In this document: piece after piece, positions 1 through 64,000 of the stretch | Position numbering within the stretch: the first letter of the stretch is position 1 | Layout of the letters: each line of letters begins with the position of its first letter | Origin: Candidatus Poribacteria bacterium | Lineage (GTDB): Bacteria > Poribacteria > WGA-4E > WGA-3G | Length of the DNA stretch: 64,000 bases | Direction: 5' to 3' | Assembly (NCBI GenBank): GCA_963663765.2 | Contig: CAXXUA010000006.1 | Span: 288,001 to 352,000 of the forward strand | The notes under the pieces: generated by a model | Databases searched by the model: none | Seen by the model: the letters and a program-made list of their open reading frames with translations, nothing else | Told to the model about the DNA's origin: nothing | Program-made: the position numbers and the translations under genes

Positions 1-87
1 ACGTTGACTTTTTTCCTGTTTAAGAGTATGCTGTTAACCTAATCTTGTGACTCTATCAACCTATTTTTACATCTTGGACTTAAGAAA

Positions 88-1533
88 ATGGCATATTCCA
101 GTTTAAGAGATTTCGTCAAAGCACTCGAAAAAGCTGGTGAACTTAAGCGAATTAATACTAAAGTATCACCGGACCTTGAAATCAGTGAGATAACGGATCG
201 CATAAGTAAATCTGGTGGTCCTGCACTTTTGTTTGAAAATGTTGAGGGTAGTGATATGCCCTTGCTAATCAACACCTATGGGTCTTACTCACGAATGGCA
301 ATGGCACTCGGCGTTGACGACCTGTCAAGGATAGCTTACGAGATCGAAGGTATGATCAAAATTGGTCCACCCGAATCTCTTATGGATAAGGTCAAAATAC
401 TCCGCATCCTGTCACAACTTACGAACTTTCCACCGAAAAATGTTAAAAAGGGTGCATCTCAAGAAGTAGTATTAACAGGGGAAGAGGCTTCGTTGGATAA
501 ATTGCCCCTGATTAAATGTTGGCCGATGGATGCTGACAAATATATTACATTGCCACAAGTATTCACACACAGTCTGAAAACTGGTCAACGAAACGTAGGC
601 ACTTACAGATTGCAAAAGCTCAATCAATATGCTTTAGCAATGCACTGGCAGATACATCACGATGGTGCATCACATCATCGTGAATATAAGCATGCCGGGG
701 AACAGATGCCCGTAGCTATCGCCATCGGTGGGGATCCTATCATGTCTTACATCGGCACAGCACCACTACCGTCAGGGATAGACGAACTGTTGTTCGCTGG
801 TTTCCTCAGAAAATCAAATGTAGAAATGGTTGATGCAAAAACCATTGATATGAAAGTGCCTGCAAATGCGGACATCGTTATTGAAGGTTTCATTGAACCA
901 GATGAAACCTGTATTGAGGGACCTTTTGGTGACCACACAGGCTTTTATTCCATGCCAGACGAGTACCCCGTTTTTAGAATCACCGCAATTACGCATCGCA
1001 AGAATCCAATCTACCAATCAATTATTGTTGGTAAGCCTCCCATGGAAGATTGTTTTATGGGGAAAGCCACCGAACGCATCTTCATGCCGCTGATAAAAAC
1101 ACAACTTCCTGAACTTGTTGATATGAATCTACCGCTATTCGGTGTGTTTCATAACTTTGCTTTAATTTCAATTGACAAACGGTATCCATATCATGCGAAA
1201 AAGATTATGCACAGTTTTTGGGGACTCGGTCAATTGATGTTTAGCAAAATCATCATCGTTGTTGACAAAGATGTAGATGTGCAGAATGTTGAAGAAGTGC
1301 TTTTTTACGTAGGTAGTAATGTCGACCCAAAACGTGATGTAACCATCGTTGAGGGACCGGTTGACGTGCTTGACCACGCTGCACCATTACTTGGAGCAGG
1401 TTCGAAAATGGGTATTGATGCAACAACGAAATGGGAAGAAGAAGGCTACCACAGAGATTGGCCCCCAGAGATAATTATGTCTGATGATATAATTGAACTT
1501 GTCAACGAAAAATGGAAAAAATACGGGTTGTAA
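88..1533 (+). CDS. UbiD-family (prFMN-dependent) decarboxylase, menaquinone/futalosine-pathway type
   Basis: 481 aa ORF; motifs RNVGTYR, EGPFGDHTGFY, GKPPMED, SKMGIDAT. Confidence 0.92.
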   Translation: MAYSSLRDFVKALEKAGELKRINTKVSPDLEISEITDRISKSGGPALLFENVEGSDMPLLINTYGSYSRMAMALGVDDLSRIAYEIEGMIKIGPPESLMDKVKILRILSQLTNFPPKNVKKGASQEVVLTGEEASLDKLPLIKCWPMDADKYITLPQVFTHSLKTGQRNVGTYRLQKLNQYALAMHWQIHHDGASHHREYKHAGEQMPVAIAIGGDPIMSYIGTAPLPSGIDELLFAGFLRKSNVEMVDAKTIDMKVPANADIVIEGFIEPDETCIEGPFGDHTGFYSMPDEYPVFRITAITHRKNPIYQSIIVGKPPMEDCFMGKATERIFMPLIKTQLPELVDMNLPLFGVFHNFALISIDKRYPYHAKKIMHSFWGLGQLMFSKIIIVVDKDVDVQNVEEVLFYVGSNVDPKRDVTIVEGPVDVLDHAAPLLGAGSKMGIDATTKWEEEGYHRDWPPEIIMSDDIIELVNEKWKKYGL

Positions 1534-1605
1534 ACATTAACATTGTTTCTGTAGTTGTACCTCATATCTTTTCGTTTAAATAGATAGAAATCGTGGAGGG
1601 AACAA

Positions 1606-2679
1606 ATGAAAGAGACAATTTACGATGTTGCAGTAATTGGTGCAGGTCCCGCAGGTACACAGGCAGCAGTCTCAGCAAGTCATCAGATGCGACATGTATT
1701 AGTGCTTCATTCTGGTAAGGTGAGTTTCAGTAGAGGGAGAGCCTATTGGTCGAAGTCGGTAGAAATTGAGGATGCCCCAGTTTTCCCCGGTATTACCGGT
1801 CCCCATTTTGCCAAAGAACTGATGAAATGGATGGAGAGTCGACCTGTAGTAGATTTCATGCTGGGGGACGAACACCGAAAAACAGGTATTGAGATCAGAG
1901 ACGGTCTCGTAACTCGACTGACAAGAGATAACGATGTTTTTGAATTAGAAGCCTCTATAGCAGTCCTAAAGAAAAATACCCCTATACAAATAGAACATTA
2001 CAAATCACGAACCGTCGTTGTTGCTTCAGGTTTTGACGATAAGTGGCCAGATATTGAATTTGAATCCAATGCTGAACGTTTGTATAAGCAGTACGCAACT
2101 GTGTTTCGGTATGCTGGAAATCGTAAAGGATGGCACGTCTGTATCCGTTGTGATGGACATTTGCATGTAAATGAGCATCTTGCATTACTCGGTGTCGGTG
2201 ATTATATTTATGAAGCTGCTATTGGCGCACAAGATTTTACTGATAAAATTACTATCCTTACAAATGGAAGACCCCACGGAATTTCCCCTCCCGTTCTCAA
2301 CCAGATAAAAGAACGAAAAATCAATATCATTGAGACAAAAATAAAGCGACACATTGGAGAAAAGACTGATCTCCTCGGTTTTGAAATGATGGATGGATCA
2401 GAGTTGTACTTCCACGGTTTCCTCGTAGACGAAGGGTTAATACCTAATACCAAGTTCTTGGATGGGTGGGACTACCAAAAAGATGAGGAGGGTTTGATTA
2501 TTGCTAACGAAGATATGCAGATGCTTGATAGTACTGGTGAAGCTATTCCCGGTCTTTATGCTGCGGGGGACATCATATCAGGTGAACGGAACCTGATTGC
2601 AACGGCATTTGCACTCGGTCAAGAAGCAGGTTTATCTGCATCGGATTCACTGCGAAAGTGGCATTATCCAAAAGCTTGA
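1606..2679 (+). CDS. FAD/NAD(P)-dependent pyridine nucleotide-disulfide oxidoreductase (thioredoxin reductase-like)
   Basis: VIGAGPAG FAD motif, CxxC (CIRCDG), GLYAAGD; GGAGG RBS upstream. Confidence 0.85.
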   Translation: MKETIYDVAVIGAGPAGTQAAVSASHQMRHVLVLHSGKVSFSRGRAYWSKSVEIEDAPVFPGITGPHFAKELMKWMESRPVVDFMLGDEHRKTGIEIRDGLVTRLTRDNDVFELEASIAVLKKNTPIQIEHYKSRTVVVASGFDDKWPDIEFESNAERLYKQYATVFRYAGNRKGWHVCIRCDGHLHVNEHLALLGVGDYIYEAAIGAQDFTDKITILTNGRPHGISPPVLNQIKERKINIIETKIKRHIGEKTDLLGFEMMDGSELYFHGFLVDEGLIPNTKFLDGWDYQKDEEGLIIANEDMQMLDSTGEAIPGLYAAGDIISGERNLIATAFALGQEAGLSASDSLRKWHYPKA

Positions 2680-2689
2680 TTATTGTTGA

Positions 2690-4849
2690 CTATTCTTCAG
2701 TGGCAGCAACCGTATTCCCAAGTGCGTTTGCCACTATCACTAAGTCCTGAATATTTACAACACCATCACCGTTGAGATCCGGTGTCCCTTTGCCAAAAGC
2801 GTTCGCAACAACAACCAAATCCAAAATATTCACTACACCATCTGAATTGACATCTTCAGTCAGGGGTAAAGAGGCAAAGTCCCACAAAAGCACCGTGCCA
2901 TCACCCCTGCCACTTGCGATTTTTTCTCCATCTGGGCTGAACGCAACGTTATAGATATCAACACCTATGTGCGTTAAGTCATCGCTATCACCTGCATGCC
3001 CTGTGAACGTACGAAGATGTTGTCCCGTTTCTGTATCCCATAAGCGGAGGGTGCCGTCGCTGCTGCCACTTGCGATTGTTTTTCCATCTGGGTTGAACGC
3101 GACACTATAGACAGGCCCCGTATGTCCTGTTAGAGTGCGGAGGTGTTCTGTCGTTTCTGCGTCCCACAAACGAAGCGTTCTGTCCCAACTACCACTTAGG
3201 ATTTTATTTCCATCCGGGCTGAACGCAACGCTTCTGACAGTACTAGTATGCCCTATGAGGGTGTGGATGTGTTTTCCTGTTTCTGCGTCCCACAAGCGAA
3301 TGGAGAAATCTGGAACACTTACCCCACTTGCGATTATTTTTCCATCTGGGTTGAACGCAACACTATAGATACGCCCCGTATGTCCTCCCGTATTTCCTGT
3401 TAGAGTGTGGATGTGTTGTCCCGTTTCTGTATCCCACAAGCGGAAGGTGCCGGAACTGCTGCCACTTGCGATTATTTTTCCATCTGGGTTGAACGCAACA
3501 CTATCGATATCACCTACATGCTCTGTGAACGTACGAAGATGTTGTCCCGTTTCTGCGTCCCACAAGCGTAGGGTGTTATCAAAACTGCCGCTTGCGATTA
3601 TTTTTCCATCTGGGCTGAACACAACGGTGAGGACACCACTTGCATGCCCAGTGAGCATACGGATAAGTTTTCCTGTGTCTGTATCCCACAGACGGATGGA
3701 CCTATCATGACCTCCACTTGCGATTTTTTTGCCATCTGGGCTGAATGCGATACTCTTGATAGAATTTGCATGGTCTGTGATCATCCGGATCTGTTGTCCC
3801 GTGTCCACATCCCAGAATCTAAGGGTGCCGTCATAACTGCGGCTTATGATTATTTTTCCATCCGGGCTGAACACGATTCCCGAAACAGTCCCTAAATGTC
3901 CAATGAGAGTGCGGAGAGGTTCTCCCGTGTCTGTGTCCCACAAGCGGATGGTACCATCGTCATTGCCACTTGAGATGATGTTGTTATCTGGGCTGAACGC
4001 GAGACTCCTCACATATTTCGTATGTCCTGATAGCATGCGGCGTTGTCTTGTGTTTACATCCCATATATAAACGTTAATATCCCCACTTGCGATTTTTTTG
4101 CCATCCGAACTGAATTTTACACGAGGGCTCAAATCAGACACAGGGAAGGCAGCATCATACGTTGAGATTGTGAAGAGTTGTGTGCCTGTGTCCACATCCC
4201 ATAGAACGATGATGTCTTGCTCAAGAAATCCAGTAGCGCCACTGAGGATTGTTTTTCCGTCCGGGCTGAACGCGATGTATGAGACATTATACTGATGCTG
4301 CCCAAAGGTGCGGATGAGTTTTCCTGTGTCTGCATCCCACAGACGGATAGCGTATGCGCGTCTTTCATTAAATGCTAAATACAACGGCGTCTTACTACAA
4401 CTTACGATTTTTTTGCCATCCGGACTGAACGCAACGCTAAGTATCGTACTTCCAGGTGCTGTGGGATTCGGAAAGTGTGTGATAGTGCGGATGAGTTTTC
4501 CTGTGTCTGCATCCCACATATCAATGTTAGACCTCGAACCTCCGCCTACAATTTTCGTCCCATCCGGGCTGAACGCAACGGATGAATAGTAGAATGGTTC
4601 TGTTTCTCCTCTGAGTAGGTCAAGTTCTTCATCAGTTTCTGCGTCGTAAATCCAAATTCCGACAGGACTTGCCACTGCAAAACGCGTGCCATCCAGAGAA
4701 TATGCTATATCCGTTACTCTGCCTTTACCAAGCCGCAGGACGGCTCCTTCGGGTAGATGCCAGTGTGGTGAATTTTGGGCAAAGGTGTTGGGTATAAATG
4801 TAAGCATCGTAAACAAAACGACTAAAATCAAAAATAATTTGAATTTCAT
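2690..4849 (-). CDS. Secreted WD40-repeat protein with C-terminal dockerin-like domain
   Basis: Signal peptide MKFKLFLILVVLF..TFA, many GH..V.SVAFSPDG..IASGS.D.TLRLWD repeats, DVNSDGVVNILDLVVVA/DLNGDGVVNIQDLV; start moved to 4849 (AAGGAG RBS). Confidence 0.9.
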   Translation of the reverse strand: MKFKLFLILVVLFTMLTFIPNTFAQNSPHWHLPEGAVLRLGKGRVTDIAYSLDGTRFAVASPVGIWIYDAETDEELDLLRGETEPFYYSSVAFSPDGTKIVGGGSRSNIDMWDADTGKLIRTITHFPNPTAPGSTILSVAFSPDGKKIVSCSKTPLYLAFNERRAYAIRLWDADTGKLIRTFGQHQYNVSYIAFSPDGKTILSGATGFLEQDIIVLWDVDTGTQLFTISTYDAAFPVSDLSPRVKFSSDGKKIASGDINVYIWDVNTRQRRMLSGHTKYVRSLAFSPDNNIISSGNDDGTIRLWDTDTGEPLRTLIGHLGTVSGIVFSPDGKIIISRSYDGTLRFWDVDTGQQIRMITDHANSIKSIAFSPDGKKIASGGHDRSIRLWDTDTGKLIRMLTGHASGVLTVVFSPDGKIIASGSFDNTLRLWDAETGQHLRTFTEHVGDIDSVAFNPDGKIIASGSSSGTFRLWDTETGQHIHTLTGNTGGHTGRIYSVAFNPDGKIIASGVSVPDFSIRLWDAETGKHIHTLIGHTSTVRSVAFSPDGNKILSGSWDRTLRLWDAETTEHLRTLTGHTGPVYSVAFNPDGKTIASGSSDGTLRLWDTETGQHLRTFTGHAGDSDDLTHIGVDIYNVAFSPDGEKIASGRGDGTVLLWDFASLPLTEDVNSDGVVNILDLVVVANAFGKGTPDLNGDGVVNIQDLVIVANALGNTVAATEE

Positions 4850-4943
4850 TGTAGTGTTCTCCTTTTGGGGGTTTTCGGTAAAATAATGAGATAGAGGTCC
4901 CTCATACCGCTCTTGCCTCATTTCTGATTAATAATTTTAATTC

Positions 4944-5014
4944 GTAGGGGCGTGGTTTCCACGCCCGATCACGCAAACTCAAAAACTAAACGGGTTGGGG
5001 AACCCAAACCCTAC
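4944..5014. repeat. Inverted pair of REP-like palindromes
   Basis: GTAGGGGCGTGGTTTCCACGCCC and inverted GGGTTGGGGAACCCAAACCCTAC. Confidence 0.65.
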
Positions 5015-5633
5015 GTATTCAACTACCGATTTTGATTTCAAACTGCATTAGGTGTCAATATAAGGCAATATTGTTAATATTAACCATACGCTTCAGTCCC
5101 GTAGGGACGATATGTTTATCCTTCTATGTCGTTCATACGGAATTCAAGAGAAGGATGATAACGTCTTTCTATAAACATTGCGTCCCTACTGGACTAAAGA
5201 CATGGACAAGATGGCAACACATAAAGTTAACGTTATAGCAAAATATTATCAAAAATATTGAAAACTGAATAACCCTGTTATCATAGCGTCTAATTTGAGA
5301 ATAGAAATGACTATATCAGCAATCTGTCAGAATAATTTATATGCACAATCTGGCAGAATGTGCTACAACTACACGCACAGTCTGGAAGAATGTGCTACAA
5401 CTACCCGCACAATCTGGCAGAATGTGCTACAACTTCATGCACAATCTGGCAGAATGTCTATTATTGGCGAAGGTATTGGTCTATGTGAAGTAGTTTTTAT
5501 AAATAGTTATTTAGTACAAGTCGCTACTTACAGGAAATTGGTAATTTTTTCTGTACACGGACCTTGTCTATGACTGGGTTTTTCCGATCAAAAAAATACC
5601 AATTTTACCAATTAGTGACTTAACGTAAATTGA

Positions 5634-6335
5634 CTATAGTTTGGACAATTTTCATCTTGTAGAAGTTGATTATTCAACAGAATGTCTATTTTTCTACGAG
5701 TTTCATATATTTGTGAAACTGGAGAAAATAATGTGCTCCAGCGGAGTGTTATGTGCGGCTCCAACATACCGCTCCGCTGGAGCGGAGATGCGGGCTGACA
5801 ATGTGACTATAAACATATTGCTCCGTTGGAGCAAAGAAAGTTCCGTTTTGGTCAGAGTTATTCAGTTTTAAAAGTTTTCTGTTATTGAGATTTACTGAAA
5901 GTTAATACCCAGATGCAGTTTCCTAACTGCACCTTATACATCAATTTTAGACTATTGAAACCTGAACATCGGTCTTTAGTCCCGTAGGGACGATATGTTT
6001 ATAGAAAACGAGTGCCCTTCCCAGTTCTTTAGTCCCGTAGGGACGATATGTTTATTCTTCTATGCCGTTCCTACGGAACTCAAGAGGAGTAAATAACATT
6101 ATTCTATAAACATAGCGTCCCTACCAAATCAACGCCAAATGCGCGTATGGCATCTGTCGGGACTAAAGACATGGACAAGATGGCAACACATAAAATTAAC
6201 GTTATAGCAAATAATCATCAAAATACCCTAAAACTAAATAACCCTGCGTTTTGGTCATTATGTCTTGATTTGGTAACATAATCGGTGAACCAATTTCTTA
6301 TAAAACATGTTGGAAAAAAATTATCCAAACTATAG
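5634..6335. mobile_element. MITE family M2 (TIR CTATAGTTTGGACAATTTT) carrying CTCCAGCGGAG palindromes, with a nested M1 element
   Basis: Inverted ends CTATAGTTTGGACAATTTT / AAAATTATCCAAACTATAG; second copy at 9971-11320 has the same internal sequence. Confidence 0.7.
5853..6246. mobile_element. MITE family M1, long form (TIR CAGGGTTATTCAGTTTT), 9-bp TSD, carrying AGTCCCGTAGGGAC palindromes
   Basis: TSD CGTTTTGGT at 5844-5852 and 6247-6255; empty site in the M2 copy near 11233; related copies about 33994-34299 and ending at 5277 and 29266. Confidence 0.85.
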
Positions 6336-7004
6336 TAATTCGTATAAAATAGTTAATATCAACAATGATTTAGTGGTTTTCTTGCTAAGTATTTATTATA
6401 TGAAGGACTTACGTAGTTTTCATGATCCAATCAAGAATTAAGACGAAAACGATGTAATTTTCAGCATTTTTTAGGTTTCCGGCGCGCTTACAAAGCACGC
6501 CTACCATCGGGTGGCGCGCTTACAAAGCACGCCTACCATCGGGTGGCGCGCTTACAAAGCACGCCTACCATTGAGTGGCGCGCTTACAAAGCATGCCTAC
6601 CGTGGGAAAATATATGATTACCCAATAAATAAATTAATCTTCATGAAGATTGTGCTACAACTGACCGCACAATCTGGAAGAATGTGCTACAACTGACCGC
6701 ACAATCTGACAGAATGTCTATTATTGGCGAAGGTATTGATTTAGTGTTAATGGTATATTTTCTCCTTTTGTATAAAAGTAAGCAAAGAATTTTCACTACA
6801 AATTTCTGTTGATTGATGCGCGGATGACACGGTACATGCGGATCACGTAGTTTGTGTTTTTAATGTTATCTATCCAAACAATCTAAAGAATGTGTCACAA
6901 AAGACCTGCACGTTATAATGACACAACAGGTGCGGTTTCCCGCTAAATCCGTGTATGGTATTTGTCGGGAAACCGCACAAACTTTTCGTGTGGCATTAAA
7001 CGTG

Positions 7005-9104
7005 CTATTCATCAGTGACAGCAACCGTATTCCCAAATGCTTGTGCAACAATCACCAAGTCTAAAATGTTGACAATCCTATCGCCGTTGAGATCCGGTGC
7101 CGCTTTGCCAAAAGCGTTCGCAACAACAACCAAATCCAGAATATTCACTACACCATCTGAATTGACATCTTCAGTCAGGGGTAAAGAGGCAAAATCCCAC
7201 AATAGCACCGTGCCATCACCGCTGCCACTTGCGATTTTTTCTCCATCTGGGCTGAACGCAACGCTATTGACATTATACGTATGCCCCGTGATTGTGCGGA
7301 GATGTTGTCCCGTGTCTGCGTCCCACAAGCGGACGGTGCTGCCCCGCAAACGGATGTCCCCACTGCCGCTTGCGATTTTTTTTCCATCTGGGCTGAACGC
7401 AACACTATAGACAGACCTCGTATGTCCTGTTAGGGTGTGGATGCGTTCTCCCGTTTCTGCGTCCCATAAACGGATGGTGCCGTCGCTGCTGCCACTTACG
7501 ATTTTTTTTCCATCTGGGCTGAACGCAACGCTATTGACAGAACTCGTATGCCCAGTGATTGTACGGAGCTGCTCGCCCGTGTCTGCGTCCCACAAACGGA
7601 GTGTTCTGTCGTCACTTCCGCTTACGATTTTTTTTCCATCTGGGCTGAACGCAACGCTATTAACATCATTTGTATGCCCAGTGAGTGTGTGGAGGTGTTC
7701 TTCTGTGTCTGCGTCCCACAAACGGAGCGTTCTGTCGTCACTTCCGCTTACGATTTTTTTTCCATCTGGGCTGAACGCAACGCTATTGACATCTCTCGTA
7801 TGCCCATCCGGGTCGAAACCGCGGACAAGCGGATCCCCCGTGATTGTGCGGATATGTTCGTCCGTGCCTGCGTCCCACAAGACGATGGCCTTATAACTTC
7901 CGTATACGATTGTTTTCCCATCTGGGCTGAACGCAACGCTACGAATAGTATACCAAGACCCCCCACGGAGGCCGAGCAAGTGTCCTGTGTCTGTGTCCCA
8001 AAAAATGAAATTTTTGTCTTCACCTCCGCTTGCGATTTTTTTTCCATCTGGGCTGAACGCAATGCTATTGACAGGCCCCGTATGCTCTCTGATTGTCCGG
8101 ATATGTTCGCCCGTGTCTGCGTCCCAAAATTTGAGGGTGCCGTCTTTACTGCTGCTTGCGATTTTTTTTCCATCTGGGCTGAACGCAACGCTATTGACAT
8201 CTCTCCTATGCCCTCTGATTGTGCGGATATGTTCGCCCGTGTCTGCGTCCCAAAATTTGAGGGTGCCATCGGAATCGCCGCTTGCGATTTTTTTTCCATC
8301 CGGGCTAAATTCGACGCTATCGACCGTACTACCCCTACGCCCTATGAGCGTGTGGAGAATTTTTCCTGTATTCGTATCCCAGATATAGATGTCCGAATAT
8401 GGATACTCGCTTGCGGCTGTTTTGCTATCTGGACTGAATGTTACACTCCCATATATCACATGCGATATACCTTGCGTTATACCTTGCGGTGCCCTGAGAA
8501 TTGTTCTTTTGCCTGTGTCCACGTCCCACAGAATGTACCCCATGAAGATGCTGTGCCAGTGATAGAAGCTTGCGAGTTTCTTGCCATCCGGGCTAAATTC
8601 TAGGAATAGAATACGTAGTGGGCGACCCGTGTCCTGATCCTGTCTAATGGTGCGGATGAGTTTGCCTGTGTCCACATCCCACAGATGGATAGTGTATCTA
8701 CCATTTTCCAAATCATCTTCACTGCTACTTGCGATTGTTTTTCCATCCGGACTTAACGCGACAGTAGTGCCCCTTCCAGGCTCTGCGATCTCCAGAATGT
8801 GTGTGGCGGGGCGAAGGTGTTGTCCTGTGTCCGCATCATCCCACAAGATGATGCCCTTTTGTCCTGTGAGTAGGTCAAGTTCCTCACCCGTTTGTGCGTC
8901 GTAGAGCCAAATGCCGAGAGCACTAGACACCGCAAGCCGCGTGCCATCCGGAGAATATTCAATATTGTAAATTACGCTTTTACCGAGCCGCAGGACGGCT
9001 CCTTCGGGTAGATGCCAGTGTGAAGAATTTTGGGCAAAGGTGTTGAGCATAAATGCAAACATCGTAAACAAAACGACTAAGATCAAAAATAATTTGGATT
9101 TCAT
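7005..9104 (-). CDS. Secreted WD40-repeat protein with C-terminal dockerin-like domain (paralog of 2690-4849)
   Basis: Near-identical signal peptide and dockerin-like tail to the 2690-4849 gene; WD40 repeats; start at 9104 with AAGGAG RBS. Confidence 0.9.
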   Translation of the reverse strand: MKSKLFLILVVLFTMFAFMLNTFAQNSSHWHLPEGAVLRLGKSVIYNIEYSPDGTRLAVSSALGIWLYDAQTGEELDLLTGQKGIILWDDADTGQHLRPATHILEIAEPGRGTTVALSPDGKTIASSSEDDLENGRYTIHLWDVDTGKLIRTIRQDQDTGRPLRILFLEFSPDGKKLASFYHWHSIFMGYILWDVDTGKRTILRAPQGITQGISHVIYGSVTFSPDSKTAASEYPYSDIYIWDTNTGKILHTLIGRRGSTVDSVEFSPDGKKIASGDSDGTLKFWDADTGEHIRTIRGHRRDVNSVAFSPDGKKIASSSKDGTLKFWDADTGEHIRTIREHTGPVNSIAFSPDGKKIASGGEDKNFIFWDTDTGHLLGLRGGSWYTIRSVAFSPDGKTIVYGSYKAIVLWDAGTDEHIRTITGDPLVRGFDPDGHTRDVNSVAFSPDGKKIVSGSDDRTLRLWDADTEEHLHTLTGHTNDVNSVAFSPDGKKIVSGSDDRTLRLWDADTGEQLRTITGHTSSVNSVAFSPDGKKIVSGSSDGTIRLWDAETGERIHTLTGHTRSVYSVAFSPDGKKIASGSGDIRLRGSTVRLWDADTGQHLRTITGHTYNVNSVAFSPDGEKIASGSGDGTVLLWDFASLPLTEDVNSDGVVNILDLVVVANAFGKAAPDLNGDRIVNILDLVIVAQAFGNTVAVTDE

Positions 9105-9186
9105 TGCAACGTTCTCCTTTTGTAAACAGCACAGTCGCATTTTCTCTTTTGAGGTCCTCGCGTCTGTCCTGAAAGATATGAATATA

Positions 9187-9475
9187 ACTCAAGTTGCTAC
9201 CTATAGGATTTTAGACCTGCAGACACCGTTTCTAATAGATTACAATGCACTTTTGGAAGTTTTTGTAGTGCAAACTTTAGTTTGTGTGCTAAGTGGTTCA
9301 CTCGCTAAACATTTATCATGTAGAGAACGGACAGAATAAACCCAAAAGTTCCTTCCCCCCGCTTGCTGGGGGATAAAGGGGAGTGGATTTAGGGAAGTCA
9401 AAACACAAATACTTAGCGAGTCAACCACTAAGATGCACAAACTAACAGATTATGCTACAAGGTAGCAACTTGGGT
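9187..9475. mobile_element. MITE (IS982-like ends) with 7-bp TSD and a nested smaller MITE at 9293-9428
   Basis: TIR ACTCAAGTTGCTACCT / AGGTAGCAACTTGGGT; TSD GAATATA at 9180-9186 and 9476-9482; inner TIR GTGGTTCACTCGCTAA / TTAGCGAGTCAACCAC flanked by TAA. Confidence 0.75.
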
Positions 9476-10091
9476 GAATATAGTGTAATTCCAAATTAAC
9501 GGAATATGTCTTTTTCCGACGGTAGGTGCGGTTTCCTAACCGCACACTTAACAAGATAAAACACATTAATTAGGTATTAGTGGTTAAGGAAATGCGTAAG
9601 CCCTGGAGAATAATCTCCAAAGTATTTTTGGATTAGTATATATCTTCTGTATAGCGTCGATTCGCTTGCTTGTTTTTCATATAGTCGTATCATTAAACTC
9701 TTAGCGAGTAGAAGCAAAGATTTTAAAGCAAGTGTGAATTTGTGTGGAAAGAAATAAACATAAATTGCCTCTCTATCTTTCCCAATATTGCCTCATTATT
9801 CTATATTGCTTAAAATGATTTAATACTCTATTGCCGAGCATACACCAAAAATTCATTTTTGTCAAATATTTTCTAATAAATTACAATATTAATTAGTTTT
9901 AGTAGTTTTTGCAGATATTTAATAAATTCGTGAATTATATGCGTATGTCCAAAAAACGTTATATACGTTACTATAGTTTGGACAATTTTTATGGGTGTAT
10001 AAAGTTTTTGTAGAAACCCTGATATTAAAAGAAGGCTGTCCAGTTTCTATCAAAACTTGCTTGACGTTAGGGAACTGTGGGCTTCGTAGGG

Positions 10092-10338
10092 CTTACTATT
10101 ACCCATAAGTCGAATTGGAGTGACAAAGGCTTGACATGCTACTGTAGGAGGAGTTTCTAACCCCGATAGAGGACAGAAAACTGGTCATAAGAACTAAAAA
10201 ACCTTGTGAAATTAGTCTAAAAGGCCTATAAAGGTATCCTACATCTAAAATATTGGTCAGTTTTCAGGCGTTTTTGAGCAACAGGCACCTACAAAAGACT
10301 TAACGGACTATACCCAAAAACTTATGGGTAATAGTAAG
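10092..10338. mobile_element. MITE family M4, 18-bp perfect TIR, 9-bp TSD, inserted into a REP
   Basis: CTTACTATTACCCATAAG / CTTATGGGTAATAGTAAG; TSD TTCGTAGGG at 10083-10091 and 10339-10347. Confidence 0.85.
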
Positions 10339-10400
10339 TTCGTAGGGGCGGGGTCTCCTCGCCCGCATAAAGACTCTGTTCGGGCGGGGAGACCCCGCCC

Positions 10401-10936
10401 CATAGGCGTCAATTTAAGAAAAAAGTGTTGGTGTTTCTCTTGTGGGAGGGGTTTTCAACCCCGATTTGAGAGGAAAAGCGCGTAAAATCGGGGTTGAAAA
10501 CCCCTCCCACAAGAGGTCAAAATCCTTAAATTGACGCTTATGGGGTGCGCTTACAAAGCAGGTCTACCATCGGGGGTGCGCTTACAAAGCACGCCTGCAG
10601 GTGGGCGGCGAGGATGGCGCGCTTACAAAGCACGCCTGCAAGAGGGATAAGAGGGGTGCGCTTACAAAGCACGCCTGCAGGTGGGCGGCGAGGATGGTGC
10701 GCTTACAAAGCACGCCTGCAAGAGGGATAAGAGGGGCGCGCTTACAAAGCACGCCTGCAGGTGGGGGGCGAGGATGGTGCGCTTACAAAGCACGCCTACC
10801 AGCAGGGGCGCGCTTACATAGCACGCGTATCTCTTGTGGGAGGGGTTTTCAACCCCGATTTGAGAGAAAAAGCGCATAAATTCGGGGTTGAAAACCCCTC
10901 CCACAAGAGGTGAAAATCCTTTAATTGACGCTTATG
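10401..10936. mobile_element. MITE family M5 (TIR CATAGGCGTCAATTTAAG) with 19-bp target duplication
   Basis: GGGCGGGGAGACCCCGCCC at 10382-10400 and 10937-10955; carries GTGGGAGGGGTTTTCAACCCCGA pairs and GCGCTTACAAAGCACGCC repeats. Confidence 0.8.
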
Positions 10937-11960
10937 GGGCGGGGAGACCCCGCCCCTACGCACAGTAACCAAAACTTTACACACCCAATTTTATCTTGTA
11001 GAAGTTGATTATTCAACAGAACGTCTATTTTTCTACGAGTTTCGTATATTCGTGAAACTGGTGAAAATGCTGCACTCCAGCGGAGTGCTATGTTTATAGA
11101 AAACGGACTATCCACATGCTTTCACTCCAGCGGAGTGCTATGTGCGGATCTCACATACCGCTCCGCTGGAGCGGGGATGTGGACTGACAATGTGACTATA
11201 AACATATTGCTCCGCTGGAGCAAAGAAAGTTCCGTTTTGGTCATTATGTCTTGATTTGGTAACATAAGCGGTGAACCATTTTCTTATCAACACATGTTGG
11301 AAGAAAATTGTCCAAACTACCTTATACGTTAAGTAACTTTCATCGACAGATAATTCTCAAAACTGAATAACCCTAAATGTCAAATCAGATGCATTCAATT
11401 GTCACGGAGTATCTTTGTTGAAGGACATTTCAACAATAGAATCCCACTTGATTATACATCAATTCTATTGTTCTCAAATCATAAAACACAACATACCCAC
11501 ACCACCATAAGGTATAATAACATGAGTATGATAATTAACTGGACGGTGCAAATTGAACAGAGAACGGGTATATTTGTTGAAAAAGATCGTTATTTTGGCG
11601 TTTTTAACCCCCACGTTCCCATACGCTATCGCTATGGGAACCCTTCCCCCTTATTAAGGGGACTTTAAGAAGATACGTGGAAGTCCTAACTATTTATCAA
11701 ACTCACGTTATACTACAAGAGTACATTTCGACAATTGAATGCTTCTGAATGTCTATATTTTTAATATTGACAAGAAATCTAAATGTAAGTTAAATGTAGA
11801 ATCTACTATCATATTGAAGATTTATTTTCATGGTTCCTATGATATTTTATGTCAAAAACTTTACACACCAATGAAATATAATATAAGTTTATTCGTTTTA
11901 ATTTATAGTGTAGATGCTTACTTGATTTTATTTTCACTATACTCTCATAAGGAACATGAT

Positions 11961-14789
11961 ATGACACCAAGCGAAGAACCAAAAAAGTTATACATTATTG
12001 ATACATTAGCAGAGATTTTTCGTGCATTTTATTCCATACAAACCAGATTAGTCAGTGCTGTGACTGGTGAACCGACCAATGCAATCTTCGGTTTCACTGG
12101 AACATTGATGAAACTATTAACTGACTACAAAGCAGAATACATTATTGCTGCGATTGATATGCCCGGTGATACCTTCCGCAACGAAATGTATGAAGAATAT
12201 AAGGGACATCGCAGAACTCCACCAGATGACCTTGTCACACAAATTCCAAGAATACAACAGATACTTGAAACCTTTCAAATACCAGTAATTGGTCAACCCG
12301 ATTTAGAAGCAGACGATATAATTGCTTCTGTCACACAACACGTTTTGGATTCTCCAGATACACAAGATGTACATGTTAGTATAATCTCTAAAGACAAAGA
12401 CCTTGAGCAACTACTGTGTGATAGAGTAACGATGTTTGATATCCGTAATGAAAAGACTATTGATGTTGCGTCATTGTGGGAAGATAAAGGTATTAAACCC
12501 GATCAGGTTATTGATGTTCTCGCTTTGATGGGTGATACTTCTGATAATATACCTGGCGTGGAAGGTATTGGATTGAAAACCGCAGCGAAGTTAATCCAAG
12601 AATTTGGTTCGATTGAAAACATCTATGCAAATATAGACCAGATAAAGGGGAAACGTAGAGAGAATTTGGAGAAAGCCCAAGAGTATATATCCTTATCTCA
12701 AAAACTTGTAACCCTAAGGTATGATGCTGATCTGGATTTTTCATTGGAACAGGCACGGTTCAAACCGCCCGATCTTAGTAAAATCACACCACTGTTTGAG
12801 CAACTTGAACTAAATAGATTTCAAAAGTCTATTGCTGAACTTGCATCAGGTAGCGATGCTACGGATCAGGTAAAAGCAGAAGTGAAGACGACAAGAAAAG
12901 AACGATTAGAAGCAATGGAACAGCAGAAAGATGCTATTCTGGAGGAAGGCAATTTCACGACAGCTGAAACAGCAGACTACTCTGCAATTACAACAGAAGA
13001 ACAATTGAAATCACTTGTTGAAATACTAACAAAGCAACCAATAATTGCGGTTGATACCGAAACAGATGGGTTATATCGTAATTCAGCATTGTGTGGAATT
13101 AGTTTTTCATGGGAACAACATCAAGGAGTCTATGTTCCTGTTCGCTCTCCTAATCCCAACAAGCATTTGGATGAGGATACAGTCGTTTCACATCTCAAAC
13201 CGATATTGGAAAATCCTGATTTACCTAAATGTGGACACAACCTAAAGTTTGATGCAAGTATCTTCATTAGACATGGTATTCAACTACAAGGTGTTGTTTT
13301 TGATACGATGTTGGCTAGTCAGCTTGTTGACCCACGACAACCCTCACATAATCTGGATAACCTTGCTCTTTTACATTTAAATCATAAGATGATTCCGATT
13401 TCAAAATTACTCGGTGAAGGAGAAAACTCTACATCCATTGATAGAATCCCTTTTGAAGAGGTCACACAATACGCTTCCGAAGATACGGATATTGCACTAC
13501 AACTCTATCACTATTTCAAACCGAAACTGAAGGAAACGGATACGGCAGAATTGGTTAGGGAGATTGAGTCACCACTTGCTCCAGTGCTTGCTCTAATGGA
13601 GTTTAATGGAATCGTATGTGACACAGAGGAATTGCAACGACAGAGCAAAGTGATTGAGAATTTGGTGAATGAACGCGAGAAAGAAATTCATGATATTGTC
13701 GGTTACTCATTTAACATTGATTCACCCACGCAATTAGCGGATATTCTGTTTGATGAAATTGGATTCAAACCTGTGAGACGTACCAAGAGTGGTAAACGAT
13801 CAACTGATGTTAATGTATTAGAAACACTTGCGTTATCAGAAGATATTAATGATCCTAAGAGTACGGTGCCAGGTAAAATTGTTGAGTACCGTCAATACCG
13901 GAAACTCCAAAGTACATATTTGGGACAGTTGAGACATTCCGTAAATTCTGACACACGCCGTATTCACACACACCTATATCAATTGACAACAGCGACGGGA
14001 CGTTTAAAATCTGATAGTCCAAATCTACAAAATATCCCTGTTCGGACAGAAATTGGACGACAATTAAGACGTGCATTTAGATCTCCGGATGGACATAAAT
14101 TGATCTGTGCAGATTATTCACAAGTTGAGCTCCGCATCCTCGCTCATTTTAGTAAAGATGAAAAACTGATTGATATATTCACTCAAGACATGGATATCCA
14201 TACATCTGTTGCTGCTGAAGTCTTTGGTGTAGCCCACGATGAAGTATCGCGTGAACTGCGAGATAAAGCAAAAACCATCAATTTCGGTATTATCTATGGT
14301 GTCTCACCATCGGGATTGGCGAGACGGATTCAAGGCATGAAAGTAGATGAAGCGCGAGAGTTGATAACGGATTACAAGGAACGTTTCCCAGGTATTAATA
14401 CTTTTCTGCATCGATGTGTACAACAAGCGTTAGATCAAGGGTATGTATCAACGTTAACAGGACGACGTCGTGCTATACCTGAGATCTTTGAATCGTCCCA
14501 TAGTCGTAGAAGTTTGGGTGAACGTCTTGCGATTAATACGGTAATTCAAGGTACTGCAGCAGATCTGATAAAAGCAGCGATGGTGAAAGTTCAACACCGT
14601 ATTGACCGCGACGCACTTCCTATCAAGATGTTACTGCAAATTCATGATGAGTTGATCTTTGAAACACCGAAAGAATTAGCAGAAACACATGCAGAAATAG
14701 TATCAAAAGAGATGGAAAATGCAATGTTACTTCGAGTCCCTCTTCGAACAGAAACAGGGATCGGTGATAATTGGATGGAAGCGAAATAA
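11961..14789 (+). CDS. polA: DNA polymerase I
   Basis: 5'-3' exonuclease (LMGDTSDNIPGVEGIG), 3'-5' exonuclease (AVDTET), motifs ADYSQVELRILAH, KTINFGIIYG, LQIHDEL; start moved to 11961 (AAGGA RBS). Confidence 0.97.
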   Translation: MTPSEEPKKLYIIDTLAEIFRAFYSIQTRLVSAVTGEPTNAIFGFTGTLMKLLTDYKAEYIIAAIDMPGDTFRNEMYEEYKGHRRTPPDDLVTQIPRIQQILETFQIPVIGQPDLEADDIIASVTQHVLDSPDTQDVHVSIISKDKDLEQLLCDRVTMFDIRNEKTIDVASLWEDKGIKPDQVIDVLALMGDTSDNIPGVEGIGLKTAAKLIQEFGSIENIYANIDQIKGKRRENLEKAQEYISLSQKLVTLRYDADLDFSLEQARFKPPDLSKITPLFEQLELNRFQKSIAELASGSDATDQVKAEVKTTRKERLEAMEQQKDAILEEGNFTTAETADYSAITTEEQLKSLVEILTKQPIIAVDTETDGLYRNSALCGISFSWEQHQGVYVPVRSPNPNKHLDEDTVVSHLKPILENPDLPKCGHNLKFDASIFIRHGIQLQGVVFDTMLASQLVDPRQPSHNLDNLALLHLNHKMIPISKLLGEGENSTSIDRIPFEEVTQYASEDTDIALQLYHYFKPKLKETDTAELVREIESPLAPVLALMEFNGIVCDTEELQRQSKVIENLVNEREKEIHDIVGYSFNIDSPTQLADILFDEIGFKPVRRTKSGKRSTDVNVLETLALSEDINDPKSTVPGKIVEYRQYRKLQSTYLGQLRHSVNSDTRRIHTHLYQLTTATGRLKSDSPNLQNIPVRTEIGRQLRRAFRSPDGHKLICADYSQVELRILAHFSKDEKLIDIFTQDMDIHTSVAAEVFGVAHDEVSRELRDKAKTINFGIIYGVSPSGLARRIQGMKVDEARELITDYKERFPGINTFLHRCVQQALDQGYVSTLTGRRRAIPEIFESSHSRRSLGERLAINTVIQGTAADLIKAAMVKVQHRIDRDALPIKMLLQIHDELIFETPKELAETHAEIVSKEMENAMLLRVPLRTETGIGDNWMEAK

Positions 14790-14810
14790 GAATATAAAGT
14801 AAATTCAAAT

Positions 14811-14839
14811 TTGACAATTTTAAATATTTATAGTATCAT
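14811..14839 (+). promoter_or_regulatory. Sigma70-type promoter upstream of the RRM gene
   Basis: TTGACA-17 bp-TATCAT. Confidence 0.55.
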
Positions 14840-15082
14840 GTTAACGTTTGGGAAATGTGACGGTGTCTGCGAAGAACGATATACGTAGTATTTTGACAGT
14901 TTTACAGTTTGGAACCAGAAGCATTCTTGAAGATTGTATTGCGGCTTCCGACAAAGATTGATGAAAATCCCGAGTTCATTTTTACCAATCTTTGCACTGC
15001 CAAATGTCTGCCTATAGAACATGCTGACAGTACTCAGTTTTCTCACATTCCCGTTTATTTCAATATTAAAAGGAGAAACGAG

Positions 15083-15370
15083 ATGAACATCTACGTTGGC
15101 AATGTGCCCTATGCAGCAACAGAGACTGACTTGGAAGAAATTTTTGAGCCGCATGGACCGCTCACCTCAGTAACAATTATCCGCGACCGTTATGATGGTC
15201 GTTCTAAAGGATATGGGTTTGTAGAGATGGAAAACCAAGAAGATGGCGAACGTGCAATTGAAGCTCTTGACGGTCAAGAGATAATGGGACGTCCATTGAA
15301 AGTCAATCCCGCACGTCCCCGTGAAAGGCGACCTGAACCCAGATATCAAAATCGTTACGAAGAAGAATAG
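15083..15370 (+). CDS. RNA-binding protein (single RRM domain)
   Basis: MNIYVGNVPY (RNP2), RSKGYGFVEM (RNP1), GRPLKVNPARP; AAGGAG RBS. Confidence 0.93.
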   Translation: MNIYVGNVPYAATETDLEEIFEPHGPLTSVTIIRDRYDGRSKGYGFVEMENQEDGERAIEALDGQEIMGRPLKVNPARPRERRPEPRYQNRYEEE

Positions 15371-15421
15371 TAGCATTCTGTGAGATATTTCTAATATTTT
15401 TAGAAATACTAAGCGGATTAC

Positions 15422-15459
15422 AATACTCCTGTTGTTTACAACGGGAGTATTTCTGTTTT
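15422..15459. terminator. Intrinsic terminator between convergent genes
   Basis: Hairpin AATACTCCTGTTG-ttta-CAACGGGAGTATT followed by T-rich run. Confidence 0.6.
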
Positions 15460-15492
15460 AAAGGTCTATACCTATTGGGTACAACCCGAATT

Positions 15493-17346
15493 CTACACAC
15501 TCATACCGAGTTCCTTACTCAGTTCTATAATACGTGCGTTGATCTTTGTCTTGTCAATCCTATTTTCAGAAACAAATTCTTGATATGGCGGTGGGATTCT
15601 GTCTGGTATCATTGCACGAGAATTTGCTTCCTGCATTGCGAGTAGAGCCATAAACATTTGCATCTCACGTGAATAGTCCGGCATATAATCTGCTACTGCT
15701 TCGCGCAAATCTTCCTCATTGAATGTATTTCGTTTTTTTCGCTTCGCTATATTATGGCTGCGTTGTGCAATTTGTGCAAGGTCATTAACGGTCACTCCAC
15801 GTAATTTTTGTTCTCTTGAAATTTCTTGAAAGTTTATATTTTCACGTGTGTGGAACCGACAGAAAAACTGCAAAATATTTGCACGACTGTCACGTACAGG
15901 GGGTAAAAGGACTAATTTATGACTGAAAATATCGGAACGGCGGAATATTGGTGGAATTAGATCTGGACGACTTGAGGATCCAATCCATATTACCTGACCG
16001 TGTTGTGTAGCATCACTGATGGCATTTGTAAGAATTGCTGGAAATCCGCGTTCAGTATCACCAGAATTCATACTTGATTGCGGTGCAGAACGTTCAATTT
16101 CATCCATAAAAACTACAACAGGGGCAAGGCCACGAATGAAACTTATAGCGGAATTTAGGTTTCTGTCATAGTTATTACCGTTCTCATTTATATTGATTGT
16201 AATCTCACTTACTTGACTTGCATAACGAAGCTGAATAAATGCCATGTTTGTCTGTCCTGCTAACATACGAGCTGCAAAGATATTTCCATTACCAGAGGGA
16301 CCAAGAATCAACAAACCGCGTGGTACACGTCTCATATCTTGTTCTTTCAAACCATCAGCTATATCCTCTATCACTCTTGTAACATGGGGTGACCAATGTT
16401 GTCTTGGATTATTAATGGGTTCATTGACTTCAATAATACCGTGACTGAAAGTTTTTACACTTTCACGTCGATAATTTGCAAGGAGTCGTCCCTCAGGTTT
16501 CTGTTTTTCTGATGCTGCATGCCGCACTAAATCGTGAATTCCGAACAGATTTAAACCCGCAGTTTCTCGTGCTAATGCTTGCTTGTCACGATTATTCCCA
16601 AGGTTCAATTCCACTTTTACTTTCTCATCAGGAGAATCTTCTTGTAAGATTTCCTGTGGTATTTTACTCATGTGTTGAATAAATTTCAGGCGTTCATCGT
16701 AATCTGGAAATGGTATTTCTACGACAGGTATTTCTTGATTTGAAAGGAAATTTGGATGAATATCAAGTGTATTTTGTGCTACAAGTAAGATGATATGCTT
16801 TTTTCTTCTAATATCCAGATTTGAAGCCCAATTCTGGAGTCTATGGAAAAAAATCTGTAGATTGTCCTTTGCACCCGTATCAAGGAATGGGTCGTTGGGA
16901 GAAATCTGTTCAAGATGATTAATTATCAAACCGACTCTGACTCTATCTTGCTTGAACAACTCGTTTATTCTATTTGCTAAGTCTTTCGTAGGTAATGGAT
17001 CAGTTCCCAAAAATGGATCTTTATGAAGTTCGTGGGTGTTTACTTGAGAATTTATTCTTTTGCGTTCTTCAGTCGGTTCCGGTAATTTATATTCTTCTGG
17101 AACCAGACCTAAAATGCGTTGAGTTTGTAGCCAGTGGTTGACATGGGGCCACAAGAATCCTTCAGTTGCATTGTATCTGATTACAATTTGACACCCGAGT
17201 ACGTTTAGTTGTTCCATCAGAAATTCCATTGCTGGAAGGTAACCGAATATTTCGTCATGTAGCAAATCATTCACGTTAAAATGCAGTAAAAATTGGTGTG
17301 CAGCTGAGACTTTGTATTGTGCTTCTATTCTATCCCAAAACATCAT
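15493..17346 (-). CDS. AAA+ ATPase-family protein with degenerate Walker A
   Basis: PRGLLILGPSGNGNIF (Lys missing), Walker B VVVFMDEIE, SRH-like GSSSRPDLIPPIFRR. Confidence 0.75.
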   Translation of the reverse strand: MMFWDRIEAQYKVSAAHQFLLHFNVNDLLHDEIFGYLPAMEFLMEQLNVLGCQIVIRYNATEGFLWPHVNHWLQTQRILGLVPEEYKLPEPTEERKRINSQVNTHELHKDPFLGTDPLPTKDLANRINELFKQDRVRVGLIINHLEQISPNDPFLDTGAKDNLQIFFHRLQNWASNLDIRRKKHIILLVAQNTLDIHPNFLSNQEIPVVEIPFPDYDERLKFIQHMSKIPQEILQEDSPDEKVKVELNLGNNRDKQALARETAGLNLFGIHDLVRHAASEKQKPEGRLLANYRRESVKTFSHGIIEVNEPINNPRQHWSPHVTRVIEDIADGLKEQDMRRVPRGLLILGPSGNGNIFAARMLAGQTNMAFIQLRYASQVSEITININENGNNYDRNLNSAISFIRGLAPVVVFMDEIERSAPQSSMNSGDTERGFPAILTNAISDATQHGQVIWIGSSSRPDLIPPIFRRSDIFSHKLVLLPPVRDSRANILQFFCRFHTRENINFQEISREQKLRGVTVNDLAQIAQRSHNIAKRKKRNTFNEEDLREAVADYMPDYSREMQMFMALLAMQEANSRAMIPDRIPPPYQEFVSENRIDKTKINARIIELSKELGMSV

Positions 17347-17461
17347 TTTCTCCAGAATAACTCTTTGTTAATGCTATTTTCAATTAATCAATATGATTGG
17401 AATTTTTATGCTTTATCTGTATATAGAATACCATATTACCTTTACACAAGTCAAATGATTC

Positions 17462-17582
17462 CAAGGTTTTTCAGTTTTAGGTATTTTACCTGTTTCCTGA
17501 GAAAATCGCGACCAGGAGGTTGCTCCTACCGCGTGGTTATTTTTTAAAAAAATTCAAACATTAGGAAAACTGAATAACCCAA
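17462..17582. mobile_element. Short-form M1 MITE (degenerate) carrying a GTAGGAGCGACC-type REP
   Basis: Similar to 56506-56627; flanking AAATGATTC / AAATGATTT duplication. Confidence 0.6.
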
Positions 17583-17680
17583 AAATGATTTAGGTATGGT
17601 TTTTCAGTATTAGGTATTCTCTTCGAATGTTTTTCACCTGCTGTATACCCAGGCTGGTAGGAGTATTTTCCTAACCGCAC

Positions 17681-18703
17681 CATAAGCGTCAATTTAAGGA
17701 TTTTGACCTCTTGTGGGAGGGGTTTTCAACCCCGATTATAGTAAGACATATAATTATTTGGACAATTTGTAGCACAAACTCTATGATGATTAATTTATTA
17801 ATTCGGTAATAAATTTTTCTCACACGGTAGGTGTGCTTTGTAAGCGCGCTGTTGAGACTTGATGTGCCAGCGCGCTTACAAAGCACCAAATCAACGGTAT
17901 GAATGCCATTTAGGCATTCCCCGTCTACCATCGGGGCGCGCTTACAAAGCACGCCTGCAGTTGGGGGGCGCGCTTACAAAACACGCCTGCAGGGAAGTGC
18001 AGTTAGGGGGCGCGCTTACAAAGCACGGCTTGCAGTTGGGGGGCGCGCTTACAAAGCACCAAATCAACGGTATGAATGCCATTTAGGCATTCCCCGTCTA
18101 CCATCGGGGCGCGCTTACAAAGCACCAAATCAACGGTATGAATGCCATTTAGGCATTCCCCGTCTACCATCGGGGCGCGCTTAAAAAGCACGCCTGCAGT
18201 TGGGGGGCGCGCTTACAAAGCACGCCTGCAGGGGAGTGCAGTTGGGGGCCGCGCTTACAAAGCACGCCTGCAGTTGGGGGGCGCGCTTACAAAGCACACC
18301 TGCAGTTGAGGGGCGCGCTTACAAAGCACGCCTGCAGTTGGGGGGCGCGCTTACAAAGCACGCCTGCAGGGGAGTGCAGGTGGGGGGTGCGCTTACAAAG
18401 CACGCCTGCAGTTGGGGGCGCGCTTACAAAGCACGCCTGCAGTGGGGGTATGCCTGCAGGTGAGGGCGGGGATGGCGCGCTTAAAAAGCACGCCTGCAGT
18501 TGGGGGGCGCGCTTACAAAGCACGCCTGCAGTGGGGGTATGCCTGCAGGTGAGGGCGGGGATGGCGCGCTTACAAAGCACCAAATCAACGGTATGAATGC
18601 CATTTAGGCATTCCCCGCCTGCAGTTTGGGAGCAGGTGGGGGGCGCGCTTACAAAGCACGCTTACCGTTGGGTGCGTAAGTCCTGCTTAAATTGACACCT
18701 ATG
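17681..18703. mobile_element. M5 MITE expanded by a REP array, 20-bp target duplication
   Basis: CATAAGCGTCAATTTAAG ... CTTAAATTGACACCTATG; GAGTATT(T/C)TCCTAACCGCAC at 17661-17680 and 18704-18723; internal tandem GGCGCGCTTACAAAGCACGCC repeats. Confidence 0.8.
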
Positions 18704-18888
18704 GAGTATTCTCCTAACCGCACCATAGCAGTGAATTTAAGAAATTGTTAGTATTTCATTCTGGGTATGGTTTTCAATCCCGATTTGAGGTGAAATATAC
18801 ATAAAAATCAGATTGACAATGGTGATAAATAATGATATTCTATATTTGCATGATAAAAATTATTGTATTGGAATATACGTATTGAGAT

Positions 18889-19536
18889 ATGGATAAGACA
18901 GGTATTTTTACCCCAATTACAGTTGGTGTAATGGGTGGTTCAGCTTCTGGGAAGACAACTTTTGCGAATGCTTTAGGAGAACTCCTGGCGGAATTCTCAC
19001 CTATTATTCTGCATCAAGACTCTTATTTTAGAGATTGGTCTGAATTCACAGCTGAGGAACGAGAACAGGTGATAACAGCAAACCATCCAGATGCTGTATG
19101 TTGGGATGTTCTTATAGCTGATTTAGAAAAACTTCGTTCTAACACTACAATTGAAATACCTGCACCTGGTACACGTGCTGCAAATCGTGGCGATGATCAA
19201 CAAACTATTCAACCTAGTGATGTCGTGATTGTAGAGGGACACCTTATCTTTTGGAATCAGGAATTACGTGAGTTGTTAGACATTAAACTTTACTTAGAAG
19301 TGGATGCGCATGAACGTGTGCTACGACGTATGCTCCGAGATGTCGGTACACGCAGTGCGAATCTTGAAAGTGCAATTGGTTGGTATCGCCGTGATGTCCT
19401 ACCAAATTATCCGATTTACACGGAACCGTGTAAGAAATACGCTGACCTTATTATCCCCTTCCTAAACGAAAATCCGATTGCATTGCAAACTGTTACAGCT
19501 GGAATCCGCACCCAACTGACCAAAAGAAATTGTTAG
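18889..19536 (+). CDS. udk: Uridine kinase family protein
   Basis: Walker A GGSASGKTT, QDSYF, HPDA, VIVEG, RVLRRMLRD, EPCKKYADLIIP; TTGACA-17-TATTCT at 18813-18841. Confidence 0.82.
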   Translation: MDKTGIFTPITVGVMGGSASGKTTFANALGELLAEFSPIILHQDSYFRDWSEFTAEEREQVITANHPDAVCWDVLIADLEKLRSNTTIEIPAPGTRAANRGDDQQTIQPSDVVIVEGHLIFWNQELRELLDIKLYLEVDAHERVLRRMLRDVGTRSANLESAIGWYRRDVLPNYPIYTEPCKKYADLIIPFLNENPIALQTVTAGIRTQLTKRNC

Positions 19537-19806
19537 AATTTTCATCTAATACCCTTACAATACACAATCAACTAATCAGTAGGTCTTTTTGGCATATTCA
19601 CTATTTCAAAATGGCAAATGTATGTCAATGTGGCATCCTTATATTCCTTAATCTCAGAAGTATAATTTTAGGATATTTTCTGTTAAGAGTTGGAATCACT
19701 ACCTATTGATTTCAATACCAAAGAGATGATTATTCCGCATCGGTATTGATGTGAGAAGTTGATTCCATACATTTCATCAACCCATTTGAGTATAATAATT
19801 TATTTT

Positions 19807-19884
19807 TGGCATACAATTTGCTAAATAAATATCAGAGATTGAGAAGGCATTACAAGTGTCTTGAACATCGGCATAGAATTTGCA
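19807..19884 (+). promoter_or_regulatory. Two sigma54-like (-24/-12) promoter motifs upstream of the Hsp20 cluster
   Basis: TGGCATACAATTTGCT (19807-19822) and CGGCATAGAATTTGCA (19869-19884), both with GG-N10-GC spacing. Confidence 0.6.
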
Positions 19885-19925
19885 TTTTATATTTCAGAAA
19901 ACTAATATATAAAGGAGAAAGAAAA

Positions 19926-20378
19926 ATGGCATATTTGACAACTCGCAAACCAATCGGAAATCTGTTCGGTCTACATAACGAAATGGGAAGACTATTTGGA
20001 GATCTACTGTCCTCTCAGGATGGAGATTCAAACACAGAAAATTCGTCTTGGATGCCTACGGTAGATATATCCGAAAATGAGAATGGTTTTGAAATTCATG
20101 CTGAACTCCCAGGTGTAACTGATAAGGATCTCAATGTTTCAGTAACCGACAACCTTCTGACAATAAAAGGAGAAAAACGGCAAGCGGAGAAAACAGAAGG
20201 TAAGAACTACCATCGTGTAGAAAGAAGGTATGGTAATTTCCAAAGAAGTTTCACACTGCCACGTCAAGTGAATACATCTGACATCAAGGCTGGATTTAAA
20301 GATGGTATTTTGACGTTATCAATCCCAACAGTTGAAGAAGCAATGCCGACTGAAATCCAGATCGCTACCAGTGAATAA
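19926..20378 (+). CDS. Small heat shock protein (Hsp20)
   Basis: WMPTVDISE, AELPGV, LTIKGEK, ERRYGNFQRSFTLP, FKDGILTLSIP; AAGGAG RBS. Confidence 0.93.
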   Translation: MAYLTTRKPIGNLFGLHNEMGRLFGDLLSSQDGDSNTENSSWMPTVDISENENGFEIHAELPGVTDKDLNVSVTDNLLTIKGEKRQAEKTEGKNYHRVERRYGNFQRSFTLPRQVNTSDIKAGFKDGILTLSIPTVEEAMPTEIQIATSE

Positions 20379-20468
20379 CAGGAAAACAATAGACATGCTT
20401 CGTATATTCTATATGTTCGAGGCATGTCCAATACACATAATTTTTCAAACAGAATAAGGAGTAAGACA

Positions 20469-20894
20469 ATGACATATATGACTTTAAGCAGACCTGTTCC
20501 GAAACCTTTCAAGTTCTACAACTCCATGCTTTCACCGTTTTATACACGTCCAGTAAAACAAACTCACAATTGGCAACCACATACGGACATTTCTGAAACT
20601 GAAGACGGATATGAAGTTAGGACAGAACTACCCGGTGTATCAAAAGACGATGTGCAAATCTCAGTCAAGGATAACTGTCTTACCATACAAGGTGAAAAAC
20701 GATGGGAAAATGGAGATGAATCAAAAGATTACCGTCGGATTGAACGTCAGTTTGGGAACTTTGAAAGGAGGTTTTCACTTCCCCCCAAAGTTGATGTTAA
20801 CAACATCACGGCTGAATATACAGATGGTGTTTTGACCTTATCTATACCAAAGCCTGAAGAAGTGAAACGGAAGGAAATTCCAATCGGTTACTGA
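20469..20894 (+). CDS. Small heat shock protein (Hsp20)
   Basis: WQPHTDISE, ELPGV, ERQFGNFERRFSLP, YTDGVLTLSIPK; AAGGAG RBS. Confidence 0.93.
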   Translation: MTYMTLSRPVPKPFKFYNSMLSPFYTRPVKQTHNWQPHTDISETEDGYEVRTELPGVSKDDVQISVKDNCLTIQGEKRWENGDESKDYRRIERQFGNFERRFSLPPKVDVNNITAEYTDGVLTLSIPKPEEVKRKEIPIGY

Positions 20895-20937
20895 TTAGGA
20901 GACAAGTGTTCAATAGTTTCTTACGTCACGGCAATAA

Positions 20938-20977
20938 CCAATAGGGTTGACATAGTCAAATATGTCAACCCTATTGG
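20938..20977 (+). terminator. Long hairpin after the second hsp20
   Basis: CCAATAGGGTTGACATA ... TATGTCAACCCTATTGG. Confidence 0.5.
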
Positions 20978-21025
20978 TGTTACCTGTTTATAGTAAATTA
21001 TGGAATTAATTACACACATGTACAG

Positions 21026-21100
21026 GTAGGAGCGACCTCCTGGTCGCGACCGTATAGAGACTAGGAATCAAATCATTCGCGACCGAGAGGTCGCTCCAAC
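21026..21100. repeat. Inverted pair of GTAGGAGCGACC-type REPs
   Basis: GTAGGAGCGACCTCCTGGTCGCGA and TCGCGACCGAGAGGTCGCTCCAAC. Confidence 0.7.
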
Positions 21101-21276
21101 CGAATACAAAAGGTAGAATAAATAGTTGACCTACCAAAGCAGCTAACTGAAAGCAATGTCCAATTATTTTCATATTTCACCATAGCAATCCATATATTAC
21201 GAACAATTATTGGTTTTAATGGTCAAACAAAATGAGTGAAGAAAACTAATAATAAAACAAGAGAAGGAGAAATTAG

Positions 21277-22080
21277 ATGAGAAACTCACCAAGACCAGAC
21301 CAAAGAAGAACTTTTCAAGGTCCAGGTAGTCCAAGTACCCCACGTTCTGAAAGAAGACATCATCGGGAAGAACAGCATCGAGGTCAAGGGAGACATAGAC
21401 CCCAACGACCAACCAGAGAAGATAGAACCCAACGACCATCCAGAGAAGATAGACTCCAACGGTCACCCAGAGAAGATAGACCCAAACGACCATCCAGATT
21501 AAAAAGAAATCAGTCAAATCCTGAAATGCAAGGACAGGGTCCACCCCCACACGTAAGGGGTAATCGACAGAACCGTCCGAAAGAAGACCGAGAAAATAGG
21601 CGACGACGTCAGCATAAGCGAGCACATCATTCAAACTTCGGTTCACAGAATCCGATGAGACTACCGATGCAACGTAACAGTCGGATGAGGCACTTTTTTG
21701 ACAGAGGATTTACGGACGGTAAGCGAAACCCGAAAAGAGGTAGATCCAGATGGAATCCACCTGTTGAGTTTTCAGTTTATGAAGATAGATTTGAAGTGAA
21801 AGTTGAACTCCCAGGTGTTAAGCAAGAAAAAATCAAGGTTTCTACGACTGACAAGGTTCTGATAGTTAGAGGCGAAAAAAAGCGTGGAGAATCGGACGAA
21901 AAAAGGAAGGTCATGCATTCTGATCTCAGATATGGAAAATTTAGACGAATTTTACCACTTCCACCTCATGCTAATACAGATGGAATCAACGCTAAATTCA
22001 AGGATGGAGTATTAACTATTGTGATTTCAAAAACTGAAGATGCTAAACCAAAGGAAGTCCCTATTAATACTGACGACTAA
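21277..22080 (+). CDS. Hsp20 with long Arg/Pro/Gln-rich N-terminal extension
   Basis: C-terminal alpha-crystallin domain (WNPPVEF, VELPGV, YGKFRRILPLP, FKDGVLTI); low-complexity N-terminus. Confidence 0.85.
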   Translation: MRNSPRPDQRRTFQGPGSPSTPRSERRHHREEQHRGQGRHRPQRPTREDRTQRPSREDRLQRSPREDRPKRPSRLKRNQSNPEMQGQGPPPHVRGNRQNRPKEDRENRRRRQHKRAHHSNFGSQNPMRLPMQRNSRMRHFFDRGFTDGKRNPKRGRSRWNPPVEFSVYEDRFEVKVELPGVKQEKIKVSTTDKVLIVRGEKKRGESDEKRKVMHSDLRYGKFRRILPLPPHANTDGINAKFKDGVLTIVISKTEDAKPKEVPINTDD

Positions 22081-22125
22081 AGTAGAAATGCTTTGTTTGG
22101 ACGTTGATAAGAGGCTTATATTGAA

Positions 22126-22160
22126 GGTTAGTGCTGATAGACACTAACCTGTTTCTTTTT
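22126..22160. terminator. Intrinsic terminator
   Basis: AGGTTAGTG ... CACTAACCT followed by GTTTCTTTTT. Confidence 0.55.
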
Positions 22161-22163
22161 AAG

Positions 22164-22826
22164 CTAATTGCTGTTTTCCTTATCCTTTAGAATACCTGTA
22201 TAGACAAGTGCAGCAAGGACTGCACCTATACATGGACCGACAATATAGAGCCAGATGTTTCCCCACTGAGCATACTCTGCCCCAGCAAACATTGCAGGTC
22301 CTAAAGTCCGTGCAGGATTGAGCGATGCACGTGTCAATGGTCCTCCCATGAGTATACAAAATACAAGGGTTGAACCGATTGCAATCCCAGAAAAGTTTCC
22401 TGCTTTCCCACTTACCGCAGTGTTAAATATTGCATTTACGAGGAAAAATGTTAATATTATTTCAACGAAGAATCCTTGTGTTACGGTGACATTTTCTGCT
22501 AAGATTGTTACCCCTAAATCACCATACACTGGTAGGAGTCCTTTTAGCATCCTTGCTGCAAATATTGCACCAGCAAACTGAAAAAACCAATATCCCATTG
22601 CTGTAGAAAATCGGATCTCTCTTGCTATGAGAAAACCCAAAGTTACAGCCGGATTTATATGTGCTCCTGAGATGTGTCCAAACGCATAAATGACGCCGAC
22701 AACAACTAATCCGTGCGCAAGAGCAACTTCTAACAAAGCATCTTGATTGATTGCTAACGCACCAGCACCAATAAAAATAAGGGCGTAAGTACCTATAAAT
22801 TCTACAACTAATTTTCGTAAAACCAT
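22164..22826 (-). CDS. Aquaporin (MIP family)
   Basis: HISGAHINPAVT and SLNPARTLGPA (two NPA motifs); hydrophobic helices. Confidence 0.95.
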   Translation of the reverse strand: MVLRKLVVEFIGTYALIFIGAGALAINQDALLEVALAHGLVVVGVIYAFGHISGAHINPAVTLGFLIAREIRFSTAMGYWFFQFAGAIFAARMLKGLLPVYGDLGVTILAENVTVTQGFFVEIILTFFLVNAIFNTAVSGKAGNFSGIAIGSTLVFCILMGGPLTRASLNPARTLGPAMFAGAEYAQWGNIWLYIVGPCIGAVLAALVYTGILKDKENSN

Positions 22827-22882
22827 AAAATGTATTTTTTTCTAATCATATTCTTTTGTTTAGTCATCACAGACTTTTAGCA

Positions 22883-24241
22883 CTAAAGTGGCCATCTATT
22901 TTGGAATTGTGCAACCATAGCATCAGGACCACCGTGCTGCCCTAAAAAGTGCAAAAAGGCTTGATAGAGTCGGCGTGCTTCGTCTGTGTCTGAGTCGAAC
23001 CGATTATGGTTCTGTTCTGGATCAGTTGTTAGATGGAATAAACTTTTTGGTGCGCCTTTGTTTTCTAACAATAATGACCATTCACCATCAGTGACGTTAC
23101 CGTGTGGACTTCCGCCATCAGGACTCCAACCACCACCCCAAGCACCGTGAGAGACAGCATACTCACTACCTTTATCGGTGTCTCCGACGATTATGGGTAG
23201 GAGACTGTTCCCTTCAACCTGCTTACCGCGTTCAGCGCCAAATGCTTCAATCACGGTGGGTGGAATGTCAATAATACTTACCAGTGCATCAGTTTGTCTT
23301 GGTGCGACATCTGGATGATATATTAAGAGAGGAATATGGATTATCTCCTCATACATACTCAGGTTTTTCGCAATGAGATCGTGTTCTCCCAACAGAAATC
23401 CGTGATCAGCCATGAAAACAATCATCGTGTTTTCCATCAATCCCATATAGTCTATTTTTCTCAAAAGATGTCCAATCCATTTGTCAACAAGGCATGCTTC
23501 AGCACGGTAGAGTGCATTGAGACGTTGAGTTGTTCGTTCATCCATCTGATTTGGACCATAAGTAGGATAGATGGGTTCTGGACCGTCGTAATCATCAGGA
23601 TCAAATCGTCTGATGTGCCAATCTGGTACATCCCAAGGTTCGTGTGGGTCAAAGGTATCCACCATCAGATAGAAATTCTTATGCTGATAGTTGCGTTCAA
23701 GCCAATCGCATGCGGTTTGCATTGTTTGTGCAACAAAGGTATCACCCTCATTCTGTCGAAAATCTGAATTTTTGAGATGGTTAACGAGGCCTGGTGGTAA
23801 TCTGTTCGGATTAGGACGTGTGTGTTCTCTATAACGTAACACTTCTTCTGTATCAAAATCGTAAGGATGTGTTTCATACAGGTCGGATTCCTGTCCTCGG
23901 ATCCAGTTCCAACCTGTAAACCCTCTGTTATAGAAGAAGCCGTTATTGAGATGGTGTGGTGTATCTGCTATCATCATGCTAACAACACCTGCTTTTGTTA
24001 GATTGTTTGCTATGACAGGGACGTTGCGAGGTAAGGGTTCCCAGCCGCGCCGACAGATCCCTACTTCCCCAGTGACCAAATCTCCGCGAATCGGGACGGT
24101 TGGGAAGCTGCAGATGTATGCCTTGTTAAAGACAACACTCTTTTCTGCAAAGGCATTGAGTGCAGGACAATAACCCTTACCCCCAAATACCTCTAAATTG
24201 TCTCGTCTGAATGTATCTGAAATAATGTGAATGATGTTCAT
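22883..24241 (-). CDS. Sulfatase-like hydrolase (alkaline phosphatase superfamily)
   Basis: IISDTFRRD, SFPTVPIRGDLVTG, FDPHEPWD, FMADHGFLLGEH. Confidence 0.88.
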   Translation of the reverse strand: MNIIHIISDTFRRDNLEVFGGKGYCPALNAFAEKSVVFNKAYICSFPTVPIRGDLVTGEVGICRRGWEPLPRNVPVIANNLTKAGVVSMMIADTPHHLNNGFFYNRGFTGWNWIRGQESDLYETHPYDFDTEEVLRYREHTRPNPNRLPPGLVNHLKNSDFRQNEGDTFVAQTMQTACDWLERNYQHKNFYLMVDTFDPHEPWDVPDWHIRRFDPDDYDGPEPIYPTYGPNQMDERTTQRLNALYRAEACLVDKWIGHLLRKIDYMGLMENTMIVFMADHGFLLGEHDLIAKNLSMYEEIIHIPLLIYHPDVAPRQTDALVSIIDIPPTVIEAFGAERGKQVEGNSLLPIIVGDTDKGSEYAVSHGAWGGGWSPDGGSPHGNVTDGEWSLLLENKGAPKSLFHLTTDPEQNHNRFDSDTDEARRLYQAFLHFLGQHGGPDAMVAQFQNRWPL

Positions 24242-24271
24242 AGTTTTCCTCTTTGATATTTATGTTTTAGA

Positions 24272-25672
24272 TTATACCGTATATTCGCTTTCTTGTGGTG
24301 ATATTTCCTTTTCTCTATCAGCTATTTGCACGACTGCAGGTAGTAAACCGTATATCCCCCAGAAAGGTACACCGATCGCATCACCGTTAAGCAAGTTGTT
24401 CACAACGAAATGTACCATCAATGAAATTTCTGCTGCCATGAGGCCAATAATAATTGACCGGTAAAACCCATCATCAATTCGTTTGATAGCACGAAATCCG
24501 TATATAAGAAAAGCGAGATTAAGCCATAGCCAAACGACTAAACCGATACTACCGAGTTCTGCCATAACTTGAAGGTATTCACTGTGTGCACCTAACTGAA
24601 ACTGAGCAATATAGCTGCCGACAAGCGCAACATCCTCCTCATATAGCATTCCAAATGCACCATAACCCTTTCCTAAAATTGGACTGTCAAGGAACATTGA
24701 GAACGATTGTCCCCAACGTAACAAGCGTGCTCGATTGGAAGCGTAGTCTAAATCCACCGTCGTTGAAATCCTATCCAAAACTGCACTATACACACCCGGT
24801 AAACTCAAACATATCAGTAAGATTGCACCTGCAGCCCCTACGAATAGTACCTTTTTATGTGTAAAACCTTTACCCAACTGCAACAACATGAATCCAACGG
24901 CAACAATAACTGACAACCATACCCCGCGTGAGAAACACATGGTTAGACCCACACTGAAGCATAGAAACCATCCGACCCACATGACGCGGTCATATTTTTG
25001 ATTATCAAATAGCAAGCGACTCAGACAGATTAGGAAAAAAACAGCAGTAAATGACCCGTAAACAGAATAATTCGTGAAGGGTGAACTCCTATACGCACTT
25101 GTCCACTGCCATTCGTCAATATGGTAAAACAGCACGATAACTGTCCAAATAACTGCTATTGCTGCACTTGGAAATGAAGCTATAAATAGGTGTTTCAGAC
25201 TCTGACGATGTTGGACTAAATCAAAAACGACTAAGCTGAACAGGACATAAGTAGAATACCTGATTGCACCTTTCAATGTTCCAAATAGGTCAGGTGTGTT
25301 AATTGCAGATAGGAACGTAACGAAGATAAATAAACACAGAGGCAAAAGAAATGGAAAGGTAGGCTTGTGTTGCTGTTTACCAAGTGCAAAATCCAAAATC
25401 TTCTTAAGCAAATAGACTGCACAAAGCATCCCTAACAACGGTTCGGTAGGTGTCTGTATTTCAAGTAGATTGGGTATAATATAACGAAAGGAAAACGGTA
25501 GGCAGATTAACAACAAATAAGTTGCCATATCCATACCGATAAAAACAAAGGCACCGGTTGCAGCTAATAGGCACAGAACAGTAAGCGGTGTTTCAGAAAA
25601 GTAGCCAACGATTGTCCCTAACACAATGCAAACTATAAAGGGTAAAATACGGTATGCTTGCTTAAAGGACAT
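24272..25672 (-). CDS. O-antigen ligase (Wzy_C) family membrane protein
   Basis: Multiple TM helices, FSRGVW, SNRARLLRW, PILGKGYGAF, AHSEYLQVMAELG. Confidence 0.88.
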   Translation of the reverse strand: MSFKQAYRILPFIVCIVLGTIVGYFSETPLTVLCLLAATGAFVFIGMDMATYLLLICLPFSFRYIIPNLLEIQTPTEPLLGMLCAVYLLKKILDFALGKQQHKPTFPFLLPLCLFIFVTFLSAINTPDLFGTLKGAIRYSTYVLFSLVVFDLVQHRQSLKHLFIASFPSAAIAVIWTVIVLFYHIDEWQWTSAYRSSPFTNYSVYGSFTAVFFLICLSRLLFDNQKYDRVMWVGWFLCFSVGLTMCFSRGVWLSVIVAVGFMLLQLGKGFTHKKVLFVGAAGAILLICLSLPGVYSAVLDRISTTVDLDYASNRARLLRWGQSFSMFLDSPILGKGYGAFGMLYEEDVALVGSYIAQFQLGAHSEYLQVMAELGSIGLVVWLWLNLAFLIYGFRAIKRIDDGFYRSIIIGLMAAEISLMVHFVVNNLLNGDAIGVPFWGIYGLLPAVVQIADREKEISPQESEYTV

Positions 25673-25684
25673 GCTTAATACGGA

Positions 25685-26425
25685 TTAGAACTGGGTTCTA
25701 ACTCCCATTCCAATCGCGGTTCCGTCTAAAATAATATTTAAAGGAACGGTGCCTTTAGTTTCAACGGTTTTTAAAATCCTTTTTAATTCAAAGGAGACAT
25801 AAGCGTTATTCCCTATTTTTGCTTGTGTGTTTGTCTGTGATTGCCATTGAAATAACTCAATACCTACTATAACGTAACCTGTTGAACTAATAGTACTATT
25901 TGAGAGCACGATACCTTGTTCTTTAAGTATTTCAACAACATTCCCATGAAAACTCGCTCTCAAGAAACCGAATCCGACTCCCAAATAGACAGGGATATAT
26001 TGATTTAGCAGGATGGGACGATACAAGAGTTGGTAAGACAAAGGGACAAGTGTTGTCGTTAGTGTTAAAGAGTTTTGTTCCGCGGTTTGAAGTTCTGTAC
26101 GCCAATACCCAATTTCTAACCGAGAATCAAGTTCAGGTCTGTGTTGAAAGACTGCTGAAAGTGTTGGCATAAGTGCTACAGGCGGATTTGTTACACCAAC
26201 ATTCTGAAGAAAATTAGTAAGATCACCTAACTCTGGTTTATAAGAATAGAGTGCGAATTGCAAGGATGAGTTCTGTATGTTGTGATCCCAGAAATTGTTG
26301 CCGATGGTAGATGGGTTTTTCATTTGTGCATCAGCAACATCGGCAATTGTGGGTATAGAAATGAAATAAAAAATGATTAATAGGCATATAAAATACCTAT
26401 TGTGTTGATTCATTTTATAGACCAT
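25685..26425 (-). CDS. Putative outer-membrane beta-barrel protein
   Basis: Signal peptide, amphipathic strands (YLGVGFG), C-terminal GMGVRTQF. Confidence 0.55.
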   Translation of the reverse strand: MVYKMNQHNRYFICLLIIFYFISIPTIADVADAQMKNPSTIGNNFWDHNIQNSSLQFALYSYKPELGDLTNFLQNVGVTNPPVALMPTLSAVFQHRPELDSRLEIGYWRTELQTAEQNSLTLTTTLVPLSYQLLYRPILLNQYIPVYLGVGFGFLRASFHGNVVEILKEQGIVLSNSTISSTGYVIVGIELFQWQSQTNTQAKIGNNAYVSFELKRILKTVETKGTVPLNIILDGTAIGMGVRTQF

Positions 26426-26533
26426 CTATTTCTTCTCTGTTACATTTTTATATCATAAAAAATTTAGGATGCCCGAATAAGGACATCCTAACTATAATAG
26501 ACAGAAAAATAAAGGTAATACATTAATTGAAGC

Positions 26534-27409
26534 TTACATCATTGAGCCAGTTGGGTTAAGAATGACCTCAACGCGGCGATTCATTGCTCTTCCAGCAGAG
26601 TTATTCTGCGGTGCTACCGGATCAGTATGAGCTTTTCCTACGGCTTTTATCCTTGCTGCATCTATACCTTTATCTTTCAGGTATTTCGCTGCAGCGTTTG
26701 CTCTTGATTGAGACAGATCCCAATTGCTCTTGTGTGAACCACTTAGTACTGGTGTTCCATCAGCATGTCCGACAACAAGTACTGTTGCTTCTGGATTTTC
26801 CATGATCTGTCCGACAATGCCATCCAGCATTTCCATGCCTTCTTTAGACAACCTAGTGTGGCCACTGGCAAAATTAACGGTAACCAAGAGTGTAGGTTTA
26901 TTTGCAACTTCAGCTTTGAGTTCTGAGATGTCCGCTATAATAGAGGCGATTTGTGCCATGACTTTTTTCAAATCAATGTCTTGTGTCTTCAGTGCATTTG
27001 CTAGATTCACCAAATCTTTCTTTAACTTGGCATCTTCTGCTTTTGCAAATTCGTTTGATTTGTTACCTTGAGTTTCAATATCTTTTGATAGGGCTGCTCG
27101 TAGTTTTGCGTCATTTTCTTTTGCTTTCTGGTCAGCAGCAGCGATAGTATCGGCATCTCCTTGTTGTGAAGCAGCAATAGCCTCGTCTTTTCCCTTAGAG
27201 ATTGCCTCCATCGTCGATTTGTTGTTCTGATCAACCTTTCCTTCAAGTTTAGTAATTTTTGTATTTACTTCTGTATTGGATTGGTTAATCTCCGCAACGT
27301 GTTGATTTTTCCACATTTCAAACTCTTTTTCATCTAACTTACCGCAACCTATAGCGATAATACAAATGACCAAAAGAGATGTAATGGTAAATATTCCTCT
27401 GATATTCAT
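26534..27409 (-). CDS. OmpA/MotB-domain lipoprotein with coiled-coil linker
   Basis: Lipobox IAIGC; VNFASG, VVGHAD, SNWDLSQSRA, GRAMNRRVEV. Confidence 0.88.
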   Translation of the reverse strand: MNIRGIFTITSLLVICIIAIGCGKLDEKEFEMWKNQHVAEINQSNTEVNTKITKLEGKVDQNNKSTMEAISKGKDEAIAASQQGDADTIAAADQKAKENDAKLRAALSKDIETQGNKSNEFAKAEDAKLKKDLVNLANALKTQDIDLKKVMAQIASIIADISELKAEVANKPTLLVTVNFASGHTRLSKEGMEMLDGIVGQIMENPEATVLVVGHADGTPVLSGSHKSNWDLSQSRANAAAKYLKDKGIDAARIKAVGKAHTDPVAPQNNSAGRAMNRRVEVILNPTGSMM

Positions 27410-27539
27410 GGAATTCCTCCAAAAAATTGATGGGTAAACTGAGTGTTCAAATTATTTCACAATATCTGCGTCATAATAGTTTAACACAATTTAGGATTTA
27501 ATTCAAAAAAAATTGTTTTTGTATCACTATTACATTTAG

Positions 27540-27732
27540 CAGGACTTAAGCAGTCTCAAAGAATATCGATGGATTTGAGAGTTGAAATCGCATATAATCA
27601 TCCAATAAACTTTTTTAAGTTCATAAATTGATTTGCCAATACCAGTGACTTGTTTGATCATATGATTCGGAAAGTGTAAATGTAATGATAATGAAATAGT
27701 ATAACACAAATCTATATAGTGCGTAAGTCCTG
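27540..27732. mobile_element. MITE family M6 (TIR CAGGACTTACGCA type)
   Basis: CAGGACTTAAGCA ... TGCGTAAGTCCTG with TTTAG on both sides; lone ends at 18673-18685, 35492-35504, 36956 and 37014. Confidence 0.65.
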
Positions 27733-28362
27733 TTTAGTTAACGCCCTCAAAATTTTAGTACCCTCCCAGTTTTTAGATTCCGACTAAATCCTTACCTATA
27801 CAGGCGTGAGAACGAATTTGGATTTGAAGCAAAAACTAAAATAGTAGAGTTGTAGAGTTGTAGCGTAATTTTTTGATGTAGTATTCGGTTTTTGAGGGTA
27901 GCCTCTAAAAACACAATTCTTAGGATTATCTTTTGAGCTTGGGTTAAGATTGGTGAATATATATTAACGACTTGTGCCAGTTAACCCATTGTTTTCAAAG
28001 TTTTTACATATATTAGGTTTATAATGCACACATATCGTCCCTACCAAATCAACGCCAAATGCGCCAAATCAACGGTATGAATGCCATTTAGGCATTCCCC
28101 GTATGGCATTTGTCGGGACTAAAGAGGATGTACTATGACGTTTTTCTATAAACATATCGTCCCTACCAAATCAACGCCAAATGCGCCAAATCAACGGTAT
28201 GAATGCCATTTAGGCATTCCCCGTATGGCATTTGTCGGGACTGAAGATCGTTTCAAACTATGAAGGACACCTGCAAAACGTCATGCTTATGTGAAACAAT
28301 GGTTAACATATAGTTATTTAGCACAACTCGTTATATCAGCAATCTGACAGAATAATTTATAT

Positions 28363-28540
28363 GCACAATCTGCCAGAATGTGCTACAACTACACACACAA
28401 TCTGGAAGAATGTGCTACTACTACCCGCACAATTTGGAAGAATGTGCTACAACTAACCGCACAATCTGACAGAATGTGCTACAACTAACCGCACAATCTG
28501 ACAGAATGTGCTACAACTACCCAGACAATCTGGAAGAATG
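28363..28540. repeat. 32-bp tandem repeat, about 5-6 units
   Basis: Unit GCACAATCTG(G/A)(A/C)AGAATGTGCTACAACT(A/G)(A/C)CC; shorter arrays near 5344-5457 and 6667-6717. Confidence 0.8.
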
Positions 28541-28790
28541 TCTATTATTGGCGAAGGTATTGTTAAACATGAACATCGCTTTTTAGTACCGTAGGGACGA
28601 TATGTTTATAGAAAACGAATACCCTCCCCAGTTCTTTAGTTCCGCCAAATGCCAAACGCGCATTTGGCGTTGATTTGGTAGAGACGATATGTTTATACTT
28701 CTATGTCGTTCCTACGGAACTCAATTGGGGTAGAAAGCATTTTCTATAAACATATCGTTCCTACGGAACTAAAGACATGGTCAAGATGGT

Positions 28791-29198
28791 CAATACCTTC
28801 GCCATTTTTGAGTGCTTCAGTTGAATGAGTATATAGTGTTGTTCTACCAATGCTTTGTGATATTGTTAGGATTACATAAATAAAAATAACTTCAGGTTTT
28901 CGTTGAAGTATTTTTTATTATCATAGCGTCTAATTTGACGATAGAATCTGACAGAATAATTTATATGCACAATCTGGAAGAATGTGCTACAACTGACCAC
29001 ACAATCTGGATGAAGATTAATTTATTAATCGGGTAATAAATATTTTTCAGATGGTAGGCGGGGAATGCCTAAATGGCATTCCCCGCCTACCGTGGCCGGA
29101 TTAGTAGAATTACCCAAAGTATTTTTTAATCTTCATGAAGATTGTGCGGTCAGTTGTAGCACATTCTTCCAGAATGTCTATTATTGGCGAAGGTATTG
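28791..29198. mobile_element. MITE family M7 (TIR CAATACCTTCGCCA) inserted in an M1 copy, containing M8 (29011-29135)
   Basis: CAATACCTTCGCCA / TGGCGAAGGTATTG; GATGGT/GATGGC flanks; near-identical left part repeated from 38381. Confidence 0.75.
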
Positions 29199-29283
29199 GA
29201 TGGCATTACATAATATTAACGACATAGCAAAATACTATCAAAAATATTGAAAACTGAATAATCCTGCTGTTCATAGAAAATTG

Positions 29284-29312
29284 TTGACAATAAATATCAA
29301 CTTTTATACAAT
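29284..29312 (+). promoter_or_regulatory. Sigma70-type promoter
   Basis: TTGACA-17 bp-TACAAT upstream of the Gfo/Idh/MocA gene. Confidence 0.6.
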
Positions 29313-29375
29313 TCCAATTATGACATGTGTAAACCCTTATTGAACGAAGGTAATATCTTCTAAGGAGGCTTTTTC

Positions 29376-30548
29376 ATGGCGGAACGAATTAAAATGGGAT
29401 TGGTCGGATGTGGAGGAATGTCCGGTGCCCACATGAATGGGTATCGTGAGTTGTGGTCAAAAGAGTTGAGAGAATATGAGATAATCGCCGCATGTGATAT
29501 TGAAAAAGGAAGAGCGGAACAACGAGCAAATCAGGCGTATGAGTTTCAAGGAGGTACAAAACCTGCAGTATATACAGACCTTGATGAGATGCTTGATAAA
29601 CATCCTGATTTAGATTGTGTTGATATATGCGCCTTGCATAGCGCGCATCATGTTCTTGCTGTACCAGCATTGGAAGCAGGGAAGCATGTTATTATTGAAA
29701 AACCGTTTGGTGTAACAATGCGTGCATGCAAACTGATGATGGAAGCGGCAGAACGTAATAATAAAATTATTTCTGTTGCTGAAAACTATCGTTTAGCGAG
29801 GATTCAACGCACCCGCAGTTGGGTGATTGCACAAGGACGTATAGGTGATCCCCGTATGTTCTTTTGGATTGAAGTGGGTGAAGCCCTGGGTAAATGGGGT
29901 TGGCGAAACTTTAAGATGGATGCTGGTGGTGGATGGGCATTAGACGGTGGTGTACATTTTACGGATTTGATGCGATATATCCTCGGTTTAGAAGCTGAAG
30001 AAGTATATGCAATCAATAAGGCTTATGAACCCTACCGTTACGATAATGCTGGTGCCCGTGAAGGTGGTTATTCAGTCGATGTTGAAGACGCAATGATAGC
30101 AACCATCAAGTTTGAACAGGGTGTAACAGCTCAATGGACTTGGGTCGGTTCTGCTCCCGCACACGGTTTTGGTCAACACACAATCTATGGAAGTGAAGGT
30201 GCTCTTGATTGGGGAAGAGGATTAATTCCTCGTGGTGGTGAAGCGATTTCTAATGACGATCTGATGAAAGAATTTACTGACAGTCTCACCGATGAGGAGA
30301 AGGAATACTACAACCCTGCTGGTATTGGTGACACAGTAGCGATTGAGTTGAAATATTTTGCGGATGCAATAAAAACTGGTGGTAAACCTGAAGTAGATGC
30401 GGTTGAAGGCATGCGTTCCGAAGCGATCTGTATGGCTGCCTATGAATCTGGTTATTGGGGTCGTCCTGTTACAATTGCAGAAATAGAAAACTGTGAACTT
30501 GAAGGATACCAAAAGGAAATTAACGATCACTTAGGAATAAGTGATTAG
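29376..30548 (+). CDS. Gfo/Idh/MocA family oxidoreductase
   Basis: GLVGCGGMS, GKHVIIEKP, VAENYR, GGGWALDGGVHFTD; AAGGAGG RBS. Confidence 0.92.
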   Translation: MAERIKMGLVGCGGMSGAHMNGYRELWSKELREYEIIAACDIEKGRAEQRANQAYEFQGGTKPAVYTDLDEMLDKHPDLDCVDICALHSAHHVLAVPALEAGKHVIIEKPFGVTMRACKLMMEAAERNNKIISVAENYRLARIQRTRSWVIAQGRIGDPRMFFWIEVGEALGKWGWRNFKMDAGGGWALDGGVHFTDLMRYILGLEAEEVYAINKAYEPYRYDNAGAREGGYSVDVEDAMIATIKFEQGVTAQWTWVGSAPAHGFGQHTIYGSEGALDWGRGLIPRGGEAISNDDLMKEFTDSLTDEEKEYYNPAGIGDTVAIELKYFADAIKTGGKPEVDAVEGMRSEAICMAAYESGYWGRPVTIAEIENCELEGYQKEINDHLGISD

Positions 30549-30727
30549 AAAAAAGAAAACAATAAGGGTGGAATATCTGTCATATTAGATTAAACCGATT
30601 TTAAACATGAATGGTTCAATTAAGCATTTTTCGGTATTAATCCTTTTATCATAAATGTTCTCACCCTTAAATTGTTTAATATAAAAATAAGAAATTCATT
30701 CTGAGTAAATTTCTCTAAACAAAAATT

Positions 30728-32080
30728 ATGCCAAAACCAACCGATATACGAATACTTGATGTCCAATATGATTTTGAAGAACACCAATACCGGACTCCCC
30801 TAAAGTTTGGTGGAGTCCCTACAGATCACTGTGTACTTTTTAATGTTCGCATACATGTGCAAACATTAAATGGTTACGAAGCTGAGGGTAAAGGTTCTAT
30901 GCCTCTTGGAAATGTTTGGGCATTTCCACCTCGCTATGTGCCGTTTGACCAGAGTCTTTCTGCGATGATAACTCTTGCTGAAAAAGCAGTAGACGTCACA
31001 TCTAAATGCAGCCTAACAGCACATCCGCTTGAATTCTCAGAGATACTTGAACCTCAATTCTTACAAATTGCAGATGAAATATCTCAATCAATGGAACTAT
31101 TAACACCCATTCCTAAACTGTGTACTGTCGTTACAACAAGTCCGATTGATGCCGCTATTCACGATGCGTTTGGTAAAGCAAATGGCATAAATAGTTATAA
31201 TGGATTGGATGAAGACTATGTTCAGAAGGACTTATCACATTTCTTAGATGGACAGTTTGCAGGAAAATACCTTGATCAGTATACATCTCGCCATCCAAAA
31301 CCTAATATCCCGATCTATCACCTGATTGGTGCATTAGATCCTCTCACAGATGCGGATATCTCTGAACGACTAAATGATGGCTTACCGGAAACTCTTCCCG
31401 AATGGATCATCGCTGATGGGTTGACTCATTTGAAGATAAAACTAAACGGAGATAATCTTGAATGGGATGTATCCCGTGTTCTGGATATAGACAGGATAAC
31501 GGCAGAAACACAGGCATGGAGAGGGTTCAATACATGGTATTACTCGGCTGATTTCAATGAGACATGTCAGAATGTTGATTACCTTTTGGAGTTTCTTCAT
31601 CGTATTCAGGAAGAAGAACCTAAAGCATTTAACCGCCTGGCATACATTGAGCAACCTACGGATCGCAACCTTGAAGCACACCCAGAAAATAAGATGCACA
31701 AAGCAGCGGCGATAAAGCCAGTTGTCATTGATGAATCACTCACTGATTATGAGACGTTGCTATTAGCACGCGATCAGGGTTATTCTGGAGTTGCGTTAAA
31801 AGCGTGTAAGGGTCAATCCCAGGCATTGCTGATGGGTGCGGTTGCGCAAGAATTTGATATGTTCCTTGCTGTGCAAGATTTAACCTGTCCAGGAGCTTCG
31901 TTTTTGCATTCTGCGGGACTTGCTGCGCGTATTCATGGCGTTACTGCTATTGAAGGCAATGCACGTCAATTTTGTCCAAGTGCAAATGATGGTTGGCGGG
32001 ATGCATATCCTGAAATTTTCAACATTACAGATGGTACTGTAGGAACACAAATCCTTACTGCTCCTGGACTTGGTTACTGA
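30728..32080 (+). CDS. Mandelate racemase/muconate lactonizing enzyme (enolase superfamily) protein
   Basis: HLKIKL (KxK), ADFNE, YIEQP, VVIDESL, ALKACKG. Confidence 0.85.
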   Translation: MPKPTDIRILDVQYDFEEHQYRTPLKFGGVPTDHCVLFNVRIHVQTLNGYEAEGKGSMPLGNVWAFPPRYVPFDQSLSAMITLAEKAVDVTSKCSLTAHPLEFSEILEPQFLQIADEISQSMELLTPIPKLCTVVTTSPIDAAIHDAFGKANGINSYNGLDEDYVQKDLSHFLDGQFAGKYLDQYTSRHPKPNIPIYHLIGALDPLTDADISERLNDGLPETLPEWIIADGLTHLKIKLNGDNLEWDVSRVLDIDRITAETQAWRGFNTWYYSADFNETCQNVDYLLEFLHRIQEEEPKAFNRLAYIEQPTDRNLEAHPENKMHKAAAIKPVVIDESLTDYETLLLARDQGYSGVALKACKGQSQALLMGAVAQEFDMFLAVQDLTCPGASFLHSAGLAARIHGVTAIEGNARQFCPSANDGWRDAYPEIFNITDGTVGTQILTAPGLGY

Positions 32081-32411
32081 TGTTCTGTATATCAGTATCC
32101 TCATTATGAACAGAAATGTTGGTAACTACATTTCGTTGGTCTGGATGTCGTACCGGAAAATCCTTTATAGTTAAATTGATTAAATCCTTCACAACCGACT
32201 TAATATTATCAAAAGGAATACATTCCAGTACAATGATTGCTGAATGTTTGGACGGTGCAACAATAAAATCCAAACCATAGCAGATTCCTATGTGCATTAA
32301 CTCAGGTTCAATGTTGATTTTTATCTGTCTACGTTCATGTTCTGTAATGAAATAACTATCTACGATGAAAAGGGTGTGAATCCATGCTTCTCTTTCTTCA
32401 ATGATTTTCAT
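32055..32411 (-). CDS. Hypothetical protein
   Basis: 118 aa ORF with ATG start, protein-like composition, 3' overlap with the convergent gene. Confidence 0.45.
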   Translation of the reverse strand: MKIIEEREAWIHTLFIVDSYFITEHERRQIKINIEPELMHIGICYGLDFIVAPSKHSAIIVLECIPFDNIKSVVKDLINLTIKDFPVRHPDQRNVVTNISVHNEDTDIQNISNQVQEQ

Positions 32412-32436
32412 AATACTACACGGTTGTAAGAACTAA

Positions 32437-32633
32437 TGAAGATTAATTTATTAATTCGGTAATAAATAATTCTCACACGGTATGTGTGCTATGTAAACGT
32501 GCTGTTGTAACTAGATGTACCAGCGCGCTTACAAAGCACCAAATCAAGAAATCAACGGTATGAATGCCTTTTGGCATTCCCCGCCTACCAGGATGGATTA
32601 GATAGAATTACCTAATTTATTTATTAAACTTCA
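32437..32633. mobile_element. MITE family M8 (TIR TGAAGATTAATTTATT) carrying a GCGCTTACAAAGCAC REP pair
   Basis: TGAAGATTAATTTATT / ATTTATTAAACTTCA flanked by TAA; related ends at 17783, 29011, 38601 and about 6643. Confidence 0.65.
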
Positions 32634-32641
32634 TAATGCTT

Positions 32642-33559
32642 CTATTTAGCATTTTGAAGTTTTCTAAATAAGTCTCCAAAAATAGCATCACGGTTGACGC
32701 TGGCTGCAGTACGGATAAAATGTCTACTGTTGTCAAAACTCCAAGCTGGATAATCTGTTAGAATTGGACTATGGACTAATTCTGTAGGAACCCAACTGCT
32801 ATTGATGAGATACGCTGTTGCGGAAATATCCCAGATAACTTTTGACCAAGCGAAGTGGTCTTTCTGATAGTCCTTGAAGATCTTAACGAGATAATCACCA
32901 ATTTTCCCATTCCCTTGTACATAACATTCCATTTCTGATACTGTTGTAAGTAGGTGTGATACCACACCGCGTGCAGGTAGATGGACTAAAGGCACTCCAG
33001 AGTTGAAAACCACTCTTGCTGCATGTATATCTTGTGCAAGATTAAATTCTCGTGTATGAGACCAATATAAAGGGTTACCACCAAGCCATACTACGACTAT
33101 ATTCTTGATTATATCGGGTTCAATCAAGATAGCTGAAGCAACATTTGTTATTGCACCAATTGCTACTACATAGAGTGGTGTTTTAGTAGATGTTGTTGCT
33201 CGTTCAATCATATCACGTGTTGCATGACTTTGTTGTGGTGTATTACCATCCGTTAAGAAAGCCTGAGAACCTTTGTAGGCAAATCCATCCGATTTGACAT
33301 CAAGATAATCCAATAGTCTAATAATTTCATCGTAACTTTTTTCCATACCATCCGCAGGGTTAGAAGAACGGTTGTTATGGAAAGGGGCAGCATAAATTGC
33401 TTCAAGGTTAAGATTTTCAGGTGAGAGAATAGCGTGTACTACTGCAAACTGGTCGTCAATTTCATTGTATGTGTCTGTATCAAGGACCATACGTACACGT
33501 CCTTCAGGAGGCTGCAGCATCTCTAAACGTCTTGATTCTGGTAGGATCGGGAAACTCAT
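32642..33559 (-). CDS. Nucleoside hydrolase (IUNH family)
   Basis: LDTDTYNEIDDQFA, IGAITNVA, WLGG, EFNLAQD, KVIWD. Confidence 0.9.
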   Translation of the reverse strand: MSFPILPESRRLEMLQPPEGRVRMVLDTDTYNEIDDQFAVVHAILSPENLNLEAIYAAPFHNNRSSNPADGMEKSYDEIIRLLDYLDVKSDGFAYKGSQAFLTDGNTPQQSHATRDMIERATTSTKTPLYVVAIGAITNVASAILIEPDIIKNIVVVWLGGNPLYWSHTREFNLAQDIHAARVVFNSGVPLVHLPARGVVSHLLTTVSEMECYVQGNGKIGDYLVKIFKDYQKDHFAWSKVIWDISATAYLINSSWVPTELVHSPILTDYPAWSFDNSRHFIRTAASVNRDAIFGDLFRKLQNAK

Positions 33560-33819
33560 AAGTATTGATACCTTCAAGTCTAAGTTTTCTAATTATTTTT
33601 CACATATTGTAGCATATATTTAACGTAAATTGTCAAGAAAATTGAGTTAGATTTATGGAAAGTCTTTGACAAGAAATAAGTGACAATATTGATATTAGAA
33701 ATACGGTGTTGCTAATACAACAAACGTTTTTTTACTATGATGTTTCTATAACAAACTGAATAATATCAGGAGTTGATAACGGATGTGAATTAATGTAATA
33801 ATATGTGTGAAAAATATAT

Positions 33820-33897
33820 AATGATATTGAGACTCATTTAAAACATTATTTATATTATTTGAGTCTCATTATCATTTTATATTTGATATTGAGACTC
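33820..33897. promoter_or_regulatory. Three copies of a TGATAWTGAGACTC motif (Fur-box-like operator)
   Basis: AATGATATTGAGACTCATT, inverted TGAGTCTCATTATCATT, TGATATTGAGACTC. Confidence 0.4.
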
Positions 33898-34309
33898 TGT
33901 ATTATTTCAACTTCATGATATTTAGTTTCAGTATCATGTAATTCACAATATATCTTCATTTACTGTATTTCCTATCACACAAGCTTTACAAGATGGGGTT
34001 ATTCAGTTTTCAATATTTTTGATAATATATTGCTATGTCGTTAATTTTATGTGATACCATCTTGTCCAGTTCTTTAGTCCCGTAGGCACGATATGTTTAT
34101 AAAAAATGTTTTCTACCCCAATAGAGTTCCGTAGGAACGACATAGAAGAAGAAACATATCGTCCCTACGGAACTAAAGAGCGATGTTCATGTTTCAATAA
34201 ACTAAAATTGATGTATAAAGTTCGGTTAGGAAAATGAACCTGGGTATTAACTTTCAGTAAATCTGAATATCAGAAAACTCTTAAAATTGAATATCCCTGA
34301 CCCCATCCC

Positions 34310-35490
34310 AGTAGGCGTGCTTTGTAAGTGCGCCGATAAACACAGGATTGGCAACGACGCGCTTACAAAGCACCAAATCAAGAAATCAACGGTATGAATG
34401 CCTTTTGGCATTCCCCGGGTATGAATGCGCGTATGGCATTCCCCGCCTGCAGGGGAGTTCGGGGTGAGTGCGGGGCGCGCTTATAAAGCACCAAATCAAC
34501 GGTATGAATGCGCGTATGGCATTCCCCGCCTGCAGGGGAGTTCGGGGTGAGTGCTGGGCGCGCTTACAAAGCACGCCTGCAGTGAGTTCCTGAGAGTGCT
34601 GGGCGCGCTTACAAAGCACGCCTGCAGTTAGGGGCGCGCTTACAAAGCACGCCTGCAATTGGGGTTCAGTTGGGTGGCGCGCTTACAAAGCACGCCTGCA
34701 ATTGGGGTTCAGTTGGGTGGCGCGCTTACAAAGCACCAAATCAACGGTATGAATGCGCGTATGGCATTCCCCGCCTGCAGGGGAGTGCAGTTGGGTGGCG
34801 CGCTTACAAAGCACCAAATCAACGGTATGAATGCGCGTATGGCATTCCCCGCCTGCAGGGGAGTGCAGTTGGGTGGCGCGCTTACAAAGCACCAAATCAA
34901 CGGTATGAATGCGCGTATGGCATTCCCCGCCTGCAGGGGAGTGCAGTTGGTAGGCGCGCTTACAAAGCACCAAATCAACGGTATGAATGCGCGTATGGCA
35001 TTCCCCGCCTGCAGGGGAGTGCGGGAGAGTGCGTGGCGCGCTTACAAAGCACCAAATCAACGGTATGAATGCGCGTATGGCATTCCCCGCCTGCAGGGGA
35101 GTGCGGGTGAGTGCGGGGCGCGCTTACTAAGCACCAAATCAACGGTATGAATGCGCGTATGGCATTCCCCGCCTGCAGGGGAGTGCGGGAGAGTGCGTGG
35201 CGCGCTTACAAAGCACCAAATCAACGGTATGAATGCGCGTATGGCATTCCCCGCCTGCAGGGGAGTGCGGGTGAGTGCGGGGCGCGCTTACTAAGCACCA
35301 AATCAACGGTATGAATGCGCGTATGGCATTCCCCGCCTGCAGGTGAGTTCGGGGTGAGTGCTGGGCGCGCTTACAAAGCACGCCTGCAGTTGAGTTCGTG
35401 TGAGTGCTGGGCACGCTTACTAAGCACCAAATCAAGAAATCAAGAAATCAACGGTATGAATGCCATTTAGGCATTCACCGCCTACCGTTT
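34310..35490. repeat. Array of GGCGCGCTTACAAAGCAC(GCC) REP units, many carrying the 36-bp insert (about 78-bp period)
   Basis: Direct reading of the repeats; the overlapping ORFs are repeat artefacts. Confidence 0.9.
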
Positions 35491-35607
35491 TTGCGTAAGT
35501 CCTGTCATGTAATTCACAATATATCTTCATTTACTGTATTTCCTATCTCACATACTTTACAAGATGTATTTCTTTCATAATCTATGAATTCATGCTAAAA
35601 TAAAATC

Positions 35608-36870
35608 ATGAAAGTCTATAGTATATTTCTGATTTTATGTGCTTTATTATTTACAAGTTGTGGCATACTGGGAACAAAACCAGTTGAACCGCAACCCCCA
35701 ATTACACCTGTTGACGCGCTTGGGACACTATATTCTGAAATAGAGGGTGTTCTGCAAGACTCACTTTTTTCAAACGCAAGTATTGGTATTAAGGTAGTTG
35801 AAGTGGAAACAGACGAGGTGATATACGAAAGGAATGCAAAGAAATTGCACCATCCTGCTTCCACCACAAAACTCTTTACTGCAGCTACTGCATTGACGAA
35901 ACTTGGATCAGATTTTAGGTTCACAACTACGTTATATACAGATGCAGATGCAGATGCGAAAGTAATTAACAACATCTATCTTAAAGGTAGTGGTGATCCG
36001 ATTCTTATGGCAGCAGATGTTGAGAATTTAGCATTAAAAGTGGTAGAATCTGGTATCTCGTCCATTGATGGAAAGATTATCGTGGATGAGTCGTATTTTG
36101 ACTCGGTTCGTGAAGGTCCAGGGTGGATGTGGGATGACCGTCCGTATTGGATAAGTGCATTGAGTATACGAAATCTTGAACCAGAATCAAGCACTGGTAG
36201 TAGAGCAATTGCATGTGGGCAGCTTCTGAAGAAAACACTGAAACAGCAAGGTGTTAAGATAGCAGGTCAAGTAATCATAGGAATTGTTCCTTCTGATTCA
36301 CGTATCATTGCTATCCATGAATCACCTCCGCTTGCAGATATTATAACGTTGATGAATAAACCGAGTGACAATTGGATTGCTGAGATGCTTTTCAAGACAC
36401 TTGGTGCTGTAGTGAAGGGTGAACCGGGGTCTTGGCAAAAGGGTAGAGAAACAATCAGTGCGTATTTAAGAGAGACTGTGGGAGAGCTTTTTCCACATCG
36501 TTTTGTAGATGGTTCTGGTCTTTCAAGATATAATCTTGTCAGTGCAGAATTACTTACACAGTTACTCGTAAGTATGTATCACAATTTTGAGTTGATGCCG
36601 GAATTTACGTCATCCCTTCCGATCGCTGGCGTTGATGGCACATTGAGAAATCGGATGAGAGGGATGTATGCTGAAAAGACATTGCGTGCGAAAACGGGGA
36701 CATTGAGTGGTGTTTCCACACTTGCTGGTTATACGCGTACAGTTGATGGAGAGGTGTTTGCGTTTGGTATTTTGATCAGTCATTATGTTGGCTCTGCAAC
36801 GACTGCACGTGTGATTCAGGATAAGATTGGGAATTTATTGACTGAGTTTAATCGGTCTATGACAAAATAA
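35608..36870 (+). CDS. dacB: D-alanyl-D-alanine carboxypeptidase/endopeptidase PBP4 (peptidase S13), lipoprotein
   Basis: PASTTK (SxxK), PSDNWIAE (SxN), DGSGLSRYN, AKTGTL (KTG); lipobox FTSC. Confidence 0.93.
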   Translation: MKVYSIFLILCALLFTSCGILGTKPVEPQPPITPVDALGTLYSEIEGVLQDSLFSNASIGIKVVEVETDEVIYERNAKKLHHPASTTKLFTAATALTKLGSDFRFTTTLYTDADADAKVINNIYLKGSGDPILMAADVENLALKVVESGISSIDGKIIVDESYFDSVREGPGWMWDDRPYWISALSIRNLEPESSTGSRAIACGQLLKKTLKQQGVKIAGQVIIGIVPSDSRIIAIHESPPLADIITLMNKPSDNWIAEMLFKTLGAVVKGEPGSWQKGRETISAYLRETVGELFPHRFVDGSGLSRYNLVSAELLTQLLVSMYHNFELMPEFTSSLPIAGVDGTLRNRMRGMYAEKTLRAKTGTLSGVSTLAGYTRTVDGEVFAFGILISHYVGSATTARVIQDKIGNLLTEFNRSMTK

Positions 36871-37067
36871 CAGTATGGAACATTTCTCAATACGGTATCT
36901 CAAATTAAGAAACATATTATATTAAATGTCGCTTGTCAATTAGATTGTATCATGTCAGGACTTGCGCAGTATTCTTGATTTAGTGGTTTTCTTGCTAAGT
37001 ATTTATTATATGCAGGACTTACGCAGTTTTCATGAACCAATCAAGAATTAAGACGAAAACGATGTAA

Positions 37068-37221
37068 TACCATTTTCATGTGATAATGTCTCATTAGCAG
37101 CGGAAATCTGGTAGGAGCGACCTCACGGTCGCGATCGGGAGGTCCCTCCTACCGAAGAGAGTAACCCCCTGCCAGTAAACAGTAGAATTCCTTAATGAGA
37201 CAAGATTTATTTGAATTGGTA
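37068..37221. mobile_element. 154-bp MITE (TACCA...TGGTA), TAA duplication, carrying a REP pair
   Basis: Filled GATG-TAA-[element]-TAA-TTTTCAGC versus empty GATGTAATTTTCAGC at 6451-6465. Confidence 0.75.
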
Positions 37222-37515
37222 TAATTTTCAGCATTTTTTAGGTTTCCGGCGCGCTTACAAAGCACCAAATCAAGAAATCAACGGTATGAATGCCTTTTGG
37301 CATTCCCCGGTTATGAATGCCATTAAGGCATTCCCCGTATGGCATTTGTCGGGACTGAAGATCGTTTCAAACTATGAAGTACACCTGCAAAACGTCATGT
37401 TTATGTGAAACAATGATTAACATATAGTTTTTTAGCACAACTTGTTATTTATTGTTGATGCTTCGGTTTGAAATCTGTCTATTAACCCGTGTTAGGAAAC
37501 AACAGGAGATTCTAT

Positions 37516-38352
37516 ATGAGTAATCTAAATGGAAAGATTGCTTTAGTAACAGGAGCTGCGGGAGAGTTTGGTTTAGGTCGTGCTATTGCCGTTAGGTTAG
37601 CAAAAGATGGTGCTGATGTCGTCGTTAATGATGTTGCAGAAAAACCTTATAACTTAGATGAATCTGAATGGTTAGGGTTACAAGATGTTGTTATTGAAAT
37701 AGAATCGCTTGGTAAACGCTCCTGCGGTTTTGTTGCAGATATTACAAATTCAAATGAAGTATCTGCCATGATAGAAAAAATAGTATCTAAGTTGGGTAGA
37801 ATAGATATACTTGTTAATAATGCTGGATCTAAACCGGGCAAAGACCGAGTTCTTGCTGTTGACTTAGATGAAAAAGAATGGGATAGAGTCATAAGAATAA
37901 ATGCTAAAGGTACATTTCTTTCCTCACAAGCTGTCGCTCGTCATTTTATAGAAAGAAAAATACAAGGTAAGATAATCAATATATCTTCTGTAGTGGGAAA
38001 AGAAGCTATGCCTAAATACGCTGCGTATAGTGCTTCAAAGTTCGCTATTATAGGACTCACTCAAGCACTTGCACTTGAACTTGCTCCTTATCAGATAAAC
38101 GTCAATGCTGTCTGTCCAAGTTTAGTGGATACAGAACGGGTTACCCAGCTTGTTAATGCTCTAACAGAAGATGATGAACAGTTCAAAGATAAATATATGG
38201 AACTCATACAGAATAGATCCGGTTTAGTACCACTGGGTAGACTGGCAACAAGAACAGACGTTGCTAATATGGTATCATATCTGGCATCAGAACAATCAAA
38301 CTTTCTAACAGGGTTAGCTATACCTGTAGCAGGTGGGTCAATGGTTCATTAG
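37516..38352 (+). CDS. Short-chain dehydrogenase/reductase
   Basis: LVTGAAGEFGLG, LVNNAG, YSASK (YxxxK); AGGAG RBS. Confidence 0.92.
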   Translation: MSNLNGKIALVTGAAGEFGLGRAIAVRLAKDGADVVVNDVAEKPYNLDESEWLGLQDVVIEIESLGKRSCGFVADITNSNEVSAMIEKIVSKLGRIDILVNNAGSKPGKDRVLAVDLDEKEWDRVIRINAKGTFLSSQAVARHFIERKIQGKIINISSVVGKEAMPKYAAYSASKFAIIGLTQALALELAPYQINVNAVCPSLVDTERVTQLVNALTEDDEQFKDKYMELIQNRSGLVPLGRLATRTDVANMVSYLASEQSNFLTGLAIPVAGGSMVH

Positions 38353-38685
38353 AAAGGAAAGAAAACTATCGATGTGAAAACAATACCTTCTCCATTTTTG
38401 AGTGCTTCAGTTGAATGAGTATATAGTGTTGATCTACCATTGCTCTGTGATATTGTTAGGATTACATAAATAAAAATAACTTCAGGTTTTCGTTGAAGTA
38501 TTTTTATTTATCATAGCGTCTAATTTGACGATAGAATCTGACAGAATAATTTATATGCACAATCTGGAAGAATGTGCTACAACTGACCACACAATCTGGA
38601 TGAAGATTAATTTTTTAATCGGGTAATAAATATTTTTCAGATGGTAGGCGTGGTTTGTAAGCGCGCTCTTGGGACTTGATGTGCC

Positions 38686-39790
38686 AGCGCGCTTACAAAG
38701 CACGCCTGCAGTTAGGGGCGCAGTTGAGGGGCGCGCTTACAAAGCACGCCTGCAGGTGGGGGGCGCGCTTACAAAGCACGCCTGCAGGTGGGGGGCGCGC
38801 TTACAAAGCACGCCTGCAGGTGGGGGGCGCGCTTACAAAGCACGCCTGCAGGTGGGGGGCGCGCTTACAAAGCACGCCCGCAGTTGGTGGCGCGCTTACA
38901 AAGCACGCCCGCAGTTGGTGGCGCGCTTACAAAGCACGCCCGCAGTTGGTGGCGCGCTTACAAAGCACGCCCGCAGTTGGTGGCGCGCTTACAAAGCACG
39001 CCTGCAGTCGGTGGCGCGCTTACAAAGCACGCCTGCAGTTGGTGGCGCGCTTACAAAGCACGCCCGCAGTTGGTGGCGCGCTTACAAAGCACGCCCGCAG
39101 TTGGTGGCGCGCTTACAAAGCACGCCCGCAGTTGGTGGCGCGCTTACAAAGCACGCCCGCAGTTGGTGGCGCGCTTACAAAGCACCAAATCAACGGTATG
39201 AATGCGCGTATGGCATTCCCCGCCTGCAGGTGGGTTCGTGTGAGTGCGGGGCGCGCTTACAAAGCACCAAATCAACGGTATGAATGCGCGTATGGCATTC
39301 CCCGCCTGCAGGGGAGCGCAGTTGGTAGGCGCGCTTACAAAGCACCAAATCAACGGTATGAATGCGCGTATGGCATTCCCCGCCTGCAGGTGAGTGCGGG
39401 TGAGTGCGGGGCGCGCTTACAAAGCACCAAATCAACGGTATGAATGCGCGTATGGCATTCCCCGCCTGCAGGGGAGCGCAGTTGGTAGGCGCGCTTACAA
39501 AGCACGCCTGCAGTTGGGTTCGTGTGAGTGCGGGTGAGTGCGGGTGAGTGCTGGGCGCGCTTACAAAGCACCAAATCAACGGTATGAATGCCATTTAGGC
39601 ATTCCTCGCCTACCATCGGGGGCGCGCTTACAAAGCACGACTGCAGTTGGGTTCGTGTGAGTGCATGGCGCGCTTACAAAGCACGACTGCAGTTGGGGGC
39701 GCGCTTACAAAGCACGACTGCAGTTGGGGGCGCGCTTACAAAGCACGACTGCAGTTGAGGGCGCGCGGACAAAGCACGCATGCAGTTAGG
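38686..39790. repeat. Tandem REP array (31-bp unit GGCGCGCTTACAAAGCACGCCCGCAGTTGGT and variants)
   Basis: Direct reading; follows M7/M8 left ends starting at 38381. Confidence 0.9.
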
Positions 39791-39837
39791 GGCACAGTCG
39801 GGGTTGAAAACCCCTCCCACAAGAGGAAATGGTATTA

Positions 39838-41793
39838 CTATTTTTCGTCAATCGTGGTTATTGCTAATTTGACGAAAGATGACTTTGATATATCTGCATT
39901 TGAAGTGGCGGTAACGATCAACATATATTTACCTGCAACAGCGATTTTATCTTTCGGGATTGTTATATCATAACTGCGCGATGTACCCGCTGGCAAAGTA
40001 GCTGTAAAGGGTCTGAGATTGGTCGGCATGTTGCCGGATGTAGCGAAGTTGATTTTGTCGTCCACATTTCCACTATTGGTCACGGTCATGGTGTAGGTAA
40101 TATGATCTGCCTTTATGTGTTCAGGACTTGTATTGACGCTCGCCGTTAGGGATACACCATAGATGTCATTTTCTGATGTAGGACGGGTTAATACTTTGAT
40201 TTCATCTTCGCTTATCGCTCTGTTATAGAGTCTGACATCATCAATCAAGCCTTGCCATGAACTTTGTGCATCCTTAACGCCTCTGCCGATGAGGAGCTTA
40301 TCTACATTTGTGATGGTTCCTGATAAAGCATCACTCATAGACGAAGGTGTATCCAGTTTGCCGTTGATATAGAGTTTCATCTGTTCGTCGCTTTTCCAAG
40401 TAAATGCAAGGTGTTGCCATTCAGTCGTTTGCACGTTGGCGGAACTCTCATAAACAAAAGTTCCATTTTCTGTTGTGAACCCCACTTTGATGATGTTCCG
40501 CTGTTTGCTGCTTGTTCCTTCTTTATCATATCGGAAAGAGAATTTTTCATCTTTTCCATTAGGTGTTCTTGGTGAAATGAAACCTTTATCCGTTCCGATG
40601 CTATCAGATTTTATCCAAAGACATAGAGAAAAAGCGTTCAGCCCATTAATCAGATTTTTGGCATCCTGTATATTCACATGACTCTTATTGGGTTTCACTT
40701 TCAATGCACCACCGATTTTTCCGTGATTTATTGTTAATGCACAATCACCAGAAACTATGCCGTAGGTGTTATTATGACTGGCATCAAAGGCGACTCGTCC
40801 ACCATCCTCATCAAAAGTCCAGTGTCCTACTAATGAGTCATCAGCATTCGTATTTTCCACCTCAATATCAATGATGTAATCCAGTTTGACATCTTTGAAA
40901 GAAATCCAGTGCTGTTTACCGCCGCCATAAACATCTTTGACAGTAAGTCTTGCGCCATTGCCTTTTGATACATAGTTGACGATGTCGTTTTCACCTTTCA
41001 ATACACGACCATCGTGCATTTGCCAACCGCCTTTGGGATCTAACGTTAGCAGCTGCGCGTGGTGAAGTCCGTCCTTATCCTCAACTTCGTAATAAGCGTT
41101 CTTGTGTGTATCGGGATAACTGAAATGAGTTATTTTCTTAATGGTAGTTTTTTCGGTAGACACATGTTTTTCGCCATCTTTTTTTTCTGGGTTGAAATAT
41201 GGGTGAACATCATACCATAAGGCTGCTGCATGCGAGATTTTGTGTTGGTTGGGACCGTAGGATAAGATGTAATGTCCACTCCTCCAGTCGTGTGGCAGTC
41301 CGAAACAGTGTCCGAGTTCATGCGCAAAAGCATTCCAGTTGAAGCAGTATCCGTAAGCATCAACCATCGCGCGTGTGCCGAAAGCCACACCACAAACCGA
41401 TACGCCTTCAAAGTCAATGAAGGTCAATAAGATATGCTTCGGATTTTTGATTTTACTGACAGCAGCAGAAACGCGGTTTGTTTTGTTTTTATAGTATGCG
41501 GTATCTTTTTCCGCAATGATATGATGCACGATCGTTTTGCCGTCTTTATCTGTCTCGAGTTGAAATGTTTTATTCCCAAATCCGTAGTTTTCCATATTGT
41601 CAGCATAGAACTTTTGTGCTTTTTTCACCCGCTGATCAATCTGGTTGTCAATATCTTTTCGCGGGGGTCGGTCATTTGGTCGGATGTAGGTGACCTTGAC
41701 ATAGTATTCTTTCGGTTTATTCTCTTGTGCAAAACTGAGTTGTAGACAGGTTAATAGCGTCGTGAAAATCACTAAGATTCTTATGTATTTCAT
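39838..41793 (-). CDS. Secreted zinc-metalloprotease / LamG-like jellyroll fusion protein
   Basis: Signal peptide; metzincin motif HELGHCFGLPH; LVGHWTFDE...WQHLAFTW...LYINGK...GLIDDVRLYNRAIS; AAGGAG RBS. Confidence 0.85.
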   Translation of the reverse strand: MKYIRILVIFTTLLTCLQLSFAQENKPKEYYVKVTYIRPNDRPPRKDIDNQIDQRVKKAQKFYADNMENYGFGNKTFQLETDKDGKTIVHHIIAEKDTAYYKNKTNRVSAAVSKIKNPKHILLTFIDFEGVSVCGVAFGTRAMVDAYGYCFNWNAFAHELGHCFGLPHDWRSGHYILSYGPNQHKISHAAALWYDVHPYFNPEKKDGEKHVSTEKTTIKKITHFSYPDTHKNAYYEVEDKDGLHHAQLLTLDPKGGWQMHDGRVLKGENDIVNYVSKGNGARLTVKDVYGGGKQHWISFKDVKLDYIIDIEVENTNADDSLVGHWTFDEDGGRVAFDASHNNTYGIVSGDCALTINHGKIGGALKVKPNKSHVNIQDAKNLINGLNAFSLCLWIKSDSIGTDKGFISPRTPNGKDEKFSFRYDKEGTSSKQRNIIKVGFTTENGTFVYESSANVQTTEWQHLAFTWKSDEQMKLYINGKLDTPSSMSDALSGTITNVDKLLIGRGVKDAQSSWQGLIDDVRLYNRAISEDEIKVLTRPTSENDIYGVSLTASVNTSPEHIKADHITYTMTVTNSGNVDDKINFATSGNMPTNLRPFTATLPAGTSRSYDITIPKDKIAVAGKYMLIVTATSNADISKSSFVKLAITTIDEK

Positions 41794-42260
41794 GGTATTT
41801 CTCCTTTCGTTTGTGCATCTTCTGGGCAAAATAATAGTTTATGCTATAAACAATGTAACATATTTTAGAGAAATCATGCAAAAGAATAATAAGGATTTCG
41901 CGGGTTGGTTTGCGGTATCGCGGATTACGCGGATTACGCGGAAGACGCGGATAATATCCCTGCGTTGGTAGGAGCGACCTCTAAATCAGGAAATCAACGG
42001 TAAGAATGCCTTTTGGCATTCCCAGGGTCAAGACCGTGAATGAATACAGTCGTGCCCGGTAAATCAACGGTATGAATGCCATTTAGGCATTCCCCGGGTC
42101 GCTCCTACCAGGGGCACCCAACACAGTCGTTGTTTGAAACCCCTCCCACAAGCGGGTCTTGTCCTCTTTTCTGAACCAGGATTTTCAGGATTAGCAGATT
42201 TCCAGGATTTACCGCATCCAGGGTTTCTGCTGATGGCAAGTGTATCTTCGGAATTGAACT

Positions 42261-42403
42261 TATAGGTGTCAACTTTAGAATTATTGTTTGCATTTTCTCT
42301 TGTGGGAGGGGTTTGAAACCCCGATTTGAGTGGAAATGCACTAAAAAATCGGGGTTTCAAACCCCTCCCACAAGAGGTTAAAATCCTTAAGTTGACACCT
42401 ATA
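42261..42403. mobile_element. Minimal M5 MITE (143 bp) with degenerate 20-bp duplication
   Basis: TATAGGTGTCAACT ... AGTTGACACCTATA; flanks TGTATCTTCGGAATTGAACT / GCTATCTTTGGAATTTAACG (15/20 identical). Confidence 0.7.
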
Positions 42404-42577
42404 GCTATCTTTGGAATTTAACGCAACTGCTTCAGACTCTAATTCTGATAATCCGATAATCCTGTAAATCCTGGTTCAGACAGACATTCGGTGTTTGTAA
42501 GCATGCCTGCAAGAGGGCGCGCTTAGAATGCACCAAATCAACGGTATGAATGCTATAAAGCATTCCCCGCCTGCATT

Positions 42578-43483
42578 TATGTAATGTGCGCGCGTACAAG
42601 AGGAGTTCAATTTGGATTTCGTCGGGATCGGTGTCGCTGAGGGGGACTCCTTTGAATGCGAGTTCACGGGTGATGGGTCCGCGGTTCTCTATGCCAATAC
42701 GTGGCGATTCTGTCAGATAACTGACAGGAAGATTGAATTTCTGTGATGTTTCTTTGCCGTCATTGTCCCAGTAGTAGCAGGCGGCGGTGAGGCTACGAGG
42801 GGCGTTGTCTGCGAACACTTGCGTCCATTTTTCGTTGGATGCATCAAGGTCGTAGAAGACGGTGGATGTGAGTGTGATGTTGCAACGTTCGTTGGTTGCG
42901 GCGGCAGGGAGTCTATATCGGCTTGCTTTGATGCCGGGGAGGAACGCGAGGTTCTGGTTGATGTTGAGGCTGAGGTCGGTGAAGATTGTAGCGATGCCTT
43001 CTTCCTCCAGACATCCGCCCTAGTTGGGATAGAAGGTGCCGAGGTCTGCGTCTGCGGGTAGCGGGTGGTTCGCGGTGTCGGTGCTGGTGAGTGCTATTTC
43101 CAGTTATCCGGGTGTAGTTGATGCGGTGAGTTCGGTTGCAGTGGAGATGGTTTTTTTGAATGCGGTTGTTGCGTAGAATTCGGTATCGGGTATGTAGGTG
43201 GCTATGGGTGTGCCGCTGTTGATGATAACCCGCCAGAATTCGTCCATTTTTTGCGTGTAGAGTTGCATTTCGTTGATCCCGCTACTTGCCCCTCCTGTCC
43301 TTGCTGATCGCGTGTGTCTGAGCGTCTTCCATCTATCTTCTCGCTTGTCTGAAGTTCGGATTGCAGGTCTAAATCCAGTGCGGTGAACGGAAATCGGTTC
43401 TGGACGAATTTTGTGAGTGTGTCGTTGTCTGTTTGTCTGGCGATGGCGAACCATGAGTTGTCGCTGTATCTTGGATTTATCAT
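42578..43483 (-). pseudogene. Decayed gene resembling a phage tail tube / major tail protein
   Basis: Start MINPRYSDNSW with AAGGA RBS; one frameshift near 43280-43300; in-frame stops at 43104-43106 and 43020-43022; read-through gives FTDLSLNINQNL..NITLTSTVFYD..ESPRIGIENRGPITRELAFKG. Confidence 0.5.
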
Positions 43484-43952
43484 TGTTTTGTTATCCTTGT
43501 GTGTTTGTGTTGTAAGTAGTATATCTTATGGTGTGTGTGTTTGGGGGGAATTTTGGGGTGGAGAACAATAGATATACAATAGATATGGGGTGGCTTTGTG
43601 GTTGAATCGCGGATTACGCGGGTTACACGGATTTCGCGGATGAGACCTCTACATCAACATTTATCGCGTAGGATAGGCGTTTTCTAAGGAATAGGATCTA
43701 TTGCAGGTGTCTTCTCCGCGTTCATCTGTGTAATCCGAGTAATCCGCGATTCCGTACGCACACCCTGCGTTGGTAGGAGGGACCCGGGGAATGCCATACG
43801 CGCATTCATACCGTTGATTTGCTGGTCGCGACCGTTTTCATTCACAGTCGTGACCATGATGTCGTTCCTACCGAAAAGATCGGGGTTACAAACCCCGCCC
43901 ACAAAAAACTCAAGTGACAATTGAATGCCTCTTAGTCAATTGTGCAAAAGTA

Positions 43953-43981
43953 TTGACAGATTAGGATGTATGTGGTACCAT
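43953..43981 (+). promoter_or_regulatory. Sigma70-type promoter of the ParA-HEPN pair
   Basis: TTGACA-17 bp-TACCAT. Confidence 0.55.
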
Positions 43982-44020
43982 ATGAAACAACAATTTTTTT
44001 GATTACAAGGATGTTTCATA

Positions 44021-45109
44021 ATGGCAAAACAGATAGCACTATTCAATCATAAAGGTGGAGTCGGTAAAACAACAACAACTTTTAATCTTGGTTGGATGCT
44101 GGCAGAAAAAGGGAAAAAGGTCATTATCGTTGACTGTGACCCGCAGTGCAATCTCACGGGAATGGTGCTTGGGTTTAAGGGTAGCGATGATTTTGCGTCA
44201 ATGTATGCATCCGATGGTGTAACCAATATCAGAGATGGATTGGCACCCGCTTTTGAATCACAACCTGTGAACATTGCACCTGTAAAATGTGTATCAATTG
44301 ATGAACAACCGAACATGCACCTCTTGCCGGGACACATCGGTCTGGCAGAATATGAAGTTACGTTGGGAATTGCTCAGGCACTAACAGGTTCACTGATAAC
44401 GCTTCAGAATTTACCGGGGTCCTTGAATTATCTATTTAACAAAACCGCAGAAAAGTATGATGCTGATTATATTTTGATAGATATGAGTCCGAGTTTGGGA
44501 CCGATCAATCAAAATTTATTGACGACAAGTGACTATTTTATTGTTCCGATGTTTCCAGATTACTTCTCAGCGATGGCGACAGAGAGTCTCGCTTCAATCT
44601 TACCCAAATGGTCAGCGTGGGCAGAAAACGCTAAGACATTGGACATACTCAAAGATGCGATATATCCTTTTCCAGGCAAACACCCTAAATTTCTTGGAAC
44701 GATAATTCAGAATTATAACATCAGGAAAGGAAAACCTGCTGCTGCTTTTAATCAATGGATTCATGAGATACAAAAAGGTGTCCAAACAAAACTTATGCCT
44801 GCGTTAGGTGATAGCAATATGCTCCTACCGGATGAAATCTATTATGAGGCGAGTATGATTGGATCTGATGTAAAGCAGATACCTCTTTTTTTTGACGGCA
44901 TTGCAAGCCAGCCGATTCTCCAATTACCTAATTTCAATACGCTTATTCCGCTTTCCCAAAAATATAACGTTCCGATATTTAATTTAACCGATGCACAGCT
45001 TGAAAAAGAAGGGAACGTCCTTGAAAATATGAAAAAATCTATGAAGAAGTTTCGTGTTTTATTTTCTGATGGGGCAGATCGGATAATAACTCTTACCGAC
45101 AATGCTTAA
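44021..45109 (+). CDS. ParA/Soj-family ATPase (orphan, HEPN-associated type)
   Basis: FNHKGGVGKTTT, VDCDPQCNLT, LIDMSPSLG; long C-terminal part; no ParB adjacent. Confidence 0.88.
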   Translation: MAKQIALFNHKGGVGKTTTTFNLGWMLAEKGKKVIIVDCDPQCNLTGMVLGFKGSDDFASMYASDGVTNIRDGLAPAFESQPVNIAPVKCVSIDEQPNMHLLPGHIGLAEYEVTLGIAQALTGSLITLQNLPGSLNYLFNKTAEKYDADYILIDMSPSLGPINQNLLTTSDYFIVPMFPDYFSAMATESLASILPKWSAWAENAKTLDILKDAIYPFPGKHPKFLGTIIQNYNIRKGKPAAAFNQWIHEIQKGVQTKLMPALGDSNMLLPDEIYYEASMIGSDVKQIPLFFDGIASQPILQLPNFNTLIPLSQKYNVPIFNLTDAQLEKEGNVLENMKKSMKKFRVLFSDGADRIITLTDNA

Positions 45110-45683
45110 TCCTATAGAACAATTTCGGGAGAATATAACACGAATACGTGATCTCGGTGGTGTGTATACAACTTTTAGTAATGTTACGACTGCTGTAGTT
45201 GATTTAACGGATTTGTTACGCGCACAAATCGTCATGATTGTGAGTGCACATGACCTTTATGTCCACGAGATCACAAGAGCGGGTATGTTGGAAATCTACA
45301 ATGGAAACCGACCACAAACGGATTCTTTTTTACGATTTCAGGTAACTTTAGGTACAGCAATAGATGGTATTGCCAACCCCACTGTAAGCGATTGGCTTGA
45401 TATAGAAATCCGAGAAAGACATAGTCACTTATCATTTCAGGTTTCGTCATGTGAGTTGTGGCCGTCTGTAGCGCGAGAACTTCACATTGATGTTCAAGAT
45501 GTAAAAAATCGGGTGCGTGCAATCGTCAAGCGCCGCAACCAAATTGTCCATGAGGCTGATTTAGATCCCACCTACCCAGGCACTATTATCAGAAGATCAA
45601 TCACTCCTGCAGACGTAACAAGCACAGTTGATTTTATCCAAGATGTTTGCGAAGCAATTGACACCATTTCCAGTCAAACCTAA
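45102..45683 (+). CDS. HEPN-domain protein (RiboL-PSP-HEPN-like), putative RNase
   Basis: LLRAQIVMIVSAHDLYVHE helix and Rx4H motif RRNQIVH; overlaps the ParA stop by 8 nt. Confidence 0.78.
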   Translation: MLNPIEQFRENITRIRDLGGVYTTFSNVTTAVVDLTDLLRAQIVMIVSAHDLYVHEITRAGMLEIYNGNRPQTDSFLRFQVTLGTAIDGIANPTVSDWLDIEIRERHSHLSFQVSSCELWPSVARELHIDVQDVKNRVRAIVKRRNQIVHEADLDPTYPGTIIRRSITPADVTSTVDFIQDVCEAIDTISSQT

Positions 45684-45780
45684 AATATTTTACACCGTTG
45701 ATTTGTAAATCTTGGTTCAGACAGAATTGCGGATAACACGGATTACGCGGATAAGACCTCTTGGTAGGAGCGTTTTCAAT

Positions 45781-46345
45781 CACAGTCGCGACCGGGAGGT
45801 CGCTCCTACCATTTCATTCACAGTCGCGACCGGGAGGTCGCTCCTACCAACACATTCACAGTCGCGACCGGGAGGTCGCTCCTACCATTTCATTCACAGT
45901 CGCGACCGGGAGGTCGCTCCTACCAACACATTCACAGTCGCGACCGGGAGGTCGCTCCTACCAACACATTCACAGTCGCGACCGAGAGGTCGCTCCTACC
46001 AATTCATTCACAGTCGCAACCGAGAGGTCGCTCCTACCAACACATTCACAGTCGCGACCGGGAGGTCGCTCCTACCAATTCATTCACAGTCGCGACCGGG
46101 AGGTCGCTCCTACCAACACATTCACAGTCGCGACCGGGAGGTCGCTCCTACCAACACATTCACAGTCGCGACCGGGAGGTCGCTCCTACCAACACATTCA
46201 CAGTCGCGACCGGGAGGTCGCTCCTACCAACACATTCACAGTCGCGACCGGGAGGTCGCTCCTACCAACACATTCACAGTCGCGACCGGGAGGTCGCTCC
46301 TACCAACACATTCACAGTCGCGACCGGGAGGTCGCTCCTACCAAC
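45781..46345. repeat. 38-bp tandem repeat, 15 units, each a REP (GTAGGAGCGACCTCCCGGTCGCGA on minus)
   Basis: Units start every 38 bp from 45781 to 46313; no unique spacers. Confidence 0.92.
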
Positions 46346-46548
46346 GTGTATCCCCTCTTGTGGGAGGTGTTTTCAACCCCGACCTTTTACGCGGCTTTGG
46401 GCACAGAATCACGGATTGCGCGGAAGAACGCGGAAAAGATCCCCATCAACATTTATCGCGTAGGATAGGCATTTTCTAAGGAATAGGATCTATTGCAGAT
46501 GTCTTCTCCGCGAACTCCGTGTAATCCGCGATTGTGAAATCGGGGTTG

Positions 46549-47244
46549 TTATCGTTTGTTTTTGATGCTTCCCCATGTGGTTGTGAGCTTGGCTTTTGGG
46601 TCTACGGGAAAACTGGAATCGCCGAAGTATTCGATTTCGCCAATTTGAAAGTATGCGCCAGTCGGGTGCAATGGGGTTTCAAAAGTAACAAACCGAAAAA
46701 AACGATATCCGGTTTTTGGCTCGTCGTAATCATCGCCTGCATCAAAACGGACGACTTGAAGTCGCTCATTCCAAAAACTATCGCCGTCGTGCGCAAAGAT
46801 GGTCGTAAAATTATCACCGTCGTTTGACCCCTGAATTTCCCATACTGAAGGGTCTCTCCCGGGATAATCGTTTGCTGAAGATACGGTGAAATGTGTCAAT
46901 AAGTATGCGTCTTCAAACTCAGCCGTCACGTGTAAACCGTCTTCTGGAACGCCGTTTGCAGGTCCGCAGCACCATTTGTCGTTGCTGGGACCAAGTCGGT
47001 TATCAAAGACGTTAAATGCGGATTCCCCGCCCCCGAATCCGGGTTCGTCGTTGGCTGTGAAAATGGCGTTGTATCCTTCATCTGTATCCGGTTGCCCGTC
47101 ATCTTCTGGGTCGGTGAGGTCGCCGCCGAGTAGTGATGCTGTCTGTGTGCCCAAGATTTCCTCTGCTTGTACTATGTCGTTGTTGTTGATAGCAAAACAG
47201 GCTATCAGCAACACAATTCCTGCGAATACCAAGATAGATTTCAT
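46549..47244 (-). CDS. Secreted discoidin/F5-8 type C-like protein with KWCC motif and conserved C-terminal tail
   Basis: Signal peptide; AFNVFD..KWCCGP, THFTVSSAND.P.RDP..WEIQGSNDG, YRFFRF, QIGEIEYFG; tail VDPKAKLTTTWGSIK. Confidence 0.8.
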   Translation of the reverse strand: MKSILVFAGIVLLIACFAINNNDIVQAEEILGTQTASLLGGDLTDPEDDGQPDTDEGYNAIFTANDEPGFGGGESAFNVFDNRLGPSNDKWCCGPANGVPEDGLHVTAEFEDAYLLTHFTVSSANDYPGRDPSVWEIQGSNDGDNFTTIFAHDGDSFWNERLQVVRFDAGDDYDEPKTGYRFFRFVTFETPLHPTGAYFQIGEIEYFGDSSFPVDPKAKLTTTWGSIKNKR

Positions 47245-47348
47245 GCTATATTATCTCCTAAATGTAATGAATCTCACTTTTGCGTGAGTTTTGTGTTAAG
47301 TTTTCTGGCAGTTTGATTGCACTGCACCTATTTATTTTGTTGAGTTTG

Positions 47349-47499
47349 TCTGAACCAGGATTTTCAGGATTTCCAGATTTTCAGGATTTCCCCTATCCAT
47401 GTATTTATGATGTGCGTTTATGCTTACTTTTGATTAGCAGCCTAATGAGCCAAACTCATAATCCTGGTAATCTGGTAATCCTGTCCATCCTGGTTCAGA
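47349..47499. repeat. TCTGAACCAGGATTTTCAGGATT ... AATCCTGGTTCAGA inverted-repeat element (family H)
   Basis: Many copies from 42170 to 62822, between nearly all accessory genes. Confidence 0.75.
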
Positions 47500-47559
47500 C
47501 AGAATCGCGGCGGACCCGTTACATCCAAGTCATCCGCGAAATCTGTCGGGGGTGGGTTG

Positions 47560-48258
47560 TTATTTGTTGTTTTTGATGCTTCCCCATGTGGTTGTGAGCT
47601 TGGCTTTTGGGTCTACGGGTGTCGTTCCGACTTCGCCGAAGTATTCGATTTCGCCAAGTTGAAAGTATGCCCCAGTCTCGCCCGCTGCAGTGGTCAAAGT
47701 GACAAACCGAAAGAACTTGTATGCTTCGGTTTGAGCGTCGTAATCGTCGCCTGCATCAAAACGGATGACTTGCAGCCGCTCAGTCCACAAACTATCGCCT
47801 TCGTGAGCAAAGATGGTCGTGAAATCCTCGCCATCGTTTGACCCCTGAACTTCCCAGACTATCGGGTCTCTTGCGGGTGCATCGTTTGCTGAAGATACGG
47901 TGAAATGTGTCAAGATGTATGTCTGCTCAAGCTCAGCTGTGATGTGTAGTCCATCATCTGGAATGCCGCCATTAGGTCCGCAACACCATTTTGCATTGCC
48001 GCCGCCGAGTTGGTTATCAAAGACGTTAAATGCATTTTCTCCGCCACCGAATGAGGGTTCGTCGTTGGCTGTAAATATGGCGTTGTACCCTTCATCTGCA
48101 TCAGGCTGACCGTCGTCTTCTGGGTCGGTGAGGTCGCCACCGAGTAGTGATTCTGTGCCTGTGCCTAAGACTTCTGATGCCTGTGCTATGTCGTTGTTAC
48201 TGATAACAAAACAAACTGTCATTAACACAATTCCTGTTAATGCTAACATATTTTTCAT
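47560..48258 (-). CDS. Secreted discoidin/F5-8 type C-like protein, paralog 2 (KWCC)
   Basis: Same motifs and tail as 46549-47244. Confidence 0.8.
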   Translation of the reverse strand: MKNMLALTGIVLMTVCFVISNNDIAQASEVLGTGTESLLGGDLTDPEDDGQPDADEGYNAIFTANDEPSFGGGENAFNVFDNQLGGGNAKWCCGPNGGIPDDGLHITAELEQTYILTHFTVSSANDAPARDPIVWEVQGSNDGEDFTTIFAHEGDSLWTERLQVIRFDAGDDYDAQTEAYKFFRFVTLTTAAGETGAYFQLGEIEYFGEVGTTPVDPKAKLTTTWGSIKNNK

Positions 48259-48371
48259 GTTGTTTAATCTCCTAAAGATTTTGAAATGAATCTCACTTTT
48301 GCGTAAGTTTCATGTTAAGTTTTCGGGCAGTTTGAATGAACTGCATCTATTTATTTTACTAAGAGTGATTT

Positions 48372-48401
48372 ATTATAACAAATTTTTATTAACAAAGTCA
48401 A
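48372..48401 (-). promoter_or_regulatory. Sigma70-type promoter of paralog 2
   Basis: Minus strand TTGACT-18 bp-TATAAT with extended TG; similar -35 at 49598-49603 for paralog 3. Confidence 0.55.
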
Positions 48402-48786
48402 TATCATTTTTTCTGAATCACTGAGGTCGTGATTCTGTCTGAACCAGGATTTTCAGATTAGCAGGATTAGAGTCTGAAGCAGTTGGGTTCCATTCCGAAA
48501 AATCACTTGCGATCAGCAAAAACACTTGTGTCTGTCTGAACCAGGATTTACAGGATTTTGAGTTTTTCAGGATTAGTGTCTGAAGCAGTTTGGTTCTATT
48601 CCGAAGATAGCTATAGGTTCCATTCCGAAGACAGCCTTGCGATCAGAAAAACTCTTGAAGCGGTAAATCCTGGTAATCTGGTAATCCTGTAAATCCTGGT
48701 TCAGACGAGAGGGCGCGCTTACAAAGCACCAAATCAAGAAATCAACGGTATGAATGCCATTTAGGCATTCCCCGCCTGCATTTGGG

Positions 48787-49464
48787 TTATCGTTTGTTTT
48801 TGATGCTTCCCCATGTAGTTGTAAGTTTGGATTTTGGGTCTACGGGAAAGCTTGTTTCGCCGAAGTATTCGATTTCGCCAAGTTGAAAGTTCTGTACGGT
48901 TTCAAAAGCAATAAACCGAAAAAACCGATATCCGGTTTTTGGCTCTTCGTAATCATCGCCTGCATCAAAACGGATGACTTGCAGCCGCTCAGTCCACAAA
49001 CTACCGCCGTCGTGAGAAAAGATGGTCGTGAAATCCTCGCCGTTGTTCGACCCCTGTATTTCCCAGACTGTTGGGTCCCTATTAGGAGTATCGTTCGCTG
49101 AAGATACGGTGAAATGTGTCAATGCGTATGCCTCTTCAAACTCAGCAGTTACGTGTATGCCTCCCGCCGGAAGGCTTTGAGGTCCTCAGCACCATTTTGC
49201 ATTACCGCCGCCGAGTTGGTTATCAAAGACGTTAAACGCATTTTCACCGCCGCCGAATCCGGGTTCCTCGCTAGATGTGAACGTGGCGTTGTATCCTTCA
49301 TCTGCGTCAGCAGCACCGTCGTCTTCTGGGTCGGTGAGGTCGCCGCCGAGCAGTGATGCTGTTTGTGTGCCTAAGACTTTTTCTGCATGTGCTATATCGC
49401 TCGTGTTGATAACAAAACAGGCTATCATCAACACAATTCCTGCGAATACCAAGATAGATTTCAT
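48787..49464 (-). CDS. Discoidin-like paralog 3 with in-frame TGA at a Cys position: candidate selenoprotein (225 aa, KWC-U-GP); alternatively a nonsense pseudogene
   Basis: ORFs 49186-49464 and 48787-49122 are in one frame; single TGA at 49186-49188 aligns to the second Cys of KWCC; downstream hairpin; rest of gene intact. Confidence 0.75.
49159..49175 (-). promoter_or_regulatory. Putative bacterial SECIS hairpin
   Basis: mRNA UGA-GGACCUCAAA-GCCUUCC-GGC-GGGAGGC: 7-bp stem, G-initiated loop starting 18 nt after UGA. Confidence 0.65.
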
Positions 49465-49950
49465 GATGTTTTATCTCCTAGATGTAATGAATCTCACTTT
49501 TACGTGAGTTTCATGTTAAGTTTTTGTGCAGTTTGATTGCACTGCACGTATTTATTTTTACTAACTTGTGTTCTACCATAACATATTTTAAATAAAAAGT
49601 CAATATCATTTTTTTCTGAATCGCTGAGGTCGCGAATCTGTCTGAACCAGGATTTTCAGGATTAGCGTCTGAAGCAGTTTGGTTTCCATTCCGAAGATAG
49701 CCTTGCGATCAGGAAAATTCCTTGTGTCTGTCTGATCTAGGATTTTCAGGATCTTGAGATTAGCAGGATTAGTGTCTGAAGGAGTTTGGTTCCATTCCGA
49801 AGATACACATAGGCGTCAACTTAAGGATTTTAACCTCTTGTGGGAGGGGTTTGCAACACCGATTTTATGTGCATTTCCGCTCAAATCGGTGTTGCAAACC
49901 CCTCCCACAAGAGAAAAAGAACCCTACATCAACAGAAAAGGACAAACGAT

Positions 49951-51840
49951 CTACTTAATCTCCCACAGCAGCAACTGCCCCTTCTCATCCCGGCTTGCCA
50001 ACGTCGTGCTGAACGCAGCGAATTCCAGTTGAACAATAGTGTCATTACCACCAGTAAACGTCTGCAGCACCGCACCTATCGTGGCATCCAAGATGTTAAT
50101 CATCCCTTGAGAATACCCCACCGCGAGTTTCTCCCCATCCGGATGATACGCAATGCAACTCACAATAAGCTTCGGTTGCCCAAAATGTGCTTTGACCCTA
50201 TATGTGCTGGTGTCCAACAGATGAATGTTGCCGCGTCGGTCAGCAATTGCGAGTGTGTTCCCATCCGGACTATAGGCAACACACCTTATGTCGTTTATCT
50301 GCGGTTTGATGTCAGGTTTTCTCTCGCCAGTGTTCGCATCCCAGAAACACACCTTCCTATCATAACTGACAGTCACAAGCGTCTTCTTATCCGGACTATA
50401 GGCGACATCACTAATACCATTTGAATGTTCTATAAGTGTCCGTTTCCTCAGATGTATGTTTGCATCCCACATCTGAACAGTCTTATTCTCGCAACCCATT
50501 ACCAGCGTGTTCCCATCCGGACTATAGGCGACACTTATAACACCATCACTATTCACCTCCAGTGTCTTTCCTCTTCTAATCTTGTTGCGATCCCACAGAC
50601 GGACTGTGCCGTCACGATTCGCAGTTGCTATCGTTCTGCCATCCGGACTGAACGCAACATCATAAACTAAGGTTTGTCGTCCGCTATTGTAAGTCTTTAG
50701 TAATTTGCCGGTCGCCGTATCCCAAAGACACATGTAGCTTACCCTACTCGGAGAGACGATGGACTTGCCATCCGGACTGAAAGCGAAACAGAAAAAACCG
50801 CCAAAATGTTCTTTTTCGGTGTGCCTGTTCTTACCGGTAGCAACGTCCCACACACGCAACGTGCCATCATGACTGCCACTCGCGATGGAACGCATATCGG
50901 GACTGAACGAAATCGCTCGAATTGGCTCGCGATGTCCTTTCAGAATTTGCTTCTGTTCGGCTGTGCTTGTCTGGTAAATTACAATTGAATTGAAGTTTTG
51001 ATCCGCAGCGAAGAGACTACCTTCTGGACTGAAAGCGATGCGGCTTGAACCTCCGAACTTACCAGCAATTGTATGTGTCTGTTTCCATGTCTCCGTGTTC
51101 CAGAGACTGACGGCACTAAACATACCCGAACCCGCCAAAGTTGTGCCATCCGGACTGAACACCAGAGACATAATAAACCCCGCATCTGTTTCAAGTGTGT
51201 GCTTGTGTTCGCCAGAAAGTAGGTCCCACAACTTCACTTGTTTGTGATAAGGTCCAGTCGCAAGCAACATATCTACGGTACTGATCGCATAAGTATGCAC
51301 ACCTTCATGCAGTTCTTTAATCTTACCAATTTCCTGCAGTTTTTTACCGGTATCAAGCGACCAATGTCTGATGTATCCAGCCTTGTCTACTGTCACAAGC
51401 AATTTCGCATCGGGTGTGATACCGACGACTTGGATATTGTCTTTGTCGTCAACAAGATCTTGAAGTTCATATTGAAGGTCTCCTGTTTTGCTGTTCCATA
51501 GATTGACATTACCCCTCATGTCCAGAGCGACAAGCCGTTCACCATCCGGACTGAACACGAGTTGGTCAACAGAGGTACGGGTATTCGTCAGCAAGTGCTG
51601 CGGTTGGAATGTGACCGCGTCGTATAGCCAAATGCCGTTAGATGTTGCCACCGCCAGCTGCCTGCCGTCAACACTGTATTTGACATCGTATATAAGTCCT
51701 TTACCGAGTCGTGCTCTTGCACCATCGGGTAAGCCGAAAAAGGTGTGCGGTTCTTGCGCAAAAACTTCGGGCAGGTAGAGTGTTGAAAAGCTCAAGATGA
51801 GTATGTATATTGTGATGTGTATTCGGTTTTTGGTTTGCAT
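49951..51840 (-). CDS. Secreted WD40-repeat protein, tandem copy 1
   Basis: MQTKNRIH signal peptide, LPDGARARLGKG, WD40 repeats; AGGAGG RBS. Confidence 0.88.
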   Translation of the reverse strand: MQTKNRIHITIYILILSFSTLYLPEVFAQEPHTFFGLPDGARARLGKGLIYDVKYSVDGRQLAVATSNGIWLYDAVTFQPQHLLTNTRTSVDQLVFSPDGERLVALDMRGNVNLWNSKTGDLQYELQDLVDDKDNIQVVGITPDAKLLVTVDKAGYIRHWSLDTGKKLQEIGKIKELHEGVHTYAISTVDMLLATGPYHKQVKLWDLLSGEHKHTLETDAGFIMSLVFSPDGTTLAGSGMFSAVSLWNTETWKQTHTIAGKFGGSSRIAFSPEGSLFAADQNFNSIVIYQTSTAEQKQILKGHREPIRAISFSPDMRSIASGSHDGTLRVWDVATGKNRHTEKEHFGGFFCFAFSPDGKSIVSPSRVSYMCLWDTATGKLLKTYNSGRQTLVYDVAFSPDGRTIATANRDGTVRLWDRNKIRRGKTLEVNSDGVISVAYSPDGNTLVMGCENKTVQMWDANIHLRKRTLIEHSNGISDVAYSPDKKTLVTVSYDRKVCFWDANTGERKPDIKPQINDIRCVAYSPDGNTLAIADRRGNIHLLDTSTYRVKAHFGQPKLIVSCIAYHPDGEKLAVGYSQGMINILDATIGAVLQTFTGGNDTIVQLEFAAFSTTLASRDEKGQLLLWEIK

Positions 51841-52139
51841 GTGTGTGTGCCTCCTGTGCGTTTTCTCAAGGTCGTTATATTTATTATACTCAACCTGCAG
51901 GATCATGACAAGGGGTTGTCTGAATTGCGTCCTCCGCGCTTTTGTCTGAATCAGGATTTTCAGGATTATCGGATTTCCAGGATGTCCCTTGTCAATGTTT
52001 TTTGATGTGCGTTTATGCTTACTTTTGAAATAGAATTTGATGAGAATAATCCTGGTAATCTGTCCATCCTAATTCAGACAATAAACAAGAATATCACAAG
52101 AGAAAAAGAACCCTACATGAACAGAAAAGGACAAACTAT

Positions 52140-54122
52140 TTACTCAATTTCCCACAGCAGCAACTGCCCCTGCCTATCCAGGCTTGCCAACGTCGTGCTG
52201 AACGCAGCGAATTCCAGTTGAAAAACTGAGGTGTCACCACCAGTAAACGTCTGCAGCACTGCACCTGTCGTGGCATCTAAGATGTTAATTTTCCCTTGAG
52301 AATACCCCACCGCGAGTTTCTCTCCATCCGGATGATACGCAATGCTACTCACAATAAGCTGCGGTTGCACAAAATGTGCTTTGACCATAGAGGTGCTGGT
52401 GTCCAACAGGTGAATGGTGCCGCGTTGGTCAACAATTGCGAGTGTGTTCCCATCCGGACTATAGGCAACACACATTATGTCCTTTATCTGCGGTTTGATG
52501 TCAGGTTTTCTCTCGCCAGTGTCCACATCCCAAGAACGTATCTTCCCATCATAACCGACAGTTGTAATCGTCTTGCTATTTGGACTATAGACGGCATCCT
52601 TAATACCATCATTGTCTGCCTTAAAACCATCTTTGTGTTCTCTCAGTGTCCGTTTCTTCTCTTGTATGTTTGCATCCCACACCTGAACAGTCATATCCCC
52701 GCAACCCATCGCAACCGTGTTCCCATCTGGACTATAGTCAATACACATAACACCCTTCCTATTCACCTCCAGCATTTTTCCCCTTCTAATCTTGTTGCGA
52801 TCCAACAAACGGATTGTGCCGTTCCGACTCGTCTTTGTTATCGTTCTACCATCCGGACTGAACGCAACATCAGAAACTAAGGTTTGTCGTCCTTTATTGT
52901 AAGTTTTTAGTAATTTGCCGGTCGCCGTATCCCAAAGACACATGTAGCTATCATCACTCGGAGTGACGATGAACTTGCCATCCGGACTGAGAGCGAAATA
53001 GGAAAAACCGCCAAAATGCTCTTTTTCAATATGCCTATTTTTGCCGGTAGCAATGTCCCACACACGCAACGTGCCATCACGACTGCCACTCGCCATAGAA
53101 CGCATATCGGGACTGAAAAATATTGCTTGAATGGTATCGCTATGCCCTTTCAGAATTTGCTTCTGTGCGGCTGTGCTTGTCTGATAGATTACAATTGAAT
53201 TGAAGTTTTGATCAACAGCGAACAGGCTACTTTCTGGACTGAAAGCGATGCTGCCTGAGCCACCGAACTTTCCAGCGATTGTGTGTGTCTTTTTCCACGA
53301 TTCCGTGTTCCAGAGACTGACACCACCGAAAATACCCGAACTCGCTAACGTTGTACCATCTGGACTGAACACCAACCGATCAGCAGACCACAATTCACCT
53401 ATCTCAAGCTTGTGCTTGTGTTCCCCAGAAACGAGATCCCATAACACCACTTTGTTAGCATTGTTAATAAAAGGAGTTCCAAACGCGAACAACAGATTTA
53501 CCGGACTGACGGCATAACTTCTCACACCCCGGTTCAGTTCTTTAGTCTTATCAATCTCGTGCAGTATTTTACCGGTATCAAGCGACCAATGTCTGATGTA
53601 TCCAATCCTATCTACTGTCACAAGCAATTTCGCGTCAGGCGTGATGCCGATGACTTGGACATCATTTTTGTGTAAAAGATGTTTGTGTATATGTTGATCT
53701 CGTTCTACAAGTTGGTCTTCGGCTACAAGTAGGTCTTCGGCTACAAGTTCATATTGATGCTCGCCTGTTCTGCTGTTCCACAGATTGACATTACCCCTCA
53801 TGTCCAGACCGGCAAGCCTTTCACCATCCGGACTGAACACGAGCTGGTCAACAGAGGCACGGGTATTCGTCAGTAAGTGATGCGGTTGGAAGTTGACCGC
53901 ATCGTATAGCCAAATGCCGTTAGATGTTGCCACCGCCAGCTGCCTACCATCAACACTGTATTTGACATCGTATATGATGCCTTTTCCGAGTCGTGCTCTT
54001 GCACCATCGGGTAAGCCGAAAAAGGGTTTCGGTTCTTGCGAAAAAACTTCGTGCCGGTAGAGTGTTGAAAGGGTCAAGATGAGTATGTATATTGTGATGT
54101 GTATTCGGTTTTTGGTCTGCAT
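52140..54122 (-). CDS. Secreted WD40-repeat protein, tandem copy 2
   Basis: Paralog of copy 1; start set at MQTK. Confidence 0.88.
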   Translation of the reverse strand: MQTKNRIHITIYILILTLSTLYRHEVFSQEPKPFFGLPDGARARLGKGIIYDVKYSVDGRQLAVATSNGIWLYDAVNFQPHHLLTNTRASVDQLVFSPDGERLAGLDMRGNVNLWNSRTGEHQYELVAEDLLVAEDQLVERDQHIHKHLLHKNDVQVIGITPDAKLLVTVDRIGYIRHWSLDTGKILHEIDKTKELNRGVRSYAVSPVNLLFAFGTPFINNANKVVLWDLVSGEHKHKLEIGELWSADRLVFSPDGTTLASSGIFGGVSLWNTESWKKTHTIAGKFGGSGSIAFSPESSLFAVDQNFNSIVIYQTSTAAQKQILKGHSDTIQAIFFSPDMRSMASGSRDGTLRVWDIATGKNRHIEKEHFGGFSYFALSPDGKFIVTPSDDSYMCLWDTATGKLLKTYNKGRQTLVSDVAFSPDGRTITKTSRNGTIRLLDRNKIRRGKMLEVNRKGVMCIDYSPDGNTVAMGCGDMTVQVWDANIQEKKRTLREHKDGFKADNDGIKDAVYSPNSKTITTVGYDGKIRSWDVDTGERKPDIKPQIKDIMCVAYSPDGNTLAIVDQRGTIHLLDTSTSMVKAHFVQPQLIVSSIAYHPDGEKLAVGYSQGKINILDATTGAVLQTFTGGDTSVFQLEFAAFSTTLASLDRQGQLLLWEIE

Positions 54123-54489
54123 GTGTGTGTGCCTCCTGTGCGTTTTCTCAAGGTTAATATATTTATTATACTCAACCTGCAGGAACATGGCAAGAGGATG
54201 TCTGAATTGCGTCCTCTGTGCTTTTGTCTGAACCGGGATTTTCAGGATTATCGGATTTCCAGGATGTCCCTTGTCAATGTTTTTTGATGTGCGTTTATGC
54301 TTACTTTTGAAATAGAATTTGATGAGAAAAATCCTGGTAATCTGCAAATCCCGGGGAATGCCATTGGGCGAATGCGCGTGTGGCATTCGCCATGATTCAT
54401 ACCGTTGATATGTGAATCCTGGTTCAGACAAAAAACAAGAATATCACAAGAGAAAAAGAACCCTACATCAACAGAAAAGGACAAACGAT

Positions 54490-56418
54490 CTACTCAATCT
54501 CCCACAGCAGCAACTGCCCCTGCTCATCCAGGCTTGCCAACGTCGTGCCGAACGCAGCGAATTCCAGTTGAACAATATAGTCGCCACCACCAGTAAACGT
54601 CTGCAGCACTGCACCTGTCGTGGCATCCAAGATGTTAATCATCCCTTGAAAATACCCCACCGCGAGTTTCTCCCCATCCGGATGATACGCAAGACAACTC
54701 ACAAAAAGCTGCGGTTGCCCAAAATGTGTGTCGACCATAGAGGTGCTGGTGTCTAACAGGTGAATGTTGCCGTGTCGATCAGCAATTGCGAGTGTGTTCC
54801 CATCCGGACTATAGGTAACACACCTTATGTCCTTTATCTGCGGTTTGATGTCAGGTTTTCTCTCACCAGTGTCCACATCCCAAGAACGCACCTTCCTATC
54901 ATAACCAACAGTTACAATCGTCTTGCTATTTGGACTATAGACGGCATCCTTAATACCATCATTGTCTGCCTTAATACCATCTTTGTGTTCCCTCAGTGTC
55001 CGTTTCTTCTCTTGTATGTTTGCATCCCACACCTGAACAGTATAATCCCCGCAACCCATCACAACCGTGTTCCCATCTGGACTATAGGCAATACACATAA
55101 CACCCTTCCTATTCACCTGCAGTGTCTTTCCCCTTCTGATTTTATTGCGATCCCACAAACGGACTGTGCCTTCATGACTCGCCGTTGCTATCGTTCTGCC
55201 ATCCGGACTGAACGCAACATCAGAAACCCCGTCTTGCCGTCCACTATTGTAAGTTTTTAGTAATTTGCTGGTCGCCGTATCCCAAAGACACATGTAGCTA
55301 TCACTACTCGGAGAGACGATGAACTTGCCATCCGGACTGAAAGCGAAACAGGAAAAATCGCCAAAATGTTCTTTTTCGGTGTGCCTGTTCTTACCGGTAG
55401 CAATGTCCCACACACGCAACGTACCATCAAAACTGCCACTCGCGATGGAACGCATATCGGGACTGAACGAAATCGCTTGAATTGGCTCGCGATGTCCTTT
55501 CAGAATTTGCTTCTGTTCAACTGGACGTATCTGATAGATACTAATTGTATTGAAGAGAAGATTCACAGCGAGCAGGCTACCTTCCGGACTGAAAGCGATG
55601 TCACTTGATTTTCCGAACGTGTGTATCTTTTCCCACGATTCCGTGTTCCAGAGACTGACACTACTAATAAACATCCCCGAATACGCTAACGTTGCACCAT
55701 CCGGACTGAACACCAATTGCACAGGCCACTTATTATCTACTTCAAGCATGTGCATGCGTTCCCCAGAAACCAGATCCCATAACTCCACTTTGTTGTCATT
55801 GCTTTTATTCATTCCAGTCGCAAGCAACATCTCTACTGGACTGATGGCATATCTTTTCACACGACGGCTCAGTTCTTTCGTCTTATCAATCTCGTGCAGT
55901 TTTTTACCGGTATCAAGCGACCAATGTCTGATGTATCCAGCCTTGTCTACTGTCACAAGCAATTTCGCATCAGACGTGATACCGACGACTTGGATATTGT
56001 CTTTGTCATCAATAAAATCTTGCATTTCATCTTTGTCTACAAGTTCATATTGATGCTCGCCTGTTCTGCTGTTCCATAGATTGACATTACCCCTCGTGTC
56101 CAGACTGACAAGCCGTTTACCATCCGGACTGAACACGAGTTGGTCAACAGTCGCACGGGTATTCGTCAGCAAGTGCTGCGGTTGGAATGTGACCGCATCG
56201 TATAGCCAAATGCCGTTAGTTGTTGCGACCGCCAGCTGCCTGCCGTCAACACTGTATTTGACATCGTTTATGATGCCTTTCCCGAGTCGTGCTCTTGCAC
56301 CATCAGGTAAGCCGAAAAAGGTGTGCGGTTCTTGCGCAAAAACATCGGGCAGGTAGAGTGTTGAAAGGGTTAAGATGAGTATGTATATTGTGATGTGTAT
56401 TCGGTTTTTTGTCTGCAT
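54490..56418 (-). CDS. Secreted WD40-repeat protein, tandem copy 3
   Basis: Paralog; start set at MQTK. Confidence 0.88.
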   Translation of the reverse strand: MQTKNRIHITIYILILTLSTLYLPDVFAQEPHTFFGLPDGARARLGKGIINDVKYSVDGRQLAVATTNGIWLYDAVTFQPQHLLTNTRATVDQLVFSPDGKRLVSLDTRGNVNLWNSRTGEHQYELVDKDEMQDFIDDKDNIQVVGITSDAKLLVTVDKAGYIRHWSLDTGKKLHEIDKTKELSRRVKRYAISPVEMLLATGMNKSNDNKVELWDLVSGERMHMLEVDNKWPVQLVFSPDGATLAYSGMFISSVSLWNTESWEKIHTFGKSSDIAFSPEGSLLAVNLLFNTISIYQIRPVEQKQILKGHREPIQAISFSPDMRSIASGSFDGTLRVWDIATGKNRHTEKEHFGDFSCFAFSPDGKFIVSPSSDSYMCLWDTATSKLLKTYNSGRQDGVSDVAFSPDGRTIATASHEGTVRLWDRNKIRRGKTLQVNRKGVMCIAYSPDGNTVVMGCGDYTVQVWDANIQEKKRTLREHKDGIKADNDGIKDAVYSPNSKTIVTVGYDRKVRSWDVDTGERKPDIKPQIKDIRCVTYSPDGNTLAIADRHGNIHLLDTSTSMVDTHFGQPQLFVSCLAYHPDGEKLAVGYFQGMINILDATTGAVLQTFTGGGDYIVQLEFAAFGTTLASLDEQGQLLLWEIE

Positions 56419-56505
56419 GTGTTTGTGCCTCTTGTGCGTTTTCTCAAGGTCAATATATTTATTATACTCAACCTGCAGGATCATGGCAAGGGGTTGTCTG
56501 AATTG

Positions 56506-56627
56506 CAGGGTTATTCAGTTTTAACCATTTTTTACATTTTTGTGAGAAAATCGCGACCGGGAGGTCGCTCCTACCGCGGGGTTTCTTTTTTGAAAAATCC
56601 AAAAATTAGGAAGACTGAATAACCCTG
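56506..56627. mobile_element. Short-form M1 MITE (122 bp), 9-bp TSD, carrying one REP
   Basis: CAGGGTTATTCAGT / ACTGAATAACCCTG; TSD TCTGAATTG at 56497-56505 and 56628-56636; empty sites near 51919, 54201 and 61042. Confidence 0.9.
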
Positions 56628-56746
56628 TCTGAATTGCGTCCTCCGCGCTTTTGTCTGAACCAGGATTTGTAAATCCTGGTTCAGACAATAAACAAGAATA
56701 TCACAAGAGAAAAAGAACCCTACATCAACAGAAAAGGACAAACGAT

Positions 56747-58684
56747 CTACTCAATCTCCCACAGCAGCAACTGCCCCTGCCCATCCAGGCTTGCCAACGT
56801 CGTGCCGAACGAAGCGAATTCCATTTGAATAATTGAGGTGCCACCACCAGTAAACGTCTGCAGCACCGCACCTGTCGTGGAATCTAAGATGTTAATCATC
56901 CCTTGAGAATACCCCACCGTGAGCTTCTCCCCATCCGGATGATACGCAAGGCTACTCACAGAAAGCTGCGGTTGCACAAAATGTGTGTCGACCATAGAGG
57001 TGCTGGTGTTCAACAGATGAATGGTGCCGCGTTGGTCAGCAATTGCAAGTGTGTTCCCATCCGGACTATAGGCAACACACCTTATGTCATTTATCTGCGT
57101 TTTAATGGAGGGTTTTCTCTCGCCAGTGTCCACATCCCAAAGACGTATCGTCGCACTAGCAGCAACAACCGCAAGCGTGTTCCCATTCGGATTATAGACG
57201 ACCTCCTTAATTCTATTTACATGTCCTCTAAATGTCCGTTTCTTCACTTGTATGTTTGCATCCCACACCTGAACAGTATCATCCCCGCAACCCATCGCAA
57301 CCGTGTTCCCATCTGGACTATAGGCAATACACATAACACCCTTCCTATTCACCTCCAGCATCTTTCCCCTTCTAATCTTGTTGCGATCCAACAAACGGAT
57401 TGTGCCGTTCCGACTCGTTGTTGTTATCGTTCTGCCATCCGGACTGAACGCAACATCAGAAACTAAGGTTTGTCGTCCTATATTGTAAGTTTTTAGTAAT
57501 TTGCCGGTCGCCGTATCCCAAAGACACATGTAGCTATCACTACTCGGAGAGACGATGAACTTGCCATCCGGACTGAAAGCGAAACAAGAAAAATCGCCAA
57601 AATGTTCTTTTTCGGTGTGCTTGTTCTTACCGGTAGCAATGTCCCACACACGCAACGTTCCATCACGACTGCCACTCGCGATGGAACGCATATCGGGACT
57701 GAACGAAATCGCTTGAATTCGCTCGCGATGTCCTTTCAGCATTTGCTTCTGTTCAACTGGATGTATCTGATAGATACTAATTGTATTGAAGAGAAACCCG
57801 ACGGCGAGCAGGCTACCCTCTGGACTGAAAGCGATGTCACTTGAATTGCCGATATTCGCACCGAACGTGTGTATCTTTTCCCACGATTCTGTGTTCCAGA
57901 GACTGACACCATCAAAGAGTCCAGAACTCGCAAACGTTGTACCATCTGGACTGAACACCAGCCGATCAGGTGACCATTCATCTACTTCAAGCGTGTGCAT
58001 GCGTTCCCCAGAAAGCAGATCCCACAACTCCACTGTGTTTTCATTGTTTTTATGAATACCAACCGCAAGCAACATATCCATCGGACTGATGGCATAACCT
58101 CTGTGACGACGGCTCAGTTCTTTAATCTTACCAATCTCGTGCAGTTTTTTACCGGTATCAAGCGACCAATGTTTGATGTAACCAGCACTGTCTCCTGTCA
58201 CAAGCGATTTCGCATCTTGCGTGATACCGACGACTTGGACATTGTCTTTGACTACAAGATGTTCGTGTATATGTTGATCCCCGTCTACAAGCCGAACTCG
58301 GTCTACAAGTTTATATTGATGCTCACCCGTTTTGCTGTTCCATAGATTGACATTACCCCTCTTGTCTAGACCGGCAAGCCGTTCACCATCCGGACTGAAC
58401 ACGAGTTGGTCAACAGAGGCACGGGAATTCGTCAGTAAGTGCTGCGGTTGGAATGTGACCGCATCGTATAGCCAAATGCCGTTAGATGTTGCCACCGCCA
58501 GCTGCCTGCCGTCAATACTGTATTTGACGTCGTATATAAGTCCTTTACCGAGTCGTGCTCTTGCACCATCAGGTAAGCCGAAAAAGGTGTGCGGTTCTTG
58601 CGCAAAGACTTCGGGCAGGTAGAGTGTTGAAAGGATCAAGATGAGTATGTATATTGTGATGTGTATTCGGTTTTTTGTCTGCAT
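56747..58684 (-). CDS. Secreted WD40-repeat protein, tandem copy 4
   Basis: Paralog; start set at MQTK. Confidence 0.88.
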   Translation of the reverse strand: MQTKNRIHITIYILILILSTLYLPEVFAQEPHTFFGLPDGARARLGKGLIYDVKYSIDGRQLAVATSNGIWLYDAVTFQPQHLLTNSRASVDQLVFSPDGERLAGLDKRGNVNLWNSKTGEHQYKLVDRVRLVDGDQHIHEHLVVKDNVQVVGITQDAKSLVTGDSAGYIKHWSLDTGKKLHEIGKIKELSRRHRGYAISPMDMLLAVGIHKNNENTVELWDLLSGERMHTLEVDEWSPDRLVFSPDGTTFASSGLFDGVSLWNTESWEKIHTFGANIGNSSDIAFSPEGSLLAVGFLFNTISIYQIHPVEQKQMLKGHRERIQAISFSPDMRSIASGSRDGTLRVWDIATGKNKHTEKEHFGDFSCFAFSPDGKFIVSPSSDSYMCLWDTATGKLLKTYNIGRQTLVSDVAFSPDGRTITTTSRNGTIRLLDRNKIRRGKMLEVNRKGVMCIAYSPDGNTVAMGCGDDTVQVWDANIQVKKRTFRGHVNRIKEVVYNPNGNTLAVVAASATIRLWDVDTGERKPSIKTQINDIRCVAYSPDGNTLAIADQRGTIHLLNTSTSMVDTHFVQPQLSVSSLAYHPDGEKLTVGYSQGMINILDSTTGAVLQTFTGGGTSIIQMEFASFGTTLASLDGQGQLLLWEIE

Positions 58685-58771
58685 GTGTGTGTGCCTCCTG
58701 TGCGTTTTCTCAAGGTTAATATATTTTTTATACTCAACCTGCAGGATCATGACAAGGGGTTGTCTGAATTG

Positions 58772-58893
58772 CAGGGTTATTCAGTTTTAACCATTTTTTA
58801 CATTTTTGTGAGAAAATCGCGACCGGGAGGTCGCTCCTACCGCGGGGTTTCTTTTTTGAAAAATCCAAAAATTAGGAAGACTGAATAACCCTG
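58772..58893. mobile_element. Short-form M1 MITE, same sequence and site as 56506-56627
   Basis: Same TIRs and TCTGAATTG duplication. Confidence 0.9.
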
Positions 58894-59012
58894 TCTGAAT
58901 TGCGTCCTCCGCGCTTTTGTCTGAACCATGATTTGAAAATCCTGGTTCAGACAATAAACAAGAATATCACAAGAGAAAAAGAACCCTACATCAACAGAAA
59001 AGGACAAACGAT

Positions 59013-60962
59013 CTACTCAATCTCCCACAGCAGCAACTGCCCCTGCCTATCCAGGCTTGCCAACGTCGTGCCGAACGCAGCGAATTCCAGTTGAAAAACT
59101 GAGGTGCCACCACCATTAAACGTCTGCAGCACTGCACCTGTCGTGGCATCCAAGATGTGAATCTTCTCTTGAGAATACCCCACCGCGAGTTTCTCCCCAT
59201 CCGGATGATACGCAAGGCTATTCACAGAAAGCTGCGGTTGTCCAAAATGTGTTTTGACCTTATAGGTGCTGGTGTCCAACAGATGAATGGTGCCGCGTTG
59301 GTCAGCAATTGCGAGTGTGTTCCCATCCGGACTATAGGCAACACACCTTATGTCATTTATCTGCGGTTTGATGTCAGGTTTTCTCTCGTCGGTTTCCGCA
59401 TCCCAGAAACGCACCTTCCTATCATAACTGACAGTCACAAGCGTCTTCTTGTCCGGACTATAGGCGACATCCCTAATACTATTATTCTGTCCCCTAATAC
59501 TCTCTTTATATTCCATAAGTGTCCGTTTCCTCTGGTGTGTGTCCGCATCCCACATCTGAACAGTATTATCCCCGCAACCCATTACCAACGTGTTCCCATC
59601 CGGACTATAGGTGACACTCCAAACCCCACCCATATCCACCAGCAGCGTCTTTCCCCTTCTGATTTTGTTGCGATCCAACAAACGGACTGTGCCGTTCCGA
59701 CTTGCAGTTACTATCGTTCTACCATCCGGACTGAACGCAACATCATCAACCCAGTCTTGTCGTTCACTATTGTAAGTTCTTAGTAATTTACCGGTCGCCG
59801 TATCCCAAAGACACATGTAGCTTTCCCTACTCGGAGAGACGATGGACTTACTATCCGGACTGAAAGCGAAACAGGAAAAACCGCCAAAATGTTCTTTTTC
59901 GGTGTGCCTGTTCTTACCGGCAGCAACGTCCCACACACGCAACGTGCCATCACGACTGCCACTGGCAATGGAACGCATATCCGGACTGAACGAAATCGCT
60001 TGAATTGGCTCTCGATGTCCTTTCAGAATTTGCTTCTGTTCGGCTGTGCTTGTCTGGTAAATTACAATTGAATTGAAGTTTTGATCCACAGCGAAGAGAC
60101 TACCTTCTGGACTGAAAGCGATGCGGATTGAACCACCGAACTTACCAGCAATTGTATGTGTCTGTTTCCATCTCTCCGTGTTCCAGATACTGACACCACT
60201 AAACATACCCAAATACGCCAACGTTGTGCCATCCGGACTGAACACCAGCCAATCAAGTGACCATTCATTTATTTCAAGCGTGTGCAAACGTTCCCCAGAA
60301 AGTAGGTCCCACAACTTCACTTGATTGTTATAAGGTCCAGTCGCAAGCAACATATCTACGGGACTGATCGCATAAGTATGCACACCTTCATGCAGTTCTT
60401 TAATCTTACCAATCTCATGTTGTTTTTTACCGGTATCAAGCGACCAATGTTTGATGTGTCCAGCATTGTCTACTGTCACAAGCAATTTCGCATTAGACGT
60501 GATACCGACGACTTGGATATTGTCTTCGACTACAAGATGTTCGTGTATATGTTGATCCCCGTCTACAAGCCGAACTCGGTCTACAAGTTTATATTGATGC
60601 TCACCCGTTTTGCTGTTCCATAGATTGACATTACCCCTCTTGTCTAGACCGGCAAGCCGTTCACCATCCGGACTGAACACGAGTTGGTCAACAGAGGCAC
60701 GGGAATTCGTCAGTAAGTGCTGCGGTTGGAATGTGACCGCATCGTATAGCCAAATGCCGTTAGATGTTGCCACCGCCAGCTGCCTGCCGTCAATACTGTA
60801 TTTGACGTCGTATATAAGTCCTTTACCGAGTCGTGCTCTTGCACCATCAGGTAAGCCGAAAAAGGTGTGTGGTTCTTGCGCAAAAACATCGGGCAGGTAG
60901 AGTGTTGAAAGGGTCAAGATGAGTATGTATATTGTGATGTGCATTCGGTTTTTGGTCTGCAT
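59013..60962 (-). CDS. Secreted WD40-repeat protein, tandem copy 5
   Basis: Paralog; 649 aa. Confidence 0.88.
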   Translation of the reverse strand: MQTKNRMHITIYILILTLSTLYLPDVFAQEPHTFFGLPDGARARLGKGLIYDVKYSIDGRQLAVATSNGIWLYDAVTFQPQHLLTNSRASVDQLVFSPDGERLAGLDKRGNVNLWNSKTGEHQYKLVDRVRLVDGDQHIHEHLVVEDNIQVVGITSNAKLLVTVDNAGHIKHWSLDTGKKQHEIGKIKELHEGVHTYAISPVDMLLATGPYNNQVKLWDLLSGERLHTLEINEWSLDWLVFSPDGTTLAYLGMFSGVSIWNTERWKQTHTIAGKFGGSIRIAFSPEGSLFAVDQNFNSIVIYQTSTAEQKQILKGHREPIQAISFSPDMRSIASGSRDGTLRVWDVAAGKNRHTEKEHFGGFSCFAFSPDSKSIVSPSRESYMCLWDTATGKLLRTYNSERQDWVDDVAFSPDGRTIVTASRNGTVRLLDRNKIRRGKTLLVDMGGVWSVTYSPDGNTLVMGCGDNTVQMWDADTHQRKRTLMEYKESIRGQNNSIRDVAYSPDKKTLVTVSYDRKVRFWDAETDERKPDIKPQINDIRCVAYSPDGNTLAIADQRGTIHLLDTSTYKVKTHFGQPQLSVNSLAYHPDGEKLAVGYSQEKIHILDATTGAVLQTFNGGGTSVFQLEFAAFGTTLASLDRQGQLLLWEIE

Positions 60963-61163
60963 GTGTGTGTGCCGTGCGTTTTTATTAAGTCAATATGTAT
61001 ATATATTATACCCAACCTGCCAGGATCATGACAAGGGGTTGTCTGAATTGCGTCCTCCGTGCTTTTGTCTGAACCAGGATTTACAAGATTTTCGGATTTC
61101 CAGGATTATGAGTTTGACGCGTTATCCACCTAACCAAAAGTAAGCATAAACGCGCATCATATA

Positions 61164-62700
61164 TACCTGGATGTGGGACATCTTGTCCATCCAGGTTCAG
61201 ACAATACACCCGCGGACAGTCGCGACCGGGAGGTCGCTCCTACCAAGAGGGTTTCTCCGCGTGCCTCCGCATCCTCTGGGATTTTGTCTGAACCTGGATT
61301 TTCAGGATTTTGTGATTTTCAGGATTAGTGTCTTGTGCGGTCTGATGCTATTCACAAGGAAGCCAAAACGCACACAAAAATACCTGGATGTGGGAAATCC
61401 TCTCCATCTGGTAATCCTGTACTTCCTGGTTCAGACAATACACCCGCGGACAGTCGCGACCGGGAGGTCGCTCCTACCAAGAGGGTTTCTCCGCGTGCCT
61501 CCGCATCCTCTGGGATTTTGTCTGAACCTGGATTTTCAGGATTTTGTGATTTTCAGGATTAGTGTCTTGTGCGGTCTGATGCTATTCACAAGGAAGCCAA
61601 AACGCACACAAAAATACCTGGATGTGGGAAATCCTCTCCATCTGGTAATCCTGTACTTCCTGGTTCAGACAATACACCCGCGGACAGTCGCGACCGGGAG
61701 GTCGCTCCTACCAAGAGGGCTTCTCCGCGTGCCTCCGCATCCTCTGGGATTTTGTCTGAACCTGGATTTTCAGGATTTTGTGATTTTCAGGATTAGTGTC
61801 TTGTGCGGTCTGATGCTATTCACAAGGAAGCCAAAACGCACACAAAAATACCTGGATGTGGGAAATCCTCTCCATCTGGTAATCTTGTCCATCCAAGTTC
61901 AGACAATACACCCGCGGACAGTCGCGACCGGGAGGTCGCTCCTACCAAGAGGGCTTCTCCGCGTGCCTCCGCATCCTCTGGGATTTTGTCTGAACCAGGA
62001 TTTTCAGGATTTTGTGATTTTCAGGATTAGTGTCTTGTGCGGTCTGATGCTATTCACAAGGAAGCCAAAACGCACACAAAAATACCTGGATGTGGGAAAT
62101 CCTCTCCATCTGGTAATCTTGTCCATCCAGGTTCAGACAATACACCCGCGGACAGTCGCGACCGGGAGGTCGCTCCTACCAAGAGGGTTTCTCCGCGTGC
62201 CTCCGCATCCTCTGGGATTTTGTCTGAACCTGGATTTTCAGGATTTTGTGATTTTCAGGATTAGTGTCTTGTGCGGTCTGATGCTATTCACAAGGAAGCC
62301 AAAACGCACACAAAAAATACCTGGATGTGGGAAATCCTCTCCATCTGGTAATCCTGTACTTCCTGGTTCAGACAATACACCCGTGGACAGTCGCGACCGG
62401 GAGGTCGCTCCTACCAAGAGGGCTTCTCCGCGTCCTCCGCATCCTCTGGGATTTTGTCTGAACCTGGATTTTCAGGATTTTGTGATTTTCAGGATTAGTG
62501 TCTTGTGCGGTCTGATGCTATTCACAAGGAAGCCTAAACCCACACAAAAATACCTGGATGTGGGAAATCTTGTCCATCCAGGTTCAGACAATACACCCGC
62601 GGACAGTCGCGACCGGGAGGTCGCTCCTACCAAGAGGGTTTCTCCGCGTGCCTCCGCATCCTCTGGGATTTTGTCTGAACCTGGATTTTCAGGATTTACG
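61164..62700. repeat. 234-bp tandem repeat, about 6.5 units (family H element plus REP)
   Basis: Repeated ORFs at 61335, 61569, 61803 and 62037 (234-bp spacing); seven copies of GTCGCGACCGGGAGGTCGCTCCTACC. Confidence 0.9.
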
Positions 62701-62831
62701 GATTACCAGGATTTTTCTCATCTATGTTTTTTGGTGTGCGTTATACTTACTTTTGGTTAGGAGCATAACGAGCCAAACCCATAATCTTGGAAATCTGTAA
62801 ATCCTGTAAATCCTGGTTCAGACAAATAACA

Positions 62832-63893
62832 TCACTCACGCACATCCCACATGCGCACGGTGTTGTCCGAACTAGCACTGGCAAGGGCATTACCATCCGG
62901 ACTGAACGCTACGTTGTTGACATAATTCGTATGCCCTGTGAGTGTGCGGATATGTGTGCCATCACTTATGTTCCACAAACGGACGGTATCGTCACCACTG
63001 CCACTTGCGATAGTGCTCCCATCCGGACTGAACGCTACGGTGGTGACAAAAATCGTATGCCCTATGAGTGTGCGGATATGTGTGCCATCACTTGCGTTCC
63101 ACATGCGCACGGTGTTGTCACCACTGCCACTTGCGATAGTGCTCCCATCCGGACTAAACGTTACGCTGTAGACCCAATGTGTATGCCCTGTAAGGGTTTG
63201 GATATGTGTGCCATCACTTGTGTTCCACAATCGGATGGTTCTGTCAACACTGCCACTTGCGATAGTGCTCCCATCCGGACTAAACGTTACACTGTAGACC
63301 CAATCCGTATGTCCTGTGAGTGTGCGGATATGCGTGCCGTTATTTGTGTTCCACAAACGGATGGTATTGTCAACACTGGCACTTGCGATTGTGCTCCCAT
63401 CCGGACTAAACGCTACGCTGTAGACCCAATGTGTATGCCCTGTGAGTGTGCGGATATGTGTGCCGTTATTTGCGTTCCACAAACGGATGGTGTTGTCCCG
63501 ACTTCCACTTGCGATTATGCTCCCATCCGGACTAAACGCTACGTTGCGGACCCAATCTGTATGTCCTGTGAGTGTTCGGATATGTGTGCCATCATTTGCG
63601 TTCCACAAACGGATGGTGTTGTCCGAACTACAACTTGCGAGTATGCTCCCATCCGGACTAAACGCTACGCTGGTGACAAAATCAGTATGTCCTGTGAGAG
63701 TGCCGACAAAATAGACTTTTTCCGGTTCCTCCGGTTCTTCCGGTTCTTCCGGTTTGGTTCCATTCTTTTGGTTATCCATGTTGTTAGCCATCATTTGGTG
63801 GTCTTTATCTGTTGAGTCAACATTATCATCGCCGCCACACGCGACCATTATAATGCAGAGGAAAAGGCTGAGTATCACTAAACTTCTTTTCAT
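62832..63893 (-). CDS. WD40-repeat lipoprotein (single 7-bladed propeller)
   Basis: Lipobox MVAC, (EEP)n linker, seven near-identical 42-aa repeats; AAGGAG RBS. Confidence 0.9.
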   Translation of the reverse strand: MKRSLVILSLFLCIIMVACGGDDNVDSTDKDHQMMANNMDNQKNGTKPEEPEEPEEPEKVYFVGTLTGHTDFVTSVAFSPDGSILASCSSDNTIRLWNANDGTHIRTLTGHTDWVRNVAFSPDGSIIASGSRDNTIRLWNANNGTHIRTLTGHTHWVYSVAFSPDGSTIASASVDNTIRLWNTNNGTHIRTLTGHTDWVYSVTFSPDGSTIASGSVDRTIRLWNTSDGTHIQTLTGHTHWVYSVTFSPDGSTIASGSGDNTVRMWNASDGTHIRTLIGHTIFVTTVAFSPDGSTIASGSGDDTVRLWNISDGTHIRTLTGHTNYVNNVAFSPDGNALASASSDNTVRMWDVRE

Positions 63894-64000
63894 ATATAAC
63901 TCCTTGTGTATGTAATATCTTGACATATTACAACATCAACGAAAACATATCAATCTTTGTCTCACTTGAGAGGTGTGTACGATGCGTCTTGTGGTTGGGG

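What the first reader, a model, noticed from the sequence alone, without database searches (positions are those of the whole stretch)
48787..49464. Candidate new selenoprotein: secreted discoidin-like protein with a vicinal Cys-Sec (CU) motif
Seen: the two ORF-track fragments are one reading frame broken by a single TGA (49186-49188). It reads ...NAKWC-TGA-GPQSLPAGGIHVTAE..., whereas the two adjacent paralogs read KWCCGPANGVPEDGLHVTAE and KWCCGPNGGIPDDGLHITAE, so the TGA sits exactly on a Cys. Signal peptide, remaining domain, C-terminal tail, RBS and leader are intact. Established: a UGA aligned to Cys in homologs plus a hairpin directly 3' of it is the standard signature of bacterial selenocysteine insertion by SelB. 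Inference: an exported F5/8 type C-like (carbohydrate-binding fold) protein with a CU motif; I do not recognise it among described selenoprotein families.
Basis: partly seen in the sequence, partly recalled or inferred. Interest (0 to 1): 0.92.

Follow-up and report, generated by a model that had tools for sequence, protein, structure and literature searches.

The report
New secreted lectin-like selenoprotein family
The in-frame TGA in this sponge-symbiont (Poribacteria) gene is almost certainly a selenocysteine codon, making this small secreted sugar-binding-type protein, with a neighbouring cysteine-selenocysteine pair, a selenoprotein family that does not seem to have been described.

Summary
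Window 48787-49464 (- strand) is one 225-codon frame with a single TGA (49186-49188) at the second Cys of a KWCCG motif kept by two tandem paralogs.

- **Machinery:** the genome has tRNA-Sec, selB, selA and a Sec-containing selD. Ten of 24 peroxiredoxin-type matches also carry one in-frame TGA.
- **Conservation:** the same TGA column occurs in 25 gene copies from 22 species of one Poribacteria genus. All are full length, with dN/dS 0.25 downstream of the TGA.
- **Hairpin:** a 6-8 bp GC-rich hairpin with a GGN or AGA triloop starts 10-12 nt after the UGA in all 25 TGA copies (-6.7 to -11.0 kcal/mol). It is weak or absent in all 20 Cys copies compared (-1.0 to -4.0). It resembles this genome's other Sec-insertion hairpins.
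- **Reads:** contigs from two DNA studies and two RNA-library studies carry the TGA unchanged.
- **Annotation:** public databases hold 63 clusters of fragments ending in KWC, named "hypothetical protein" where named at all.
- **Fold:** CBM32/discoidin.
- **Novelty:** no such family is in a 2026 inventory of 119 prokaryotic selenoprotein families or in NCBIfam.

What the Cys-Sec pair does (soft-metal binding or a redox-active Se-S bond) is inference. I rate it a new member of a known kind, of moderate to high interest.

The parts
48787..49464 (-). Selenoprotein gene: 225 codons including one Sec codon, TAA stop at 48787-48789
   Evidence: single frame, one TGA. (24 further copies with one TGA in other genomes). 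(same column; dN/dS 0.25 downstream).
49186..49188 (-). UGA codon 93, read as selenocysteine; aligns with the second Cys of KWCCG in the paralogs
   Evidence: 25 of 45 compared genes have TGA in this column, 19 TGC and 1 TGT; unchanged in DNA and RNA-library contigs.
49159..49175 (-). SECIS-like hairpin GCCUUCC-GGC-GGGAGGC, starting 10 nt 3' of the UGA; apical loop at nt 20-22 counted from the U of UGA
   Evidence: present in 25 of 25 Sec copies, weak or absent in 20 of 20 Cys copies. (same hairpin type in this genome's Prx-like Sec genes). (3 of 457 ordinary TGA stops have a comparable hairpin).
49384..49464 (-). Signal-peptide-like N-terminus (residues 1-27, MKSILVFAGIVLMIACFVINTSDIAHA)
   Evidence: By reading the translation; no signal-peptide predictor was available. 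Residues 1-40 are low confidence and helical in the model.
48964..49278 (-). F5/8 type C (discoidin / CBM32-like) domain, residues 63-167 by Pfam; it spans the Sec codon
   Evidence: PF00754, 33.1 bits against a cut-off of 28.2. (beta-sandwich model; best Foldseek matches are CBM32 modules).
48790..48846 (-). C-terminal tail PVDPKSKLTTTWGSIKNKR, a tag shared by 55 ORF ends in this genome
   Evidence: regex over the six-frame translation of G000.
49475..49479 (-). Shine-Dalgarno-like AGGAG, 10 nt before the ATG
   Evidence: Read.
49575..49603 (-). Promoter-like site TTGACT-17-TATGGT (9 of 12, with TG)
   Evidence: a consensus match only.
47560..48258 (-). Cys paralog (232 aa, KWCCG), in tandem
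46549..47244 (-). Cys paralog (231 aa, KWCCG), in tandem

Best explanation
The gene encodes a real selenoprotein. The ribosome reads UGA codon 93 as selenocysteine. SelB carrying Sec-tRNA(Sec) is recruited by the small GC-rich hairpin that begins 10 nt downstream, inside the coding sequence. This is the standard bacterial mechanism.

The product is a roughly 20 kDa protein that looks exported: a signal-like N-terminus, a CBM32/discoidin beta-sandwich, and a lineage-specific C-terminal tag. The vicinal Cys92-Sec93 pair holds its only two sulfur- or selenium-bearing (Cys or Sec) side chains.

The Sec form arose from a Cys-Cys ancestor within one Poribacteria genus. It coexists with Cys-Cys paralogs, here two copies in tandem.

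Shown by computation: the recoding signature (machinery, TGA/Cys pairing, conservation, hairpin) and the fold.

Inferred: export, and what the pair does. My preferred reading is that the Cys-Sec pair is the working site of a surface or extracellular binding module. It would either chelate a soft metal or metalloid (somewhat more likely) or cycle as a vicinal selenenylsulfide. The sandwich would supply the binding scaffold.
For: **Sec machinery.** tRNA-Sec scores 78.5 bits and ARAGORN calls SeC with anticodon tca. selB scores 361.6 bits and lies just upstream of tRNA-Sec. selA scores 620.8 bits. selD scores 367.6 bits and is itself KCAG-U-ASKL. Ten of 24 AhpC-TSA matches in this genome carry one in-frame TGA.

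**TGA is an ordinary stop elsewhere.** 457 of 2438 ORFs of at least 300 codons end in TGA, and all 45 family genes compared end in TAA.

**TGA/Cys pairing.** 25 of the 150 listed matches (201 in all) in 112 family genomes have exactly one TGA. All 25 are in genus g1, in 22 genomes. All 25 sit in one alignment column, where the other 20 compared genes have TGC or TGT.

**Downstream coding is maintained.** There is no other stop or frameshift in the 25 copies. dN/dS is 0.25 downstream (300 pairs) and 0.34 upstream (299 pairs), at dS about 0.5. The Cys copies give 0.28 and 0.30. In G038 (a single contig) and G013 the Sec form is the only family member found.

**Hairpin.** The 19-nt hairpin energy is -6.7 to -11.0 in 25 of 25 Sec copies and -1.0 to -4.0 in 20 of 20 Cys copies. 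The longer Sec subtype differs from the Cys copies at synonymous sites that strengthen the stem: GAG or GCG against mostly GAA/GAT/AAA (4 of 20 Cys copies also have G there), and GGC against GGT. 84.8% of cells pair, against 31-67% when the partner is slid.

**Same hairpin type in this genome.** 6-7 bp stems with a triloop, the loop 24-26 nt from the U of UGA, appear in five of the nine Prx-like Sec genes folded; the loop is at nt 19-23 in selD.

**Control.** Only 3 of 457 ordinary TGA stops have a perfect hairpin of -8 kcal/mol or better at that distance. The candidate scores -9.5 by the same measure.

**Reads.** The TGA and hairpin are unchanged in contigs of two DNA studies and of RNA libraries from two further studies.

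**Databases.** 63 of 99 short homolog clusters end exactly in KWC.

**Fold.** PF00754 and CBM32 structures.

**Only two Cys.** 118 of 120 full-length Cys homologs have WCCG, and 92 of 120 have exactly two Cys after residue 30.

**Precedent for the motif.** CU and UC motifs occur in known metal-linked selenoproteins: seven CU families in Table 1 of PMC13188914, and passages of the Haft and Gwadz preprint 10.1101/2022.07.06.499078.
Against: - No direct evidence of selenium in the protein, and none of translation past the UGA.
- The RNA-library evidence is from contigs. It does not prove transcription, because DNA can be present in such libraries.
- Over 51-71 nt the region does not fold better than shuffled sequence (z -0.12 and +0.27).
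- Covariation in the stem is weak: 2 pairs with changes on both sides, a level reached by 64 of 500 shuffles.
- Phylogenetically independent Sec/Cys contrasts number only 4 on well-supported branches. All 4 go the expected way, but the sign test gives p = 0.125.
- The hairpin is short, with a 3-nt loop. I could not run bSECISearch, and Rfam gave no match.
- The structure model is mediocre around the pair (pLDDT 39 for residues 81-90 and 64 for 91-100). The position of Cys-Sec relative to the binding face is therefore not established.
- Nothing in the neighbourhood points to a metal or redox function: WD40 paralogs, a Laminin_G_3 protein, and a ParA-like plus HEPN pair.
- selA was not found in one Sec-bearing genome, G013 (95% complete, about 300 contigs).
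Confidence: 0.88

Rival explanations
1. It is an ordinary nonsense mutation (TGC to TGA). The gene is a decaying pseudogene next to two working paralogs.
For: TGC to TGA is a single base change. Working Cys paralogs lie next door and could make this copy dispensable.
Against: - The same TGA is kept in 25 copies from 22 species at dS about 0.5.
- None of those copies has a further stop or frameshift, and dN/dS downstream is 0.25.
- The hairpin is specific to the TGA copies.
- In G038 and G013 the TGA form is the only copy found.
Confidence: 0.02
2. The UGA is conserved but is not read as Sec. Either it is a true stop giving a 92-residue secreted peptide, with the downstream part translated separately or not at all, or it is read through by a near-cognate tRNA (Trp, Cys or Arg) without SelB.
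For: Nothing here shows selenium in the product. Gene callers do predict a 92-aa and a 111-aa ORF. The hairpin is small.
Against: - The discoidin domain (residues 63-167) and the modelled beta-sandwich span the break.
- The UGA aligns with Cys, which is the signature of Sec.
- The TTG that opens the 111-aa ORF lies 21 codons after the UGA. The 21 codons between are as conserved as the rest.
- A full Sec system and many other Sec genes with the same hairpin type are present.
- In a small minority the stop has moved to the neighbouring Cys codon (KW-TGA-TGC). That fits Sec/Cys exchange, not a fixed termination point.
Confidence: 0.06
3. The TGA is an assembly or sequencing error in this genome.
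For: None found.
Against: Contigs from two DNA runs in two studies cover 48974-49234 with 0 differences. Two RNA-library contigs bridge the codon unchanged. There are 24 further TGA copies in other genomes.
Confidence: 0.01

Closest known systems
Bacterial selenoproteins with a CU or UC dipeptide: SaoL (MerB-like), SaoC, SaoB, HgcA, MbdU, Csac_0668-type 2Fe-2S protein, KCU-star. Sources: Table 1 of PMC13188914 and the Haft and Gwadz preprint 10.1101/2022.07.06.499078.
   Same: - Sec sits directly next to Cys.
- Databases truncate the proteins at the Cys.
- Cys-Cys homologs exist.
- Several are extracytoplasmic or handle metals.
- The UGA is followed by a resumed frame and a hairpin.
   Different: - No sequence relationship: NCBIfam gives no hit at E up to 1.
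- Different fold (CBM32/discoidin).
- No metal-handling genes nearby.
- Aerobic sponge symbionts rather than anaerobes. That Poribacteria are aerobic is recalled, not tested.
CBM32 / discoidin (F5/8 type C, PF00754) modules, such as C. perfringens GH89 CBM32-5 (PDB 4a44) and the CBM-like domains of the GH92 mannosidase 7nsn
   Same: - Fold: Foldseek E 8.8e-10 to 1e-7, and a TM-score of about 0.7 normalised to the module.
- Pfam match above the cut-off.
- Sequence match to 7nsn over residues 106-168.
   Different: - A stand-alone small protein, not part of a glycosidase.
- It carries an invariant WCC/WCU motif and a conserved acidic N-terminal segment (LGGDLTDPEDDG).
- No known CBM32 is a selenoprotein, judging by the searches and the inventory.
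C-terminal Gly-Cys-Sec-Gly redox centre of animal thioredoxin reductase (recalled, not from a call)
   Same: A vicinal Cys-Sec followed by Gly, which can form an eight-membered selenenylsulfide ring.
   Different: There it is the penultimate residue of a flavoenzyme and is reduced by an internal dithiol. Here it is internal, in a protein that looks exported, with no other Cys and no flavin domain.
Other exported or outer-membrane bacterial selenoproteins: TonB-dependent receptor FCYXU type, MtrB/PioB-like GSU2204 family, SaoB and SaoX binding proteins, DsbA- and DsbG-like proteins (Table 1 of PMC13188914)
   Same: Sec is placed in a protein that leaves the cytoplasm.
   Different: Unrelated folds and motifs.

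Membership tests
Bacterial selenoprotein gene (UGA decoded by SelB with a SECIS element) | In-frame UGA aligned with Cys in homologs | tested here: met
   in one column, TGA in 25 of the 45 compared genes, TGC in 19 and TGT in 1.
Bacterial selenoprotein gene (UGA decoded by SelB with a SECIS element) | Genome encodes tRNA-Sec, SelA, SelB and SelD | tested here: met
   all are above the curated cut-offs.
Bacterial selenoprotein gene (UGA decoded by SelB with a SECIS element) | Stem-loop just 3' of the UGA, with the apical loop roughly 16-37 nt away and a G in the loop (criteria recalled from the bSECISearch model) | tested here: met
   a 7-bp stem with loop GGC at nt 20-22. Sec-specific; matches this genome's other Sec genes; rare at ordinary TGA stops. 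bSECISearch itself was not run, and covariation is weak.
Bacterial selenoprotein gene (UGA decoded by SelB with a SECIS element) | Coding sequence conserved on both sides of the UGA, with independent TGA-bearing orthologs | tested here: met
   25 copies in 22 genomes, dN/dS 0.25 downstream.
Bacterial selenoprotein gene (UGA decoded by SelB with a SECIS element) | Selenium shown in the protein | not testable with these tools
   Needs 75Se labelling or mass spectrometry.
F5/8 type C / CBM32 (PF00754) | Pfam gathering score reached | tested here: met
   the read-through protein scores 33.1 bits and paralog 47560-48258 scores 28.4, against a cut-off of 28.2. Paralog 46549-47244 scores 26.5, which is below it.
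F5/8 type C / CBM32 (PF00754) | Galactose-binding-like beta-sandwich fold | tested here: met
   (pTM 0.67; core residues 101-200 mostly at pLDDT 74-92, one 10-residue block at 67). (CBM32 modules are the top matches).
F5/8 type C / CBM32 (PF00754) | Binds a carbohydrate | not testable with these tools
   Needs glycan arrays or calorimetry.
PEP-CTERM proteins (the name NCBI gives some Cys homologs) | PEP motif, then a transmembrane helix and a basic cluster, with an exosortase in the genome | tested here: not met
   The tail VDPKSKLTTTWGSIKNKR has no hydrophobic helix (by reading). NCBIfam gives no hit. PF09721 exosortase was not found in G000, which is 97.8% complete.
Known CU-motif selenoprotein families (SaoL, SaoC, SaoB, HgcA, MbdU, KCU-star, Csac_0668) | Match to the family's NCBIfam model | tested here: not met
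   0 families at E up to 1.

The most novel reading that the evidence does not exclude
Poribacteria display on their surface, or release into the sponge matrix, a lectin-type module whose binding face carries an exposed Cys-Sec pair. The selenol would act as the warhead. It would either capture soft metals or metalloids (Hg, Cu, Cd, As) that sponges accumulate, or form reversible Se-S bonds with host or prey glycoproteins that the sandwich recognises. That would be a covalent lectin.

The tandem Cys-Cys paralogs would be selenium-independent back-ups. The repeated Sec/Cys switching within the genus, and the occasional move of Sec to the neighbouring position (UC), would then reflect tuning to local selenium supply.
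Probability: 0.25. Interest if true: 0.78.

Novelty: new member of a known kind. Interest (0 to 1): 0.62.

Why it matters
Nearly all known selenoproteins are redox enzymes or metal-handling proteins, most with thioredoxin-like folds. A small carbohydrate-binding-type module that looks exported and carries Sec would be a new setting for selenium.

It poses a clear question: what does a selenol do on a lectin scaffold outside the cell? Purified Sec and Cys forms could answer it.

It also shows a systematic annotation error. At least 63 database clusters are truncated at KWC.

It adds to evidence that this Poribacteria genome uses selenium heavily: ten Prx-like matches with an in-frame TGA in one genome.

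It is also a compact natural case for studying Sec/Cys exchange. Sec and Cys copies sit side by side, at least five switches occurred within one genus, and a SECIS element grew out of the codons for I-P-E-E-G.

Tried and rejected
- **Whole-region folding.** The 51-71 nt after the UGA fold no better than shuffles. Only the local hairpin is informative.
- **Rfam.** A scan of 48600-49600 at E up to 1 found nothing. I do not know whether Rfam holds a bacterial SECIS family.
- **Other split genes.** I looked for further TGA-split genes among the 55 ORFs with the TTWGxIK tail and found none besides this gene.
- **PEP-CTERM reading of the tail.** Rejected.
- **G073 copy.** Its single TAG lies at codon 5 of an over-extended ORF and is not a real nonsense codon.
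- **PDB sequence search.** It matched only 7nsn over residues 106-168, so it says nothing about the Cys-Sec region.
- **Position of the pair.** I could not place it relative to the binding face, because model coordinates are not returned and confidence there is low.
- **Literature.** Searches that found nothing relevant:
  - Poribacteria + selenoprotein: 1 paper, on NiFeSe hydrogenases.
  - selenoprotein + discoidin + bacteria + SECIS: 2 irrelevant papers.
  - selenocysteine + sponge symbiont: 5 papers, judged from titles and abstract starts only.
  - selenocysteine + Poribacteria: 3 papers.
  - selenoprotein + carbohydrate-binding module: 10 papers, listing only.
  - In the deep-Sep paper (PMC12013277) and the BSepDB paper (PMC13326102) I searched for discoidin, Poribacteria, galactose and PEP-CTERM, with 0 occurrences, and read the passages naming deep-Sep's nine new families.
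They could list families that the main texts do not.
Full report
**The observation.** On the minus strand of the window, ATG 49464 to TAA 48787 is a single frame of 225 codons. Its only interruption is TGA at 49188-49186. Read through, it is 78% and 73% identical over its full length to two tandem paralogs at 46549-47244 and 47560-48258. The TGA falls on the second Cys of their invariant KWCCG. A Shine-Dalgarno-like AGGAG, a signal-like N-terminus ending in AHA, and the C-terminal tail are intact, by reading the sequence. A promoter-like site lies at 49603-49575. These are the only three family members in the genome.

**The organism and its Sec system.** Where public sources name homologs, they name Candidatus Poribacteria. 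The runs that hold the stretch carry sponge metagenome labels where an organism is given. The window's genome (6.35 Mb, 97.8% complete) has:
- tRNA-Sec at 78.5 bits, called SeC with anticodon tca by ARAGORN;
- selB directly upstream of it, at 361.6 bits;
- selA at 620.8 bits;
- selD at 367.6 bits, which itself has an in-frame TGA in KCAG-U-ASKL.

Ten of 24 AhpC-TSA matches in the genome also have one in-frame TGA, so Sec use is extensive. TGA is still a normal stop: 457 of 2438 ORFs of at least 300 codons end in it.

**Comparative evidence.** A six-frame search of 112 genomes of the same family found the protein in 97. Of 201 matches, 150 were listed. Of those, 25 contain exactly one TGA, and all 25 are in the window's genus, in 22 genomes. 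I extracted 45 distinct genes from the fetched loci: all 25 TGA copies and the 20 Cys copies present on those loci.
- Every TGA lies in the same alignment column. The others have TGC (19) or TGT (1) there.
- All 25 TGA copies run to the normal TAA with no further stop or frameshift.
- Nei-Gojobori dN/dS among the Sec copies is 0.34 upstream and 0.25 downstream of the TGA, at dS about 0.5. The Cys copies give 0.30 and 0.28.
- In G038 (one contig) and G013 the Sec form is the only family member found.

A pseudogene cannot produce this pattern.

selA is present in 106 of 112 family genomes, including 63 of 65 in the sister genus, which has only Cys forms among the listed matches. The restriction of the Sec form to one genus is therefore not due to loss of the machinery elsewhere. 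Across the phylum (176 genomes), homologs occur in 99. No listed match outside the genus has a TGA; 40 matches were not listed.

**The hairpin.** There are two Sec subtypes.
- Thirteen copies, including the window's, have a one-codon-shorter loop (GP..LPAGGIHV) with the hairpin (G)CCUUCC-GGN-GGRAGG(C), 10-11 nt after the UGA (G037 has loop AGA).
- Twelve copies (G[PR]GGGIPEEGLHV) have GGCAUUCC-GGN-GGAAGGCC, 12 nt after it.

The energy of the 19-nt element is -6.7 to -11.0 kcal/mol in all 25 Sec copies and -1.0 to -4.0 in all 20 Cys copies (the one misplaced value was corrected).

In the longer subtype the difference from the Cys copies lies at third codon positions that close or strengthen the stem: GAG or GCG against mostly GAA, GAT or AAA (4 of 20 Cys copies also have G there), and GGC against GGT. 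In the window's subtype, the residues that differ from the paralogs (SLPAGG) are exactly those that encode the stem.

This genome's other Sec genes use the same kind of element. Five of the nine Prx-like genes folded show 6-7 bp stems with a triloop (AGU, GGC, GUU or GGA) at nt 24-26 from the U of UGA; selD has its loop at nt 19-23. The candidate's loop lies at nt 20-22, or 23-25 in the longer subtype. As a control, only 3 of 457 ordinary TGA stops in the genome have a perfect hairpin of -8 kcal/mol or better at that distance. The candidate scores -9.5 by the same measure.

**Weak points of the hairpin evidence.**
- The wider region does not fold better than shuffled sequence.
- Covariation is slight: 2 pairs with changes on both sides, a level reached by 64 of 500 shuffles. 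However, 84.8% of cells pair, against 31-67% for slid partners.
- Only 4 phylogenetically independent Sec/Cys contrasts rest on well-supported branches. All 4 go the expected way, with p = 0.125.

**Reads.** Contigs of two DNA runs from two studies cover 48974-49234 without any difference. Contigs from RNA libraries of two further studies bridge the TGA: 127 nt with 4 differences, and 520 nt with 20 differences. Neither has a change at 49186-49188 or in 49159-49175. These are contigs, not raw reads. They show that the sequence is real and present in RNA libraries. They do not prove transcription.

**Evolution.** I built a tree of 67 genes: 25 Sec and 42 Cys, with the SECIS columns removed, rooted on three copies from two other families of the order. 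The Sec label needs 11 changes on the best tree, and at least 5 are forced by well-supported branches. An earlier tree of 45 genes gave 8 changes and at least 4.
- All rows from outside the genus are Cys, so Cys-Cys is the likely ancestral state. This is a parsimony inference.
- Copies from one genome often cluster together (G000, G032, G043). Gene conversion between tandem copies may therefore inflate the count.
- Only part of the roughly 200 matches went into these trees.

**Database state and novelty.** A search with the 92-residue N-terminal fragment found 99 short clusters. Of these, 63 end exactly in KWC (57 are 92 residues long), and those that carry a name are called hypothetical protein. 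The full-length search returned only Cys forms, the best outside this genome at 72% identity. Sec orthologs of 77-84% identity exist in genomes. The Sec forms are therefore not deposited at full length in that collection.

NCBIfam release 20 has no model that hits the protein. Table 1 of the 2026 review PMC13188914 lists 119 prokaryotic selenoprotein families. I read section 7, parts 1 and 2 of 3. It contains no PF00754, discoidin or CBM entry. The deep-Sep and BSepDB main texts do not mention one either. Supplements were not available to me.

**What the protein is.** Pfam places residues 63-167 in F5/8 type C, at 33.1 bits against a cut-off of 28.2. An AlphaFold model built from 47 sequences has pTM 0.67 and a mostly confident sandwich over residues 101-200, but low confidence at 81-100. 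Its best structural matches are CBM32 modules and the CBM-like domains of a GH92 mannosidase.

In 92 of 120 full-length Cys homologs, the vicinal pair is the only Cys after residue 30, and 118 of 120 keep WCCG. The pair therefore has no other partner within the chain.

**A variant with Sec one position earlier.** Five database clusters end one residue earlier, in KW. One genome, G012, has KW-TGA-TGC-G with the same hairpin. That assembly also has a one-base frameshift about 50 codons downstream, after which the shifted frame stays open to the normal end. Sec can apparently occupy either position of the pair, although this variant still needs an intact example.

**Function (inference).** Seven families in the review's table have a CU motif. 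By their names most are linked to metals: SaoL, SaoC, SaoB, HgcA, MbdU and a 2Fe-2S protein. The Haft and Gwadz preprint argues that CU sites bind a mercury-like metal (passages read). The other precedent is the Gly-Cys-Sec-Gly redox centre of animal thioredoxin reductase, which I recall and did not test.

For a protein that looks exported and has no second thiol and no reductant partner, I lean towards soft-metal or metalloid binding at the Cys-Sec pair. The second choice is a redox-active or covalently reacting selenenylsulfide. The neighbourhood gives no support for either: five WD40 paralogs, a Laminin_G_3 protein, and a ParA-like plus HEPN pair.

The tail VDPKxKLTTTWGxIK occurs on 55 ORF ends in the genome, and no exosortase was found. 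The protein thus belongs to a large class that shares an uncharacterised C-terminal tag.

**Verdict.** The recoding claim is strongly supported by computation. Chemistry and function remain to be shown. It is a new family within the known kind "bacterial selenoproteins", unusual for its fold and its likely location.

Noticed in passing
Genome-wide in G000; in the window 48790-48846, 47563-47620 and 46552-46610 (- strand): 55 ORF ends in the genome carry the tail (V/P)(E/D)P-x-x-K-(L/A/V)-(T/A/S)-T-(T/S)-W-G-x-(I/L/V)-K plus 0-8 residues, mostly on ORFs of 200-310 residues. It looks like a lineage-specific C-terminal sorting or anchoring tag. NCBI calls some bearers PEP-CTERM proteins, but there is no transmembrane helix and no exosortase was found.
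   Followed up: partly
L069 (G012:C170), minus strand, about 1314-1520: A UC variant of the family: KW-TGA-TGC-GPGGGIPEEGLHV with the same hairpin. Five database clusters end in ...SNAKW. This assembly has one extra G after GSNDG that shifts the frame, yet the shifted frame stays open to the normal C-terminus. That suggests an assembly error or a very recent change.
   Followed up: partly
Window 48747-48776 and nine other sites (17896, 18069, 18135, 18590, 28074, 28196, 35453, 39581, 42069), all on the + strand: A 30-nt palindromic element, GGTATGAATGCCATTTAGGCATTCCCCGCC, occurs 10 times in the window (0 expected by chance). Window 48713-48787, where it lies just past the Sec gene's stop, has roughly 10 to 1000 times the gene's depth in DNA contigs, with many loose ends. 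It is a REP- or MITE-like repeat.
   Followed up: partly
Window 45780-46345: A tandem array of 14.9 copies of a 38-bp unit (96% matches, no spacers) that contains the palindrome GCGACCGGGAGGTCGC. It creates long spurious ORFs.
   Followed up: no
Window 49951-60962 (- strand): Five tandem ORFs of about 650-760 residues. The three scanned are WD40 beta-propeller proteins, and a fourth is alike by reading its translation.
   Followed up: no
G000 contigs C5, C6, C8, C15 (for example C6:87407-88231 and C5:472289-473413): Ten of 24 AhpC-TSA (Prx-like) matches have one in-frame TGA, several in tandem pairs. Five of the nine folded show a 6-7 bp triloop hairpin with its loop 24-26 nt from the UGA. The set of selenoprotein genes looks large for a Poribacteria genome.
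   Followed up: partly
Window 44021-45683 (+ strand): A ParA/MinD-like ATPase gene (AAA_31) that overlaps the start of a RiboL-PSP HEPN-domain gene. This may be a two-gene defence or toxin-antitoxin-type module.
   Followed up: no

Follow-up and report, generated by a model that had tools for sequence, protein, structure and literature searches.

The hairpin that directly follows an in-frame UGA codon in one of three tandem paralogs in the window (the whole 64,000-nucleotide stretch of Candidatus Poribacteria contig CAXXUA010000006.1 that was analyzed) is very probably the bSECIS of a real selenoprotein gene, with the UGA as its selenocysteine (Sec) codon. This assignment is drawn from the sequence and its comparison with homologs, and the gene is likely a new selenoprotein gene from a sponge-symbiont bacterium. 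The features of the locus are collected in Table 1.

Table 1. Features of the Sec locus and its tandem paralogs (positions in the window).
Feature	Position	Strand	Details
Probable selenoprotein gene	48787..49464	-	225 codons plus stop, one in-frame UGA at codon 93; basis: translation with TGA=U
Signal peptide, predicted	49384..49464	-	residues 1-27, MKSILVFAGIVLMIACFVINTSDIAHA, A-x-A site; basis: inspection of translation
Cys92 codon TGC	49189..49191	-	first residue of the vicinal pair
UGA codon 93, probably read as Sec	49186..49188	-	aligned with the second Cys of KWCC
Spacer, UGA to stem	49176..49185	-	10 nt; GGACCTCAAA / GGACCUCAAA
Probable SECIS hairpin	49159..49175	-	5' arm GCCUUCC 49175-49169, loop GGC 49168-49166, 3' arm GGGAGGC 49165-49159
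Cys paralog P0001	47560..48258	-	KWCCGPNGGIPDDGLH; without hairpin
Cys paralog P0002	46549..47244	-	KWCCGPANGVPEDGLH; without hairpin; gene-conversion mosaic with the Sec gene

The Sec gene was recovered in the genome search as a single frame with one TGA. It is split or truncated by gene callers. The translated protein scored 33.1 bits against Pfam PF00754 (F5/8 type C; cut-off 28.2), compared to 28.4 bits for P0001 and 26.5 bits, beneath the cut-off, for P0002. An AF2 model of the Sec protein (pLDDT 85.2) retrieved CBM32/discoidin β-sandwiches in Foldseek with E-values of 8.6e-9 to 1e-5 and TM scores (target) of up to 0.75. Both the PF00754 match above the gathering score and the β-sandwich fold place the Sec protein among F5/8 type C (discoidin/CBM32) domains. 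Residues 2-21, in the signal-peptide region, form a helix in the model, and a hydrophobic N-terminus followed by AQAEE/AHAEK is kept across alignment A2. The product is likely an exported protein of ~200 residues with a predicted discoidin/CBM32 fold. Its motif KWCUGP corresponds to KWCCGP in the two tandem paralogs, and residues K90, W91, C92 and C93 are invariant in 51/51 aligned homologs (A2), including those from Planctomycetota and Verrucomicrobiota. Because the adjacent Cys92 and Sec93 are the sole thiol-type residues of the mature protein, they point to what may be a vicinal selenenylsulfide redox center or a metal/chalcogen-binding center. To our knowledge, Sec sits in the redox active site in nearly all known selenoproteins, and its occurrence in place of one cysteine of an invariant adjacent pair thus flags a putative functional center.

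The homologs P0014, P0022 and P0053 are named PEP-CTERM proteins at NCBI. This name was rejected: P0001 had no match in NCBIfam at E ≤ 0.01, and its tail past PVDP, KAKLTTTWGSIKNNK, is a polar sequence without a membrane-spanning stretch. The neighboring genes encode two WD40 β-propeller proteins, a HEPN RiboL-PSP protein and a ParA-like protein, and suggest no functional link to the Sec gene.

The first-pass annotation had described 10 nucleotides after the UGA, followed by a 7-bp stem with one G-U pair and a loop that starts with G 18 nucleotides from the codon. Both the sequence and RNAfold bear this out: the stem has seven pairs including one U-G, the loop begins at the 18th nucleotide past the UGA, and the minimum free energy (MFE) structure is the 49175-49159 hairpin, with an energy of -9.5 kcal/mol for the isolated 17 nucleotides and -11.0 kcal/mol in a 30-nucleotide context. 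In a positional scan for stems of ≥7 bp with ≤1 G-U pair, a loop of 3-5 nucleotides with G in loop positions 1-2 and a loop start at +16 to +24, hairpins followed 900 of the 263,021 TGA trinucleotides genome-wide (0.34%), or 1.2% when stems of ≥6 bp were admitted. The 60-nucleotide fold after the UGA had no excess stability compared to shuffled sequences (z = -0.18), and total folding energy by itself is therefore non-significant. An alternative conserved structure was looked for in the same 60 nucleotides and none was seen, and a Rfam scan of positions 49050-49300 at E up to 10 matched no family. In the published model (PMC13188914), a bSECIS has a loop of 3-9 nucleotides, a stem of 4-16 bp, G in loop positions 1-2, a spacing of 16-37 nucleotides and an MFE ≤ -7.5, usually with the apex pattern N1-G-[G|U]-N-N2. 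Compared to this model, the window's hairpin has a 3-nucleotide GGC loop on a 7-bp stem, an apex, C-GGC-G, that fits the pattern, and a spacing of 17 nucleotides, as against 20 nucleotides in the second of two Sec lineages (the window's gene belongs to class A and the second lineage is class B). Its energy also lies within the limit, which a few class A members narrowly miss.

Folding of the three paralogs revealed the hairpin in the Sec gene and no equivalent in either Cys paralog, with local MFEs of -11.0 for the former and -3.5 and -2.4 for the latter. The peptide after the site is UGPQSLPAGGIH in the Sec protein and CGPNGGIPDDGLH and CGPANGVPEDGLH in the paralogs. As the translations confirm, the Sec version is one residue shorter than, and unlike, both Cys versions while the flanks are conserved. 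Family-wide, the core TTCC-NNN-GGRA occurs in 26/26 Sec ("WCU") rows, one gene being included twice (L091 = L037, same place), versus 15/67 Cys rows. A local MFE ≤ -7 was found for 22/23 Sec genes (range -12.1 to -6.8) versus 8/65 Cys genes, with means of -8.9 and -4.75, respectively. Tree and energy counts left out fragments of <195 aa and any row that contained an X or >1 TGA (L069 and others); one Sec gene, L047, is present in alignment A1 and lies outside the core, energy, synonymous-window, dN/dS and within-genome counts. In 17/17 genomes with both forms, each Sec hairpin was stronger than each Cys paralog's. Near-equivalent hairpins are found in some Cys genes, for example L049 (-8.2) and L075 (-7.8), and a strong but unrelated hairpin (-12.1 and -11.7) occupies this site in two Cys genes of family f4. 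Thus, the initial claim that the hairpin is present only in the TGA-bearing paralog holds for the window and for the 17 genomes with both forms, but not across the family. Phylogenetically independent Sec/Cys contrasts number only four to six, too few for a sign test to reach significance; the hairpin behaved as expected in two to three and in the opposite way in none.

Of 37 genomes of the genus, about 20 contain a full-length homolog with a single in-frame TGA. Across 25 distinct orthologs, which come from about 20 Poribacteria species, the position of the UGA codon is identical. None of the aligned Sec genes lacks the stem: a UUCC-NNN-GGRAGG hairpin is present in 25/25, with loops of GGC or GGA save for AGA in L066. 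The dN/dS ratio past the UGA was 0.161 in class A (55 pairs) and 0.204 in class B (45 pairs), alongside 0.176 and 0.233, respectively, before it, at a mean dS of about 0.5. Purifying selection operates downstream of the UGA and therefore the segment after the codon is translated. In Sec genes, variation over the hairpin is also suppressed at synonymous sites. The peptide GIPEEGLH is specified by identical codons, GGC-ATT-CCG-GAG-GAA-GGC-CTA, in 9/9 Sec genes that encode it, whereas the codons vary in 40 Cys genes with the same peptide (CCG in 23, GAG in 19, and GGC for the second Gly in only five). Among the 188 segments of seven codons scored in class B, the one over the hairpin ranks first for lack of codon variation and is the only one in the gene with zero variation; in class A it takes third place of 188. 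The Cys genes put it at rank 151 of 191, where it is more variable than the gene average. This conservation beyond the need of the protein among UGA orthologs is the evolutionary signature of a bSECIS. Covariation among TGA homologs, proposed as a check in the first-pass annotation, was weak: four of eight pairs are invariant and two show a double change, in one sequence each, giving a score of 0.096 versus 0.083 for shuffled data, with 28/500 shuffles reaching 0.096. What carries the structural case is therefore invariance and the suppression of synonymous variation, not compensatory change.

The two Sec lineages hold the hairpin by different means. Class A lacks one codon, and the replacement of I by L there puts a C-G pair where an A.G mismatch stood, whereas class B has a homologous hairpin on the same peptide as Cys genes, through synonymous codon choices alone. 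The hairpin can therefore form without remodeling of the peptide, and the earlier suggestion that the coding sequence was locally remodeled to hold the RNA structure is apt for class A but not for class B. Codons for G-I-P-E-E-G are inherently self-complementary, and Cys genes contain a quasi-palindrome, UUCC-AGA-AGAAGG, in their I-P-E-E-G codons. The SECIS probably evolved from this pre-existing quasi-palindrome, and it overlaps the codons of a surface loop that is variable in length. An unconstrained tree implies at least three Sec/Cys changes on starred branches and a tree that groups all 23 Sec genes was not rejected (p-AU 0.334); the paralogs are also gene-conversion mosaics. Broken copies were seen in relatives: L049 has a TGA at a conserved Trp, and L069, L070 and L068 have extra stops or frameshifts.

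The genome possesses the machinery for Sec insertion: selA (620.8 bits), selB (361.6 bits), selD, which itself has an in-frame TGA, and a tRNA-Sec gene (78.5 bits) located 54 nucleotides downstream of selB all exceed curated cut-offs. As selA surpasses its cut-off in 58/61 relatives, its distribution is non-discriminating. TGA otherwise is a normal stop codon that ends 457 of 2,438 ORFs of ≥300 codons. Many other redox genes in the genome contain UGA, including formate dehydrogenase and AhpC/TSA-type UxxC genes. Other Sec-UGA sites are followed by stems of 6-7 bp with GGUCU, AGU, GGC, GUU or GGA loops 18-21 nucleotides after the UGA and energies of -4 to -10 kcal/mol. The features by which a selenoprotein is recognized, namely a UGA on a conserved Cys, orthologs with UGA, Sec machinery and purifying selection downstream, are all found for the window's gene.

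The hairpin might be kept for a reason other than Sec, such as selection on the amino acids of the loop, transcript stability or a translational pause that serves export, with the UGA recoded through another element. The weaker version of the hairpin in 15/67 Cys genes, the different strong hairpin at the same place in two f4 Cys genes and the weak covariation would suit this explanation. Yet it is improbable: synonymous variation over the hairpin is suppressed in both Sec lineages but not among Cys genes, each of the 17 genomes that contain the two forms has its stronger hairpin in the Sec copy, no alternative conserved structure is apparent in the 60 nucleotides past the UGA, and position, loop and energy fit the genome's other SECIS elements as well as the bSECIS model.

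Stop-codon read-through in other systems can be stimulated by hairpins downstream, and the UGA could be decoded without Sec, for instance by a suppressor or by a near-cognate tRNA for Trp or Cys, while the hairpin serves as a generic stimulator. The chance of this is slight: the UGA aligns with an invariant Cys as in the classic Sec/Cys pair, the full Sec machinery coexists with many other Sec genes that have similar hairpins, and TGA is a normal stop elsewhere in the genome. Slighter still is the prospect of a pseudogene in which the TGA is a nonsense mutation and the hairpin a product of chance. Three tandem paralogs do provide redundancy, broken copies exist in relatives, and IPEEG codons yield chance partial hairpins in Cys genes. 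Against this stand the shared codon position of the TGA in 25 distinct sequences (about 20 species) with the frame intact downstream, a dN/dS ratio of 0.16-0.20 past the UGA that equals that upstream, the invariance of the hairpin at synonymous sites in Sec genes only and the complete Sec machinery. Together with the agreement with the bSECIS model, these results uphold the initial view that a random nonsense mutation is an inadequate explanation.

With the hairpin as a bSECIS, the established bacterial pathway suggests that SelB-GTP with Sec-tRNA(Sec) would bind the apical C-GGC-G, which, 17 nucleotides past the UGA, would lie near the point where mRNA enters the ribosome. SelB would then deliver Sec at the UGA in place of termination by release factor 2. 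The element resembles the bSECIS type exemplified by E. coli fdhF and fdnG and modeled in bSECISearch, being an in-coding stem-loop just 3' of a Sec-UGA that agrees with the model in its four properties of loop and stem, G in the loop, spacing and energy. The fdhF SECIS has GU in the loop and a bulged U, whereas the window's hairpin has a GG triloop (a pentaloop if the closing C-G opens) and no bulged U; it also differs from known bSECIS elements in being built on a coding quasi-palindrome common to Cys homologs, and it has no Rfam match. The SECIS elements of AhpC/TSA-type UxxC and formate dehydrogenase genes in the same genome are alike in their uninterrupted 6-7-bp stems and small loops, and presumably are served by the same SelB as the discoidin Sec gene. 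They differ in spacing (18-21 nucleotides, versus 17 in the window's gene and 20 in class B), their stem sequences are unrelated, and the host protein here is not of thioredoxin fold.

The protein shares its β-sandwich with CBM32/discoidin domains such as Clostridium perfringens GH89 CBM32-5 (4a44) and the accessory domains of Neobacillus novalis GH92 (7nsn), the latter matching the C-terminal half of the family profile at E = 2e-20. Unlike in these structures, there is an invariant K-W-C-C/U motif and an N-terminal DLTDPEDDG segment outside the aligned part, and the domain makes up a predicted secreted protein of its own, which closes with a short tail, PVDPKxKLTTTWGSIK. We know of no selenocysteine in the CBM32/discoidin fold. 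Animal thioredoxin reductase, a flavoenzyme with a eukaryotic 3'-UTR SECIS, has a Gly-Cys-Sec-Gly redox center in its flexible C-terminus. Both proteins have adjacent Cys-Sec followed by Gly (W-C-U-G in the window's protein), which could form an eight-membered selenenylsulfide ring, but here the pair is internal in a β-sandwich that is predicted to be exported and the SECIS is of the bacterial in-frame kind.

No mention of discoidin, carbohydrate-binding, lectin or Poribacteria selenoproteins was found in the available portions of PMC13188914, PMC12013277, PMC13326102 and PMC9312934, although the BSepDB/deep-Sep family lists could include the family, and a literature search on selenocysteine and the discoidin domain in bacteria returned unrelated papers only. 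A wider proposal is offered tentatively, as a reasonable possibility that falls somewhat short of a likelihood: the genes may constitute an undescribed, lineage-specific family of extracellular selenoproteins with a stand-alone discoidin/CBM32 domain, in which the two invariant neighboring cysteines (Cys-Sec in some 20 species of Poribacteria) would be a redox-active or chalcogen/metal-binding center, the SECIS would have been tuned from the quasi-palindrome of Cys genes so that Cys-to-Sec conversion takes a few synonymous changes plus TGC>TGA, and gene conversion would spare the UGA-SECIS module as a unit. If so, a fold that bears the label "carbohydrate-binding module" would carry out chemistry, in a domain that is widespread (Poribacteria, Planctomycetota, Verrucomicrobiota), uncharacterized with respect to redox and annotated just as discoidin or "PEP-CTERM". 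On the selenoprotein reading by itself, the bacterial selenoproteome gains a member that is not of thioredoxin fold and is predicted to be exported, and the Poribacteria sponge symbionts emerge as selenoprotein-rich. The locus also offers a clean natural example of a SECIS assembled in a coding region from a self-complementary codon run of a tolerant surface loop, and sets of Sec and Cys paralogs in single genomes provide a ready system for the study of SECIS requirements and of the advantage of Sec versus Cys.

RNA-library contigs from two studies cover the gene from end to end, such contigs not being proof of transcription. One RNA-library contig of 762 nucleotides has 26 differences, of which none lies between 49151 and 49203, so that the UGA and the hairpin are intact there.

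The Sec protein opens with a signal-peptide-like N-terminus, followed by the conserved DLTDPEDDG and the NAKWCUGP motif. A beta-sandwich of discoidin type comes next, and the protein ends in a short polar tail, PVDPKSKLTTTWGSIKNKR. The two Cys paralogs P0001 and P0002 are 71–76% identical to the Sec gene and have the motifs NAKWCCGP and NDKWCCGP. The Pfam F5/8 type C family (PF00754) matches all three proteins, with the Sec protein and P0001 above the gathering score and P0002 marginally below it. The first-pass annotation had described a 7-bp stem with one G-U pair and a loop starting with G after the UGA, which was borne out by the sequence and by folding. Translations confirmed that the encoded peptide differs from those of the Cys paralogs and is one residue shorter, and neither paralog forms such a hairpin when folded. 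The isolated hairpin has an energy of -9.5 kcal/mol and the UGA-to-loop distance is 17 nt. The 60-nt fold after the UGA gained no stability over shuffled sequences (z = -0.18), and energy by itself therefore proves nothing. A comparable hairpin at comparable distance lies downstream of just 0.34% of the 263,021 TGA trinucleotides in the genome when the stem is at least 7 bp, and 1.2% when it is at least 6 bp. No Rfam model matches the hairpin region. The bacterial selenocysteine insertion sequence (bSECIS) model summarized in the Fig. 2 legend of PMC13188914 specifies a loop of 3–9 nt that has a G among its first two nucleotides, a stem of 4–16 bp, a spacing of 16–37 nt and a minimum free energy (MFE) of -7.5 or lower. 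The hairpin agrees with this model in all four respects, and its C-GGC-G apex conforms to the usual pattern N1-G-[G|U]-N-N2. The hairpin is an ordinary bSECIS on every structural criterion that could be tested.

Features of the Sec gene, its neighborhood and related loci (window coordinates unless a genome and contig are named)
Feature	Position	Strand	Description
UGA codon	49188-49186	minus	in-frame in Sec gene
Spacer	between UGA and stem	minus	GGACCUCAAA
Hairpin	49175-49159	minus	GCCUUCC-GGC-GGGAGGC; 7 pairs including one U-G, 3-nt loop
Sec gene	49464..48787	minus	225 codons; one unbroken protein when TGA is read as U
Cys paralog P0001	48258..47560	minus	directly downstream of Sec gene, same strand
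Cys paralog P0002	47244..46549	minus	same strand, downstream of P0001
C-terminal tail of Sec gene	48790-48846		PVDPK-x-KLTTTWGSIK-x-x-R
WD40-repeat beta-propeller genes	49951-51906; 52140-54431	minus	tandem; 651 and 763 aa
ParA/MinD-like ATPase gene	44021-45109	plus	end overlapped by HEPN gene
HEPN RiboL-PSP gene	45102-45683	plus	PF18735, E = 1e-12
REP-like 30-nt repeat	48747-48776	plus	palindromic; contains GAATGCC-ATTTA-GGCATTC; directly past Sec gene stop
Further REP-like copies (9)	17896, 18069, 18135, 18590, 28074, 28196, 35453, 39581, 42069	plus	
Inverted repeats	49493-49548; 48327-48344; 47273-47325		5' of the three paralogs' start codons
Homologous locus L069	G015:C170:150722-152009	minus	KWUCGP
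Homologous locus L049	G001:C3:623245-623934	minus	KWCC
UGA-bearing genes elsewhere in window's genome (G000)	C5:150463-150828; C5:472289-473413; C6:87407-88231; C8:52546-52932; C15:303703-304074; C5:1756583-1760625; C13:519218-520489; C2:220603-221529		several arranged as tandem pairs

Decoding of the UGA would proceed through the ordinary bacterial Sec pathway. The genome that contains the window (6.35 Mb; 15 contigs; 41% G+C) possesses complete Sec machinery, comprising selB with tRNA-Sec directly behind it, selA, and a selD that itself has an in-frame TGA. TGA otherwise is a normal stop codon that ends 457 of 2,438 long ORFs. The genome is selenoprotein-rich: a formate-dehydrogenase-type molybdopterin enzyme (FDH) contains SRAUHAP, an in-frame TGA occurs in 10 of the 24 AhpC/TSA-family matches, and several of these genes show the UxxC-type contexts WUPYC, WUPFC, GGUGIC or WUGC. 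The window's hairpin, with its 7 bp, GGC loop and 17 nt distance, fits the style of other post-UGA hairpins in the genome. These have 7-bp stems in FDH (loop GGUCU, 18 nt after the UGA) and in Prx2, Prx5 and Prx7 (loops AGU, GUU and AGU, respectively; 21 nt), and 6-bp stems in Prx3 (loop GGC) and in Prx8 and Prx9 (loop GGA), again 21 nt after the UGA. No strong simple hairpin follows the UGA at the Prx1, Prx4, Prx6 and SelD sites.

Homologs were detected in 38 of the 61 related genomes searched, and in 33 of 36 within the genus when the window's own genome is left out. The homologous loci in named records all belong to Candidatus Poribacteria MAGs, mostly sponge-derived. Many full-length homologs have exactly one in-frame TGA. 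The 114 distinct genes extracted from fetched loci comprised 87 with WCC, 26 WCU rows, in which one gene is entered twice and a further Sec gene (L047) is not represented, and one broken WUC copy. All WCU genes have the TGA at the second position of the Cys pair. The Sec form occurs in about 20 of 37 genomes of the genus and was absent from all 24 genomes searched in three other families; homologs in Planctomycetota and Verrucomicrobiota, all with WCC, are longer proteins of several domains. The dN/dS ratios downstream of the UGA (0.161 and 0.204) matched those upstream (0.176 and 0.233), with dS averaging ~0.5. Translation therefore extends through the 3' two-thirds of the gene, and the alternative that the TGA marks a pseudogene is ruled out. 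Locus L069 has the TGA at the first codon of the pair with an intact hairpin of the second Sec class, but is probably a pseudogene as a second TGA and a broken frame lie downstream.

The core TTCC-NNN-GGRA is present in 26/26 Sec rows compared to 15/67 Cys rows, with TCCC in five more of the latter. Local MFE values (30 nt) averaged -8.9 in 23 Sec genes, with extremes of -12.1 and -6.8, whereas the mean of 65 Cys genes was -4.75. Values of -7 or lower were seen in 22 of the former and eight of the latter. Every Sec row retains the core, and comparable hairpins are not equally common in Cys homologs. The proposal that the hairpin is confined to the TGA-bearing paralog holds in the window and in all 17 genomes with both forms, in which each Sec hairpin is stronger than that of each Cys paralog, but not family-wide. 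A few Cys genes, L049 and L075, match Sec genes in hairpin strength, and two genes of family f4 have an unrelated hairpin of equal strength at the same place. L049, whose strong hairpin (-8.2 kcal/mol) is of the Sec type, has a TGA in place of a conserved Trp (DPTEUEVQG) and probably is either a one-time Sec gene in decay or the result of a sequencing error.

As the Sec and Cys rows are kin, tests independent of counting relatives were sought. For the identical peptide GIPEEGLH, nine of nine Sec genes share the codon series GGC ATT CCG GAG GAA GGC CTA, whereas codons vary among 40 Cys genes (CCG in 23, GAG in 19 and GGC for the second glycine in only five). GGC at this glycine pairs G-C where GGT would pair G-U. 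Codon entropy was ranked across 7-codon windows spanning the gene. The hairpin window of class B, the second Sec lineage, is alone in lacking any synonymous variation (rank 1/188), and in class A, which includes the window's gene, it ranks 3/188. The same window ranks 151/191 in 58 Cys genes and hence is more variable than average there. These within-gene comparisons, which control for relatedness, show RNA-level selection coupled to the UGA. Compensatory covariation among the TGA homologs is weak: four of eight pairs are invariant and two have one double change each, and the covariation score hardly exceeds shuffles. Phylogenetically independent Sec/Cys contrasts number just 4–6, too small a sample for a sign test to be significant; the hairpin follows the expected direction in 2–3 of these and the reverse in none. 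Overall the SECIS reading of the hairpin is well supported and very probably correct.

Class A is a clade (SH-aLRT support, 100%) with the peptide UGP-x-S/T/N-LPAGGIH and the stem (G/A/C)CCUUCC-GGC-GG(G/A)AGG(C/U). The class B peptide, UG(R/P)GGGIP(E/A)EGLH, is identical to that of the Cys genes, and its stem, GGCAUUCC-GG(A/C)-GGAAGGCC, contains an A.G mismatch internally, at a spacing of 20 nt. Alignment shows the hairpins of the two classes to be homologous, with the core UUCC-NNN-GGRAGG unchanged throughout. Class A has one codon fewer upstream, and an ATT>CTT change (Ile>Leu) by which a C-G pair takes the place of the A.G mismatch. Local remodelling of the coding sequence, as proposed in the first-pass annotation, therefore describes class A, but is not a requirement since class B obtains its hairpin by synonymous choices alone. 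The I-P-E-E-G codons of the Cys genes (AUU CCA GAA GAA GG) are self-complementary and thereby give these genes a proto-hairpin. The family is a clear example of the assembly of a SECIS from a pre-existing coding palindrome.

Sliding comparison of the window's three paralogs revealed mosaics in which stretches of 90–100% identity alternate between Sec/P0002 and Sec/P0001, including the 5' flank, the signal peptide and +436..+540. The UGA and hairpin region (+256..+301) is only 62–76% identical in all paralog pairs. From these patterns, gene conversion evidently homogenises the flanks and spares the UGA-SECIS module. This is understandable, since a tract that moved either element alone would be harmful. 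The position of P0002 beside the Sec gene in the tree is likewise explained by gene conversion, as is the failure of the tree to reveal how many Cys/Sec switches took place; a tree uniting all Sec genes in one clade was not rejected (p-AU 0.334).

K90, W91, C92 and C93 are invariant in 51/51 aligned homologs from three phyla, and C92 and U93 are the sole Cys-type residues of the mature window protein. The AlphaFold model (pLDDT 85.2, pTM 0.79) is a discoidin/CBM32 beta-sandwich in which W91-C92 forms a short strand. Residues 94–102, encoded by the spacer and hairpin codons, form a loop ahead of a long strand (103–121); the loop has slightly lower model confidence and differs in length among homologs. 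Its tolerance probably let the RNA structure be written into the coding sequence. Animal thioredoxin reductase contains a Cys-Sec couple, and the window protein likewise has Sec beside Cys, then Gly. We infer that the pair may be a vicinal selenenylsulfide redox center or a metal/chalcogen-binding site. NCBI labels some homologs 'discoidin domain-containing protein' or 'PEP-CTERM sorting domain-containing protein'. The latter name was rejected because the tail lacks any membrane-spanning segment and no NCBIfam model matches. The tail is conserved solely in Poribacteria members, is a low-confidence helix in the model, and recurs in additional ~233-aa ORFs of related genomes whose match is limited to residues 188–232. 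One possible role is that of a lineage-specific signal for sorting or anchoring.

Part of the stretch was found in eight metatranscriptome runs from two studies. A 762-nt RNA-library contig spanning 48747-49494 has 26 differences from the window, none in 49151-49203, and the UGA and hairpin thus are intact in a related strain. The RNA-library contigs are compatible with transcription of the Sec gene, but are not proof. The literature searched, which lay outside the BSepDB and deep-Sep supplementary family lists, made no mention of the host family as a selenoprotein, and within that scope the family seems so far undescribed as such. With its vicinal Cys-Sec pair, it seems to be a new family of exported selenoproteins whose fold is not that of thioredoxin.

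The REP-like repeat occurs in 10 copies in the window at ≤3 mismatches compared to 0 expected, and short, high-depth RNA-library contigs with 'goes back' joints stack on it. The WD40-repeat genes, which encode eukaryote-like repeat proteins, adjoin the paralog cluster on its upstream side; no functional connection with the selenoprotein is evident. The HEPN RiboL-PSP and ParA/MinD-like genes may be a small defense or toxin-antitoxin-like pair. The 5' flanks of the Sec gene and P0001 are 82–91% identical. Among the conserved inverted repeats, CTCACTTTT(A/G)CGTGAG lies upstream of the Sec gene and P0002, and GCAGTTTGA(T/A)TG(C/A)ACTGC upstream of all three paralogs; these could be a shared operator or 5'-UTR structure.
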